From an uncultured Gemmatimonadaceae bacterium (GTDB lineage Bacteria > Gemmatimonadota > Gemmatimonadetes > Gemmatimonadales > Gemmatimonadaceae), in contig CAWHAS010000002.1 of NCBI GenBank assembly GCA_963827355.1, forward strand, positions 63,493 to 127,492: a stretch of DNA of 64,000 nucleotides, read 5' to 3'. The stretch's first letter is position 1. Every line of letters starts with the position of its first letter. A program made the translations under genes and the position numbers. Positions 1-64,000 of the stretch are shown piece after piece. The notes beneath the pieces were generated by a model, which did not search any database, was not told where the DNA came from, and saw only the letters and a program-made list of their open reading frames with translations.

Positions 1-252
1 GCGGCGGGCGACGATGATCATCCAAATGAAGTTCAGCGCAGCAACGAACCACGCGGCGGCGAACACGGGAACGAAGTACCGGCCGTGCAAGTCCATCGTG
101 AAAATTGGCACAGTGACAATGACGACCTCCAGTGCGGCGAAGCCCAGCGCGAATGCGAACTTCGACCAGCTCCAGACGCCCGCGCGCTCCTCGTTGCGAA
201 TCCCGGTAACAATGAAGACGATCTGCAAAACAACAAAGAGCGGCCACCACAT
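1..252 (-). CDS. Integral membrane protein, N-terminal part only (gene runs off the left edge)
   Basis: My own minus-strand translation starts at ATG 252-250, preceded by GAGGAA. It reads MWWPLFVVLQIVFIVTGIRNEERAGVWSWSKFAFALGFAALEVVIVTVPIFTMDLHGRYFVPVFAAAWFVAALNFIWMIIVARR with no stop before position 1. The sequence contains hydrophobic helices. It is absent from the ORF track because no stop lies in the window. Confidence 0.45.
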   Translation of the reverse strand, partial: MWWPLFVVLQIVFIVTGIRNEERAGVWSWSKFAFALGFAALEVVIVTVPIFTMDLHGRYFVPVFAAAWFVAALNFIWMIIVARR

Positions 253-283
253 AGGCGATTCCTCGGGCTACGAAAGCAGGATA

Positions 284-1443
284 CTACGGCTGGCCGTTGC
301 CGTGGACCTTCGTGTTCTCGGTCCAGTTGCCGGAGAGCGCGCCGTTGGGGTTTGCGTTGGGATCGTTGGTCTGGTACCACTGGTTCTGCCCATTGGACCA
401 TGTGTGGCTGTATGAGCTCGACACCTTCACGGTGCCTCCGGAACCGGTGACAGTCTGCTGGTCGAGTGAGTAGTCGACCCAATCCGAGGCGGCGGTGGTG
501 CGGGCGTTCATCGCGTCAATGGCACCATTCTGAGAGCTCCGAAAGGACGACTCCTGTTGCGCCATGAAGGCCTCATGGTTGCGCTGCGAGGTGGCCATGA
601 AATCGTCGGACTGCTTCTTCAGCATTGCGGCGCTCGCCTGCTCCTGTCGTGTGAGATCGCGCATCCTCTGTTGATTCTTCTGCGCGTTCGTCTGCAGGAC
701 TCGCTGCAACCACGCGTCCTCGTGCGGAGTGCGCACCAAATCGTGCGCGTCGACCTCGGCAATGAGCGCGTCGAGCTTGCCCTTGGGAGCGCGCAGCACA
801 TCCACGTGCGCAGAGCAGCCGCCGCCAGCACCAAGGCCGGTGCGATCGCTCACGCGGCACTCGACGTAGACGCGCAGGCGCTGCTCAATGACGAAGGAGC
901 CGTTGTGAGTCTCCACGCGGACGGCGGCAGCGCTCGCAGAGCCGTGGATGTCAGGGGAATGTGGTTCATGTTTTGTGCGACGCCGTCCACACGTTTCTGG
1001 TACGACGGCGCGATCGGCGCGGGCCCGACCACGTGCATCCCGCTCGTGGCGATCATCTCCTCGTAGTGCTTCAGGAATTCTGCCGCGGTTAGCGTGTGAC
1101 CGAAATCCAGGCAGCCGGTGGGATGGAAGTTCGGCGTGTTGGGATGGAAGGTCCAGTAGAACGTCGGCATCAAGCGAATCTCGGAGAGACCGTCGCTCGC
1201 GTAGGCGCGGAACACCGGGAAGGAAATCTGGCTGCACTCCGGTCCGGGCAGCACCGTTCCCTGGAACTTCCATCCCGCGGGGACGGTGATCGTGAACGCC
1301 TTGATGCCGTAGGCGGGATCAATGATGGGAACGGCGGTGAGGTCCTGCGCCCCTGCGACCTGGGCGAGAGGAGATAGCAGGACGATAAGTCCGGCTGCCA
1401 AAGCGACAGCGCTGACGTGGGCCCGTACGGACGACGAGGGCAC
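284..1443 (-). CDS. Secreted hypothetical protein, reading frame broken once
   Basis: ORF 850..1443 starts with a signal-peptide-like segment (VSAVALAAGLIVLLSPLAQVAGAQD). ORF 284..1273 is collinear with it. Protein-like sequence switches frame at the G4 run near 954-957 (..AQNMNHIP / PDIHGSASAAAVRVETHNG..). The C-terminus is Gln/Asn/Ser-rich. No family was recognised. Confidence 0.5.
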
Positions 1444-1551
1444 GATCCGAATCTCCGCGAGAGATACGGGATACTGCTAGGCGGGTACACGCATTGGCAA
1501 TCCGCCGCTCTCGCGAAGCTTTCTTGACCCTCGAGCGACCCTCCCGCGATC

Positions 1552-4233
1552 CTAGTCGTTCCTCAACGTGCTTGCCGGATCGACGCGCGCGGCGCGCCTC
1601 GCCGGCAGCCAGCACGCGATCAGCGCCACCAGCGCGAGAATCAACGGCACGCTGAACATCGTGGCAGGATCCAATGCGCCGACGTTGTACAACTGCGACT
1701 CCAGATATCGCCCCGCCGCCAGAGCGCCTGCGACGCCAACCACCACGGCGACGATCACGACCTCCAATCCCGACCGCAGCACCATCTGCACTGCCTGGCT
1801 TCCGCGCGCACCCAGCGCCATGCGGATCCCGACCTCGTGCGTGCGCTGCGCGACGCTGAACGACATCACACCGTACACGCCGATTACTCCAAGCACGAGT
1901 GCCAGCGCAGCGAAGGCGCCGATGAGTTTGACGGAGAGCTTCGTTGGCGCGAGGTCGCGCAGCACGAGTGCATTGATGGTACGCACCTTCCACACCGGCT
2001 GATCGGGATCGACAGACCAGATGGCTTCGCGCAGGGCCTTCCCCATTGGCTCCGGATCTCCGAGCGTGCGCATCGCGACACTCGCGAATATTCCGGAGCC
2101 CTGCATCTTGTCCAGATACAGCTGTGGCGAATCGCTCTCGGAGAGCGTCTGTTGCTTCACGCCGCCCACCACCCCAACCACACGCACCTCGAGGTCCGGC
2201 GGGCCGATCAGGCGCACGCTCTTTCCGATCGCCGATTCCCCCGGCCATTCCTTGCTCGCGAACGCCTTGTTCACGATCGCGACGCGCTCGCTGCCGGGCC
2301 GATCGTGCGAGTCGAAGTCGCGGCCGGCGAGCTGCGGAATTCGCATCGTGCGAAAGTAGCCATCACTCGCATTCGTGAATTGTGTAGTGGGCTCCGCACC
2401 GGCGGCGGGCTGCGCATGCCCCTCCGCCACGTAGCTAATGATGCCGAAATTCCCGCTCAGCGGAATCGCATCGATGAACGCCACAGACGCCACGCCAGGT
2501 ATCTCGCGCAGCCGCTCGAGCGCCGCCGACATGAAGAGCTGCACCTTCGCGCTGTCATCGTACTTCGCGGACGGCAGCCTGAATTCGGCCGTCAACACGT
2601 TGTCCGGGTCGAATCCGGTTTCGGTGTGTTGCAGCCGAACCAGCGAGCGCGTGAACAGCCCCGCGACCGCGAGCAACACGATGCAGAGTGACAGCTCCGC
2701 CACCACGAGCGCGTTTCGCGCGTTGAAGCGCCGCGCCGTCGTGCTCTCGGTGCGCGCGCGCAACGCATCCTGCAGGTTGACGCGCGAGCCGAAGAGCGCG
2801 GCCGGCGCGCCGAACATCAGTCCCGTCAACACGGCGATCGCAAAGGAGAACGCCAGCACCCATGCATCGACGTGCACGGGTGTTGCGGTCGCAATCGGCA
2901 GAATGCTGACGAGAGCCTTCACCGCCCAGATGCCGAGCAATACGCCAAGAACGCCGCCGGTAAGCGACAGCAACAGGCTCTCGACGATCACCTGAATGGC
3001 GAGACGCGCGCGATTCGCTCCGAGCGCCGCGCGAAGGGAGATCTCGCGCGCGCGCGTCGAGGCCCGAATCAACTGCAGGTTCGCGAGATTCACGCACACG
3101 ATGAGCAGCACGGCCACGACGGCGCCGAACAGCACGAGCAGCATGAAGCGCGACTTGCCGACCAGCTGCTCCCGCAGATCGATCACACTCACGCTCGGCC
3201 GCGCGCCACTCTGCGGATGCTCGCTCTGCAGTTGCGTTTCAATGGACGCGAGGTCTTTCTCCCCGTCGCGCGGCGCGAGCCCGGGCCTGAGCCGGCCGAC
3301 GGCCCACACCGACGCATCGGCCCGATCGAACCAGTCGCGAGTTGGTGCGGAGGTGACGGGCAACCACACTTCCGCATCGAAGGGATCGAGATAGTCCGCG
3401 GCAGTCACCCCAATCACTACATGCGGGCGACCGTTCAGAATCATCGTCTTGCCGAGGGCATCACGTCGCCCACCGAAACGCGACATCCATGCTGCGTATG
3501 ACAGCACGGCCACCTGTTGGCCGGCACCGAGCGCGGTTTCGTCCTCGCTGAACAGCCGGCCGGCAGCGGTCTTCGCGCCGAGGAGCCTCAGAGTGGACGC
3601 GGTGACAAAGCTTCCGATGACACGATCGGGCCGGTCGCTTCCCGTGAGGTTGACGCTGATCGTGCGCACCACTCCGATGTCGGAGAAGGTGTGATTGCGT
3701 TGACGCAGGTCCACGACATCCGGAAGCGACATGAGCAGCTGCTTCTGCGCGTCGGTCGTTCCCCAGATGCTGACGAGCTGCTCCGGATGCGCATACGGAA
3801 GTGGCCGCAGCAGCAGCGCGTTCACCAACGTGAAGATCGCGGTGTTCGCACCGATGCCCAACATGAGTGTGCCGAGTGCGACCGCGGTGAATGCGGGGCG
3901 CCGCATGAAGCCGCGGATCGCGAACCGAATGTCCCGCAGCAGGGCATCCACGCTGAAGGTCTTGAGCCGCGCGGTGAGTGATGGTTCAACGGACGCCACG
4001 CGAATGGGTCGAGGCGCGCCGTGACGCCACGATGAGAAGAGGCTCGCGAGCGCGTCGGCGCTCAACCGTGCCATCACGCGCACCTGACCGAATGGATCGT
4101 CGCGGTAGCGCGGATCGAGTCGCGCGTCGTCAATGAAGCGTGCAATGTCGTCGGCGTACTGGTCGCGAAGCTCGCGAGGATAGCAGTACGCGAGCAGGCG
4201 CGAGCGTTTCGTCGGACGAGGGTGATCGCTCAT
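1552..4233 (-). CDS. ABC-transporter permease, duplicated FtsX/MacB-type (ADOP-like) with N-terminal cytoplasmic prefix
   Basis: Intact 893-aa ORF with two MacB-like modules, each a TM helix, a large periplasmic domain and three TM helices (e.g. AFTAVALGTLMLGIGANTAIFTLVNALLLRPLPY and C-terminal IRMALGARGSQAVQMVLRSGLEVV). Its ATG overlaps the padR stop (ATGA at 4230-4233). No ATPase gene is adjacent. Confidence 0.85.
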   Translation of the reverse strand: MSDHPRPTKRSRLLAYCYPRELRDQYADDIARFIDDARLDPRYRDDPFGQVRVMARLSADALASLFSSWRHGAPRPIRVASVEPSLTARLKTFSVDALLRDIRFAIRGFMRRPAFTAVALGTLMLGIGANTAIFTLVNALLLRPLPYAHPEQLVSIWGTTDAQKQLLMSLPDVVDLRQRNHTFSDIGVVRTISVNLTGSDRPDRVIGSFVTASTLRLLGAKTAAGRLFSEDETALGAGQQVAVLSYAAWMSRFGGRRDALGKTMILNGRPHVVIGVTAADYLDPFDAEVWLPVTSAPTRDWFDRADASVWAVGRLRPGLAPRDGEKDLASIETQLQSEHPQSGARPSVSVIDLREQLVGKSRFMLLVLFGAVVAVLLIVCVNLANLQLIRASTRAREISLRAALGANRARLAIQVIVESLLLSLTGGVLGVLLGIWAVKALVSILPIATATPVHVDAWVLAFSFAIAVLTGLMFGAPAALFGSRVNLQDALRARTESTTARRFNARNALVVAELSLCIVLLAVAGLFTRSLVRLQHTETGFDPDNVLTAEFRLPSAKYDDSAKVQLFMSAALERLREIPGVASVAFIDAIPLSGNFGIISYVAEGHAQPAAGAEPTTQFTNASDGYFRTMRIPQLAGRDFDSHDRPGSERVAIVNKAFASKEWPGESAIGKSVRLIGPPDLEVRVVGVVGGVKQQTLSESDSPQLYLDKMQGSGIFASVAMRTLGDPEPMGKALREAIWSVDPDQPVWKVRTINALVLRDLAPTKLSVKLIGAFAALALVLGVIGVYGVMSFSVAQRTHEVGIRMALGARGSQAVQMVLRSGLEVVIVAVVVGVAGALAAGRYLESQLYNVGALDPATMFSVPLILALVALIACWLPARRAARVDPASTLRND

Positions 4234-4583
4234 GCCGGCGCCTGCAGCAGCTGCTTGCGGCGCGCAAGTGCGACGACTGCGTCCAGGCGGGCGAGCTCGC
4301 GCACGAGCACGCGCTTGCCGAACGGCGTGAGCCGATAGTAGCGACGACGCTCATCTCCGTCCTCGCGGCGCCGCGTCGCCACTTCTTCCACGAGCTCGGA
4401 GCTCGTCATGCGTAGGATGGACCCGTAGAGCGTGCCGGGCCCCATGCGCACCTGCCCTTCGCTCATCGCCTCGACCTCCTGCGCGATGGCGTAACCGTGT
4501 CGCTCGCCGTCGGCGAGTGCGAGCAGGATGTGCAGCACCGCGGGCGTGAGCGGGAGCAGGCTTTCGGGAGTTTTCTTCGTCAT
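4230..4583 (-). CDS. PadR-family transcriptional regulator
   Basis: Winged-helix PadR signature: LTPAVLHILLALADGERHGYAIAQEVEAMSEGQVRMGPGTLYGSILRM. I prefer the start at ATG 4583 (MTKKTPESLL). The ORF track's upstream start at 4625 is possible. Confidence 0.85.
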   Translation of the reverse strand: MTKKTPESLLPLTPAVLHILLALADGERHGYAIAQEVEAMSEGQVRMGPGTLYGSILRMTSSELVEEVATRRREDGDERRRYYRLTPFGKRVLVRELARLDAVVALARRKQLLQAPA

Positions 4584-4770
4584 GGGCGCCGGGGACAGGG
4601 ATATATCCGCGGTGGATATATACATCCGTCACGGTAGTAGATGCAAGAGCGGTCGATACTCACGTCGTCCGGCTTCACGATGTTGTGTGCATCCGTCTCC
4701 TCCTTTAGTGGCTATCCGCACTCCCGAGCCATAGATTCGGCGGCGTCCCCACCCTCACACGGCAGTCGCC

Positions 4771-7700
4771 ATGTCGGATCTCCGATCGCGCCTCGAGGAA
4801 TCGCTCTCCGGCGAGCTACACGATCGAGCGCGAGCTCGGCGGCGGCGGCATGTCCCGCGTCTTCGTCGCCGAGGAGCACCGGCTGGGCCGCAAGGTCGTC
4901 GTGAAGGTGCTCTCGCCCGAGCTCGCGGCGGCGATGTCCACCACCCGCTTCGAGCGCGAGATCCGGGTCGCGGCCTCGCTCCAGCAGGCGAACATCGTGC
5001 CGGTGCTCTCGCCGCGGGCGACGTCGACGGGCTGCCGTACTACACGATGCCGTTCGTCGAGGGCGAGAGCCTTCGCGCGCGGCTGGGGCGCGGGCCGGTG
5101 TCGATCGCCGAGACGGTGGGCATCCTGCGCGACGTCGCGCGCGCGCTCGCCTACGCGCACGAGCGCGGCGTCGTGCATCGCGACATCAAGCCCGACAACG
5201 TGCTCCTCTCCGGACACACCGCGGTCGTCACGGACTTCGGCATCGCCAAGGCGATCGCGGCGGCAGCCGAAGCGACGTCGGGCGCAACGCTCACGCAGCT
5301 CGGCACCGCGGTCGGGACGCCGGCCTACATGGCGCCCGAGCAGGCAGCGGGCGATCCGGCGACCGATCATCGCGCCGACATCTACGCGTTCGGGTGCATG
5401 GCGTACGAGCTGCTCGCCGGGCGTCCGCCCTTCTCCGGCCTGCCGCCGCACAAGCTGCTCGTCGCACACATGAGCGAGATGCCGCGGCGGTGGAGTAGCT
5501 TCGCGCCGACTGCCCGCCGGCTCTCGTCGCTGGTGATGCAGTGCCTCGCGAAGGATCCGGCGTCGCGCCCTGAGAATGCGACCGAGTTGCTCCATCGTCT
5601 CGACGCCGTCGCGTCGCCCTCGGGCGCTGCAGCGCCGCGATGCCGGCGATCCTGATCGGCGGCCGCGGAATGCTGAGGCGCGCGTTGGCGGTATACGCCG
5701 CCGCGTTCGTCGGCGTCGCCATCGTCGCGCGCGCGGCGATCATCGCGATCGGTCTTCCCGATTGGGTGTTTCCGGGTGCGCTCGTCGTCATGGCGCTCGG
5801 GCTGCCGGTGATTCTGTTCACGGCGTACACGCAATACGTCTCGCATCGCATGGCGATCGCGACGCCGACCTACACGCCAGGTGGCACGCCGTCGCTCGCC
5901 GGCATGCAGGGCACGATGGCGACGCTGGCGATCAAGGCGAGCCCGCACATGTCGTGGAAGCGCGCGACGCGCGGCGGCATCATCGCGGTGAGCGTGTTCG
6001 CGCTTCTGGTCGCCGGCTGCATGACGCTGCGCGCGCTGGGCATCGGGCCGGCGGGTTCACTGCTGGCGTCCGGAAAGCTGTCGGCGAGCGACAAGGTGCT
6101 CGTGGCCGCGTTCGATGCGCCGGCGGCGGACTCGTCGCTCGGCTCGACGATCGCCGAGGCGGTGCGAACCAATCTGTCGCAGAGCCGCGCCGTGCACGTC
6201 GTGCCGACGAGCGCCGTCGTCGCCGCGCTCGAACAGATGAAGCGGCCCGACACCGCGCGCGTGGACCTGGCCACCGCGCGCGAGATCGCGCAGCGCGCGG
6301 CGCGAAAGCAGTCGTCGCCGGGAGCGTGGTGCCGGCCGGCGGGGGCTACATCGTCACCGCGCGACTCGTCGCGGCCGAAAGCGGCGACGAGCTCGCGTCG
6401 TACCACGAATCGGCGAAGGACGCGGGCGATCTCATTCCGTCGGTGGACCGCGTGACGAAGTCGCTGCGCGGGAAGATCGGCGAGTCGCTCAAGGCGGTGC
6501 GAGAGGCGCCGCGCGCTCGACCAGGTGAGCACCGCGTCGCTCGGCGCACTCCGTAGCTACGCGGCGGGGCTCCATGCCAACGACGTCCAGGGCGACTATC
6601 AGGCCGCGATCGAGTACTTCCACGATGCCATCCGGCAGGACAGCACCTTCGCGATGGCGTACGTGCAGCTCGCCTATTCGTTGCAGACACTCGGCGGTCC
6701 TGGGAGGCGGGCGGAAGCAAACGCGGCGCTCACTTCCGCCTTCAAACTGCGCGACCGGTTGCCGGAACGGGAACGGTACAACGTTGAAGGGGCGTACTAC
6801 TACGCGGCGACGCCCGATCGGAGGAAGGCTATTCCGGCTCTGCGGCGCGCGGTGGAGCTCGACTCGACGAACATCGATGCCGCCAATACGCTGGCGACCG
6901 CGCTCAGCTGACACGCGCGACTATGCCGGCGCCGAGCCGCTGTACAGGCTCGCGATCTCGGACGATCCGAATAACGCCACGCTCCTTACCAATCTCGCGT
7001 CCATGTACTCGCAGATGGGTCGACACGGCGCGGTCGACTCACTGCTGGCGATCGTGGCGAGCAGCAACACGTCCTTCTCGACGGCGCCGACGCACTTCCT
7101 GGATCTCTGGAACCGGCGCGACTACGACGGCGCGCAGCGCCTCGCCCACACGATCGCCGACACCGCAAAACCGCGCGTCGCCGTGGACGCGAACGACGGG
7201 CTCGTCGCGATCGACGTGACGCGCGGCCGGCTGCGCGAGGCCGAACGCAGGTTCGCGCAGGTGAACGAGGCGAAGGCCCGCGTGCAGGGTGATACTGTGA
7301 GTCCGCAAGACGTCGCGTTCTTTCACGCGATGTTGGACGGCCAGCTCCGTGGCGATGCGCCTCGCGGGCTCGCAGAGCTCGACGCCTCGCTCGGCACAAC
7401 GTCAATGACCTCCGTTCCGCTCGCGAAGGACGAGAGCATGGTCTTAGCGGCGGGCTACGGACGTCTCGGTGCCGCAGCGAAGGCGCGAGAGTTGATGACT
7501 CAGCACGAAGCGAGGCTCGACACCCTCGGACGTAATCGGGATGCGGTACAGCTGGCGCGCCTTCACGGATGGATCGCCCTGGCCGAGAGGAAGACCGATA
7601 GCGCTGTCGCGTACTTCCGTCGCGGCGACGCCGAGGCGGACGGATTGCCGACGAGCAGCTGCACCGTCTGCACGCCTCTTTTCATCGGTCTTTCCTTCGA

Positions 7701-7968
7701 CCGTGGCGGACAGGCCGACTCGGCGCGCGCGTATCTGACCCAGTACGTCGAGATGAACGGAAACGGTCACTATTTCGTGGATCGCTTTTACCTTGCGCCG
7801 GCGCTGTTTCGTCTGGGCGAGCTGTACGAAAGCGCGGGTGACGCGAAGCACGCGACGGAGTACTACGGTCGATTCATCGATCTCTGGGCGAACGCCGATT
7901 CGGACTTGCAGCCGCGCGTCGTGGAGGCGCGGAAGCGCATCGATCGGTTGAATCGCGCGACTCGGTGA
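4771..7968 (+). CDS. Ser/Thr protein kinase with TM segment and C-terminal TPR region; frame broken about 6 times
   Basis: Hanks kinase motifs are present: YTIERELGGGGMSRVFVA, VVHRDIKPDNVLL, DFGIAK, GTPAYMAPEQ. The protein continues collinearly through ORFs 4771..5655, 4850..5473, 5640..6455, 5576..6556, 6525..6911 and 6574..7968. Approximate frame switches are at 4815, 5020, 5635, 6310, 6520 and 6905. The C-terminal part is TPR-like (AIEYFHDAIRQDSTFAMAYVQLAYS..). Confidence 0.75.
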
Positions 7969-8002
7969 GGGTAGGTGGCGAATTGCATCGACCCGGCGGT
8001 AG

Positions 8003-8377
8003 ATGAGCAGCGACATTACGCGACTCAGTGAGAGTCTCGCCGACCGATACCGCATCGAGCGCGAGCTCGGCGCCGGCGGACATGGCCACGGTGTACCTCG
8101 CGCACGACCTGAAGCACGACCGCGACGTCGCCATCACGACGCGCTCGGCCGCCTGATGGTGGTCGACGTCGGCTCCGGTGACGACCTCGAGGTCGGGGAA
8201 CCCCGGGCGCTGTTCTCCCTCGCGGGCTACCGTCGCGCGCGCAATCGTCCGGAGTACGACGTGGCGCCGGGCGACCAGCGGTTCCTGATGATCAAGGATC
8301 CGCCGCTGGCTGCGACTCCGTCGGTTGTGTACGTGGAGCACTGGTTCCCGGAGCTGCTGGCGAAGGTAAAGAGGTGA
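8003..8377 (+). pseudogene. Remnant of a Ser/Thr kinase / beta-propeller protein (N-terminal ~35 aa joined to C-terminal ~75 aa)
   Basis: It begins LADRYRIERELGAGG, followed after a 1-nt shift by MATVYLAHDLKHDRDVAI (kinase subdomain I-II). It then jumps directly to a typical C-terminal tail: VVDVGSGDDLEVGEPRALFSLAGY..PEYDVAPGDQRFLMIK..VVYVEHWFPELLAKVKR. The catalytic loop and the bulk of the protein are missing. The junction is near 8125-8150. Confidence 0.6.
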
Positions 8378-8559
8378 GCGCAACCCGGTCGCCGTAACTA
8401 TGAACGCGCTCGGCTGCAAGCGTTGGGGCCGGAGCTTCTATCGGGGGGGATCCGACCGCGCGCGTGTCAGTGGACGCCTGACGGCGCACAGCGGTAAGGC
8501 CGGCGATAGTGCAGTGCCTGACAATCGGCGAAGTAGCTCGTCGAAAACAGGAGGCAAAC

Positions 8560-9027
8560 ATGGTTACCGTTGACCAAGCTGGCCAATCGCCTCTAGCGGA
8601 TCTGAGGACACGCGATGCCGCCCGAGTCGACGCGTGCTGGCCGCACCTCCATGTGGAGCTTGTGCAAGTCACTTCGGACGCGGCGGGAGAGCGCGCTCGC
8701 GCCTTCGTGCAGCTCGGCGGACTGACACCGGCCGATGTGCGGGTCGAACTCGTGCGTACCCGTTCAGGCGCGACTCCCGCACCTGCCACGCATGAGGAGC
8801 ATCGGATGTTCAGCAGCCACGCCCTTGGAAACGGGGGCTTCGTGTTCGAGGCGGGGCTTCCGGATCACGATGCGTCGAAGCCAGAGGAGTGGCTGATTCG
8901 AGTGCACCCGAGCGAGACGCTCGAGGAGCCGCGGGTGGAGTACCGGTTCGGAGTGAATCGCGACACGCTAACCGTCGCACAAGGTCCCCCTCTCCGACTG
9001 TCACGCAGTCAGCGTGCCGTCGGGTAG
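8560..9027 (+). CDS. Small protein resembling only the C-terminal domain of alpha-glucan phosphorylase (GlgP, DUF3417-type)
   Basis: A strong AGGAGG (8550-8555) sits 4 nt before ATG 8560. The segment WPHLHVELVQV..ARAFVQLGGLTPADVRVELVR..GGFVFEAGLP..EWLIRVHPSE matches my recollection of the last ~150 aa of GlgP-type phosphorylases. No catalytic part lies upstream. It could be a fragment or a stand-alone domain. Confidence 0.45.
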   Translation: MVTVDQAGQSPLADLRTRDAARVDACWPHLHVELVQVTSDAAGERARAFVQLGGLTPADVRVELVRTRSGATPAPATHEEHRMFSSHALGNGGFVFEAGLPDHDASKPEEWLIRVHPSETLEEPRVEYRFGVNRDTLTVAQGPPLRLSRSQRAVG

Positions 9028-9225
9028 TTCTCCGGAAGCTCGTCTCCACCATGTGCCGATCACGCAGATTCCAGGAGGAGACGCGACTGCGAACATGGCC
9101 CGGTAGTATCGCTCAGCGTTGGCGACGAGCCGCGCATTCTTAGATCGTGTCGCGCTCAGCGGACCTTTGCCAGGCGAGTGCGGACGAACGAGAAAGAAGG
9201 ATCCCGACGCGGAGATCCTGCTGAT

Positions 9226-11338
9226 TCAGCCCGCCGCCGACCTGACGAATACCACAACAGACCGAGCGCTGACTTGGTAGTCGTTCGCTTCAAGCCGCGC
9301 CTCTTCACCCGGTACACGAAAGTCGTCCGGACTAGGCCGCGACGTGTCGATCACGCGGCGCCACTCTGCCGCGGCTCCCTCCTGCACTCGCAACGTGGCG
9401 GTCTCTTGAGTGGCGTTGATCATCACATAGAGGTCAGCGTCGCGCTCCGACAGTCCGTGCAGGCAGAACGCGAGGCGTGACGCGTCCGTCGAGTGAGCGT
9501 CGTCTCGGCCAACATCGTACCACCGCACATCGTCCCGCCAGAAGCGGGAGCGCGCGAGTGATGGATGCTGTTTGCGGAACGCGATCGCGAGCTTCACGAA
9601 GCGCCGCATGTCGGCAAACTCCTCCACACGCCGCCAATCCAGCCACGTCGTCTCGTCGTCCTGGTTGTAAGGGTTGTCGTTGCCGCGCTGCGTCTGAAGG
9701 AACTCGTCGCCCGCGCGAAGCATTGGCGTTCCGTTGGCAAGAAAAAGCAACGCCACGAAGTTCTTCGCCTGTTGAAGTCTCAGGCGGGTCACATCGTCGG
9801 GTACGTCTTCGTCCCCCTCCCAACCGCAGTTCCAGCTGAAGTTCTGCGGCGGCCCGTCCGTGTTCTCATTCCCGTTGGCCCAATTGCGCTTGTGATTGAA
9901 CGACACAAGATCGTAGAGCGTGGGGCCGTCGTGGCAGGTAACGTAGTTGACGCTCTGCGGCGGCCGGTACGCGTGCATGCGATCGTCAGGAAAGAGATCG
10001 TCACTGCCGTAAAGGCGTTGTGTGATCGGAAACGTCGTTCCCGGGTCTCCGCGCAGGAAGCGCCGAACGTCGTCGCGAAACGCTCCGTTCCACTGGTGCC
10101 ACGTCAGCCCGGGAAACCCGCGCCCGAGCTGGTACGCCCCCGCGTCCCACGGTTCGGCGATGAGGCGCGTGTGCGCGAACTCGGGATCGGCGCTGATCTC
10201 TCCGAATGATCGATGGCTCGTCGTAGCGAAGCGCCCCTTCCAAGTCGCGCGTATAGATCGAGGCCAGATCGAAGCGAAAGCCGTCAACGCCGAGCCGAAC
10301 CCAGTGACGCATGCTGTCGAGAATCATCTTCCGCACCATATGGTTCACGCAATTCATCGTGTTCCCGGTGCCGGAATAGTCGGCGTACGGCTGCCGCGCG
10401 TCACCCGTCATTATGTAGTAGGTGCTGTTGTCGATACCCTTGTAGCTGTAGACTGGGCCGGTGCGCCCGCCCTCGGCCGTGTGGTTGTAGACCACGTCCA
10501 GCACGACTTCGATCCCGGCGCGGTGAAGTGCGTCCACCATCTCACGGAACTCGCGATGCCCAGCGCCGGGATCGGGCGCGCACAAGTACTGGTCGTGCAA
10601 GGCGAAGAAGCTCAGTGGCATGTAGCCCCATCGGTCCAATGCGCCGCGATCGTACTGAAAGACCGGCATCAGTTCGACGATCGTCACGCCCAGATCCACG
10701 AGATACGGAATCTTCTCGACGATCCCGGCGAACGTGCCACCTTTCTCCGCACTCACACCCGAGCTCGGGTGCCGGGTGAAGTTGCGGACGTGAAGCTCGT
10801 AGATGACCGCGTCAGCTTCGTGAAACGTCGCACGAGTTGGTGCCGCGGATGCAAACTCGTCAGTTCCCCCCGGATTTGCCGGTGGCATGACGCCGAGTGG
10901 CGCGCGCCCCGCATTCGATCCGCGGCCGACGGCGGCATCACGGTCAAACGCCGGCGGAAAATAGACAGCATCAGCGTACGGGTCGAGCAGAATCTTCTCC
11001 GAATCGAACATGTGCCATTCGACCCGTCCCGACGGCAGGGGCCCTGCCACGGAATACGCGTAGTACCGCGCGCCACGCAAATCCGCCTCAGTCACTCGGC
11101 AATGCCACACACGCCCGGACTTATGGTGCTGATAGTCAAGCTCGAAGCTCGCGGCCGGGTTTACGAGGTCGTCCTCCCTGTATGTGAGGAGGACCACGCG
11201 TTCCGCGTGCTTCGAGTACAGCGCGAAGTTGTAGGCCGATTCCCGCGCCACCCAGGTCACACCGAGCGGAAGCGGCGATCCCTCGCGTTGCGCCCACCCG
11301 CCAAGGGTGGCTGGCCTGGCCAGTGACCACATGTCCAT
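9226..11338 (-). CDS. glgX: Glycogen debranching enzyme (isoamylase, GH13), frame broken once
   Basis: GH13 motifs: GFRFDLAS, LIAEPWD, NYVTCHDGPTLYDLVSF. The N-terminal E-set region reads GSPLPLGVTWVARESAYNFALYSKHAERVVLLTY. ORFs 10001..11386 and 9226..10287 join near 10200-10210 (..YDEPSII / GEISADPEF..). The start is ATG 11338, with GGAGG 7 nt upstream. Confidence 0.85.
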
Positions 11339-11352
11339 GCGTTCCCCTCCAT

Positions 11353-11398
11353 TGAGTACCATCGTATGTGAGCCAATGAGTACCATCGTATGTGAGCC
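11353..11398. repeat. Perfect tandem direct repeat, 22-bp unit with 24-bp period, 2 copies
   Basis: TGAGTACCATCGTATGTGAGCC occurs at 11353..11374 and again at 11377..11398, separated by AA. On the minus strand the repeat ends 3 nt upstream of the GGAGG of glgX. Confidence 0.9.
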
Positions 11399-11721
11399 GA
11401 GTCATCGCTCGTCACAATGATACGCCTCGTGCCTCCTCACGGTCGTGTGGCGACCGACTAGCGCGTTGACCTCGTTGTTCATTACGCGCCCGCCAATCTC
11501 GCGGTTGTCGAAGCACGGCCCATCGGGCAAACACGGACACGTGTCGCTCTCGAGGCTCGCCACGAACTGGTCATACCGACCGGTTCAGCCGAAGGCGCTC
11601 CAGAATGATTGGCACACTCGCGCGTCGATCTCTCGTTGCCGCGCTTGTCAGGAAAGACCGGACTGCGTGTGTGAAGCCGTGGCGCACATTGGAAGTCAAC
11701 GCCTCTGGAGGACAGCGACGT

Positions 11722-12840
11722 ATGTTGACCCGTGCGCAGCTCGTGGCGCTTCACCGCGCCTTGGGGAAGAGGTGCGTGCTGAGCGTCTACCTCGATGGCT
11801 CCGCGTCCGACCCGGCGCTGCAGCGATCGTGGCGCGTTCAGCTCGACCACAGCCTCGTGGACTTGAAGCGGCGGCTCGAGGATTCTTCTCACGCCGAGCG
11901 AGAGGAGTTCGCGCAATGTGTGCGTCGGCTTGACACGGTGGTTGCGAGCTTCTCGGCCGGCATCGGCGCGCGCGGCTGGGCGGCGTTCATTACCGCGGAC
12001 AGGATTCACGACGCCCAGCTCCTGCCTGCTCCGACACCAACGGTCGCGGTGTGGCAGTCCGGACCCTACGTCACGCCTTACATGCGTGCGCTCAAAGAAG
12101 ACCGGCCCGTCATCGTCATCGTCGCCGACGCGCGTAGAGCATCCATTTACCGCTACCGTTTTGGGAAGCCCGAGCGCGTCGACGTCGTTCGCGCCCATCA
12201 CGGCCTCGACCACCCCGAGCATCTTGGCGCCCCACCGCGACAGGGCTTTCATACTGGAACGCGCGGGACTGCGGGCCGCGACGCCGCGCAACGCACCCTG
12301 CTCCAGGGACGGGATCGCATGATAGTCGAGGCCGTCGATAGGGCGCACGAGCTCGCCGGCGGTGATGGCTGGATTCTGATCGGGGGAATCAAACGTGTTG
12401 CGGCGCGACTGGCGCAGCACCTGATGCCACTCGCACCGAATCGTGTCACGCAGGTCGGCTCTCTCAATGTGCACGCCACCGAGGCTGACATCGCGCAGAT
12501 CGCCCGATCAGCCGCCTCGGAGTTGCGCGACCTCGCAGACGATCGGCGCATCGTCGATATTCTCGATCTGGCCGGCGCGCATGGACTCGGAGTGGCCGGG
12601 CCGGTGGAAGCGCGTCTGGCGCTCGAGCAATCGAGCGTGCGCGATCTCTACGTCACTCATCGCTATTTCGAAGATCACGCGTTGGAGGCGGAGCTGGCCA
12701 TACGGGCTGCGCTCGACCAGGACGCATCCGTGGAGGAAGTATCGGGACGAGCGGCCGAACGTCTGAATCAACACGGTGGGATCGCGGCCGGACTTCGCTT
12801 TCGAGGCAATCCCGTTGAACACGCCACCGCTAGTCGCTAG
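11722..12840 (+). CDS. eRF1/Pelota-like protein (bacterial archaeo-eukaryotic release factor, baeRF / Vms1-like family)
   Basis: GGAGGA lies 9 nt before ATG 11722. The layout is as I recall for baeRF proteins: N-terminal VLSVYLDGS, a central PYVTPYMRAL..PVIVIVADARRASIYRY, a middle block WILIGGIKRVAARL, and a C-terminal block AGPVEARLALEQSSVRDLYV ... GGIAAGLRF. No GGQ motif was seen. Confidence 0.55.
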   Translation: MLTRAQLVALHRALGKRCVLSVYLDGSASDPALQRSWRVQLDHSLVDLKRRLEDSSHAEREEFAQCVRRLDTVVASFSAGIGARGWAAFITADRIHDAQLLPAPTPTVAVWQSGPYVTPYMRALKEDRPVIVIVADARRASIYRYRFGKPERVDVVRAHHGLDHPEHLGAPPRQGFHTGTRGTAGRDAAQRTLLQGRDRMIVEAVDRAHELAGGDGWILIGGIKRVAARLAQHLMPLAPNRVTQVGSLNVHATEADIAQIARSAASELRDLADDRRIVDILDLAGAHGLGVAGPVEARLALEQSSVRDLYVTHRYFEDHALEAELAIRAALDQDASVEEVSGRAAERLNQHGGIAAGLRFRGNPVEHATASR

Positions 12841-13003
12841 GCCGATTGGCCTCGCGCTCCTCGGACCTCACGCCGCGGTCGACACCTTATCTCCCCTCCT
12901 ACGACGCGACTGAAGACACGTCCGTAGCTGAAGGACAAGGCGCGGTTGCCATCCCCCACGCTGTCGGAGGTGGCCTGACAGGCAGCGAGGGCCAGTTCCA
13001 TCT

Positions 13004-13585
13004 TCAGCGCTGCGTCGCCACGGTCACCGCAGTGGACTTCGGGAACTTCGCGAGGATCGCGCGTGCCGCGTCGCCCAGCCGCTCGACGTTCTCGCTCGGA
13101 TCGTTCGTGAGCGTCGTGTGGCCCTCACCGCGCCAGAGGAGTTCCCGGTCGTTCGACCGCAGGACGTCCACGATCACCGTGCCTTCCGTGTACGTCGTGA
13201 CGAACCGCTGCCTCGGCCGACGCCACCGCGGGTAGAACGGATAGCCGTAGTCCCAAGTCGTGACATCGAGCCTCTCGCGCGCCGACGCGTAGAAGGCGAC
13301 CGCGAAGTCCCCCGCATTCGCGGACTCCTCGTAGCCACGTTCTGTCAACGCCTTCACGATCTGCTCGCGCAAGACTCGATTGGCGATCGAGTTGTCGATC
13401 ATCGGGTCGTCGGCCGTCGCGGCGCGGCGGCCCTGTCGCTGAGCGGGACCCGGCAGCATGCGGAAACTATGCAACCCGGACAAGCCCGCGTCCGGTGCGA
13501 CCATCGTGCGCACCTGGATGTGCGGGCCGCATCCGACCAGGAGCGCGACAGTGGTGAGTGTGAGCAGTTGAAATACCGAGCGCAT
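13004..13585 (-). CDS. Lipoprotein, DUF4136-like
   Basis: ATG 13585 is preceded by GGAGG. The signal peptide with lipobox is MRSVFQLLTLTTVALLVGC. The mature part resembles small DUF4136 lipoproteins (FAVAFYASARERLDVTTWDYGY..GTVIVDVLRSNDRELLWRGEG). The longer 299-aa ORF start is unlikely. Confidence 0.5.
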   Translation of the reverse strand: MRSVFQLLTLTTVALLVGCGPHIQVRTMVAPDAGLSGLHSFRMLPGPAQRQGRRAATADDPMIDNSIANRVLREQIVKALTERGYEESANAGDFAVAFYASARERLDVTTWDYGYPFYPRWRRPRQRFVTTYTEGTVIVDVLRSNDRELLWRGEGHTTLTNDPSENVERLGDAARAILAKFPKSTAVTVATQR

Positions 13586-13808
13586 TGGACCTCCTGCGAA
13601 TCGAGGGAACGCTTTCCAACGTGGGAACAGCCCAGTATCTGCCCCGGAATTGCGCCTGTCTGTCGGGCAAGCCGCGACGGTGAAGCACGACGTCGTCGCG
13701 TGGTGTGCCGACGGCTTGCGACGCAACGACATCGTCGGGGTGACCGACGGACGAGGTTCGCCGGCAATGAACCAGCTCTTGCACGGCTGTGAGGTACGCA
13801 TGACAAAG

Positions 13809-13840
13809 CGACTTACGGCGTCCGCGGACGCCGTAAGTCG
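13809..13840. repeat. Perfect 32-bp palindrome (possible bidirectional terminator hairpin)
   Basis: The sequence CGACTTACGGCGTCCGCGGACGCCGTAAGTCG is its own reverse complement, with a CCGCGG centre. It lies about 80 nt downstream of the cupin gene stop. It has no clear U-tract; on the minus strand it is followed by CTTTGTC. Confidence 0.6.
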
Positions 13841-13921
13841 TCGCGATCGGCCACGCCCCAGCGAATGCGTGCTACTCGTCGAATTCGCCTCGTGGCCGGT
13901 CACCTGCGAGTAGCCCGTCGA

Positions 13922-14353
13922 TCATTCCGTCGTCTTGCCGTCGAAGTGCTCAGTGTCCGCCTCGGCGTCGGCACGAGTGCAATGAACGACGCCGTCCCAA
14001 TGATTCGGCGGCGAATAGATCGTATACAGCTTCATAGGAACGGTGCCGGTGTTGACGATATTGTGATTCGTTCCAGCTGGTACGAGCACCGCGAAGCCGG
14101 GCTTGATCGCCGAGCGAACGCCGTCGAGCACTGCCTCCCCCGTTCCTTCCTCTACTCGAAAAAACTGGTCGAGATGATGCACTTCCGCACCAATCTCCTC
14201 CTTGGGCTTCAAGGCCATGACGACGAGCTGGCAGTTCTTCGCCGTGTACAGCACTTGGCGGAACGCCGCATTCCTGATCGCCACGCCCTCAATGTCTTGC
14301 ACGTAGCCTTTCACAGTGAAACCTCCTTCAGAGTACTCGGTTGGATCGCCCAA
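13922..14353 (-). CDS. Cupin-domain protein
   Basis: Cupin_2-like core: [40 protein letters not shown]. The C-terminal tail reads [20 protein letters not shown]. An alternative start is GTG 14314 ([10 protein letters not shown]..), preceded by GGAGG; homologues as I recall them begin MKGYVQDIE. Confidence 0.7.
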
Positions 14354-14479
14354 ACGTGCGCTTCATGCTATGAGTCTAGCTGTGACGGACATCCGCCACC
14401 AAGCTCGCCGCGACTTGGAAGTCGGGACGTTGATCGGCGCAGTCGCGCTCCACTGTCGAACCCCTCATTCGTATTCTTG

Positions 14480-14824
14480 GCGGATGAGGTCGCCGCACAC
14501 GAGCGCGGAGAGCCTATTCTGAACGACGACTTCGATCATATCGCTTCCGTAAACGCCTGGCTGGAGCGAATCGCGCCGGGCGCGCATCCTGACGGGCGCA
14601 AAGCCGACTCCCGCGGTTCCGGGCTGGGGCTCTCCATCGTCAAAGGAATCGTCGAAGCGCACGGCGGCCGCGTGTGGGTCGAAAGCGCGATTGGGCGAGG
14701 AAGCACCTTCTACTTTCCGCTCCCCGATTCACCCGTGGACCATCGGCCGCCCGAGGCGCCAGTCACAAGCGAATCGCAGGTGCCACAGTTCGACAATTCG
14801 AGCGCGACTCAAGCGCCTCGATAG
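14480..14824 (+). pseudogene. 3' fragment of a sensor histidine kinase (HATPase_c G2 box only)
   Basis: [37 protein letters not shown] is a typical C-terminal ATP-lid/G2 region. No H-box, N-box or sensor domain lies upstream; the upstream part of ORF 13865..14824 is antisense to the cupin gene. Confidence 0.55.
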
Positions 14825-14837
14825 TCCTTCTCGCGTC

Positions 14838-14876
14838 ACAGAAAAGCGCCTCGGCCCGCTGCCGGGACCGAGGCGC
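14838..14876 (-). terminator. Rho-independent terminator-like hairpin (minus strand)
   Basis: A 9-bp GC-rich stem (GCGCCTCGG at 14846..14854, CCGAGGCGC at 14868..14876) is followed on the minus strand by TTTTCTGT. It lies about 155 nt downstream of the orphan tRNA 3' half, so it may be the original tRNA-Met terminator. Confidence 0.5.
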
Positions 14877-15031
14877 CAGCCTTCATCGGGATTTACTCGA
14901 GAGCAAGCGACCGACTCGAATCGGCAATGTCGAGATCCCCGCGCACGACCAACTAGTCGAGCTCGCCCGCACGTTCCCCAACATCTCGGCGAGCCACATA
15001 CAACCAACTCAATGACATACCACACCCTACA

Positions 15032-15076
15032 AAATAGCAGGGGCGGGACTCGAACCCGCGACCCCGGCATTATGAG
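15032..15076. repeat. att repeat, distal copy (orphan 3' half of tRNA-Met)
   Basis: AAATAGCAGGGGCGGGACTCGAACCCGCGACCCCGGCATTATGAG is identical to 20658..20702. The sequences diverge immediately outside the repeat (GAAGGTG versus TGCCGTG on the right, A versus C on the left). Confidence 0.9.
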
Positions 15077-15352
15077 GAAGGTGAGCCCCGGAGTATGGAG
15101 CGCTCTGTCCTCTGCCCGAAGCGCCACGGTGCGCCACCGCGCAATACGAAGCGCTCCCTATGATGGTGCCGCCGATAGTGCCGCCATCGCGATCGTCGCG
15201 CACGGATAGGCTAGCGGATTCCGGCCTTCTGACACCGTTTCGCCGCGCGCACACGAAGCACTGCGCGAAATAACGGGATGGACATAACGCTAGGCAATCT
15301 CTATTCGAGCCCTCGGCACTCCGCCACGCCCGTTGAGCTTAGCTGACATACC

Positions 15353-15877
15353 TTGCTGCAGGCGCCCCAGCGCCTTGTAGCGCGGAGTGTATCCGTGCCT
15401 GAAGAGATCTCCGGGGCCAGACTGAAAGAAGCCTGGAAGGTGCTGCTAGAGCGATACCAGTGGACCCACTACTGCACTCTCACCTACGACTCTACCGTGC
15501 CGGTTTATCGTTGCCGCCGAGACTTCACGAATACCTTTATTCGACGACTCGCCCGATTCGCTCAACAGCCTGTCCCGTGGTTCTTCGCAATTCAGGGCGC
15601 ACAGGGTTCGGATCGCCCCCACATTCACGCCCTGTTAGGCGGAACTCAGGCGCTTAGCGGAAAGCAGCTCGAAGCTACGTGGCGATTTGGCTACACACGT
15701 GTATTGCGCTACGACCCCACGCGCTCAGCCTGCGGCTATGTCTCGCGTGAGATCCTAGAATCGTCTGACGATCACGATCTTTCTACTCGCTTGCCCGCCT
15801 TGCTGAATCGGCCCGATCAGGGAGAACGGAGAGCCACTCAGGCTACACTGCTCAACGTTGCAACGGATTGCAATTGA
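15353..15877 (+). CDS. Small HUH-type rolling-circle replication initiator (Rep)
   Basis: The three HUH-superfamily motifs appear in order: motif 1 HYCTLTYD, motif 2 RPHIHALLGG (H-hydrophobic-H), motif 3 ACGYVSREI (catalytic Tyr candidate). It is 174 aa with no helicase domain. The start is uncertain: TTG 15353 or GTG 15395. Confidence 0.55.
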   Translation: MLQAPQRLVARSVSVPEEISGARLKEAWKVLLERYQWTHYCTLTYDSTVPVYRCRRDFTNTFIRRLARFAQQPVPWFFAIQGAQGSDRPHIHALLGGTQALSGKQLEATWRFGYTRVLRYDPTRSACGYVSREILESSDDHDLSTRLPALLNRPDQGERRATQATLLNVATDCN

Positions 15878-15916
15878 TTTCGTATTCCTGCGCATGGATA
15901 CGCTAATCGGCTCCAT

Positions 15917-16522
15917 ATGACCAAGCCGACCACCGGCCAGTATTTCGCTCTCGATATGGTTGAGATGTGCCGGCGAGGCGTCTTTGCGAGACCGGGATAC
16001 GGGCCCGCCCTTCTGATTCTCGCAGCGGGCTCCAGCTTTCAAATCCTCAACGTGCGAGTGGAGCCCTCCGCCCCGACCCTCACTGTGCGAGTTGTCACGG
16101 CACAAAGAACCTCCATCGCTCTGCCCTGCCAGGTAAGTAATCCTACGTTTGGGGGCGCCCGCTACTGGTTTACGTGCAGAGCGTGCCACAGACGTTGCAG
16201 GATGCTTTACTGGAGCCGGGCCAGCTTCATCCCCGAATGTAGACTCTGCAAGGGATTGGTCTATTCGACACAGAGAATGTCGCTGCCGAACCAATGGGAA
16301 CGTCGCGCCCGAAGGATAGAACAGAGACTTGGAGGGGAACGCGCGGACGGATTGGTCTATAAACCGAAGCGAATGCACTGGCGGACCTTCAATCGACTAA
16401 TGGATGAAGTCGTCGAGCTCAACGACGGCGCGACATCCTACAGGATTTCGCGAGATCGCGGCTTCCGTTCCTTATGCCGCTCATTGGACATAGAAACAGA
16501 GGTCGAGTCACGCTGTCGCTGA
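15917..16522 (+). CDS. Hypothetical protein with Cys4 zinc-ribbon (CRAC-x7-..-CRLC)
   Basis: A 201-aa ORF begins 40 nt after rep. It contains YWFTCRACHRRCRMLYWSRASFIPECRLCKGLVYSTQ, a zinc-ribbon-like pattern. No family was assigned. Confidence 0.45.
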   Translation: MTKPTTGQYFALDMVEMCRRGVFARPGYGPALLILAAGSSFQILNVRVEPSAPTLTVRVVTAQRTSIALPCQVSNPTFGGARYWFTCRACHRRCRMLYWSRASFIPECRLCKGLVYSTQRMSLPNQWERRARRIEQRLGGERADGLVYKPKRMHWRTFNRLMDEVVELNDGATSYRISRDRGFRSLCRSLDIETEVESRCR

Positions 16523-16853
16523 CTATCGTTCCGCTGGGGGGACCGCGCCCGAGTTGAGGGCTGGAGCAGTTACGCGCACTGAGCGCCATTACCCTCAGCG
16601 ACGCCGCTTTTCATGTAGAAGGGCATGAAACACCGCCGAGTACTCTGTCAAATCCCTTTCGGCGCGGGCGAGTTTCTCAGGCCTCGGAGGCGTACGCCCT
16701 ATAAGCTGACCCACGAAGCTTTTGTGCTCGTGATACAAGACGCGCACATGTTCGAGTATGAGTTCGAGATCCTCAGGTGATAGTCGAGCTGCCTCTCGCG
16801 CCAGTGCCTCGGCGCTTAGAGGAATGAGCGCTCGCAGCGATGACGCACTCGGC

Positions 16854-17399
16854 TTAGCGCGAATGATTGACCTTGAGCCAATCGTTCAATAATTGCTCAA
16901 CCATCGAGATAGTAGCCTCTTGCACTGCCTCATGAATGCGGGCGCCTCCAGCAATGCCAATTTTCCCCAAGGCACTCCAAGTGGTTGCGTCAACGGGCAC
17001 TTTCAACTCGCGAGGCAGGTAAGCCTCTTGCTGAACCGAAAGTTCTGAGCTGTAAATCCACTCGCCTGTTGGATTACCGTTGTCAGTCTCGCGGAGGAGG
17101 GTGATTCGAACGTACACGGTCGCATCGGAGCGGATCAAATCATCGGAAACCGGTATGCCCGCTTGCCGGAGCCTGACCTCGACGGTGGTCTTAATCTCAC
17201 CACTGTCGATGCCCGCGGATCTTGCCTCCTCCGGTAGTTGCTCGACAAGGACGGCGACGTTTCTAATGCCATGCAGGGAGTAGACATTCACAAGTACTCC
17301 ATCGTGGGGCTTATCCGTACCTTGCGCCATCGCGCTTTGAGCGCAAAAGGCAATTCCGAGCAACACTGATGCGACGACTAAATGACGGCTTATGACCAT
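16854..17399 (-). CDS. Secreted hypothetical protein (element cargo)
   Basis: The signal peptide is MVISRHLVVASVLLGIAFCAQSAMAQG. It lies in the low-GC segment, 59 nt downstream of the HEPN-like ORF on the same strand. Confidence 0.5.
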   Translation of the reverse strand: MVISRHLVVASVLLGIAFCAQSAMAQGTDKPHDGVLVNVYSLHGIRNVAVLVEQLPEEARSAGIDSGEIKTTVEVRLRQAGIPVSDDLIRSDATVYVRITLLRETDNGNPTGEWIYSSELSVQQEAYLPRELKVPVDATTWSALGKIGIAGGARIHEAVQEATISMVEQLLNDWLKVNHSR

Positions 17400-17458
17400 T
17401 TGGTTCCTAAGGTTGCAAAGTCGACAGTCATGCTTGACCGAGGTGAGGGAAACTCACA

Positions 17459-18247
17459 CTATCGCTTCCCCTGCTTTCGTTTGGATCCTCTGTGCCCCAA
17501 GTGACCTTCAGAGATATGGTAATCCATAATCATCATCATCGAAGCGGACGTCGTGCCTCGTAATCTCTCGTATTCGAATTCCCGGATGATACTCGGCAGC
17601 GTCGGAAACGCCTTTGACATGTGCACGCTGTGAAGTCGGGCGAACGCGTCGTTGGACATCTTCGAGACTTCCCCAAACACCCTAGTAAGCAGATCGGGGA
17701 CTGCAGCCAGAGGCATCTCCTTCGCCTGAGACCAAGACAGCCCGCTTCCCCACCGCATTCCATCGTGTTCTGCCCCTTGTGGTTCAATTATCGAAAGAAG
17801 ATTTCCTTCGAACTTGAAGGGGATTTTGACTTCGTGCAGAACGGTATTGCGCTGCTGATAGTACTCGTCGAGAGGAGCATGTAGACGCGGGTCTGACCAT
17901 AGGTCCGACAAAGAGTCAAAAGCATCGCAAACGCGTCCGATCTGGGCGTAAAAGGCGACTAGATCATTGATTGCGAACAGATACCTATCCGTGCGATCCA
18001 AAACGGTACTGGTGCCAATTTGCTCTGAATCGACTCTCTGCGATATCAATCGCGCGCACAGTAGCGCTTCAAGAGCGGTGTAGGTGTGCTGAGCCGTTCG
18101 TTCACGCTTCTGCTCCTTCGCTTTGCTGAGAATGGTCCCGAGCGACGAGACGAGAAGTTCCGTCATTTCCGATGAAACGGGACCACATGGTCGCGTATTC
18201 AGGAAGCTGCGCCAAGATGAAAGTGGCGTACGCTCGTTCAAGCTCAT
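17459..18247 (-). CDS. Hypothetical protein with Rx4H (HEPN-like) motif (element cargo)
   Basis: A 262-aa ORF in the low-GC segment. The central YYQQRNTVLHEV fits the HEPN RNase motif R-x4-H, as in RNxxxH of HepT/Abi-type HEPN proteins. The surroundings look helical. Met28 (MTELLVSS..) is an alternative start. Confidence 0.4.
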   Translation of the reverse strand: MSLNERTPLSSWRSFLNTRPCGPVSSEMTELLVSSLGTILSKAKEQKRERTAQHTYTALEALLCARLISQRVDSEQIGTSTVLDRTDRYLFAINDLVAFYAQIGRVCDAFDSLSDLWSDPRLHAPLDEYYQQRNTVLHEVKIPFKFEGNLLSIIEPQGAEHDGMRWGSGLSWSQAKEMPLAAVPDLLTRVFGEVSKMSNDAFARLHSVHMSKAFPTLPSIIREFEYERLRGTTSASMMMIMDYHISEGHLGHRGSKRKQGKR

Positions 18248-18361
18248 CCCCGTGTACTTCCAGACTTGGATTCATCTTCTCTTTGCCTCCGGTGCCGCGA
18301 ATGCAGCGGCAGCGCGCGCTAAGGAGAGTGATTGACCTTGAACAGCCCCGCTTTCGCCGCC

Positions 18362-19149
18362 CTACGCTTGCCGTCGTTTGACTCGCTTTCGCTTCGCCGG
18401 TTTTTCGACCACGAGCGCCTTCAGCTTGGCCACGCCGGCCTGAAGCTTTTCCCGATCCGCATCGGAATCTGGCTCGGGAGGTTCGAGGAGCACGAGTCCG
18501 GTCTTTGGATAGCGCGATTCATATTCTCGCCCAGATCGATTCCGGCAGGCGTTTGATGTGCATCAGATGCAGGGGAAACGGACTAAACCCCAGCGCGATG
18601 CTCTGAAAGCCATCGATCAGCACCTCTCTCAGGGCCTTCTTTCCGCTGCCCGCTAGCAGTCCTGCGAGCAGCCAAGTCCAAGCATCAATCTCGAGGGAGA
18701 CCGCCTTCTCTAGGGTCGCTCCATCCCCACCGCAATTTGTGCCGATACTTACCGCGCCAAGGTTGAAACTCGGGCAGCGATATCGCGCTCGTAAGCACGT
18801 GTGAAGGCAACTCAAGGACAGCGGTTTCCACGTGAATCGGCAATTCTAGTCGCCTCACCAGAGCCTTGTACCGAAGCCACGATGGTCCGCTGTCGGGAGG
18901 TGCCGGTGTCCCTTCCCGCACCGCTCGCCGCGGAGATGGGCCGCCTTCGCGCCCCCCGAGTAGCCAGTCAACCGAAACGGAATAAAAAGAGGCGATCTTC
19001 TGAATTGCGTCGGCACGCGGATTCGGCACCTTGCCCGAAGCGATCCGAGCTAGCGTGGGCTGAGATATCCCAATGTCCTTCGCGGCCAAGTTCACACTGC
19101 CGCCATGATACCGCTCCACGAGGGAGGCGGTGCGCTCAGCAAGTCTCAT
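18362..19149 (-). CDS. XRE/cI-type HTH regulator of the element; C-terminal part continues in two other frames
   Basis: The N-terminus SVNLAAKDIGISQPTLARIASGKVPNPRADAIQKIASFYSVSVDWLLGG is a classic HTH_3/cI-like domain (ORF 18685..19149). Protein-like sequence continues in ORF 18519..18815 (..GDGATLEKAVSLEIDAWTWLLAGLLAGSGKKALREVLIDGF..). It then continues in a third frame down to TAG 18364-18362 (EYESRYPKTGLVLLEPPEPDSDADREKLQAGVAKLKALVVEKPAKRKRVKRRQA). This is either one gene with two indels or three small genes. Confidence 0.5.
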
Positions 19150-19207
19150 TTAGCATAGCTTGACGTGAGTGACTAAGTGGATTATTCATTAGGTACCAGT
19201 TTGAATA

Positions 19208-19232
19208 TGCAGAATGTCGTGGCCACATTGCA
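19208..19232. repeat. Imperfect inverted repeat in the repressor/xis divergent intergenic region (candidate operator)
   Basis: TGCAGAATGT-N7-ACATTGCA, with a 2-nt bulge. It sits in the AT-rich 107-bp gap between the cI-like gene and xis. The gap also contains TTGACG (19171-19176) as a possible -35 element. Confidence 0.25.
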
Positions 19233-19256
19233 ACTATCGACCCCACGAGACAATCA

Positions 19257-19458
19257 ATGGACGAACTTCTCACGCAGAAGCAGGTTGCCGCTCTGATTAA
19301 AACTCAGCGTTTCGTTCGTCCGCCAATCCAATTGCCCCAGACTACCGCTTCCTGGCAATGGTAGGACGGGCAAGCCGCTAATTCGCTACGTGCGCTCGGA
19401 GGTAGTCGCTTGGGCCACGGCGACGCGAGATCGGTCACGCAGGCCGAGCGCGGCTTGA
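19257..19458 (+). CDS. xis: Excisionase/AlpA-type HTH DNA-binding protein, frame broken once
   Basis: MDELLTQKQVAAL.. then, after a shift at the A4 run near 19300, SVSFVRQSNCPRLPLPGNGRTGKPLIRYVRSEVVAWATATRDRSRRPSAA. The (K/R)PLIRY.RSEV.AW block is typical of excisionase-family HTH proteins. Its TGA (19456-19458) directly abuts the integrase ATG. Confidence 0.55.
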
Positions 19459-20584
19459 ATGAAACCCTTCAAGCGAGGGACCCGGCCGTCATTCTATATC
19501 CAAGCCCGGACCTCGAACGGCTCCCGCCGTCAGCTATGCACCGGAACCACGAGTCGCGCCTTGGCGACGAAGATCGAGGCGATGTGCGAGCAGCTCGCGG
19601 TAGCAGATCGCGCGTGGGACTTGCTCGACGCGGTATTTAATCACCGCCTTCCATTGGCGAGACTCTATGATCTGTGGATTGATAGCCGGTATGACGTCAT
19701 TGAGGTTCGCCGGAGATTGGAAGATCACGACGTCGAACGACGCGTCGAAGAGTGGTACCAAAGACATTGCAGAAACGTTAAAGCAGACAGTGCGGCGCAT
19801 GCCCTCGCTCATGTGCGCCGGTTCTTCCCTGAGGGTGTGCCCTGCCCCGCGTCTCGTGTCACACCCATGTGGCTAAGGTCAGAGGCTTTACGATTATACC
19901 GGCAAGCGAAACACGTTGCGAAAGGTGCATAGCTCCATATCTGTGTTTCTCGACTACTGCACGAGACCAGTAGGCATATTTGCCGAAAATCCTATGAACC
20001 TTGTTGACCGCCCCACCCTAGAGCGGTCTCCAATTCGATTCTACGATCTCGATACGGTTGAGAGGATTACTGGAGCCCAAGAGAGTGAGGCGAGGCGTGT
20101 GTTCTTCACACTCGCGTACGGCACGGCCATAGAGGTATCTACTGCCCTCCGACTTACCCGCGCCGACGTGATGACAGAGGCGCGAGAGATTCGCGCGGCT
20201 GGTACGAAGGCCTATTCGCGAGATCGAATGTGCCGCGTCGCAGGATGGGCATGGCCTGCGCTCGAAGCTTACTGCAAGCACATGCTACCGACTGCTCGTC
20301 TGTTCCCGATTGCATGGACGCGATGGACCGTGAGCGACTGGCACCGCCAGACTGTAATTCGGCTCGGGCTCGCGATCTATCCTCTGCACTGCGCGCGAGA
20401 TCATTGGGCTGTGCGGGCTCTCAGAGCGAGCGCTCCCGTCGCCGTTGTCCAGCAGCAGCTCGGGCATTCAAGTCCGATGCTAACGCTCACCAAGTACGGC
20501 CGTTTCATTCCCACCGCGGCCGATAGGAACGAATGGGAGCGCAGGGCAACGGAGCAGGATGAGCGAATCAGAGCGGCGAAATGA
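19459..20584 (+). CDS. int: Tyrosine recombinase / phage-type integrase, frame broken once
   Basis: ORFs 19459..19932 and 19916..20584 are collinear, with the shift near 19900-19930. The catalytic region reads AIEVSTALRLTRADV (Arg), LHCARDHWAVRAL (H-x-x-R) and LGHSSPMLTLTKYGRF (His..Tyr). The gene lies next to the target tRNA. Confidence 0.8.
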
Positions 20585-20657
20585 GCAGTCCTAGTGCCGC
20601 TGGTGGTGCCAGCCTAATCTCAACTAGAGAGGGAGTGATGCTAAGTCGTTGTGTTTC

Positions 20658-20702
20658 AAATAGCAGGGGCGGGACTCGAACCCGCGACCCCGGCATTATG
20701 AG
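20658..20702. repeat. att repeat, proximal copy (inside the intact tRNA-Met gene)
   Basis: Identical to 15032..15076. It covers the tRNA from the anticodon loop to the discriminator, plus 3 nt. Confidence 0.9.
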
Positions 20703-20734
20703 TGCCGTGCTCTAACCAGCTGAGCTACCCTGCC
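20661..20734 (-). tRNA. tRNA-Met (anticodon CAT), elongator type; Ile2 (lysidine) identity cannot be excluded
   Basis: Minus-strand sequence: GGCAGGGTAGCTCAGCTGGTTAGAGCACGGCACTCATAATGCCGGGGTCGCGGGTTCGAGTCCCGCCCCTGCTA. It folds as a cloverleaf with a 7-bp acceptor stem (G1-U72), a CTCATAA anticodon loop and a GCGGG/CCCGC T-stem. It lacks the initiator GGG/CCC anticodon stem. No CCA is encoded. Confidence 0.9.
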
Positions 20735-20762
20735 CCGCTCGATTTTCCGAACGAGACACAAT

Positions 20763-21459
20763 TTAACGAATCTCAGCCCCGTCGCCTACACGCCCCGCGC
20801 GATCCGCGCAGTCTATGGGTCGCGAGGACTCCGCGGCGCCGATCTCGATCACGCACGTGCCCGAGTCGTCGCGCGCGCCCGCGCACGACACCGTATCTCC
20901 ATCCTTCGACAGCACCACTCGTCCCGCGATTCGAACGCGCGCCCGCGGCAGCGTTCGTGGCAACACCAGCGAATAGCTCGCCACCGAGCCCTCATTGTCG
21001 ACGACGACGCCGCTGGGCGTCAGCGCGTAGTGCGCCTCGCCGTTCGACCCGGTCTGCGCCAGCAGCACCGTGCCCACATCGACCCACCTCACCTGTAGCG
21101 CACCAGACGCCTGCACCGCGCGAAAGTCGACATCCACCTGCGCGCCCGGCGCGAAGGAGATGCCGCGCGAGGCAGCGTCGCTCGCAGCCGGCGCCGGCAC
21201 GACCGTGGCAGGAGACTGCGTCACGCGAGTCGAGGAGCCGCTCGGCGTATCGATTCAGGAATGTGCCAGGCACGCTCGCCGCCGCGACACCTGCCACCGC
21301 GAGGAGTGCCGCGGCCGCGATGAGCAGATCGGGTCGTCCCGATCGCGTGCGTGCGCGCGCGATCACATCGTTCACATTCACCACTGGCATTCGGTGATCG
21401 ATGGATGCCAGCAGCCGGCTCAGCTCCGCGTCGGCGAACTGCTCGTTAGAGTCGGGCAT
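20763..21459 (-). CDS. Anti-sigma-factor-like membrane protein, frame broken once
   Basis: MPDSNEQFADAELSRLLASIDHRMP.. is followed by a single TM helix (DLLIAAAALLAVAGVAAASV) in the frame of ORF 20992..21816. It continues in ORF 20763..21224 (periplasmic part) after a shift near 21230. It lies immediately downstream of the ECF sigma gene. Confidence 0.5.
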
Positions 21460-22163
21460 CCGTGCTCCGGGTTCGGGGATATTTTCTGCATCGATTCGTA
21501 CGCGCTGCGAAATGCGGTCTTCGCTCGTGACAACAACGATCCCACGCTTCCTTCGGCGAGATCGAGCGCGACCGACAGCTCGCGATAGCTGTAGCCCTCC
21601 TCGCGGAGCAGAAGTAGCGCACGGTCGCGCGGCGGCAGCAGCTCGAGCGCCCGCCGAACGAGCATCCGTCGCTCCGCCGACAGCACATCTTCCTCCGGCG
21701 AGGGCGCGGCGTCGGCCATTAGTTCTCCCGACGCGAACCGCCGCAGCAGCCGCTGCTTGCGTGCCCTTCCTCGCTGTTCGTCCCGCGCCTGGTTGAGCGC
21801 TACCGAGACGAGCCACGCGCGTAGATCATCCGGCATCGCACCTCTCCGATAGAGGCGAACGAACGTCTCCTGCGCTATGTCGGACGCCAGCCCCGAATCG
21901 CCGAGGTACCGGTCGACGATCCGGAATAGCTCCGCGAATCGCGCCGCGAACGCCGCGCGAAATTCCGCATCGAAGGTGATCGCGGCGGTCGATTGAACGG
22001 GCGCGCTTTTCAGGGGAGTTACCGCGTCCTGTGCGAGCGTCTGTTGTTGTGCGACGAGGTCGTCTCCAGCGCGATCGATAGTCCGCCTTGCGACGAGCGT
22101 GCGGTCGCCGCCCGTCGTATTGGGAGCGTGCGGGCGTGCTCGTTTGTGACAACGAACGCCCAA
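21420..22163 (-). CDS. ECF-type RNA polymerase sigma factor
   Basis: Region 2 reads LASDIAQETFVRLYRRG..LRAWLVSVALNQARDEQR. Region 4 reads LPPRDRALLLLREEGYSYRELSVALDLAEGSVGSLLSRAKTAF. The true start is probably downstream of 22163. The 3' end overlaps the anti-sigma start. Confidence 0.8.
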   Translation of the reverse strand: MGVRCHKRARPHAPNTTGGDRTLVARRTIDRAGDDLVAQQQTLAQDAVTPLKSAPVQSTAAITFDAEFRAAFAARFAELFRIVDRYLGDSGLASDIAQETFVRLYRRGAMPDDLRAWLVSVALNQARDEQRGRARKQRLLRRFASGELMADAAPSPEEDVLSAERRMLVRRALELLPPRDRALLLLREEGYSYRELSVALDLAEGSVGSLLSRAKTAFRSAYESMQKISPNPEHGCPTLTSSSPTRS

Positions 22164-22175
22164 GTCATGCCTTGA

Positions 22176-24517
22176 TCAGTACTTCCACTCGAGGCCGAAG
22201 GTGGCGCTCCGCCGCGGAAGGAGCAGAAGTCCGGGTGCACCGGCCGGCGCCGCGAGCATCCCGAGCGCGTTGCCGCGATCGAAGAGATTCGTGAGCCCGA
22301 CGCTCGTCGTGAGGCCGCTTTCGCGCCCGAACAGCCGCAGACGCCAGTCGTGTCTGACGCCGACGTCGAAGCGGACGTACGCCGGCAACCGCGCGGCATC
22401 CAAGGCGCCCACGATGCGCTGCGGTGAACCGGCGAGATCGCCCTGTCCGGCGGACGACGTATACGGCGTCCACTCGATTGGATCCGAATAGAGACTGGTC
22501 GGCGCACCGCCGTGCACGGCCACGGCCAGGCGCAACACCGTCGATGGCTCTACGCGCAGGCCCACGGCCGCCATCGCCGACTGCGCGGTTCCGTACGACG
22601 GCGTGTAGGAGAGTCCACCAGCTCTCTGCGTCACCGACGACAGCGAATATCCGATCTCGCCCGTCACCCGCTCTCCCTCGCGCGCCAGCAGCACGGACAG
22701 TCCGTTCGCGCGCGCGCTCCCGACATCGAACGCGGTCGTCGCGAATGGCTGCGCGGTAACGGGAGCCACCAGCACGAGTCCCGACACATCGCGCCAGTAC
22801 GCGGTGGCGCGCAGCGTGAGCGATTGCGAGAGACGAGCATCTGCCGTCGCGGTCAACTGATCGGCCTGCGCCACCGGCACCACGGCGCCGTTGAAGTTCG
22901 AGCCAGCGATGGCAGGGAGCGAAATGCCGGCGATGGCGTCGAACAACGATTCCTCGTTGCGCAACGACTGCACGTACTGGTGCAATCGTGCATAGCTCAG
23001 GCCGAACGACAGAGCGGAGCCGGGTGAGAATCGCGCCGAGAGCCGCGGCTCGAGACCCGTGCGCGCCGGCGCCACGAGCGCGTCGCGCACCCCCGCCGCG
23101 AACGCCCAGCGCTCGCCCACGCTCCACTGCGCCTCGCCAAACGCCGACAACAGCAGCGGCGTATTCGCGAGCGCGAGCGGTGCCGCCACGCCAGTCGCGG
23201 TGTTCGTGACGTCGTAGCGCACATCGTAGCGATCTGCGCTCACACCGCTCTGCAAGTGCGCACCGGCCCACATCCACGACGCGCTCGCGGCCGCCCCGAG
23301 ATCTTCGAGGCTGTTCCTGAGACGCGAGGTGCCAGCCCACGCAAAGTCGGCGTCGAACTGCGTGCGCCACGCGCGCAGCTCCCAGCGCGTTTCCCCGTCG
23401 GAGTGCCAGCGCAGCGCGTCCGTTCCGGTGTTCCAGACAAGCGCGTTCATCATCTGCTGCGGCGCCTGTGCCCCATCGAGATCGCTCTCCACTCGCGAAT
23501 CAACCGGTCGCCGGAAATTGGAGCATCCGCCTCCGCCGTTGCATCGAAGGACAGCCGGTCCTTGCTGTGAAACGCGAACGCCTCGAGCTCGCCTCCGCGC
23601 GTGGGCATCGTGAATCTCGCGAACAGGTCGCCGAACTCCGCGCCGCCAATGGAGCCCGAGGGCGAATCCGAGAGCGAGGCATCGAGACTGCGACGGAGCG
23701 CAACGAGGAAGGTGCCGTTGTGAATGGCGAGCGGCCCACTCACCTCCTCGCGCAACGAGCGCGCGCCGAACGCGCCGCGCGTCTCGATGCGCGTCGTATC
23801 CGCGGGCATGGTGGCGAGACCGATCACGCCGGCCGTCGCATCGCCCTGCGCGGCACTCGGCGCGCCGCGAGCGAGCGAGACGCTCGAGATCACGTCGGGG
23901 TTGAGCGCGGTGAGTGCGCCCGTGGAGTGGTAGGGGTTGAACACCGGCACGCCATCAATCGATATGCCGTTCTCCGATGCCCCGCCGCCGAACACGTGCA
24001 GCGATGTCGGCGCCTCGTCGCGCGCGCCCGCGAGCCCGCGCGACGCGAGGCTCTGCAGCGCATCGGCGCTCGCGAGCGCCGGATCGTCGTGAAGTTGGGC
24101 ACCAGACACGACCGTGGATTCGAATCCGCTTCGTTCGAGAAGCGTGGTCGGTCGCAGTGTGGCACTATCGCGATCGAACGCCGCACTGACTCGCAGCTCG
24201 CTGAGTCGCTCCGGGCGCGGCACGAGCACGATGTCGACGACGACGCGCGGCGACGTGTTGAGGAAGACGTCGAGCTCGCGCGGATCAAACCCGATGCGAC
24301 TCACTCGAAGGTGATAGGTGCCGGAGGGCAATCCCGGCAGCGCGTACCGCCCCGCCGAATCCGTGAGCACGCGTATCGCCGAGTCGGGGGCCGCGGCGCT
24401 CGTGATCTCGATCAGCGCCGCGACCACGGGAGCCGACGCGTCCGACGAACGCACGCTTCCCTCCAGCGACGCGACTCCAGTGGCATGGAGGAGGGCGAGG
24501 ACGAGGGCGAGGCTCAC
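22176..24517 (-). CDS. TonB-dependent-receptor-like outer-membrane protein with N-terminal carboxypeptidase-regulatory-like domain, frame broken once
   Basis: GTG start at 24517. The N-terminal domain reads SLEGSVRS..VLTDSAGRYALPGLPSGTYHLRVSRIGF. A plug-like segment reads LHVFGGGASENGISIDGVPVFNPYH. The remainder is a long beta-barrel with alternating pattern, ending in a terminal aromatic residue (..SATFGLEWKY). ORFs 23450..24517 and 22176..23492 join near 23460-23490. Confidence 0.7.
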
Positions 24518-24615
24518 CCACCAATTTAGGGCTGCGCAGGATTACAAGACAGCCGCTGGCACCGCACAAATTTCGGTTCACGGAAGGAACTTTCGACGCC
24601 TCCCGCGTTTGAGCC

Positions 24616-25074
24616 TCAACCGATTGTTAGAATCCCCGTGCCGGGATCGTACTGCGAGCTGTACGAGGTGAGGCTCGAAGTTGGCTGTCCGCCCTCCCAC
24701 ATGCCGGAATCCGAGAATCGCGCACCGTGGTTGGGGCAGGTGAAGCCATTTCCGTTCGAGCTCACCGTGCCACCCTGGTGCGGGCAGATGCGAGAGACGA
24801 CGTCGAACGTATCGGCCCCCGTGCGTACCACCGCGAGTGGGTTGCCGCTTGCGGACACGTAGGCAACCCCGCCAATGTTTGCGAGCAATGGGTAATCGGA
24901 AACCGTCAGCGTCAGGCTCACGCTTCCCGGCGCCGTGGGACCGCCGCTTCCCATGCAACCGGCAAGCATGATGGCGACACCGGCGAGCGAACCCTGAATC
25001 ATGAATTGACGGCGCGACACGCACGTTGGCGCCGGCGCGACGAGTGGGAATTTTGACGCTTCCTTCTGCGACAT
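24616..25074 (-). CDS. Rieske [2Fe-2S] protein, Tat signal plus lipobox
   Basis: ATG 25074 is preceded by GGGAGAG. SRRQFMIQGSLAGVAIMLAGC combines a twin-arginine motif with a lipobox. Cluster ligands are CPHQGG and CPNHGARF. Confidence 0.8.
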   Translation of the reverse strand: MSQKEASKFPLVAPAPTCVSRRQFMIQGSLAGVAIMLAGCMGSGGPTAPGSVSLTLTVSDYPLLANIGGVAYVSASGNPLAVVRTGADTFDVVSRICPHQGGTVSSNGNGFTCPNHGARFSDSGMWEGGQPTSSLTSYSSQYDPGTGILTIG

Positions 25075-25088
25075 ACGACTCTCCCGCA

Positions 25089-25616
25089 TCAGTTTGACAG
25101 AGGCACTACGGCGGCGGTCCATGCCGCGCCGTCCTCGTCTTCCTTGAACATCTTGTCGACATCGACCACCAGGTCGGTGCCCTCCTTCGTGATCGCCAGG
25201 CGATCCATGCCACGAGTCGCGCGCCCCTCGATGAAGGTGCCGTCCGGTCGGTACTTCGAGTGATGCTTCGGGCACTGAAAGCGGTGGTCGGGGTCGTCCC
25301 ACCGAAGCGCGGTGTTCTGGTGCGGGCACGACAGGTTGAATGCGTACGCCATGTTCTGCCAACGCACGAGAATGACCTGGTTGTCCTTGTCGATCTGCAC
25401 GCCGTCTTCCGCGGGGATCGGGTATTTCACCCCATGCGTCGCCCGACGACGACCAGTGATCATGGCTACCGGTGCCGCGATCGCAGAGGTCTGATTCATT
25501 CCGACGGCAACGAGCGCGGCCGCCACGGCGAGCAGTGAATCGCGCAGAAAGGCACGGCGGCTCGCGGGCAGCGCGCAGTCAGAACAGTCATGGTCTTTCA
25601 TCGCTTTATCCGACAT
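25089..25616 (-). CDS. Rieske [2Fe-2S] protein with Tat signal
   Basis: SRRAFLRDSLLAVAAALVAV is a Tat signal. Cluster ligands are CPHQNTAL and CPKHHSKY. Confidence 0.8.
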   Translation of the reverse strand: MSDKAMKDHDCSDCALPASRRAFLRDSLLAVAAALVAVGMNQTSAIAAPVAMITGRRRATHGVKYPIPAEDGVQIDKDNQVILVRWQNMAYAFNLSCPHQNTALRWDDPDHRFQCPKHHSKYRPDGTFIEGRATRGMDRLAITKEGTDLVVDVDKMFKEDEDGAAWTAAVVPLSN

Positions 25617-25640
25617 ATGCCATCATCTCATCACGAGTCA

Positions 25641-26153
25641 TCAGATCGCGTTCTGCAGAATCACACCGGCAATCAGCGTCGCGGACCACAGCACGAGACT
25701 CATCCACGACACCGTTCGAAGACGCCCCCAGCGGCGCTGCGCGACATCCGCGAGCATGCCGCCCTTGCGAAGAGCTTCCTCCGCTTTCACCAGTACGGCG
25801 CCGTTCACCATGAGAGACACCACGAGCGCAATCTTGATCCAGAACATTGGGGCGGTGGCGAATGTCTTTACGTCGGCTGCCGCGAGCATGAAGCCCGTGA
25901 CCAGCATCACAGCCATGGAAATGAGCACGGGCCTGTGGATCTGGTGCAGCTCGAACAGCTGTCGCGTGCGTTCGCCGGCGTCCGCGCGCAAAGCCTGCAA
26001 CGTCTTTCGGTCGGCTGCGATCGCGAAACCTCCGCCAATGAACATCGCGAGCACGTGCGCGCCCACGACGATCGTCGAGATGACCTTCGAGTCGCTGTAC
26101 GCCGACTGCCATGGTGCGAGGATGTGCTCGAGCGTCTTGAGCAACGACGTCAT
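25641..26153 (-). CDS. Four-helix integral membrane protein (unknown family)
   Basis: A 170-aa ORF with four hydrophobic helices and conserved-looking His residues (GAHVLAMF, LHQIHRPV). It is in the same operon as the Rieske genes, with 4-25 nt gaps. Confidence 0.5.
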   Translation of the reverse strand: MTSLLKTLEHILAPWQSAYSDSKVISTIVVGAHVLAMFIGGGFAIAADRKTLQALRADAGERTRQLFELHQIHRPVLISMAVMLVTGFMLAAADVKTFATAPMFWIKIALVVSLMVNGAVLVKAEEALRKGGMLADVAQRRWGRLRTVSWMSLVLWSATLIAGVILQNAI

Positions 26154-26157
26154 CAGC

Positions 26158-26814
26158 TCAATTCCTCCACAGCCACATCATGCCCGTTCCGACCGCGCTC
26201 AGTGCGATCGTGCCGATCGCGATCGTGCAATGTCTTCGCGCGTTGACTAGCGATTTCTTCGCGCCGCTCGCGGAGAGTGCCGTCGCCACCATGCCAACGT
26301 CGGATGCGAGCATGATCACCGAGTGGATTTCGCGACGCGCGCGACCACTCGGATCCTTGCGCGCCTCCGCGAAATTCCACGCGCCGGTCACGGTGTTCGA
26401 AACGAAGACGACGCCGAGGGCGCCAGCAATGACGCTGTGCGTGGTCTTGAGGCTTCCCGAACGATTCGTACTCGTGAGCAGCTTGCCGATGAAGTACTCG
26501 CTGATGAACAGCGGAAGCATCGCGTAGGCACCGATCTGGTGGATCTTGAGTCGCGTGTGGTAGGCGTCGCTGTATTCGATCGCCCGTGGCCGGCCGGCCC
26601 TGAGGGTCGTGTCGGCCGACGCCGTCGTCGCGAGAAGCGAATCGTGCGACACCTCGAACGCAGAGGAGGTATCGGCGCGCGCGGCACCTTCTGACGTCGA
26701 ATCGCCGCTGACTTCATACGAGGTATCGCTTCGCGCGGTGAACATTGGCGCGGGCGCGACGATCGCCGGCGAAATATTCACCGCCAACAAAATGCTCGCG
26801 ACTGACAGGTACAC
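26158..26814 (-). CDS. Integral membrane protein with Ser/Thr/Asp-rich N-terminal region (unknown family)
   Basis: A 218-aa ORF. It starts with a signal/anchor helix, then an internal repeat DTSYEVSGDS / DTSSAFEVSHDS. Four helices follow, each starting near a His (YHTRLKIHQ, THSVIAG, IHSVIML, RRHCTIA). It is the first gene of the Rieske operon. Confidence 0.5.
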   Translation of the reverse strand: MYLSVASILLAVNISPAIVAPAPMFTARSDTSYEVSGDSTSEGAARADTSSAFEVSHDSLLATTASADTTLRAGRPRAIEYSDAYHTRLKIHQIGAYAMLPLFISEYFIGKLLTSTNRSGSLKTTHSVIAGALGVVFVSNTVTGAWNFAEARKDPSGRARREIHSVIMLASDVGMVATALSASGAKKSLVNARRHCTIAIGTIALSAVGTGMMWLWRN

Positions 26815-26908
26815 GTGAGTCTCCCGGAAGGCGTCATTCGGGGAGCGCGCCGCGCAGGCCTTTTGTGACAGAGACTCGTTGTGGGAACGGAAGGGTCCGG
26901 CAACGACA

Positions 26909-26936
26909 AAGGCCGGTCCACATCGGGACCGGCCTT
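26909..26936 (-). terminator. Rho-independent terminator of tRNA-fMet
   Basis: A perfect 11-bp stem (AAGGCCGGTCC / GGACCGGCCTT) with a 6-nt loop lies 8 nt downstream of the tRNA. On the minus strand it is followed by TGTCGTTG. Confidence 0.6.
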
Positions 26937-26944
26937 CATCGAAA

Positions 26945-27018
<74 letters not shown>

Positions 27019-27055
27019 CCAGAACGCTAAATATCCCGGGAATCGCGGACCCGTG

Positions 27056-27358
27056 TCAAGGTTTGCGGGCGCTATCCGGCTCCGCGAATCGATACAGAAT
27101 CTCCTTGTTGCCGCGCACCATTCCGAACTCCTCGCGCGCGATCCGCTCCTGCACCGCTGGATCCGCCTGCACGGCCTTCTTCACCCTCGCGAGCGAGTCG
27201 ATCTCGTGGCGCAGCGAGTCCATTCCCGCACGCATGCGCTTCGCGCGCGAGCGTTGACCCAGCAGCGCCGTCGTGCTGTATTCCCCGCCCTGCAGCGCGT
27301 ACACCAGCACGACCGCGCCGATCGCGATCCAGATGAGCCGACTCAACTGCTCGCGCAC
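27056..27358 (-). CDS. ftsB: Septum formation initiator (FtsB/DivIC family)
   Basis: A 100-aa protein with one TM helix (LIWIAIGAVVLVYAL), a coiled coil, and the C-terminal IAREEFGMVRGNKEILYRF. It occupies the conserved position downstream of eno. Confidence 0.75.
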   Translation of the reverse strand: MREQLSRLIWIAIGAVVLVYALQGGEYSTTALLGQRSRAKRMRAGMDSLRHEIDSLARVKKAVQADPAVQERIAREEFGMVRGNKEILYRFAEPDSARKP

Positions 27359-27379
27359 GCGTCCTCTCCTGTTCGCCGC

Positions 27380-29450
<2,071 letters not shown>

Positions 29451-29452
29451 GT

Positions 29453-30385
29453 TCAGGAAAAGTGGCGGAACCCCTCGGCGCGCGCCAGCCGCTCGCCGTT
29501 CATCCGCACGGAGACGCCGATACCGTCCGGGATCGGCTCGAGCACGCGCCCCACCGCCGTGAGCGAGAGGTGATTTGCGCGCTCGAACGCGGACACGTTC
29601 AGCGCGGCGGCGCACACGATGAGCTCGTACTCCTCGCCACTCACGGCCGCATCGTGCGCACTCACTCCCTCGTGCAGCGGAAGCTGGTCGAGATCGATCT
29701 GTATGCGCACGCCACTGCCCACCGCCATGTGCTCGGCGTCGGCGAGCAGCCCATCCGAGATGTCGATCGCCGCGCGCGCGCCGCCGCGCGCGAGCCAGAT
29801 CGCCTCCGCAATGCGCGCGACGGGATGCGCAAAGCGTTCGCGCGCTTCCTGCGCTGGTGTGTCGCCGCGCTGCCACGCCGCGAGCGCTGCGCCGGGACCC
29901 CCGAGCGTTCCGGTGACGTACACCGTGTCTCCCAGGCGCGCACCGTTGCGGCGCAGCGGTGTGGCCGTGCTGCCGAGGACTGTGAATCCGAGCGTCAGAT
30001 CGCTCGCGCCGGTGATGTCGCCGCCGCGCACGATCGTCTTCGCGCGATCGAGGGCGTCGCCGACGCCGTCGCCGATCTCGCCGACTTCGTCGAGCCACGA
30101 CCTCGGAAGCCCGAGCGCGAGGAGAACGCCGAGCGGCCATGCGGCCATCGCGGCGAGATCGCTGAGCGCGGCCATCGTGGCGCGATAGCCGATCTCGCGC
30201 GGCGTGAGCCAGGCGCGCTCGAAGTGAATGTGCTCCACCGATGTATCGGCGCTCGCGACGAGGTGCTCGCCCGCCGGCACGTCGAGGAGCGCCGCATCAT
30301 CGCCGATGCCCGTCGCGCGCGCGCCCCACCGCGCGAGGAGAGCGCGAATGATGTCGAACTCGCGGCCCGGGCCGAGCTCGATCAC
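29453..30385 (-). CDS. thiL: Thiamine-monophosphate kinase
   Basis: EFDIIRALLARWG..GIGDDAALLDVP..LVASADTSVEHIHF.., with AIR-synthase-like N and C domains. GTG 30385 overlaps the nnr stop (GTGA). The reading frame is intact. Confidence 0.8.
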   Translation of the reverse strand: MIELGPGREFDIIRALLARWGARATGIGDDAALLDVPAGEHLVASADTSVEHIHFERAWLTPREIGYRATMAALSDLAAMAAWPLGVLLALGLPRSWLDEVGEIGDGVGDALDRAKTIVRGGDITGASDLTLGFTVLGSTATPLRRNGARLGDTVYVTGTLGGPGAALAAWQRGDTPAQEARERFAHPVARIAEAIWLARGGARAAIDISDGLLADAEHMAVGSGVRIQIDLDQLPLHEGVSAHDAAVSGEEYELIVCAAALNVSAFERANHLSLTAVGRVLEPIPDGIGVSVRMNGERLARAEGFRHFS

Positions 30386-32004
30386 CCTTCGCCAACGGAA
30401 GGAAGATCGGCGAGTACGGGACCGAGCACGGGGAGCGGCTCGTACCACACGCGACGGAGTCCGAGATCCACGTTCGCGAAGGTGACACCGCGCACGTGTC
30501 CGCGCCCCGCGATCTCGGCCGCGCGCCCATGCACCCACGCGGCACACGCGCCCGCAATGCGCGCGTCGCCCATTTGCGCGAGGAGCGTACCCGCGATCCC
30601 CGAAAGCAGGTCGCCACTGCCAGCCGCGGCGAGCACTGGCGTCCCCGCACAGCTCACGAGGCGCTCGCCCGCGGAATTCGAGATCACCGTCGGCACGCCC
30701 TTGAGCAGCACGCTGGCGCGCGTGCGCGTCGCGAGCTCCACGCCGATCTCGAAGCGGCGCGCGAGCACCTCATTGATCTGCCCGCCGAACAGTCGCGCGA
30801 ACTCGGCCGGGTGCGGCGTGAGGAGCGCCTGGCGATCGCCGATGAGCGCGCCGAGGTGCTCGGCCTCGCCCGCGAAGGCGTTCAGCGCATCCGCATCGAG
30901 CACGACGGGCCCGCCATAGCCGCGCAACACGCGCTCCACCAGCGCACGCCCGCCGTACGAGGCGCCGAGCCCGGGGCCGATCACCACGGCATCTGCCCAT
31001 TCGGTGATCACGCTTGCCACGTCGGCGTCCGTCTCCGGCCACGCGTGCGCAGGCGCCTCGGGGACCGCGGCCTGTACGACGGGCAGATTTTCGCGCGCGA
31101 CCACGAGCCGCACCATCCCGATCCCGCTGCGCATCGCCGCGCGCGCGGCGAGCATCGGCGCGCCGGCCATCCCGAGCTGTCCGCCGATGACGATGAGCTT
31201 GCGGCGCGTCCCTTTGTGCGCGTCGGCGTGGATCGGAGGCACGTGTGCGCGCACCCACTGCGCGTCGACGAGCAGCGGCATGCGGTCGTCCGGCGACGGC
31301 GCTCCAAGCCCGATGCCGACGACGAGAATGCGTCCGGTGTTGCCGCGCGCGATTGCGAGCCCGCGCTTGAGCGTTCCGAACGTGACCGTGAGATCCGCGA
31401 GAACGGCGTCGCTCGCGATGCCGGTGTCGGCATCGACACCGCTCGGAATGTCGAGCGCCACCACCGCCGCGCCGCGCTCGCGCGCCCGAGCGATGTGTGC
31501 GATGCATTCCGCGATGTCTCCCCGTGGCGCCCCCTTCGCGCCGACGCCGAGCAGCGCGTCAACGACGACGCGCGCCTCGGACGACTCGCCGAGCGTCACA
31601 TCGGGCAGCGCGAGCTCGCGCTCAGCCCTCGCCTCCTCGCTTCGCGCCTCTCCCGCCTCGTGCACGAACACGCGAACGCCGTACCGCACGAGCGCGCGCG
31701 CCACGACCCATCCATCGCCGCCGTTGTTGCCGGGTCCTACGTACACGTTCACCTCGGCGTCGACGACGTTCGGATACACGCGCACAATCGCCGCCGCCGC
31801 GCCCAGCCCCGCGTGTTTCATCAGTGTGCGTGCCGGCGTCCCCACGCTGATCGCGCGCGCGTCGAGCGCGGCCGCTTCCGCCGCCGTCGTCACGCGCACG
31901 AGTGTTGCCTTGGTCAACGCGCGAGCTGCCGCTCGTACCGGCAACGAAAGGCGGCGGCCTTGTGGGCCGCCGCCGCTGACGGTGCGTTCGGTACGATCGT
32001 TCAT
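30382..32004 (-). CDS. nnr: Bifunctional NAD(P)H-hydrate repair enzyme (epimerase / ADP-dependent dehydratase, YjeF)
   Basis: The N-terminal domain contains VYVGPGNNGGDGWVVA. The C-terminal carbohydrate-kinase domain contains AAAGSGDLLSGIAG. ATG 32004 overlaps the stop of the upstream small ORF (ATGA). Confidence 0.85.
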   Translation of the reverse strand: MNDRTERTVSGGGPQGRRLSLPVRAAARALTKATLVRVTTAAEAAALDARAISVGTPARTLMKHAGLGAAAAIVRVYPNVVDAEVNVYVGPGNNGGDGWVVARALVRYGVRVFVHEAGEARSEEARAERELALPDVTLGESSEARVVVDALLGVGAKGAPRGDIAECIAHIARARERGAAVVALDIPSGVDADTGIASDAVLADLTVTFGTLKRGLAIARGNTGRILVVGIGLGAPSPDDRMPLLVDAQWVRAHVPPIHADAHKGTRRKLIVIGGQLGMAGAPMLAARAAMRSGIGMVRLVVARENLPVVQAAVPEAPAHAWPETDADVASVITEWADAVVIGPGLGASYGGRALVERVLRGYGGPVVLDADALNAFAGEAEHLGALIGDRQALLTPHPAEFARLFGGQINEVLARRFEIGVELATRTRASVLLKGVPTVISNSAGERLVSCAGTPVLAAAGSGDLLSGIAGTLLAQMGDARIAGACAAWVHGRAAEIAGRGHVRGVTFANVDLGLRRVWYEPLPVLGPVLADLPSVGEG

Positions 32005-32195
32005 TTGTGCGATTGAGTGACCGTGCGACCGAAGCTGATCTCGCCGTTGTCGATGCGGATGTTGAAGCCGCATTCGGGATTGCTGCACACCCACGCCTTG
32101 TACGTGATCGGCGCGCCCTCCCGCCCGTAGTCGCTCAGCGGAAGCATTGCACCCTTACCGCATTTTCGGCACTCCGGAAGCGCATTGCTCTCCAT
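32001..32195 (-). CDS. Small zinc-ribbon protein (64 aa)
   Basis: Two Cys pairs: LPECRKCGKG ... WVCSNPECGF. It is translationally coupled to nnr. Confidence 0.5.
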   Translation of the reverse strand: MESNALPECRKCGKGAMLPLSDYGREGAPITYKAWVCSNPECGFNIRIDNGEISFGRTVTQSHK

Positions 32196-32227
32196 GCCGC
32201 CACCTCCACCGCTTCACCCGCCCCAGC

Positions 32228-32674
32228 TCACACCAGAGCCGCCGCGTTCCATGGATACTCGTGCTCGAACGCGCGATCGAAGTTGTAGACTCCGATGAAA
32301 TCGGCGCGGTTGTCCGTGGGCTGGCTGATCAGATAGCCCAGGTCCACGAGCACGAACACGATGTCGCCGATGTCAGAGGTTGCGCGCACACCCCAGTGCT
32401 CGAGCACGACTTGCGCCATGACGCCGTACATTTGCAGCGCGAGATCACGACACGAAAACGCGAGCTCGCGACCCGTGATGTGGCGACGCTCCGCCAGATG
32501 CGTTTGCGAGTACTCGAGCGCCTTCAGCACGAAGAGATACGCGTCTTCCTCGAAGCGCGTTTCCTTCGTGCGAATGCGATCCATGATCCCGTCTCGAAAA
32601 CGCTCCAGCAGCAACAGCAGGTCCTCCAGTGGATGTGCGAGCCGGGAGCAGCGCGCTCCCGCCGTGAGGCACAA
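32228..32674 (-). CDS. Minf_1886-like (TIGR04138-type) conserved hypothetical protein
   Basis: FEEDAYLFVLKALEYSQ..RHITGRELAFSCRDLALQMYGVMAQVVLEHWGVRATSDIGDIVFVLVDLGYLS..DFIGVYNFDRAF matches my memory of that family. The start is uncertain (32674 or ATG 32584). Confidence 0.5.
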   Translation of the reverse strand: MCLTAGARCSRLAHPLEDLLLLLERFRDGIMDRIRTKETRFEEDAYLFVLKALEYSQTHLAERRHITGRELAFSCRDLALQMYGVMAQVVLEHWGVRATSDIGDIVFVLVDLGYLISQPTDNRADFIGVYNFDRAFEHEYPWNAAALV

Positions 32675-32695
32675 GATGAGAAGCAGAACTGCGTT

Positions 32696-33988
32696 TTACA
32701 ACCGCCCCGCCCCCTCCTCAGCCACAGTATAGAGCGGAAACGCATTCGCAAGCTCTTTCACTTCGTGCTTGATCTTCGCGAGCGTTACGGCGTCCTCCGG
32801 CGCCGCGAGCGCCCGGTCGATGAAGGTGGCGATGCGCCCCATCTCCTCTTCCTTCATGCCGCGAGTGGTAACGGCAGGTGTGCCGATGCGCACGCCGCTC
32901 GTGACGAACGGAGACTGCGTCTCCTTTGGCACCGTGTTCTTGTTCACCGTGATCCCCGCATCGCCCAACACCTTCTCGGCCACCTTTCCCGTGACTCCCT
33001 TGTTGCGAAGATCGACGAGCATCAGATGATTATCGGTACCGCCGGACACAATCTGAAATCCAAGCCCGGTTAGTGCCGCCGAGAGGGCCTGCGCGTTCTT
33101 GATGATCTGACCGCAGTACACCTTGAAGTCCGGCTGGAGCGCCTCGCGGAACGAGACCGCCTTGGCGGCGATCACGTGCATGAGCGGTCCGCCCTGCGTT
33201 CCGGGGAACACCGCCTTGTCGACGGCCTTCGCGTACTGCTCCTTACAGAGGATCATGCCGCCGCGAGGCCCGCGCAGAGTCTTGTGCGTGGTCGTGGTGA
33301 CGACATCGGCGAGCGGAATGGGCGACGGGTGATAGCCCGTGGCGACGAGCCCCGCGAAGTGAGCCATGTCCACCATGAACAGCGCGCCGATCTCCTTCGC
33401 CACCTCGGCGAATGGCGCGAAGTCGATGATGCGAGCGTACGCGCTGGCGCCGGCAATGATCATCTTCGGCCGCTCCTTCCGCGCGATCTCCTGCATGCGG
33501 TCGTAGTCGATGATCCCGTTGTCGTTCACGCCGTAGTGGAGCGCCTTGTAGAGGAGCCCCGAAAAATTCACGGGGGATCCGTGCGTCAGGTGTCCGCCCT
33601 GCGAGAGATCGAGGCCGAGGATCACGTCGCCGGGCTTGAGGAAGGCGAGCATCACTGCGGCGTTGGCCTGCGCGCCGGAGTGCGGCTGCACGTTCGCGTG
33701 ATCGGCGCCGAAGAGCTCCTTCGCGCGCGCGATCGCGAGATTCTCCGCGACGTCCACGACTTCGCAGCCGCCGTAGTACCTCTTGCCTGGCAGTCCTTCC
33801 GCGTACTTGTTCGTGAGCGGCGAACCCATCGCCTCCATCACCGCGGGCGACACGAAGTTCTCGCTGGCGATGAGCTCGAGTCCCTCGCCCTGCCGCAGAA
33901 TCTCGTCTTCGATGACCTTCGCGATCTCCGGATCGGCTTCACGGAGCTTTGCGCCGGGCGGCCGGCATTCCCAATCGGTCCAGAGCAT
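32696..33988 (-). CDS. glyA: Serine hydroxymethyltransferase
   Basis: [38 protein letters not shown], and the PLP-lysine block [16 protein letters not shown]. Intact, 430 aa. Confidence 0.95.
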
Positions 33989-34019
33989 CGGAGTGTCGAG
34001 AGTTGAGGTTCTCGCTAGG

Positions 34020-35135
34020 TTAACGGTTCGGCCACTGCGGCCAAGTCTTCACCAGCGATCCAACGGCCTTGACTCTCCGTTCGGCCAGGCGATCGGCTGC
34101 CTCGTAGGTCGGGATGCCGTCGCTCTTCGCGATTTCAAAGACGCCGAGAATCGTGTGATAGATCTCGTCCGCCTTGCGAAGCGCGCGCTGCGCATCCCAT
34201 CCGGCGAGCTCCGAGTAGACGTTGATCACGCCGCCCGCATTCGCGACGTAGTCCGGTGCATAAAGAATGTTGCGCTCCTCGAGCGCATCGCCGTGCCGCG
34301 GCTCCAGGAGCTGATTGTTCGCCGCGCCCGCGACGATCTCCACCTTGAGCTGCGGAATCGTATTGTCGTTGATGATCGCGCCGAGCGCGCACGGGGCGAA
34401 GATGTCGGCCTTGACGCCGTAGATCTCGCCGGGCTCCACGGCCTTCGCGCCGAGCTCCTCCACCACGTCGCGCACGCGTTCCGCATCGATGTCGGTGACG
34501 ATCAGCTTGGCGCCTGCATCCGAGAGCTCGCGCGCGAGATACATCCCGACGTGTCCACACCCCTGAATTGCGACCGTCCTTCCTTCGAGCGAGTCCGAGC
34601 CCCAGTGATAGTGCGCGGACGCCTGGATCGCGCGAAACACTCCGTGCGCGGTCACCGGCGACGGATCGCCCGACTTGCCGGCAAGTCCGGCGACGTAATC
34701 CGTCTCCATGTGCACGAGATCCATGTCGCTCGTGCTCGTGCCGACATCCTCGGCCGTGACATAGCGCCCACCGAGGCTCTCCACGAAGCGCCCGTGCGCG
34801 CGGAAGATCATTTCGCGATTCGTCGTGCGGTTGTCGCCGATGATCACGGATTTGCCGCCACCGAGATTCAATCCGGCGACCGCGTTCTTGTAGGTCATTC
34901 CGCGCGCGAGACGCAGCGCGTCGATGATCGCCTCCTCGTCGCTCGCGTAGCTCCAAAAGCGCGTGCCGCCGAGCGCGGGACCAAGCGTGGTGGAGTGAAC
35001 AGCGATGATTCCACGGTAGCTGGCCGACGGATCGCTGCTGAGAACGAGCTGCTCGTGCCCCATCTGGGCGAGCCGGTCGAAGAGGCTCGACGTGGAAGGG
35101 GTGGTAGCGTTGGCGAACGTGGCGGTGGCAGTCAT
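34020..35135 (-). CDS. Leucine (Leu/Phe/Val) dehydrogenase
   Basis: Glu/Leu/Phe/Val dehydrogenase family: [11 protein letters not shown].., catalytic [14 protein letters not shown], and the Rossmann motif [10 protein letters not shown]. Confidence 0.8.
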
Positions 35136-35166
35136 ATAGGTATGGAGTAGGCGAGGTTCTCGTGCG

Positions 35167-36333
35167 TCACGGACTGCGCGAGTACAGCTCTCGCGCGATC
35201 ACGATTCGTTGAATCTCCGATGTTCCTTCGTAGATCTCGGTCACTTTCGCGTCTCTGAATAGACGTTCGACGGGATATTCCTTTACATATCCATATCCGC
35301 CGAAGATCTGAATGGCCTGCGTCGTTACCCACATGGCCGTTTCGCTGGCGAACAACTTGCTCATGCTGCTGTACTGGGTGATCTGCTCGCCGCGATCCTT
35401 GGCCGCTGCTGCCTGATATAGCAACGCGCGGGCCGCGGCGATCCGGGTGGCCATATCGGCCAGCTTGAACTGGATCGCCTCGAATTCCTTGATCGGCTTG
35501 CCGAACTGGCGACGCTCTCCGGCGTAGATGGTGGCATGCTCGAGCGCGCAGCGCGCGATTCCAATGGCCTGTGCTGCGATTCCGAGACGCCCGTTGTCGA
35601 GCGACTGCATCGCCATCGTGAAGCCTGCGCCCTCCCGGCCCAGGAGGTTGTCGGCAGGAACACGGAGATTAGAGAAGTCGAGTTGGACCGTGGGAGAGGC
35701 GCGGAGCCCCATCTTGTCTTCTTTCTTTCCAACCCTGAAGCCGGGGAGGTCCGGCGTCACGACGAACGCGCTGATACCGCGAGGGCCGCGGCGTTCGTTG
35801 GGGTGATCGGTGCGCGCCATGACGATGATGACGTCGGCCTCGCTTCCGCTTGTGACCCACGCCTTCGTGCCGTTGAGCACCCAGCAGTCGCCATCGCGCA
35901 CGGCCTGCGTGGTGAGCGATGCCGCATCGGAGCCGGCTTCCGGCTCCGAGAGCGCGAACGCGCCGAGCAGCTCGCCGCGAGCCATCGGCGCGAGAAACCT
36001 CTCCTTCTGCGCGGGAGTGCCCCACCTGAGCAGCATCTGCGTGGGAAGCGAGTTGTGGACGCTCATCGCGACCGCGATCAATGCGTCGGACGCCGCGATC
36101 TCCTCGAGCGCGATGAGGTACGTCGTCGTCGGAAGCCCGAGACCGCCGAATTCCTCGGGGAGCATCATGCCAAGCAACCCGAGCTCTCCCATTTTCGCGA
36201 TGACCGTTCGATCGAAATACGAATCGCGGTCCCAGGCGGCGGAGTGCGGCGCGATCTCGGCCGTCGCGAACTCGCGTGCGGTGCGCTGAATCTCGCGCTG
36301 CTCCTCGGTGAGTGGAATCAGCGCCCAGGACAT
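35167..36333 (-). CDS. Acyl-CoA dehydrogenase (short/branched-chain type)
   Basis: [16 protein letters not shown].., [10 protein letters not shown], and the C-terminal [24 protein letters not shown]. Intact, 388 aa. Confidence 0.9.
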
Positions 36334-36372
36334 GGCTCTCCCGTGCCAGGTGAGTGAAGCTGCGTGCGTACG

Positions 36373-37221
36373 TCAGGAATATTCGTAAAACCCCCGGCCT
36401 GATTTTCTTCCGAGCCATCCCGCCGCAACGTATTTGCGAAGTAGCGGGCACGGACGGTACTTGGGATCGCCGAGCCCGTCCTGCAGGACCTCGAGAATCG
36501 CCATACAAGTGTCGAGTCCAATGAGATCCGCGAGTGCGAGCGGCCCCATCGGGTGGTTCATGCCGAGCTTCATCACCGTATCGATGGATTCGGCGCTTCC
36601 TACTCCTTCCATGAGGCAGAAAATCGCCTCATTGATCATAGGCATGAGCACGCGATTCGACACGAATCCGGGGTAATCATTTACCTCGACTGGCGTTTTG
36701 CCGACCGAACGCGCGAGCTCGACCACGCGCGAGGTGGTCTCGTCAGAAGTAGCGAGGCCGCGGATGACCTCGACGAGCTGCATCACCGGCACCGGATTCA
36801 TGAAGTGCATCCCGATTACCTGGGCCGGCCGTTTCGTGCGGGCCGCCAGCTCGGTGATAGAAATGGAGCTCGTGTTCGATGCGAGAATGGCGGACGGATT
36901 CGCGACGCGATCGAGATCCGCGAACAGCGCGAACTTGAGCTCCGCCTTCTCGGTCGCGGCTTCGACGATGAGCGCCGCGTCGCCGGCGCTCTGCAGACTC
37001 TCGTTCGTCGAGATTCGTGTGAGCGCGGCGTCGCGCGCGTCCGCGCTGAGGATCTTCTTCTCTACCTGGCGCGTGAGATTCTTCTCGATCGTCGCGCGCG
37101 CGCGATCGAGCGCGCCGCGCGCGACGTCGACCATCGTCACGTCGAAGCCGGCCACCGCGAAGACGTGCGCGATGCCGTTGCCCATTTGCCCCGATCCGAC
37201 CACCGCGATCTTTTCGCTCAT
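36373..37221 (-). CDS. hbd: 3-hydroxybutyryl-CoA dehydrogenase
   Basis: [22 protein letters not shown].., SNTSSISIT, and [20 protein letters not shown] 37221 overlaps the stop of the upstream CPBP gene (ATGA). The 700-aa ORF in the track is read-through of upstream out-of-frame sequence. Confidence 0.9.
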
Positions 37222-38091
37222 GTTACGCTCGCCTTGCGGATCACCCGGCGACGCCATTCGACGAGCAGGGCGACGCCAACCGCCATTCCCGCGACGGCGG
37301 CCGCGCCGCCCTCGGGGCCCCAGGCGCCGCCACTGAGCCACGTTGGGCCGGAACCGTCCACGCGATACGACGAATATGGAAAGCGAATGCCGCTCACTGC
37401 CGAGTGGAGGAGCTCCGCCATCGACCAGTTCCAGGCGAAGTGCGCCATCCACACGGCGTAAAGCGACCGAGTGATCACGAGGATCGCGGCGAGGAACGCG
37501 CCGGCGAGGATCACGATGCTCACCGACTGCGTGGTCGCGCCCGGATTGAGCCAGTGCTGCAGTCCGAAGCCAATACTGGTGATCGCGAGCGCGCCTGTGG
37601 CGCCGACGCCATCGCGGAGGGCGGCAAAGAGGTACCCGCGCGCCGTCATCTCCTCGGACAGCGACTGCGGAAGAAACAGAAGTACCCCGCCTGCCGCCAA
37701 CGCGAGCCAGCCGTGTCGCCCCTGGAGGCCGGTGACGAGCGGTGAGATCGTGCGCGAGCAGCAGGCCGCCGGATGGAATCATGATGCAGAGCACGCCGAG
37801 AGCGAGCCCGATGGCGATGAGCCGCGCCGTGAACTGCTCTCGCCCCAAGCCGACGTACGACCACGGCGCGTGATCGACCCACCGAAGCATGACGTAGTGC
37901 GCGAGCCAGGCATCGACCAGCAGGAGTACATACGTCTCGATCTCGAGCGCCGCGTGGTCCTCGGGACGGACGTACGCCGTGAATATTGCCGAGGCCGTGT
38001 TGAAGATGAGAAGCAGACCGACGAACATCAGCACGCGCCATCCGGCGCGCGCCTTCCCCTCGGCGCCGAAGAAAATTTCGCGAACGCTCAA
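37218..38091 (-). CDS. CPBP-family (CAAX/Abi) intramembrane metalloprotease, frame broken once
   Basis: Motifs: [11 protein letters not shown] (EExxxR), FGLQHW (FxxxH), HFAWNW (HxxxN). The N-terminal helices are in the frame of ORF 36373..38475 ([27 protein letters not shown]..), with the shift near 37700-37750. The candidate TTG start at 38091 overlaps the bioY stop (TTGA). Confidence 0.65.
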
Positions 38092-38639
38092 GTGGAGGCG
38101 CGAGGCGCACGGGTTGGAGAGACGATCGCCGCAACCGCCACCTTGCAGAGATCCGCGAGAATGAACGGCGCGGTGCCCATTGCCGTAGCGCGCTCGAGGC
38201 TTCCGGTGAGCAGCGCGAGCTGGGCGACGCCGCCCAGGTAGAGCGTCGCGATGCCGAGGAACGCGGCGAGCAGCCGTCCGCCGAACGCGGGGAAGCGGCG
38301 CGCCATGAGCCCCGCAATCGCCGCGGCGGCTGGCGCCGCGAGCAGATAGCCGCCCGTGGGGCCGATGAGCCGCAGCACGCCCGGCGCGCCGATCGGGGCG
38401 AACACAGGAAGCCCAAGAATGCCGGCGAAGAGATAGAGTACCATGCTCACCGCTCCGGCCACCGGGCCGAGGCACATGCCCGCGAGCACCACCGCGAGCG
38501 GTTGCAGCGTGAAGGGTACTGGCGTTCCCGGAATCGGAATCGCGATCTGCGCGGCCAGCGCCATCGTGGCTGCGAATCCGATCACGCCGACGACGGTAAG
38601 CTGGCGATCGCGCGCTGCCACGGACGTCTGAGTCGTCAT
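38088..38639 (-). CDS. bioY: Biotin transporter BioY
   Basis: [68 protein letters not shown]..: a typical BioY with six helices. ATG 38639 overlaps the thiolase stop (ATGA). Confidence 0.8.
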
Positions 38640-39857
38640 GACATTCTCTCCACGCTCAATGCGACAGCGTTTCCGCCGCCTAGACAAAGTGTCGCGAGCC
38701 CCGTGTGAGCGTCGCGATCCCGCATGGCATACAGCAACGTCGTCAGCACGCGCGCGCCGCTCGCGCCAATCGGATGGCCGATCGCGATGGCGCCGCCGTT
38801 CACATTGACGCGATCCCAGTCCCAGCCGAGTGCCGCTCCATCCGCCAGCGCCTGCGATGCGAATGCCTCGTTCGCCTCGATGAGATCGTAGTCTCCGATC
38901 TTCGTGTTCGTCTTCTTCAGGAGATTCTGAACCGCTACGATCGGCGCGAAGAACAGGTCGCGCGGCTCGCCGCCTCCGGTCGCGTAGCCGGTGATCTTCG
39001 CGAGCACCGCGAGCCCGTGCGCCTTCGCGAAGGCGAGGCTCGTCACCACCAGCGCCGCACCACCGTCGTTGAGCCCCGGGGCGTTCCCCGCGGTCACAGT
39101 CAGCTCGCTCGCCGACATGTCCTTGGGCGCATCGTTCGGAAACGCGGGACGCAAGCTTGGCGAGCTGCTCGAGCGACGTGTCGCGACGCGGCGACTCGTC
39201 CGTGCTGATCACCGTCGGCCCCTTCTTTCCCGGAATCTCCACCGGCGCGATCTCATCGCTGAAGCGTCCCGCATCGATCGCGGCGATCGCCTTGCGATGC
39301 GATTCGAGCGCGAACAGATCCTGCTGCTCGCGCGTGATCCCCGCCTTTTTCGCCGTATACTCGGCGTGGCCTCCCATGTGCACGTCGCAGAAGGAGCACC
39401 AGAGACCATCCTTGATGAGCCCATCGGCCAGGGTCTGGTCGCCGAATTTCACGCCGCCGCGCAATCCGTATGCATAGAAGGGCGCGTTCGACATCGACTC
39501 CATTCCGCCCGCGACGACTGCGCTCACGTCGCCCGCGCGAATGCTCTGCGCCGCGAGCATCACGGCCTTGAGCCCAGAGCCGCACACCATGTTCACGGTG
39601 AGCGCCGGCACGGTTCCCGGAACTCCCGCGGCGATCGCGGCCTGGCGGGCAGGAGCCTGCCCCACCCCGCCCTGGAGCACGTTGCCGAGAATCACGTCTT
39701 CGACAAGCGAGACGTCGATCCCGGCGCGCGCGATGGCCGCGCGAATCGCCACGGCTCCCAACTCCGGGGCGCGCAGCGGCGCAAGCCCGCCAAGGAAGCG
39801 GCCGACGGGCGTGCGGGCAGCCGAAACGATTACCGGGGTGCGGTCCGAGCCTTCCAT
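38636..39857 (-). CDS. Acetyl-CoA C-acetyltransferase (thiolase), frame broken once
   Basis: The N-terminal part (in ORF 38088..39857) reads [28 protein letters not shown]. The C-terminal part (ORF 38636..39154) reads [32 protein letters not shown]. The shift is near 39130-39150. Confidence 0.9.
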
Positions 39858-39911
39858 TCAGAGTTCCGCGAGCGGGTGAGGCGGGCCGGCGAACGCCGGC
39901 CGCCCTCAAAG

Positions 39912-41885
39912 CTACAGCCCGTTCTGCGGTGGTTGTAGTGCGCCGGCGGGTTGCAGCGCGCGCGTCGCGATCTCGGCCCTCAACCGCTCGATCAGCGCGT
40001 CGACCGCGATGATTTCCTGCTTCTTCTCGGAGCCGCGAAAGCGCAGCGCCACCGTCCCCGCCTCGGCCTCGCGCTTCCCGATGATCGCCATGTACGGCAC
40101 CTTCATCTTGGACGCGGTCTTGATGCGCTCGCGATAGTCCTCGCGATTCTCGGCGTCGAAGCCGGCGCGGATCCCGGCGGCCTCCAGCTTCTGCGCGAGC
40201 TCTGCGGCCGCGATGCCGACATCCGGAGTGATCGGAATGACGGAGATCTGCTCCGGCGCGAGCCAGAGCGGGAACGCGCCCGCGTAGTGCTCGATGAGCC
40301 CGCCCACGAACCGCTCCATCGAGCCCACGAGCACGCGATGCAGCATCACGGGACGGTGTGCGCTGTTGTCCGCGCCGATATACTCGAGCTGGAATCGCTC
40401 GGGCAGGTTGAAGTCGAGCTGCACAGTTGGCCCCTGCCACTTGCGTCCGATCGCGTCGATGAGCTTGAAGTCGAGCTTCGGTCCGTAGAACGCGCCGCCG
40501 CCCTCATCGATCGTGAACGTCTGCCCGCGCGCAGTCAGCACGTCCGAGAGCGTTCTGATCGCACGATCCCACGTCTCCACCGTCCCCAGCCCGTTCTCGG
40601 GACGCGTCGCGAGCTCGATGGTGTACGGATAGCCGAAGACGGCGAGCATCTCGTGCACGAGATCGAGCAGCCGCTCGATCTCGACCGGCACCTGCTCGAG
40701 CGTGCAGAAGACGTGCGCGTCATCCTGGGTGAAACCGCGCACGCGCAGCATGCCGTGGAGCACACCGCTCCGCTCGTAGCGGTACACCGTTCCAAACTCG
40801 GCGTAGCGAATGGGGAGATCGCGGTACGAGCGCTGGCGCGACTGGTAGACGACGATGTGCCCCGGGCAATTCATCGGCTTCGGGCGGAAAAACTGCCCCT
40901 CGACATCGATCGGGCCGAACATGTTCTCCTTGAAGGTCTGGAGATGTCCGGAGATCTCGAAGAGCTTCTCGTTCATTATGTGCGGCGTGTAGACAATGTC
41001 GTAGCCGTGGCGGAGGATGAGCTCGCGCTCGAAGTCCTCGATCTCGCGCCGAATGACGCCGCCGTTGGGATGCCAGAGGATCAGTCCGGCCCCCACACGC
41101 GGATCGGTGGAGAAGAGATCGAGCTCCCGGCCCAGCGTGCGATGATCGCGTCGCTTGGCCTCCTCGATGCGATGCAGGTAGGCCGCGAGATCTTCCTTGT
41201 TCCACCAAGCGGTTCCGTAAATGCGCTGGAGCATTTGGCGATGCTCATCGCCGCGCCAGTACGCGCCCGCCGTGTGGAGGAGCTTGAAGTGCTTGATCCG
41301 CGACGTGTCTGGCACGTGCGGCCCGCGACACAGATCAATGAACGGCCCATCCGTGTACGTGGAGATCACCTCATCTTCGCCGAGCTCGGAGAGCCGCTCG
41401 AGCTTCAGCGGATCGTCGATGAATTTCTGCTGGGCGCCCGCGCGATCGACCTCCTCGCGCACGAACGGAAACTTCTCGTTCGCGGCGCGACGCATCTCAT
41501 CCTCGATCTTCGTGAGATCCTCGGGCGTGAACGGCTCGGCGACTTCGAAATCGTAGTAAAAGCCATCCTCGATGGCGGGGCCGAATCCGATCGCGGCCTT
41601 CGGATGCAGGCGACGAACCGCCGTCGCGAGCAGATGCGCGGCCGAGTGGCGAAGGACGTCGAGCGAGCGCTCGTCCTTTTCGGTGAGCACACGGAAGGCG
41701 CCGCTCTCGCGCAGTGGCGTCACGAGATCCTGAACCGAGCCGTTCAGCTCCACGGCCACGGCGGCCCTCAGCAGTCCGGCGCCGATTTCGGCCACCACAT
41801 CGCGCGGAAGCGTACCGTACGCGACCGTGCGCGTAGAACCGTCTGGAAGCGTGAGCGTCAGCTCGTCGGAAAGTCTGTCGATCAT
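39912..41885 (-). CDS. thrS: Threonyl-tRNA synthetase
   Basis: TGS domain (LTLPDGSTRTVAYG), editing-domain HSAAHLLA, class II core (FRPKPMNCPGH, YRYERSGVLHGMLRVRGFTQDDAH) and an anticodon-binding domain. I prefer the start at ATG 41885 (MIDRLSDE..). Intact. Confidence 0.93.
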   Translation of the reverse strand: MIDRLSDELTLTLPDGSTRTVAYGTLPRDVVAEIGAGLLRAAVAVELNGSVQDLVTPLRESGAFRVLTEKDERSLDVLRHSAAHLLATAVRRLHPKAAIGFGPAIEDGFYYDFEVAEPFTPEDLTKIEDEMRRAANEKFPFVREEVDRAGAQQKFIDDPLKLERLSELGEDEVISTYTDGPFIDLCRGPHVPDTSRIKHFKLLHTAGAYWRGDEHRQMLQRIYGTAWWNKEDLAAYLHRIEEAKRRDHRTLGRELDLFSTDPRVGAGLILWHPNGGVIRREIEDFERELILRHGYDIVYTPHIMNEKLFEISGHLQTFKENMFGPIDVEGQFFRPKPMNCPGHIVVYQSRQRSYRDLPIRYAEFGTVYRYERSGVLHGMLRVRGFTQDDAHVFCTLEQVPVEIERLLDLVHEMLAVFGYPYTIELATRPENGLGTVETWDRAIRTLSDVLTARGQTFTIDEGGGAFYGPKLDFKLIDAIGRKWQGPTVQLDFNLPERFQLEYIGADNSAHRPVMLHRVLVGSMERFVGGLIEHYAGAFPLWLAPEQISVIPITPDVGIAAAELAQKLEAAGIRAGFDAENREDYRERIKTASKMKVPYMAIIGKREAEAGTVALRFRGSEKKQEIIAVDALIERLRAEIATRALQPAGALQPPQNGL

Positions 41886-42021
41886 GCGTATTTGGTGGGT
41901 CCTTCTGAGGTGGCGCGAAGCGGTTAAACTATGATGGTGCATGGCCTTCTTCTTGCACCCGCACGCGCCTCGGCCTTTGCCAAGTTATCCTTACAATCGT
42001 ACCTCCGCCACAGGCCTCGTC

Positions 42022-42834
42022 ATGAAGAGGATTCGCTTGCAGGACGACGAACCATCCATCGGCGGCATCGCTGCCGGCGTCACCCTCGGCGCGCTCGCTG
42101 GATTCGTCGTCGGAATCGTGGTCGCGCAAAAAGTCGGCGGCCTGGCAGGACTCTCCGCGAGCATTCGTGAACGTTTCGATACGCTCACACATCGTGGTGG
42201 CGACGACACGGAGTCGTCGGACGACGAGGAGTTCGAGGCGGGCGACGCGACCGACGAGTACGACGATGATCGTGAGAGCGACGACGATCTCGAGGAGTTC
42301 GACTCCGACTCCGAGGTCAATGAAGCACTCGAAGAGAGTGTGCTTCGCGCCTTCCGCCGCGATGCGGTGTTGAGCGAGCGCGCGATCGACATCGGCGCGA
42401 TCGGTGAGGGCATCATCGAGTTGTCCGGCTGGGTGGAGACGCGCGAGGAGTCAGATCACGCGATGGCGGTGACTCGCAAGGTGCCTGGCATCATCACGGT
42501 GGTCAGTCGCTTGTTCATCGGTGCTGATGAGGAGGACGCGTCGGATCTCGATGAGGACGAAATCGACGAGAGCGCACCGATGCCCGGCGGCGTGTGGGAA
42601 GGCCAGCGCGTCGGCACCGGGCGCCGGCGCCAGGGAAACTCGGGCGAGGTCGATCGGCACGCCGATCCGAAGCCCGTGCTCGAGAACAAGTGGCTCGATG
42701 AAGACCACGCGCTCGACGAGGCGGCAGGCCCCGTCGAGGGAATCGCGGAGCGTCGTCGCTCCCGCAAGGGGAAGGTTGCCGACAAGCCCGCGAGCTCGAA
42801 TGGCGACGATTCCGGAGTGTCGTCTCCGGGCTGA
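42022..42834 (+). CDS. BON-domain membrane protein with long acidic low-complexity regions
   Basis: MKRIRLQDD.., a TM helix (IAAGVTLGALAGFVVGIVVA), Asp/Glu-rich tracts, and a BON-like core (SVLRAFRRDAVLSERAIDIGAIGEGIIELSGWVETREESDHAMAVTRKVPGIITVVSRL). Confidence 0.5.
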   Translation: MKRIRLQDDEPSIGGIAAGVTLGALAGFVVGIVVAQKVGGLAGLSASIRERFDTLTHRGGDDTESSDDEEFEAGDATDEYDDDRESDDDLEEFDSDSEVNEALEESVLRAFRRDAVLSERAIDIGAIGEGIIELSGWVETREESDHAMAVTRKVPGIITVVSRLFIGADEEDASDLDEDEIDESAPMPGGVWEGQRVGTGRRRQGNSGEVDRHADPKPVLENKWLDEDHALDEAAGPVEGIAERRRSRKGKVADKPASSNGDDSGVSSPG

Positions 42835-42917
42835 CGTTGGGTCGATCGCGCACCGAGCATCGCACAAGCGAGCGGGCCGCCAACGCGGCCCGTTCATCAT
42901 CCGGTTAGTTTTTTCGC

Positions 42918-45653
<2,736 letters not shown>

Positions 45654-45666
<13 letters not shown>

Positions 45667-46982
45667 TCGCTCTCCTCGCACTGTTCGCCTGCGCGCAGCA
45701 GGGTTTCCCGCCCGGTGGTCCGCCGGACAAGGATCCGCCCAAGCTCCTCAAGACCGCTCCCGATACGGGCGCGCGCAACGTCACAGCGAAGGAAGTGGAC
45801 TTCCAGTACGACGAGGTGCTCACGGAGCGACCGGCGGGCGCCAGCTCGCTGGACGCGCTCGTGCTCATCTCGCCGCGCGATGGCGCACCGCGCGTCGGTT
45901 GGCACCGCACGCGCATCTCCGTGCGCGGGCACAAGGACTGGAAGCCGAACACCACGTACACCGTGGAGATTCTTCCGGGGATCTCGGATCTGCGCGGCAA
46001 CGCCGCGAAGCAGGGATTCAATTTGGTGTTCTCGACCGGTCCGGAGATCGCGGGCAAGTCGATATCGGGTGTCATCTTCGACTGGCCTGCGGGCCACTCG
46101 GCGCCGAACGCAATCGTCGAAGCGGTTTCGCATCCCGACAGCACCGTGTACATCGCGAGAGCGGATTCCATCGGGCGCTTCTCGATCATTCACATGCCGC
46201 CGGGATCGTTCACCGTGTTCGGATGGATCGACGCCAACAACAATCACGATCGCGATCAGCACGAGGCGCAGGACTCGGCCACCGTTACGCTCCGGGACAC
46301 CGCCAGCGTCGAGCTGCTGACGTTCATCCACGATTCGATCGGCCCGCACATCGTCACGGTGGAGGTGCGCGACTCGCTGACCATCCACGCCACCTTCGAC
46401 AAGCCCGTAGATCCGAAGCAGCCGTTCGACAGTGCGCACATCATTTTGCACGCCTCGGATTCCTCGCTCGTGCCGCTCAAGTCGATCGTCTCAGCGCGCG
46501 AGATCGACAAGCAGCGCAACGATTCGGTCGCCCGTGCCGATTCGATCCGCGCACGAACCGATACGGCATTCCGGCGCCAGTATCAGGCATCGCATCGCGT
46601 GCCGACGGATACGTTGCAGCGGAACGCGATGCGCCGTGCAGCCGCGCTGGCGACAATGCTACCGAGCAAGCCAGTTCCGATCTCGGACGTTCTCATCAAG
46701 GTGGGATCCCCGCTCAAACCGGGCGCGCAGTACAAGCTGGAGTCGCGCGATCTCCACAACCTGATGGGCGTCGCGGCGAATTCCGTTCGCACGTTCGATG
46801 TGCCCAAGCCGCAGCCGCCGCCTCCGCCGCCGAAAAACGGTGCGGCGCCGAAGAGTGGAAAGCCCGGCCCGCCGGTCGCTCGAACTGACAGTGCTCGAGC
46901 GGACAGCGCGCGCGCAGACAGCGCGCGCGCGAAGCCGGCCGTGCCCCTGCCGGACACCACACGCAAGCAGCCGCCCACATGA
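45654..46982 (+). CDS. Lipoprotein with Ig-like domains, Pro-rich and DSARA-repeat tail
   Basis: GTG 45654 follows AAGGA. The signal and lipobox are VRRLIALLALFAC. PPDKDPPKLLKTAPDTGARNVTAKEVDFQYDEVL is typical of bacterial Ig-like (Big_5/SbsA-type) lipoproteins. The C-terminus reads PKPQPPPPPPKNG..ARTDSARADSARADSARAKP. Confidence 0.55.
46887..46931 (+). repeat. 15-bp tandem repeat x3 inside the lipoprotein gene (encodes DSARA x3)
   Basis: GACAGTGCTCGAGCG / GACAGCGCGCGCGCA / GACAGCGCGCGCGCG. Confidence 0.8.
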
Positions 46983-47557
46983 CCGCGCTCCGACCCGCCC
47001 TCTTTCTCGATCGTGACGGCACGATCAACGTCGACACCATTCACGTATCGCGCGCCGACAACGTGCGCCTGATACCCGGCGCCGCCGCCGCGATCGCACG
47101 CATCAATGCGGTGGGGATGCCGGTGATCGTCGTCTCGAACCAATCGGGAATCGGACGTGGCCTCTTCACCGTGGATGAATACGAGCGGGTTCGTGCGCGC
47201 ATCGAAGAGCTGCTCGCGGCGGGGGACGCACACGTGCTCGCGACGTACTACTGCCCGCATGCCCCGGAGATCGCGCCCGCGTGCGACTGTCGCAAACCGG
47301 GCGCTGCGCTCTACCGGCAAGCGGCCGCGGATCATGACATCGATCTCGCACGATCATGGTACGTGGGCGACCGGATTCGCGACATCCTGCCCGCGAAACT
47401 CTTTGGCGGGCACGGCATTCTCGTGCCGCGTGACACGACTCCCGGAGGCGACGTCGTCGCCGCGCGGGACGGCTTCGCGATCTCCACCAGTCTCGATTCT
47501 GCGGTGAATAGAATTCTGGCCGCTCTCCCTCTATCTAGCCCGCCCCAGGCCGGGTAG
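46979..47557 (+). CDS. gmhB: D-glycero-D-manno-heptose 1,7-bisphosphate phosphatase (HAD-IIIA)
   Basis: LFLDRDGTIN, VVSNQSGIGRG, CDCRKPG and YVGDRIRDI motifs. The ATG overlaps the upstream stop (ATGA at 46979-46982). Confidence 0.75.
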   Translation: MTALRPALFLDRDGTINVDTIHVSRADNVRLIPGAAAAIARINAVGMPVIVVSNQSGIGRGLFTVDEYERVRARIEELLAAGDAHVLATYYCPHAPEIAPACDCRKPGAALYRQAAADHDIDLARSWYVGDRIRDILPAKLFGGHGILVPRDTTPGGDVVAARDGFAISTSLDSAVNRILAALPLSSPPQAG

Positions 47558-47566
47558 ACTGAACGA

Positions 47567-48271
47567 ATGTCGACCCGCCTCGCCGTGCTCGCGTCCGGTC
47601 GCGGTTCCAACCTGCGCGCGCTGCACGAGTACCTGTCGCGCTCCGGACGCGACTCGCTCGCTCATTTGGCGCTCGTGCTCTCCGACCACGCGGACGCCGG
47701 CGCGCTCGCTTACGCGCGCTCACGCGACATTGCCTTTGCCACGATCGACGGCGGCACGCTCGGCGGCGACCGCCTGCTCGCCCAGCTCGGCTCCCATCGC
47801 ATCGACATCGTGGTTCTCGCGGGCTACATGCGTCTCGTCCCCGAGGTGGTCGTGAACGCCTATCGCGGACGAATCGTGAACGTCCATCCGGCGCTCCTCC
47901 CGTCATTCGGCGGACGCGGCATGTACGGCACGCGCGTGCACGCGGCCGTAATCGCCGCCGGCGCGCGCGTGTCGGGCGCGACGGTGCATTTCGTGGATGA
48001 GCGCTACGACCACGGCGCGATCATCGCGCAGTGGCCCGTGCCCGTGCTCTCCGGCGACACCCCGACCGCGCTCGCCGCGCGCGTCCTTCGCGTCGAACTT
48101 GCGCTGTATCCGCCGGCGGTCGTCGCCGTGGCGCAATCGCGCATCTCACTGGACTCGGCCGGTCGCGCCACGCACATGCATCTTCCAAAACTGGACGATG
48201 CCGCGTTCGTGCTCGATGCTCTCGACGACGCCGCGCTGCGCACCGCCCTCGGCATCGCGTTGTCCGCCTGA
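47567..48271 (+). CDS. purN: Phosphoribosylglycinamide formyltransferase
   Basis: LAVLASGRGSNLRAL, VLAGYMRLV, and NVHPALLPSFGGRGMYG..GATVHFVDERYDHGAIIAQ. Confidence 0.9.
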   Translation: MSTRLAVLASGRGSNLRALHEYLSRSGRDSLAHLALVLSDHADAGALAYARSRDIAFATIDGGTLGGDRLLAQLGSHRIDIVVLAGYMRLVPEVVVNAYRGRIVNVHPALLPSFGGRGMYGTRVHAAVIAAGARVSGATVHFVDERYDHGAIIAQWPVPVLSGDTPTALAARVLRVELALYPPAVVAVAQSRISLDSAGRATHMHLPKLDDAAFVLDALDDAALRTALGIALSA

Positions 48272-48290
48272 TTCACTTCTTCCCTTCGGT

Positions 48291-49826
48291 ATGCCTCGCG
48301 CTCTCATATCCGTTTCCGACAAGACAGGCGTGGCCGAGCTGGCGGGCACCCTCACTTCGCGCGGCTGGGAGATCGTCTCGACGGGAGGCACCGCACGCGC
48401 ACTTCGAGAGGCGGGAATCGCCACGAAGGACGTCGCCGACATCACCGGTTTCCCGGAGATGCTCGACGGACGAGTGAAGACGCTGCACCCCGCGGTGCAC
48501 GGCGGCCTTCTCGCGCGCCGAGACGAGCCCGAGCACATGGAGGCGCTCGCGTCGCACGACATCACGCCAATCGATCTCGTGGCGGTGAATCTGTATCCGT
48601 TCCGCGAAACCGCGGCCCGACCGAACGTGCATCCCGCGGAGGTCATCGAGAACATCGACATCGGCGGCCCCTCGATGCTCCGCTCGGCCGCAAAGAATTT
48701 CGCGTCGGTGTACGTCATTGTCGACCCCGCCGATTACGGCGGGGTGCTCGCCGCGCTCGAAGCCGGAGGCGATGACCTGGATCTGCGCCGGCTCCTCGCC
48801 GAGAAGACGTACGCGCACACCGCTTCGTACGATGCGGCGATCGCCCGCTGGTTCGCGACGCAGCGCGGTGAGCGCTTCCCCGAGATCGTGCCGCTCTCCT
48901 TCGAGCGCGCGCAGTCGCTGCGCTATGGCGAGAACCCCGGACAGGAAGCCGCATTCTACGTCGAGCATCGGGGAGCGGGGCTCGCCTCGCTCGTGCAGCG
49001 CGGCGGCAAGGAGCTCAGCTTCAACAACCTGCTCGATCTCGAGGGGGCGCTTCTCGCCAGCGACATGCTCGGGGACGGGGCGCCATGCTGCGCGATCGTG
49101 AAGCACACATTGCCCTGCGGGCTCGCGGTGGCGCCGACGGCACTCGAGGCGTACCAGAAGGCATTCGCGTGTGATCCGCAGTCGGCGTTCGGCAGCGTGA
49201 TCTCCTTCAACGTGCCCGTGGATGAGAAGCTCGCCGACGTGATCTCGAGTCTCTTCGTGGAGTGTCTCGTCGCGCCGTCGTTCAGCGCGGCCGCGATCGA
49301 GATCCTCGGTCGCAAGAGGAACCTGCGCGTGCTCGAGGGCCACGCGACGTGGCCCGCGGGCGCGCTCGACTACAAGCGCGTGCGAGGCGGCGTGCTCGTG
49401 CAGGACCGCCCGTCGATCGATCACAGCCTGCAGAGCTGGAACGTGGTTACGAAGCGCTCGCCAACCGACGCCGAGCGCGACGATCTTCTGTTCGCGTGGC
49501 GCGCGGTTGCGAGCGTGAAGTCGAATGCGATCGTGCTCGCGCGCGACGGCGCGACGATCGGGATCGGCGCTGGCCAGATGTCGCGCGTGGACGCGAGCTT
49601 CCTCGCGGTTCACAAGGCACGCACCACCGGCTTCGATCCGGCGGGCTCCGTGCTCGGCTCCGACGCCTTCTTCCCGTTCCGCGACGGCGTCGATCACGCC
49701 GCGGAGGCTGGCGTCACCGCGATCATTCAGCCGGGTGGATCCGTGCGCGACGCCGAGGTGATCGCCGCAGCGGACGAGCGCGACATTGCGATGGTCTTCA
49801 CGGGCTCGCGACTGTTTCGGCACTAG
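48291..49826 (+). CDS. purH: Bifunctional AICAR transformylase / IMP cyclohydrolase
   Basis: MPRALISVSDKTGVAELAGTL..STGGTARAL..ITGFPEMLDGRVKTLHPAVHGGLLARR.., C-terminal ..IQPGGSVRDAEVIAAADERDIAMVFTGSRLFRH. Intact. Confidence 0.95.
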   Translation: MPRALISVSDKTGVAELAGTLTSRGWEIVSTGGTARALREAGIATKDVADITGFPEMLDGRVKTLHPAVHGGLLARRDEPEHMEALASHDITPIDLVAVNLYPFRETAARPNVHPAEVIENIDIGGPSMLRSAAKNFASVYVIVDPADYGGVLAALEAGGDDLDLRRLLAEKTYAHTASYDAAIARWFATQRGERFPEIVPLSFERAQSLRYGENPGQEAAFYVEHRGAGLASLVQRGGKELSFNNLLDLEGALLASDMLGDGAPCCAIVKHTLPCGLAVAPTALEAYQKAFACDPQSAFGSVISFNVPVDEKLADVISSLFVECLVAPSFSAAAIEILGRKRNLRVLEGHATWPAGALDYKRVRGGVLVQDRPSIDHSLQSWNVVTKRSPTDAERDDLLFAWRAVASVKSNAIVLARDGATIGIGAGQMSRVDASFLAVHKARTTGFDPAGSVLGSDAFFPFRDGVDHAAEAGVTAIIQPGGSVRDAEVIAAADERDIAMVFTGSRLFRH

Positions 49827-49922
49827 CGCGCTCGTTGCCTCGGGCTGGCGCGCGGATCATTCTGCACGCCTAGCCTGGGCCGGCGATATCGCCCGCGGCC
49901 GCGCGATTCCACACCCGAGCAT

Positions 49923-52191
49923 ATGCCACCGAAGAGTACCGATCTCGACTACCGTCCGTCCTATCTGGCCGCGACGCTCACCTCGCTCGCCGTGTTCGTG
50001 CTGTACTGCGCGACACTGGCGCCGTCCACCGCGATGTGGGACACGAGCGAGTACATCTCGGCTGCGTATGTGCTCGGCCTTCCGCACCCGCCCGGGAATC
50101 CGCTGTTCGTGCTCATCGGCCGCGTCTTCTCGATTCTGCCGCTCGGGAGCATGCACGTCGCCACGAAGATCAATATTCTCGCGGCGCTCACGAGCGCCAT
50201 CTCGGCCGGCATGTGGTTTCTCGTCACCGAGCGCATCCTCGAGGATGGCTCGCTGACCGGTGGCAGCGGATCGTCGGGGGAGCGCTGGCCGCGGTGATCG
50301 GTGCGACGGCGTTCACCGTGTGGAATCAGTCGGTGGTGAACGAGAAGGTGTACACCGTCTCGCTGATGGGACTCGCGATCATTCCGTGGCTGACGGTGCG
50401 CTGGTCGGACGATCCCGATGGGCCCTACGCGGACCGGCTGCTCGTCATCATCGCCTATCTGCTGGGCCTCGGCTACGCAAACCACATGATGGGCTTTCTC
50501 GCGGGACCCGCGGTCGTCGTCGCGGTGGTGGTGCGTCGCCCGCACACGTTGCTGCGATGGAAGCTGATCGCGGCGAGCGTCGGTGCCCTGCTGCTCGGCA
50601 TGACGCCCTTCCTCACGCAGCCCATTCGCGCGGCGCACTTCCCCGCGATCAACGAAGGCGAGCCTACGACGTGGGCATTGTTCTGGTACAACTTCAATCG
50701 TGGGCAGTACGGCAAACCGTCGCTGTTCGACCGTCAGGCGCCGTTCGTCGAGGGACAGCTCGGAATGTACTGGCTGTACTTCCGTTGGCAGTGGTTGCGC
50801 GACGTCAAGGATCACTGGCCGAACCTGCAGCGGATCCTCGGCGCGCTCTACATGCTGCTCGGCCTGATGGGCGGATGGGTGCACTGGAAGCGCGATCGCA
50901 AGTCGTTCTGGTACTTCGGCACGTTCATGCTGACGCTGACCGTCGTGCTGATCTACTATCTCAACTTCAAGTACGGACACTCGCAGTGCCTCGCGCTGGG
51001 AAATCCGCCGGACATCAACTGCGAGGTCCGCGACCGCGACTACTTCTTCATCTGTTGCGTTCTCGGCCTGGGGAGTGTGGACCGCGCTGGGAATGATCTA
51101 CATTTGGGAGGGGATCGCATCGCTGTTCGGCAGTGAACAGGTGAAGGTCGGCCGCGAGACCATTCGAGCTCCCGAAACGGCAGTCGTGGATCTACTCGTC
51201 GTGGATCCTTGCGTTCGCGCTCATTCCGCTGTTCACCAACTGGAAGGAGGCCTCGCGCGCGGGGCAGACCGACACCTTTGCTTTCGCGCACGACCTGCTC
51301 GACTCCGTCGAGCCGTACGGCGTACTGATTACCGCCGGTGACAACGACACCTTCCCGCTCTGGTATGCGCAGGAGGTCGAGGGCGTTCGCAAGGATGTGC
51401 TCGTGCTCTGCACGTCGCTGCTGAATACGGATTGGTACGTGCGACAGCTGATTCGACGACCGGTCTATCCGTACGATGCCGCGAAGGGACCCGCGGTGTA
51501 TCGCGGGCGCGAATGGCCGATGCCGAAGGGACCGCCGTTGCACATGACGACCGTTCAGGCGGATAGCATCCCTGAATATCAGGAAGTTCGACAGGCGCAG
51601 CTGTTCAAGAAGGGGACAATCGAGGCGACGATCAAGCCGCAGGTGCTCGCGAAGGCGGACATTGTCGTGCTGCTCATGATCAAGGATGACTACCCGAGCC
51701 GCCCCTTCTATTTCAGCCGCACGGCTGGCGGGTATCCGCAGGAGGTGCTGGGACTCGGCCAGTACCTGTTGATGCAGGGACTCGCCCGCAAGCTTGTTCC
51801 GAACACGCCCACACCCGGTCAGGATACGGTACTGTTGCAGGGCGAGGGATTCGTGGATGTTCCGCGCACGCGCGATCTCTGGAACAACGATTTCCTCGGA
51901 GCGCAGGCGGTCATCAAGCGCGCGCTCTGGGTGGACAACGCGTCGGTTGGAATACCGTACATTTACATCACGACGTCGGTGGATCTGGCGGACATTGCGC
52001 AGCAGCGCGGAGATACTGCCGAGTCGAAAAAGCTCATGGATACCGCCCGGCAGCTCGCGGAAGCGACGGATCTCACCCGACTTTTCAATCCCGCTGTTGC
52101 GCCGGCGGCGCCGGCAGCTCCCGCGGTGCCGCTTGGCATCGACAGCGCTGGAGTGAAAATGAAGGACACGGGTGCACACCCACGCAAATGA
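49923..52191 (+). CDS. DUF2723 (GT117-like) polytopic membrane protein, frame broken at least 3 times
   Basis: TAMWDTSEYISAAYVLGLPHPPGNPLFVLIGRVF is the DUF2723 signature. The protein continues collinearly through ORFs 49923..50297, 50036..51136, 51075..51341 and 51397..52191. Shifts occur near 50250, 51050 and 51180-51200. Confidence 0.7.
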
Positions 52192-52219
52192 GCCGGAATG
52201 GCGCCGGCACGCGGCGGCA

Positions 52220-52531
52220 ATGACCGATCCGGCCAGCGAGCGCTACGAGGAAACCGCGGCCTTTCGCGCCGACTTGGCGGCTGTGGGGGACGCGTTGCGG
52301 GAGGGCAGAAGTTCTCCCCGCTTCGATCCACGGATGATGCGCGAGACCGTGCGCACCTGCGCGGTACACGCGCGACTGGGCAAGTGTCCACCCGAGAGGC
52401 TCATGCGCGCTCTCAAGGCGCTCGTTCGTGAGGTCGCCATTGAGGACGACTCGGATGCGTACCGGGTGGTGTACACCGACCGCGTGATTGCCTGGGCGAT
52501 CGAGAGCTACTACGAGCTTTCCGATCGTTAG
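52220..52531 (+). CDS. Hypothetical protein
   Basis: ORF 52172..52531. ATG 52220 (MTDPASERYEE..) avoids overlap with the upstream gene. No family was recognised. Confidence 0.35.
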   Translation: MTDPASERYEETAAFRADLAAVGDALREGRSSPRFDPRMMRETVRTCAVHARLGKCPPERLMRALKALVREVAIEDDSDAYRVVYTDRVIAWAIESYYELSDR

Positions 52532-52704
52532 CGCTGGTTTCCCACGCTAGACAGCCCGAGTGCGGCTCTCGTCTCACGAAGCGGCTTCGGCGCGAGCTCG
52601 CAAGCGGGCACTGGTGGTCTGTGGGCACCGGTGTACGCTTAGGAAGGAGGACGAGCGTACACGGGGCCGTCGTCGCTCACCTCCCTCCCGAGTCATGGGT
52701 CGCA

Positions 52705-54075
52705 ATGAACACCCCGCAATTCGCTAAAAAGCTCCGGCTGAGCATTGCGATACCTATAGCGCTGCTCGTAGCGCTGGCCGCCGTGTCGTATCGAAGTATC
52801 CGCGAATCGTCGACCGCGTCCTCGTGGGTCCGTCACACGAACGAGGTGATGGGCGAGCTATCGGCGCTCCTGCTGGCGCTTCAGGACGTCGAGACCGGGA
52901 GCCGCGGATTCGCGCTCGTGGGAGAAAGCAGCTTTCTCGCTCCCTACGAGAGCGGTCGCGTGAGGGTCCCCGTACATTTGAACGCGCTCGCGCGGCTGAC
53001 GGTGGACAATGCGGCCCAGCAGCTACGGGTTCACCAATTGACGGCGCTCATCGATACCGAAGTGCAAGTCGAAGCGGAGCTAATCGAGATTCGCCGCCGC
53101 AAGGGAGCAGGGGCGGCAGCCGCTCGAGTCGCTGGCCGAGAGGGTCTGCATTCGATGGACGCGATCAGGGCGCTCGTCCGCGAGATGGAGACGGATGAGG
53201 TGCGGTTGCTTGCAGCGCGCCAGGCGACTGTTGACGCAATTTTCCGGCGAATGACTCTCGCCCTGGCGATTGGCGTCGTCGTAGTCGGCGCGCGAATGGT
53301 ATCAGACAATAGACGGCTGCAGCGAACACTCGCGGAGACTCAGATCCATCAGGAGATCGCCGGGGCGCACGCGAAACAGGTTGGAGTCATCAACCAGGAG
53401 CTCGAGGCGTTCAGCTACTCCGTGTCTCACGACCTTCGCGCTCCGCTTCGACACATCAACGGTTACGTGGAGATGCTCCAGCGCGACACGGCTGGCCAGC
53501 TATCGGAGAAATCGGGGCACTATCTCGCGACGATCAACGAGTCCAGTCTGGAAATGGGCAGATTGATCGATGACTTGCTCGCCTTCTCGCGCGTGGGCAG
53601 GGCGGAGATCAAGGCCTCCTCGGTCTCGCTGGATGAGGTCGTGAAGGACGCCATCCGTGGGCTCGAGATGTCGACGCGAGACCGCCATATCGAATGGCGG
53701 ATAGCACCCCTCCCCCGAGTGATCGGCGATCCAGCGTTGCTCAAGCAGGTGCTCGCAAACCTCATTGACAACGCGCTCAAGTACAGTCGGACTCGCGATC
53801 CAGCAACGATCGAGATCGGGACTAGTGGCAGGGATGGAAACCGGGCGTCGCTTTTCGTTCGAGACAATGGCGTCGGTTTCGACATGAAGTACGTGCAGAA
53901 GCTTTTTGGTGTGTTCGAGCGACTGCACGCGGCCGAGAGTTTCGAGGGCACCGGAATCGGGCTCGCGACCGTGCGTCGCATCATCACGCGCCACGGTGGC
54001 CGCGTGTGGGCGGATGGCGCTGTGGATACCGGCGCGACCTTCCACTTCACGCTGGAACTGTCACCCAATGTGTAG
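52705..54075 (+). CDS. Sensor histidine kinase with CHASE3 domain
   Basis: A TM helix is followed by SSWVRHTNEVMGELSALLLALQDVETGSRGFALVGESSFLAPY (CHASE3 hallmark). The H-box is SYSVSHDLRAPLRHINGY, the N-box LIDNALKYS, and G1/G2 are DNGVGF / GTGIGLATV. Confidence 0.85.
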   Translation: MNTPQFAKKLRLSIAIPIALLVALAAVSYRSIRESSTASSWVRHTNEVMGELSALLLALQDVETGSRGFALVGESSFLAPYESGRVRVPVHLNALARLTVDNAAQQLRVHQLTALIDTEVQVEAELIEIRRRKGAGAAAARVAGREGLHSMDAIRALVREMETDEVRLLAARQATVDAIFRRMTLALAIGVVVVGARMVSDNRRLQRTLAETQIHQEIAGAHAKQVGVINQELEAFSYSVSHDLRAPLRHINGYVEMLQRDTAGQLSEKSGHYLATINESSLEMGRLIDDLLAFSRVGRAEIKASSVSLDEVVKDAIRGLEMSTRDRHIEWRIAPLPRVIGDPALLKQVLANLIDNALKYSRTRDPATIEIGTSGRDGNRASLFVRDNGVGFDMKYVQKLFGVFERLHAAESFEGTGIGLATVRRIITRHGGRVWADGAVDTGATFHFTLELSPNV

Positions 54076-54099
54076 GACAACGATTACCACGAGGTCGTC

Positions 54100-54549
54100 A
54101 TGCCGCTAAGGCGCCTGCTTCTTGTCGAGGACAGCCCGCGAGACGCGGAGCTCATACTCGATGCGCTCGCCACCCAACATCTCGCCAACGAGGTCGTACA
54201 CGTGCGCGATGGCGCAGAGGCGCTGGACTACCTGTTTCGTCGCGGAACTTTCGCAGGTCGATCCGACGGCGAGCCGGCGCTGATGCTCCTGGATCTCAAG
54301 ATGCCGAAAGTCGACGGGATGGAGGTGTTGCGTCAGATCAAGGCGGACGTCGGCTTGCGGGTCATTCCCGTCGTGATGATGACCTCCTCGCGCGAGGAAC
54401 AGGATCTCATGCGCAGCTATCAGCTCGGCGCGAACGCCTACGTCGTGAAGCCGCTGAAATTCAGCGAATTCATGGATGCCGTGAAGCAGGTTGGTGCATT
54501 CTGGGCGATCCTGAACGAATCGCCGCCGGGGAGCGTCCAGCGGAACTGA
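54100..54549 (+). CDS. Single-domain response regulator (CheY-like receiver)
   Basis: LLLVEDSPRDAEL.., phospho-acceptor LMLLDLKMPKVDG, MMTSS, and YVVKP. Confidence 0.88.
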   Translation: MPLRRLLLVEDSPRDAELILDALATQHLANEVVHVRDGAEALDYLFRRGTFAGRSDGEPALMLLDLKMPKVDGMEVLRQIKADVGLRVIPVVMMTSSREEQDLMRSYQLGANAYVVKPLKFSEFMDAVKQVGAFWAILNESPPGSVQRN

Positions 54550-54579
54550 CCCTCGAGCATCAGCGCGCAGATGGCTCGA

Positions 54580-56871
54580 TTAGCTCGCGTCGAGCAGCTC
54601 GCGCACCCTCCGCGCCAGCTCGACCGTGCCGAATGGCTTCTGAAGATACGATGCCTCGCCAATGGGAACGCCGTTCCGGAGGACCATTCTCGTCGGTATA
54701 GCCCGAGATGAAGAGCACCTTGAGACGCGGCCGCAGCGCCGACGCGTAGACAGCGAGATCGGGGCCGCTCATTCTCCGGCATCACCACATTGGTGATCAG
54801 CAAATCGATCCGACTGTCCGACTGGTCGAATAGCGGCAGCGCGGCGTTGGCGTTGGGAAACGCGATTACAGTGTACCCGAAGTGCTTCAACGCTGCCTGC
54901 GCAGCGGCACGCACCGATTGCGAGTCCTCAACCAGCAGTATGGTTTCCGTGCCTGTCGGGACTCGCAACGGCATTGGCGCCGCGGGCATTTCGGGCAGTG
55001 CGTGGCGCAACGGGAAGTACGCCTTGAACGAGCTCCCCTTGCCGGGCGCACTGGACACCCAGATGAACCCCGCGTTCTGCGTCACGATTCCATGCACCGT
55101 CGCGAGCCCGAGACCAGTTCCCTTCCCGACCTCCTTCGTCGTGAAGAACGGCTCGAATATTCTCGCGCGTGTCGTCGCATCCATCCCCACGCCCGTATCC
55201 GAGATTGCCAGCATTCCATAGCTGCCGACAGGCATCGGCCAGTGATCCTCCAACTCCTCCTCGCTGAAAGTGGCCCGAGCCGTTTCCACGGTGAGCGTGC
55301 CGCCGACCGGCATTGCGTCGCGCGCGTTGATGCAGAGGTTCATTAACACCTGCTCGAGCTGACCCGGATCGATGAGCACCACCGTCGTTTGCTCCGCGAG
55401 ACTCGTCACTATCGCGAGGTCTTCTCCGATCACGCGGCGGAGCAACGGGATCGCTCGCTGCACGGCCGTCTCGAGCGCGACGAGACGAGGCTGGATTACC
55501 TGCTGTCTGCTGAACGCGAGGAGCTGGCGCGTCAGCGAGGCGGCGCTGTCCGTCGCTTTGCGCACCTCGCGCAGGTCGGCGGCGCGCGGATCGAGAGTAT
55601 CCAGCTCTGCGAGCAGGAGTTCCGTAAAGCCGGAGATGACAGTGAGGCTGTTGTTGAAATCGTGCGCCACTCCCCCAGCCAGCTCGCCGAGCGCCTCCAT
55701 TCTCTGAATCTGTCGAACGCGCTGCTCCAGTCTTCGCCGCTCAGTGATATCGCGGAGGGCTACGAATCGCGCCGGTCGACCGTCGAGCGTGAGGTTTTTT
55801 GCGGTCGCCTCGATGACGAGCTTGCGCCCCGACTTGTGCATACCGACGAACTCGTAGCTTCCCTCGACGGAGCCCGCTTCCCTCCCCTTGACCTCCTCGA
55901 GTGATTCATTTGCCACGAAGTCGGTGATGGGACGACGGATGGCATTCATCGAGCATCACTCCAAAGATGCGCTCGAACGCGCTGTTAGCATCATGGAGTA
56001 CACCATCCACCAACACGACGTTGGCGTGGAACGAGTTGTCGGCGAGCGTCCTGTAACGCGACTCGCTCTCTTGGAGAGCCGTTTTCGCCCGCTCGCGATC
56101 AGTGATGTCGAGAAAGGTCACTACGGCGCCCACGAGGACACCCTCGTTCCGAATGGGATATGCCCAGTACTCCGCGGGAAATTTGGTCCCATCCGCACGC
56201 CACAGCAGCTCGCCCGCCACATGAACGGCCTCCCCCGTGGCGGCAGCGCGATGGATGCCACAGTCGGCCTCCGGATAGGGCGTGCCGTCGGCACGGCTGT
56301 GGTGCACGAGCGCGTGCATTGGCTGTCCGACGAGCGCGTCTGCATCCGCGAAGCCCAGCATCCGCGCTGCCGTCGCGTTGCAGAACGTGCATTTTCCTTC
56401 CACATTGACGCCGTAGATTCCCTCAGCCGCCGAATCGAGTAGAAGTCGCATTTGGGCTTCGCCCCTTCGCAGACTCTCCTCTGTGCGATTGCGATGGGAG
56501 ACGTCGCGAGCAATCTCCGCCGCACCGATGACCGTGCCTCGAGCGTCGCGTATGGCCGAGATGGACACCGATGTCAGTATGCCTTCATCATCTTTGCGGA
56601 TGCGTTCGGCCTCGCGATGCTCCATGCGCTCTCCGCGGCCAATTCGCGCGAGAATGGATTTGAGCTCGGCGCGGCGCTCCGGCGGAACGATCAAGGTCAT
56701 CGAATGTCCGATCACTTCCTGCGCCGTGTAGCCGTACACTGACTCTGCTCCCCGGCTCCACGCCATGATCGTTCCGTCGAGTGTCATCGCGATAATCGCG
56801 TCGTCCGAAGCGTCGAGCAGCGCGGCAAGCAATCGGCGCGACCCAGTCGGATGCTGCTGTCTCTCATTCAT
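54580..56871 (-). CDS. Hybrid sensor kinase (3 PAS - HisKA - HATPase - receiver), frame broken at least 3 times
   Basis: PAS modules lie in ORF 55906..56871 (AIIAMTLDGTIMAWSRGAESVYGYTAQEVIG; GIYGVNVEGKCTFCNATAARMLGF). The H-box GGVAHDFNNSLTVISGF, the ATPase DTGVGMD..GTGLGLATV and the start of the receiver (ILLVEDSQSVR) lie in ORF 54438..55949. The receiver end lies in ORF 54560..54772. My translation ends ..YLQKPFGTVELARRVRELLDAS, with the stop at 54580-54582. Confidence 0.8.
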
Positions 56872-56932
56872 GTGCGCGCAGTCTAGGCGTAGCGCGCATC
56901 CGCACGAATTGGGGAAACCCGCAGGTGGGATC

Positions 56933-57595
56933 CTAGGGTAAACCCTGGCTTCCGGCGTTCACGAGTCCGACTCTGACGGCGAACCGCACGAGCCCGGCGA
57001 GGTCGCGAATTCCAAGACGGCTCATGATCGCGCCGCGATGCGCCTCGACCGTCTTGATGCTGACACCCAGGCGCGCTGCCGCCTTCTTGGTGGAGTAGCC
57101 TTCCGCGACCAACTTCAGTACCTCGCGCTGCCGGTAGGTGAGCAGGTCGAGCGGAGATCCAGCGAGATTCGAATTGTTCGGCTTCGCGAGCGCGGCAACG
57201 ACCGCCGCTGAGATCGCCGGGCTCAGATAGGTTTGTCCGCGCGCAACTTGCTGGAGCGCGTGCTCCAGCTCGGCCGTGTCGGCTCCCTTGAGCAAATATC
57301 CTGAGGCACCGGCAGCCAGTGCATCTCGGACGTACGCCTCGTCCGCATGCATGGAGACGACGAGAACGCGCGTCTCCGGGAAGCGCTTGGCAGCACGACG
57401 CACGGCTTCGGATCCGCTCATTCCCGGCATGTTGAGATCCATGATCACAGCGTCGGGGCGCTGCTCCTCGATGAGACGCAGCGCGCTCGCGCCATCGGAT
57501 GCCTCTCCAACCACGGCGATGTTCGGCATGGTCTCGAGGAGCAATCGCATTCCGGAGCGAACCAGATTGTGATCGTCAACGAGCAGGACGCGCAT
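56933..57595 (-). CDS. NarL/LuxR-family response regulator
   Basis: MRVLLVDDHNLVRSG.., IMDLNMPGMSG, and the LuxR HTH LTYRQREVLKLVAEGYSTKKAAARLGVSIKTVEAHR. ATG 57595 lies 1 nt after the kinase stop. Confidence 0.9.
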   Translation of the reverse strand: MRVLLVDDHNLVRSGMRLLLETMPNIAVVGEASDGASALRLIEEQRPDAVIMDLNMPGMSGSEAVRRAAKRFPETRVLVVSMHADEAYVRDALAAGASGYLLKGADTAELEHALQQVARGQTYLSPAISAAVVAALAKPNNSNLAGSPLDLLTYRQREVLKLVAEGYSTKKAAARLGVSIKTVEAHRGAIMSRLGIRDLAGLVRFAVRVGLVNAGSQGLP

Positions 57596-57596
57596 G

Positions 57597-58967
57597 TCAG
57601 GCCGCGATGGGAAAGCGAGCGCGGATCGTCGAGCCACGCCCGGTAGTCGAGGTCAGCGACAGTGTACCGCCGGCGAGTGTCGCCGTCTCTCGCATGTCAA
57701 GCAGTCCGAGACTGTCTCCAGCCTCGGCGCTCGCTTTCGCGGCGACTACGTCGAATCCCTGACCGTCGTCGGCCACCGACAATTCCACGTCGTGCGCTCC
57801 ACGCGTGAGCGTGATCGATACCCGGCGCGCGTTCGCATGCCGGGCGATGTTGGTGAGCGCCTGCTGAACAATGCGAAAGCCGGCTGTCTCGATCGATTCG
57901 GGAAGGCGTGCCGAGCCGAGTCCGTCTTCGACCGCTACCGCGAATCCCGCTCGCTCTGCGCTGCGCCTGGCATACCAGTCTACTGCGGCAGCCAATCCGA
58001 GGTCGTCCAACACTGAAGGGCGCAGCTCCACCGAGAGCGCGCGACGCGCTCGAGCGATTCGTCCACGAGCGAGATGCTGTCGCCCACGAGCGATGCGTCT
58101 TCACGGGGCGAAAACCTCTGCAAGTTGAGACGTAGCGCGGTAAGCATTGGCCAAGATCGTCGTGAAGGCGTCGTGCTATCCGTCGGCGTTCGTCCTCGCG
58201 TGCCGCCAGGATCCGCTGCGAGACAAGTGCCTGCGCTACGACGCCGATCGCTGCTCGCCGCGAAGAGGGCCACGGCGAGAATGGCGAGTGTGGAGAGCAC
58301 GACCACCCGCGCAGATCCGCTTGCGGCACGGTGTACCACCGCACCGATAGGCGCGTGTCCGGGCCGGGAAAGAAGCGAGCGGCCGACATCGCCGTGTAAT
58401 GCATGCCGGCGATGGCAACGCCCATGATCACGCCGCTCGCCAACAGAATCCGGCGGGATTGTCGAGGATCGTCTCGTCTGTGGCGGCGTCCGAGCCAAAG
58501 ACTGAGCAGCCCACACCCACTGGCGATGAGAATCGACGCGAACACCAGCGTCGCCGAATACTTCGTGACCGCCGCCATGCGCATTGCTGCCATGTCGATG
58601 TAGTGACCCGCTGATGCCCGCGCCAATCGCAAGCGCGCCAACGATCAGCCAGGCAGTGCGAATGGAGCGCCGCTGGGTGAGGAGCAATGCAAGCAGCGAA
58701 CCGGCGAACGCAACGACGTAGGAGAGCAGCATGAGGCCCAGCACGTATGCGACCGGCACCGGGAGAGTGAACGCCAGCATTCCCGTGAAGTGCATGCCCC
58801 AGATGCCGACAGCCTGCGCAAGTGCGCCGCCGAACATCGCAACCATAGCGAGGTCGTCCCTCCTGCGTGCCAACTCGAGCTCCCATCCGCAATGCCGTGA
58901 TCGAGCCAAAGACGGCGATTGCGCAGGATAGGACGACGAAGAAAGGATCGTATCTCACGGGTAGCAT
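57597..58967 (-). CDS. MHYT-domain sensor histidine kinase (HisKA_3 / NarX-DesK type), frame broken several times
   Basis: MHYT motifs GMHFTGM and GMHYTAM occur in TM helices (ORFs 57980..58909 and 57697..58641). The H-box is REDERRRIARRLHDDLGQ. The ATPase part (ORF 57597..58031) reads IVQQALTNIARHA..DDGQGF..GLLDMRE. The N-terminus MLPVRYDPFFVVLSCAIAVFGS begins at 58967. Confidence 0.7.
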
Positions 58968-59248
58968 GCTCGCACATCCGGCATATCGCGTGCACACCGG
59001 CGCCACGAGAGAGTAATCGGGATTCCGCGCAGCTGGCGGGGCGCCGGCTCCGTAACTCGATTACTTCGATAGAGTTCGCTCGGTTTGGTACTATCTCGCG
59101 ACTATAAACGAGTTCAGCTCGGACACTTTCCGAGAGACCTCCTGCCCCGCGCGTCGTTCGGAGAATGGTCGTTGTCGGTGGCGCGATCGCGCCCGAGGTG
59201 CGATTTTGCTGACGCGTGCGCGATCAGCGACAGCGATCGCGCGCCCTC

Positions 59249-59335
59249 GGGCAGGTGGCAGAGCGGTTGAATGCTCCGGTCTTGAAAACCGGTGGACCTT
59301 CACGGGTCCCGTGGGTTCGAATCCCACCCTGCCCG
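59249..59335 (+). tRNA. tRNA-Ser (anticodon TGA)
   Basis: GGGCAGGTGGCAGAGCGGTTGAATGCTCCGGTCTTGAAAACCGGTGGACCTTCACGGGTCCCGTGGGTTCGAATCCCACCCTGCCCG. Type II tRNA with a long variable arm and a CTTGAAA anticodon loop. Confidence 0.9.
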
Positions 59336-59438
59336 CTCGGTGACAACGCGGAAACACTGGCGTTGGTGCCGCCGTTATGCTGATACCGCAACGCCTCGCC
59401 GCTGACTATACTTTACGACCGGGCGCGAGCCTGATTCC

Positions 59439-59528
59439 GGGGAGGTGGCCGAGAGGCTGAAGGCGGCGGTTTGCTAAACCGTTATACGGTCAAAAGCCGT
59501 ATCGAGGGTTCGAATCCCTCCCTTCCCG
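59439..59528 (+). tRNA. tRNA-Ser (anticodon GCT)
   Basis: GGGGAGGTGGCCGAGAGGCTGAAGGCGGCGGTTTGCTAAACCGTTATACGGTCAAAAGCCGTATCGAGGGTTCGAATCCCTCCCTTCCCG. It has a long variable arm and a TTGCTAA anticodon loop. Confidence 0.88.
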
Positions 59529-59589
59529 TTGCAGGCAGTCACCCGTCGGCGGGCTCTTGTGTTTTCACGAGGCTGATACATTTTCGATC

Positions 59590-61058
<1,469 letters not shown>

Positions 61059-61097
61059 CGCGCCATAGCGTCGTACTCGCGACAGCGGAACGGAAGG

Positions 61098-61128
61098 CCG
61101 GGCATTCCCGCAGTTGGGAATCGCCCGG
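61098..61128. repeat. Imperfect inverted repeat upstream of lexA (candidate operator)
   Basis: CCGGGCATTCCC-N6-GGGAATCGCCCGG, located 26-56 nt upstream of the lexA ATG. Confidence 0.25.
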
Positions 61129-61153
61129 TGGTATTACCTGCACGGAGGAGAGC

Positions 61154-61806
61154 ATGCCGGACACGTCGAGCGCCGTCGAACAGAAGGTCTATCACTATCT
61201 GATAGACTTCCTCGCCGACAACACGTATCAGCCGAGCATCCGCGAGATCGCGAAGACAGTTCCAGATCAAGTCGACGAAGACGGTGTCGGACTTGCTGCA
61301 CGCGCTCGAGCGCAAGGGATACATCGAGCGCGATCAGTCGCGTTCGCGCGGCGTGCGGCTGCTCGGCTACGATCCGCGCGGCGCACGCAGCCGGTGCCCT
61401 TTTACGGGAAGCATCTCACGCCGGCGAGCCGATCGCTGCTCCCCGAACATCGTAAGGGATTCATCACCGTCGATCGTCGCTTCCTGCCGGGCGAGATGTG
61501 TTCTTGTTCAAGGTCGAGGGCGACAGCATGGTCGGCCGTGGCATCCTCGACGGCGACTATCGTGATGATTCAGCCCGATCGGCAGGCGAAGGAGGGGACA
61601 TCATCGCCGCGCGCCTCGGCGACGAGGCGACGGTCAAGACGCTCACGCATCGCGACGGACACGATCGTGCTCGAGCCGGCCAATCCCGAGGAACACGAGA
61701 TCGTCGTGGCGATGCCGACGACTTCGCGATGCTCGGCGTGGTGTGCGGCGTGTTTCGGCCGTTTCAGGAAGTGCAACAGCACGAGGAGCTCTCGCTGGCG
61801 GAGTAG
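61154..61806 (+). CDS. lexA: LexA repressor, frame broken several times
   Basis: GGAGGAG precedes ATG 61154. The N-terminal winged helix reads QKVYHYLIDFLADNTYQPSIREIAK .. VSDLLHALERKGYIERD. The S24 peptidase part reads FLFKVEGDSMVGRGILDGDY, VMIQPDRQAKEGDIIAARLGDEATVKTL, IVLEPANPEEHEIVV and MLGVVCGVFRPF. The blocks are spread over three frames (ORFs 60626..62032, 61284..61565, 61498..61806). Confidence 0.85.
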
Positions 61807-61809
61807 CCC

Positions 61810-62723
61810 TCAGGGAATCTGCGCGGGCTCCTGCGGCGGCGAGCGGCCGGTGGGGCTGCTGGTGTCGCCGACGGAGTGGCGTTCGGATCCTGAAGGGCCT
61901 GTTGCTCGGCCTGCTGCTGCGCCTCCTTCGCCGCGTGCTCCGCCTTTTGCTCGCGATCCTTCCGCTCGCGAATTCGCTTCACGGCGATCGCGAAATCGTC
62001 TTCGCTCCATCGCGCCCTGCGCGTGCAGGTAGATGTCGTCCTGAATCGCTGGCTTTCCTTCATCCGATCGTTCTGATATCGCGCCGTCGACTTCCCTGCA
62101 CGTTGAGCGGAAGCGCCGCGAGAATCGCCGACGGCAGCTTGAACTTGCCGAGATAGATCTACTGCGAATCGATGCCGTACTTCTCGCCGTTGCGCTCGAA
62201 CGTCCAGTCGCCGGGCTTCTTTCCGCTGTTGTAGAGCGCCATCGAATCGTCGTGCGCGAACACGCGCATTGAGATCGCGCTGTCGAGTCGCTCCGCCTGC
62301 GTTTTCGGCGCGTAGTAGATCGGTCCGGTGCGGCGCCCACACGCGCGGGTCGCCGTACGATGGTGACGACGCCGCTCGCCCCGGTCCCCCGCCGCCGACC
62401 ACCGGCCCGGTACCCGATGGCGGCTCGGTGCTCACGGGCGCGGGAGGCACAGTGGTCGGAATCGTCGTCGGCGCGACGAGCGGGCGCGAGCGAGTCTTAC
62501 CGCGCACGGGAACGTTGTCGCCGCCGCTCTGCCCCTTCGTGCTCGGCTGGGGCTGGCGCGGCGCACGTACGTGATGTGCTCGACCGTCGGCGGCTCTCCG
62601 TGCTGCATCGTGAGCCACTGCCGATCGGATATCGGAATTGATCAGGACGAGAATGAGCGCCGCGCCAACCACGATGTGGATGGCGATCGAGACGAGCAAT
62701 GACCCTGTCGAATCGGCGCTCAC
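61810..62723 (-). CDS. Membrane-anchored hypothetical protein, frame broken several times
   Basis: The N-terminal anchor is SLLVSIAIHIVVGAALILVLI (ORF 61764..62723). Collinear protein-like stretches appear in other frames, e.g. KKPGDWTFERNGEKYGIDS, IYLGKFKLPSAILAALPLN, DDFAIAVKRIRERKDREQKAEHAAKEAQQQAEQQALQDP. The tail is Pro/Ala-rich and ends at 61810. The function is unknown and the gene boundaries are uncertain. Confidence 0.35.
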
Positions 62724-62742
62724 GCGTCTTCATCAGACGTTC

Positions 62743-63928
62743 TCACTTGGCGGCCGCGAGCAGATCGTTCAGCACGCGGCCCGCGCGAACGCCGCTTCCG
62801 CGATGCGCTCCGGCGACGTGATGAACGAGATGCGGAAGAACCCTTCCCCTCCCGCGCCAAAGCCGATCCGGGCATCACCACGACTCCTTCCTCGTCGAGC
62901 AGACGCTCGGCGAACAGCGCGCTCGGCAGTCCGTCAGGAAGCGGCATCCAGAGATACATCGTCGCGCGTAGGTGCTCGCACGAAAAGCCGGCCTCGTTAA
63001 AGGCGGCCACTGCCGCATCGCGCCGCTCCTTAAAGATCTTCACGATTCCCGGCAACGAATGTCTCGTAGCCTCGAGCGCGGCAACGCCGGCCGCCTGCAC
63101 GGCCATGAACTGTCCCGTGTCGGTGAACGACTTCACCTTCGCCAGCGGCCCACGATCTCCGGACTGCCCACGGCCCATCCGCAGCGCCATCCGGTCATGT
63201 TGTACGTCTTCGACAGCGAGTGGAACTCGATCGCCACGTCGCGCGCTCCGTCGATCTCGAAAATGCTCGGCGGCACGTAGCCGTCGAACGCGAGCTCGGA
63301 GTACGCGTTGTCGTAGACGAGCAGAATGTCGTGCTCGCGGCAGCGCTTGACGATGCGCTCGAGATAGTCGCGCGGCGCGATCGCCGCCGTGGGATTGTTC
63401 GGATAGTTGAGATAAGAGACGCTGTGCGGCGCAGCGTCTCGCCAGGAACGTCGTCGAGCTCGACGAGAAAGTTCGTGCGCGGGCGCAGCGCGTACGGTAT
63501 GCAGCTCGCCGCTCCGAGAGCAGCGATCCGCCCTGGTACGCGTTGATAGCCGGGCTCGGGGATGAGCGCGATGTCGCCGGCCTCGAGGTACGCGAGCGCG
63601 AGATGCGAGATTCCCTCCTTCGAGCCGATGAGCGGCACGATCTCTTTGAGCGGATCGAATCTCAAGCCGAAGCGCTTGAGCATCCACGCGCGACACGGCC
63701 TCGCGAAACGCCACGAGCCCAAGCCCGAATCCATAGCGGCTCATCGCCGGCGTGCGCGCCGCCTTCTCGAGCGCGTCGACCGCCTTCGCGGGCGGCGCGA
63801 GATCGGCGTCGCCCGCGCCGAGATCGATCACGTCGACGCCTCTGGCGATCAGATCCCGCTTCTTCTGCGGCATCGAGGCGAGCGAGATAGTCGGGAAGCG
63901 ACTTGTAACGCGCGGTCGTGCGCGGCAT
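62743..63928 (-). CDS. dapL: LL-diaminopimelate aminotransferase-type class I PLP aminotransferase, frame broken several times
   Basis: MPRTTARYKSLPDYL.., DVIDLGAGDADLAPP, LIGSKEGISHLALAYLEAGDIALIPEPGY, LNYPNNPTAAIA, LLVYDNAYSELAFDG, EFHSLSKTYNMTGWRCGWAVG (PLP Lys), and KSFTDTGQFMAVQAAG. My translation of the end gives GEGFFRISFITSPERIAEA..LNDLLAAAK, with the stop at 62743-62745. The fragments lie in ORFs 63662..63928, 63133..63873, 63195..63734 and 62720..63190. Confidence 0.75.
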
Positions 63929-64000
63929 GAGTCTTTGGATTGAGTGAAGAGACGTCAGCCGGCGGCGACGGTGTTGGTGATGCGGCTCAGTCCGATCACC

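Follow-up and report, generated by a model that had tools for sequence, protein, structure and literature searches.

A tyrosine integrase and a short rolling-circle replication initiator are brought together in a block of DNA inserted at a tRNA-Met gene, and the question raised by this locus is what kind of mobile element the block represents and by what means it might spread. The element was analysed within a window of 64 kb, the whole stretch of DNA under study. Its features are as follows (strand in brackets).

15032..15076: attL, left 45-bp repeat copy, an orphan tRNA-Met 3' half with a 100% match to tRNA positions 33-74
15077..15352 (+): conserved non-coding stretch separating attL from rep, a candidate for an attP arm, the rep promoter or an origin
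15353..15877 (+): rep, encoding a short rolling-circle initiator of the HUH type (174 aa, start TTG 15353)
15917..16522 (+): orf201, Zn-ribbon protein (CxxC...CxxC), conserved rep partner, function unassigned
16854..17399 (-): orf181, cargo, predicted to be secreted from a signal-peptide-like N-terminus read from the translation
17459..18247 (-): orf262, cargo, predicted to be mostly helical
18685..19149 (-): gene for an XRE/cI-type repressor, transcribed away from xis-int
19257..19458 (+): xis, excisionase / recombination directionality factor, frameshifted; homologues abut int
19459..20584 (+): int, tyrosine integrase, 374 aa after removal of an extra A at 19875
20640..20652 (+): GCTAAGTCGTTGT motif just inside attR, candidate integrase-binding site
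20658..20702: attR, right 45-bp repeat copy, making up the 3' part of the intact tRNA
20661..20734 (-): tRNA-Met(CAU), target gene (attB)

Boundaries and target site

The element of 5,626 bp is bracketed by a perfect direct repeat of 45 bp (15032-15076 and 20658-20702). The window contains two copies of the 45-mer AAATAGCAGGGGCGGGACTCGAACCCGCGACCCCGGCATTATGAG and no more, in direct orientation, and the number of copies expected from 100 shuffles was zero even with three mismatches allowed. The right copy covers everything between the first anticodon-loop base (tRNA position 32) and the discriminator (position 74), both included, together with the next 3 nt, and belongs to an intact tRNA-Met(CAU) gene detected by ARAGORN and by the Rfam tRNA model (70.8 bits). 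From its tRNA features we take this gene to be of the elongator type; it is distinct from a second, initiator-type tRNA-Met at 26945-27018. The left copy lacks the 5' half of the tRNA. The preliminary description had read the two copies as the footprint of anticodon-loop integration, with an intact tRNA on the right and an orphan 3' half on the left, and this reading stands in all its parts. The inserted element restores the tRNA 3' half.

The lower GC content noted earlier was borne out by computation (57.1% in the element vs 65.2% in the remaining window). With a tetranucleotide distance reaching z = 5.5, the element is the strongest outlier in the window; ranked by deviation, the top five 2-kb windows of the 64 kb all fall within it. 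Repeat, tRNA half and compositional change point to the same boundaries. An independent ENA contig of 5,586 bp (L001), 99.9% identical, comprises the interior only and corresponds to window positions 15073-20658.

The GCTAAGTCGTTGT motif is present in a single perfect copy in the window. In L006-L009 it likewise lies directly inside attR, and in L010 this position holds its first 9 nt, GCTAAGTCG; all these loci carry an integrase of the same family with different cargo. In the window, in L014 and in L010, the neighbourhood tRNA-Met ... tRNA-fMet-DivIC-enolase is occupied by a different element each time, and L003 contains a tandem array in which three tRNA halves are orphans; the tRNA-Met site is an integration hot spot. 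The attP or empty attB junction that the preliminary description had proposed to look for was not found with an attP pattern in viral contigs, and scans of genomes and metagenomes were unproductive.

Gene content of the element

The gene adjoining the tRNA had been recognised as a tyrosine integrase, and the assignment is confirmed (PF00589, phrog_1). The identities of int and xis stand as first given, but a frameshift in each had been overlooked. In int the extra A at 19875 divides the gene into two reading frames; for the repaired product over 200 full-length homologues are known, 370-400 aa in size (45-60% identity, 97-100% coverage). Residues K250, H310-x-x-R313, H336 and Y346 are conserved; at the position of the catalytic Arg I the protein has Glu, and its family Glu/Asp. 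The xis stop codon (TGA 19456-19458) does abut the int ATG, as had been noted, but through the frameshift the ORF to which it belongs has no start codon of its own: the N-terminus begins at ATG 19257 in the other frame, and the extra base lies in an A-run near 19298-19301. The repaired Xis (66 aa) is 44% identical to the product of a gene abutting int in L004 (79 aa), with further matches to the Xis genes of L007 and L014. Profile searches matched Int, Rep and the XRE repressor; the L004 homologue of Xis is a weak match to TIGR01764 'excise'.

Both frameshifts are probably assembly indel errors, because the window contains further split genes, housekeeping genes included (enolase and valyl-tRNA synthetase, and also an acyltransferase and a TonB receptor). 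The extra A at 19875 is missing from the int gene of L001, where a G is inserted after 19740 instead. The xis lesion is common to both contigs; it could be real, and would then cripple excision.

The divergent repressor, identified as such from the start, matches HTH_3 (E = 8e-8), phrog_8 and several 'transcriptional repressor' PHROGs. The reading of Rep as an HUH protein was likewise upheld by PF23343 (REP_ORF2-G2P; 30.9 bits, above the gathering score of 27.8), and Rep also matches phrog_942. In L001 the gene is called from GTG 15395 (160 aa). The domain family is common to Rep, Microviridae VP4 and the gpII/ORF2 proteins of Inoviridae/Plectrovirus, with motifs I, II (HUH) and III (Tyr); in Rep these are TLT, HIH and Y129, which are kept across the family. 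Identity to Microviridae VP4 and replication initiators is 25-32%; Rep, however, has about half the length of VP4 and resides in a chromosomal, capsid-less element with an integrase. No match was found in the plasmid collection. Divergence from the L003 relative is biased to third codon positions (19/11/59), a pattern indicating purifying selection on rep.

The 276 bp upstream of rep are 90-94% identical to the L003 relative, whereas rep itself is only 73-81% identical. They contain the tandem 12-mers GATGGTGCCGCC/GATAGTGCCGCC at 15162-15185 and the 12-mer AGGTGAGCCCCG at 15079, which is also present upstream of rep in L016. The region showed no special fold, significant hairpin or Rfam match. 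No origin or nick site was identified in the element, and the CTTGATA motif is absent. Homologues of orf201 directly follow rep in L016 (37% over 196 aa), L014 (39%) and P0126 (41%); the protein had no match in Pfam, PHROGs, NCBIfam, PADLOC or PDB, and its AF2 model is of low confidence.

The cargo genes orf181, located in the lowest-GC part of the element, and orf262 gave no family match in Pfam, PHROGs, NCBIfam or PADLOC; the single-sequence AF2 model of orf262 (pLDDT 37) is unusable. In agreement with the preliminary description, none of the element ORFs matched capsid, terminase, tail, relaxase, coupling-protein or FtsK-like genes in the same four collections.

The Rep family and its genomic contexts

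With a Rep profile, 889 cluster representatives (50% identity) were retrieved at E<=1e-3 and 386 of them at E<=1e-10; almost all measure 115-220 aa, and PF23343 was the sole match in all 60 family Reps sampled. An integrase is present in five of the eight readable Rep contexts, four of them with an adjacent Xis-like gene; the sites are tRNA-Met (n=4) and tRNA-Lys (n=1). Besides the window, the contexts with both Rep and Int are:

L004/L005: attL-Rep-orf104-cupin-HTH-Xis-Int, about 4.3 kb
P0131: Rep and Int
L014/L015: XRE / orf67-Rep-Xis-Int-tRNA-Met
L018: Rep...XRE / Xis-Int in tRNA-Lys, with an integrase of a different family

The three contexts lacking an integrase are L003 (none within the 20-kb locus), L016 (the contig ends just upstream of rep) and P0280 (a 12.5-kb contig, seen as a gene table only). 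Cargo differs between members. These contexts delineate a sizeable metagenomic family of short PF23343 Reps, often accompanied by an integrase and usually by a Xis-like gene, at tRNA genes.

Nature of the element and its possible spread

We consider it likely that the element is a site-specific integrative, helper-dependent 'hitcher' in the anticodon-loop-to-3'-end segment of the elongator tRNA-Met, excised by Int/Xis, amplified by Rep and spread by a helper. The XRE repressor would hold the xis-int operon off; upon derepression a circle would be released through Int/Xis recombination between attL and attR. Within this circle, rep-orf201 would follow immediately after xis-int, across attP and with the same orientation. 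No terminator was detected between them, so Rep expression may be coupled to excision. Rep would start rolling-circle amplification by nicking an origin, whose probable location is the conserved 276 bp preceding rep. The element's own genes include nothing indicating conjugation or packaging, and passage to another cell would require a conjugative element or a packaging phage; with a conjugative helper, Rep might serve as a non-canonical relaxase, a role already proposed in streptococcal IMEs. Int would finally reinsert the element into tRNA-Met.

An integrase combined with an RCR-type Rep for maintenance or mobilization has precedents (PMC5704250, PMC5357655), and the initial statement that the element fits no known class was too strong. 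Streptococcal IMEs of 5-18 kb encode an integrase and an RCR-initiator-like protein, in some cases with the Microviridae-type domain PHA00330, and some lack a coupling protein (PMC5357655, PMC5704250); PHA00330 is also the annotation of a microvirus Rep (PMC8548822). Those of the Rel_PHA00330 class (Coluzzi 2017, PMC5357655; Guedon 2017, PMC5704250) share with our element the small size, own integrase and phage-type HUH initiator; they often reside at the 3' end of tRNA or other genes, and helper-dependent transfer is assumed for them. In contrast, their hosts are Firmicutes, not high-GC metagenome bacteria, most encode the TcpA coupling protein, and Rep of our element is a minimal protein (~160-175 aa) with a Zn-ribbon partner. 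The comparison is one of published descriptions, and the relaxase role is a proposal in both cases.

AICEs also combine tRNA integration, an int-xis module and their own replication initiator. Their defining feature, however, is an FtsK-like Tra DNA translocase together with spread (spd) genes; these confer self-transmissibility, and the element has none of them. They span 9-24 kb, the element being half AICE size, and RepSA of the AICE pSAM2 is of the rolling-circle type. Three named AICEs measure 10.9-17.3 kb (PMC2440964). PICMI, the minimal phage satellites of ~6 kb (PMC10803314), resemble the element in having an integrase, a regulator, a replication initiator and a small gene overlapping or abutting int (needed for excision in PICMI), and in lacking capsid and packaging genes, being fully helper-dependent. 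They differ in their primase-type initiator and AlpA activator, as opposed to HUH Rep and XRE repressor, and in integrating next to fis in Vibrionaceae; phage dependence of our element is hypothetical.

That it is itself a phage satellite seems unlikely, yet this is the strongest of the alternatives. A helper phage, either tailed and packaging concatemers as for PICMI or an ssDNA microvirus, would lift XRE repression, leading to excision, Rep amplification and packaging in helper capsids. Microvirus genomes measure ~4.4-6 kb, which covers the 4.3- and 5.6-kb family members but is exceeded by one of 6.9 kb. Rep is closest to Microviridae VP4, L018 has a small-terminase-like gene (PF20901 Sf6_terminase) typical of satellite packaging redirection, L016 carries defence cargo frequent in satellites (GmrSD, HNH and an MmeI-type restriction-modification gene), and the combination of int and xis with a divergently transcribed repressor and a replication initiator, structural genes being absent, is a satellite architecture (PMC10803314). 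However, the window element has no terS, capsid-remodelling gene or recognisable pac or cos site, no Rep relative was found in IMG/VR viral contigs, HUH-type rolling-circle replication yields ssDNA circles, not dsDNA concatemers, and no helper has been identified.

It is more doubtful still that the element is what is left of an integrated RCR plasmid or island, decaying and immobilised by broken xis and int. The frameshifts, the xis lesion common to L001, and decay in L003 and P0004 (Rep without integrase, or an internal deletion in Rep) would agree with it. Nevertheless, the att repeats are still identical at 45/45 positions, the remaining ORFs are all intact, the int frameshifts differ between the two contigs, each being right where the other is wrong, as fits random assembly errors, and frameshifts in the essential genes for enolase and ValRS mark the assembly as indel-prone. 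A defective ssDNA-phage prophage (Microviridae or Inoviridae) that gained an integrase and lost its capsid or morphogenesis genes would account for the PF23343 relationship with plectroviruses and inoviruses, the ~30% identity to VP4 and the microvirus-like size, but is very improbable given that all ORFs are too short for VP1, no Zot/pI-like ATPase or coat-protein match was found, the Reps have about half the VP4 length, and the capsid-less layout recurs in divergent members (Rep 33-44% identical), indicating a stable design and not a recent loss.

An integrated RCR plasmid and a satellite-like element, the two options first offered, are both still live. The element represents a real new family, whereas the helper-dependent kind to which it would belong is itself already known.

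Delimitation and gene content of the element

The 45-mer AAATAGCAGGGGCGGGACTCGAACCCGCGACCCCGGCATTATGAG occurs twice in the window, at 15032-15076 and 20658-20702; no other copy was detected in a window-wide search even with up to three mismatches allowed, and no repeat of this length is expected by chance. The right copy corresponds to positions 32-74 of an intact tRNA-Met(CAT) gene plus three downstream bases, so that its start coincides with the first anticodon-loop base; the left copy represents an orphan tRNA 3′ half. The perfect repeat, with the intact tRNA on the right and the orphan half on the left, had been claimed in the preliminary description and has been borne out by the repeat search, ARAGORN and Rfam. 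The direct repeat, the intact tRNA gene at the int-proximal end and the orphan half at the distal end show that the element was inserted site-specifically in the anticodon loop with regeneration of the tRNA. The distance between the repeat starts, 5,626 bp, is the expected size of the excised circle. The deviant composition suspected earlier was also confirmed when computed: GC content is 57.1% within the element vs 65.2% elsewhere in the window, the tetranucleotide distance reaches its maximum there (z = 5.5), and of all 2-kb windows across the 64 kb the five with the largest deviation fall within the element. It is a genuine, well-delimited integrative element, organized as follows.

Features of the tRNA-Met element (window coordinates)
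15032-15076, attL, orphan tRNA-Met 3′ half
left end of the element, non-coding stretch of 276 bp
15353-15877, plus strand, rep, match to PF23343 (REP_ORF2-G2P) above the gathering score and to phrog_942
15917-16522, plus strand, orf201, product with two CxxC pairs
orf181 and orf262, minus strand, no matches, in the lowest-GC part of the element
18685-19149, minus strand, XRE repressor
xis and int, plus strand, oriented towards the tRNA
20658-20702, attR, 3′ part of the tRNA gene plus three downstream bases
20661-20734, minus strand, intact tRNA-Met(CAT) (ARAGORN and Rfam)

When all ORFs of the element were searched against Pfam, PHROGs, NCBIfam and PADLOC, no capsid, terminase, tail, relaxase, coupling-protein or FtsK-like match was obtained, in agreement with the preliminary description, and no defence match either. 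Structure predictions were of low confidence for orf262 (pLDDT 37) and orf201 (pLDDT 41), a profile search of the PDB with orf201 returned nothing, and promoter and terminator scans gave nothing above chance.

The expected junctions are ...GCTAAGTCGTTGTGTTTC + 45-mer + GAAGGTGAGCCCCGGAG... for attP and ...ACCACACCCTACA + 45-mer + TGCCGTGCTCTAACC... for the empty attB. Neither was found: genome and metagenome scans yielded no usable loci, the attP pattern had no match in viral contigs, and the same tRNA site in related genomes is filled by other elements.

The Rep family and the occupation of its tRNA sites

The Rep product matches PF23343 with 30.9 bits (cut-off 27.8) over profile positions 2-94 of 99 and carries motif I, the HUH motif and the catalytic Tyr of HUH Rep domains; across 60 family members H90-I-H92 is invariant, T42-L-T44 and Y129 are nearly so, and PF23343 is the only match of all 60. 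Rep is 25-32% identical to Microviridae VP4/replication initiators, has no match among 72,556 plasmids, and its profile found only a non-significant match in the PDB, SIRV1 ORF119 (E = 0.31). The family is large: an exhaustive profile search gave 889 cluster representatives at E ≤ 1e-3 (386 at E ≤ 1e-10), nearly all with lengths of 115-220 aa. Scans of genomes with either the Rep alignment or the integrase returned nothing, the metagenome scan gave L005 only, and no relative was met in viral scans (IMG/VR). The copies and relatives which could be read in context are listed below.

Contexts of relatives of the element
L001, ENA ERZ25039534 contig_5209, 5,586 bp, 99.9% identical twin contig corresponding to window 15073-20658, i.e. 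element interior only
L003, 235-kb JGI contig, Rep 72% identical, right beside a perfect orphan tRNA-Met half
L004/L005, about 4.3 kb, attL - Rep (174 aa, 33% identical) - orf104 - cupin (minus strand) - HTH - Xis - Int (55% identical)
L014/L015, XRE (minus strand) / orf67 - Rep - Xis - Int adjoining tRNA-Met
L016, Rep followed by an orf201 homologue and defence-type cargo (GmrSD, HNH, MmeI-type methylase)
L018, Rep ... Sf6_terminase-like gene ... XRE (minus strand) / Xis - Int of a different integrase family, tRNA-Lys
P0131, 2.7-kb contig, Rep, a small ORF, an HTH_17 protein, then a gene starting at the HTH_17 stop
P0280, 12.5-kb contig (gene table only), HTH_17 protein, Rep, a 234-aa protein and further ORFs, no integrase

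An integrase is present in five of the eight Rep contexts read, P0131 being counted by position only, since its last gene is cut by the contig end and has no Pfam call; by its place it is probably an integrase. An Xis-like gene is adjacent in four of these five, the HTH_17 protein occupying that place in P0131. The architecture persists down to 33-44% Rep identity, and a Zn-ribbon protein is encoded in three members (the window, L016 and L014). The anticodon-loop arrangement recurs in L004/L005 and, with tRNA-Lys(UUU), in the 6.9-kb element L018, whose contig ends overlap in the tRNA 3′ half, implying a 43-bp att site; at 2829-3464 this element carries the small-terminase-like gene (PF20901 Sf6_terminase, precomputed match). 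Contigs from four independent assemblies (L001, the L004 end, L005 and L018) end at or within att repeats, so the element is often a contig of its own. This fits branching of the assembly graph with several junction types in the sample and is not proof of excision.

The 276 bp upstream of rep are 90-94% identical between the window and L003, the value for rep itself being 73-81% with a bias of substitutions to third codon positions (19/11/59); constraint is therefore stronger on the non-coding DNA than on the gene. In the search for a nick site or origin, the CTTGATA motif proved absent, the 276-bp DNA folds no better than its shuffles and forms no significant hairpin, no motif is common to all members, and k-mer sharing across five rep upstream regions was limited to a borderline 9- to 12-mer. 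The 12-mer AGGTGAGCCCCG lies 3 nt inside attL (15079-15090) in the window and in L003, and also at 409-420 of L016, 132 nt upstream of rep; it is a borderline candidate for a Rep or Int recognition site.

In L010, a locus with the same type of integrase, and in L014 int lies beside an intact tRNA-Met, with no attL within the loci read. The tRNA-Met genes of L014 and the window are identical at 71 of 74 positions and the neighbouring tRNA-fMet genes at 74 of 74. The order tRNA-fMet-DivIC-enolase-acyltransferase-ThiL-YjeF is common to the window (26945-27018, the initiator-type tRNA-Met, and 27059-31902) and L014 (9277-14295), the enolases sharing 71-83% of amino acids; L010 (15778-21149) has DivIC, enolase, ThiL and YjeF as in the window, with no second tRNA detected and without the acyltransferase. 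The nearby elongator tRNA-Met is filled by a different element in each of the three. L010 also contains an orphan 5′ part of tRNA-Met (15667-15704, positions 1-38, 97% identical) 4.4 kb past the intact tRNA, beyond IS-type transposase genes.

In L003 the same tRNA site holds islands arranged in tandem. The orphan tRNA-Met 3′ halves of this locus, all in direct orientation, lie at 3183-3227 (a), 9637-9681 (b) and 18121-18165 (c); the further halves, 6.4 kb left and 8.4 kb right of the perfect one, are degenerate, and the 20-kb locus lacks an intact tRNA. The sequences that follow halves a and c are homologous to each other and belong to a second, different type of element. Between a and b lies an island with genes for a P-type ATPase, cytochrome c, OsmC and PBP and with no integrase. 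In L006 (1892-13055; also in L007-L009) an integrase of the same integrase family as in the window is followed by an orphan tRNA-Met half (3132-3174), with a CRISPR array (more than 30 repeats) and a type I-E cas operon directly beyond it; this CRISPR-Cas island may have entered the same tRNA-Met site.

The 44 nt outside attL (14988-15031) are 78% identical between the window and L003 (9592-9636), though the genes further left differ; they may be either the original sequence downstream of the tRNA or the tail end of an older element. In L004 a CAATGA(C/T) motif is found twice left of attL (about 6920-6967). A remnant of an older island left of attL, considered because of a cupin gene, a histidine-kinase fragment and a GC dip, was unsupported; no third tRNA half and no genes common to other loci were found there, and the cupin is unrelated to the cargo cupin of L004. 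Elsewhere in the window, the 24-nt unit CAATGAGTACCATCGTATGTGAGC is tandemly duplicated at about 11343-11398 upstream of a baeRF-family gene, and 29500-32000, which overlaps the ThiL/YjeF region, is the second strongest tetranucleotide outlier with a GC content of about 72%.

Integrase and excisionase genes

Both int and xis are present, as the preliminary description had it, and each is frameshifted, which had escaped it. The integrase is not encoded in one uninterrupted frame: int starts at 19459 in frame 1 and switches to frame 2 at about 19877, the ORF being split by an extra A at 19875. Removal of this base gives a 374-aa Int with more than 200 full-length homologues (370-400 aa, 45-60% identity, 97-100% coverage). 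The 157-aa ORF at 19459-19932 was rejected as an excisionase, being the N-terminal part of the integrase. The xis ORF that runs up to the int ATG lacks a start codon of its own, and its N-terminus (ATG 19257, MDELLTQKQVAAL...) lies in another frame; one base fewer in the A-run near 19298-19301 gives a 66-aa Xis, 44% identical to the int-abutting gene of L004 and also matching genes of L007 and L014.

Decay into pseudogenes was set aside, because housekeeping genes in the window are split too and the int indels differ between the window and its twin. L001 lacks the extra A at 19875 and has its own G insertion after 19740; in int each copy is correct at the position at which the other is not, as random indels of an error-prone assembly would produce. 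Enolase (27383-28664) is broken into two frames and an acyltransferase (28753-29450) into three, and ValRS (42918-45666) and a TonB receptor (22176-24517) are split as well, so that with int and xis at least seven single-base indels fall within 64 kb. The extra A in int is thus probably an assembly indel. The xis lesion is common to both copies and could reflect either a systematic error at the homopolymer or a genuine mutation. With indels so frequent, essential genes included, apparent pseudogenes in the window are to be distrusted.

The catalytic domain of Int was recognized by PF00589 (33.6-34.7 bits, cut-off 27.1) and phrog_1 (E = 1e-17), and the family profile matches XerA/XerD structures (E = 2e-15 and 6e-13). 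K250, H310/R313, H336 and Y346 are conserved, and four of these residues (R313, K250, H336 and Y346) do not vary among the 27 sequences. At the place of XerD R148 in the alignment (Arg I; E225 in the repaired Int), 24 of the 27 have Glu and three have Asp; R234 and R254/R256 are conserved in the clade and might substitute for Arg I. Gibb et al. put the share of tyrosine recombinases without Arg I at about 9% and ask whether these are active (PMC2943603). The perfect att repeats argue that the present clade, with its acidic residue at this position, would be active, and a clade of this kind leaving fresh integration footprints bears on that question. Its members adjoin tRNA-Met in the window and L010 and orphan tRNA halves in L006-L009, and a distant member (36-38% identical) adjoins tRNA-Met in L014. 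Replication modules differ among elements of the clade, an HUH Rep being encoded in the window and an AAA_25 protein in L010. The motif GCTAAGTCG(TTGT) is found just inside attR in three otherwise dissimilar elements.

Class membership and possible mode of transfer

Allowing for the likely sequencing errors, the element has a full set of genes for integration, regulation and initiation of rolling-circle replication (RCR), and genes for particles and conjugation are absent. The earlier statement that it fits no class was too strong, since streptococcal integrative mobilizable elements (IMEs), actinomycete integrative conjugative elements (AICEs) and PICMI, a minimal phage satellite of Vibrionaceae, are comparable. 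The closest described kind are the streptococcal IMEs: among 144 elements of 5-18 kb, 118 encode an integrase and an RCR-initiator-like protein, in 21 of the 118 with the PHA00330 domain (PMC5357655, PMC5704250), which annotates Microviridae Rep (PMC8548822), and some lack a coupling protein. Our element likewise has Int, Xis and Rep and no T4SS, coupling-protein or canonical relaxase matches, and no conjugative element was seen within the 64-kb window. In the IME literature it is supported that RCR initiators double as relaxases (PMC5704250). We consider the element a new family within a known kind of helper-dependent element. Minimal PF23343 Reps, often with a Zn-ribbon partner, on Int modules that mostly include an adjacent Xis-like gene, in uncultured high-GC bacteria, appear to be undescribed in the searchable literature.

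The XRE repressor would control xis-int expression, and excision would yield a 5.6-kb circle on which Rep would drive rolling-circle replication from an origin in the conserved region upstream of rep; a helper would then provide transfer and Int would mediate reinsertion. In the circle, xis-int and rep-orf201 form one co-directional block across attP, and no terminator was detected after int (a weak test), so that Rep expression could, speculatively, be coupled to excision.

A phage helper is conceivable for part of the family. PICMI, an element of about 6 kb that encodes an integrase, a regulator and a replication protein and lacks packaging genes, shows that a unit of this kind can function as a satellite (PMC10803314). 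The small-terminase-like gene of L018 and the defence cargo of L016 point towards a satellite lifestyle of at least some members, and the former hints at tailed-phage satellites driven by RCR; in the window element neither terS nor a remodelling gene was found. It is improbable that the short-Rep/integrase elements are satellites of ssDNA phages, with Rep spinning off ssDNA circles of 4.3-6.9 kb for encapsidation by a helper microvirus. The smaller circles of this series are of what we take to be microvirus genome size, and we know of no described satellite of an ssDNA phage.

AICEs have tRNA integration, int-xis and Rep in common with the element, and their defining FtsK-like Tra (PMC2440964) is missing here, with no FtsK/SpoIIIE-like Tra or spd match in any of its ORFs. 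A Microviridae or Inoviridae prophage is contradicted by the longest ORF of 262 aa and by the lack of structural matches in Pfam and PHROGs, and the Charybdis elements (bioRxiv 2025.08.03.668216) proved unrelated.

Small islands for which no means of transfer is apparent make up a large share of bacterial mobilomes and are poorly understood, and the present element is a cleanly delimited, nearly minimal example (about seven genes) from uncultured high-GC bacteria. Short HUH initiators form several hundred clusters, several readable examples of which sit on Int modules at tRNA genes, most with an Xis-like gene, with variable cargo that includes defence genes. A short PF23343 Rep together with an integrase, usually accompanied by Xis, beside a tRNA gene may serve as a marker for helper-dependent elements in metagenomes, and such elements offer a tractable system for the role of an RCR initiator in an integrative element, be it maintenance, mobilization or packaging.
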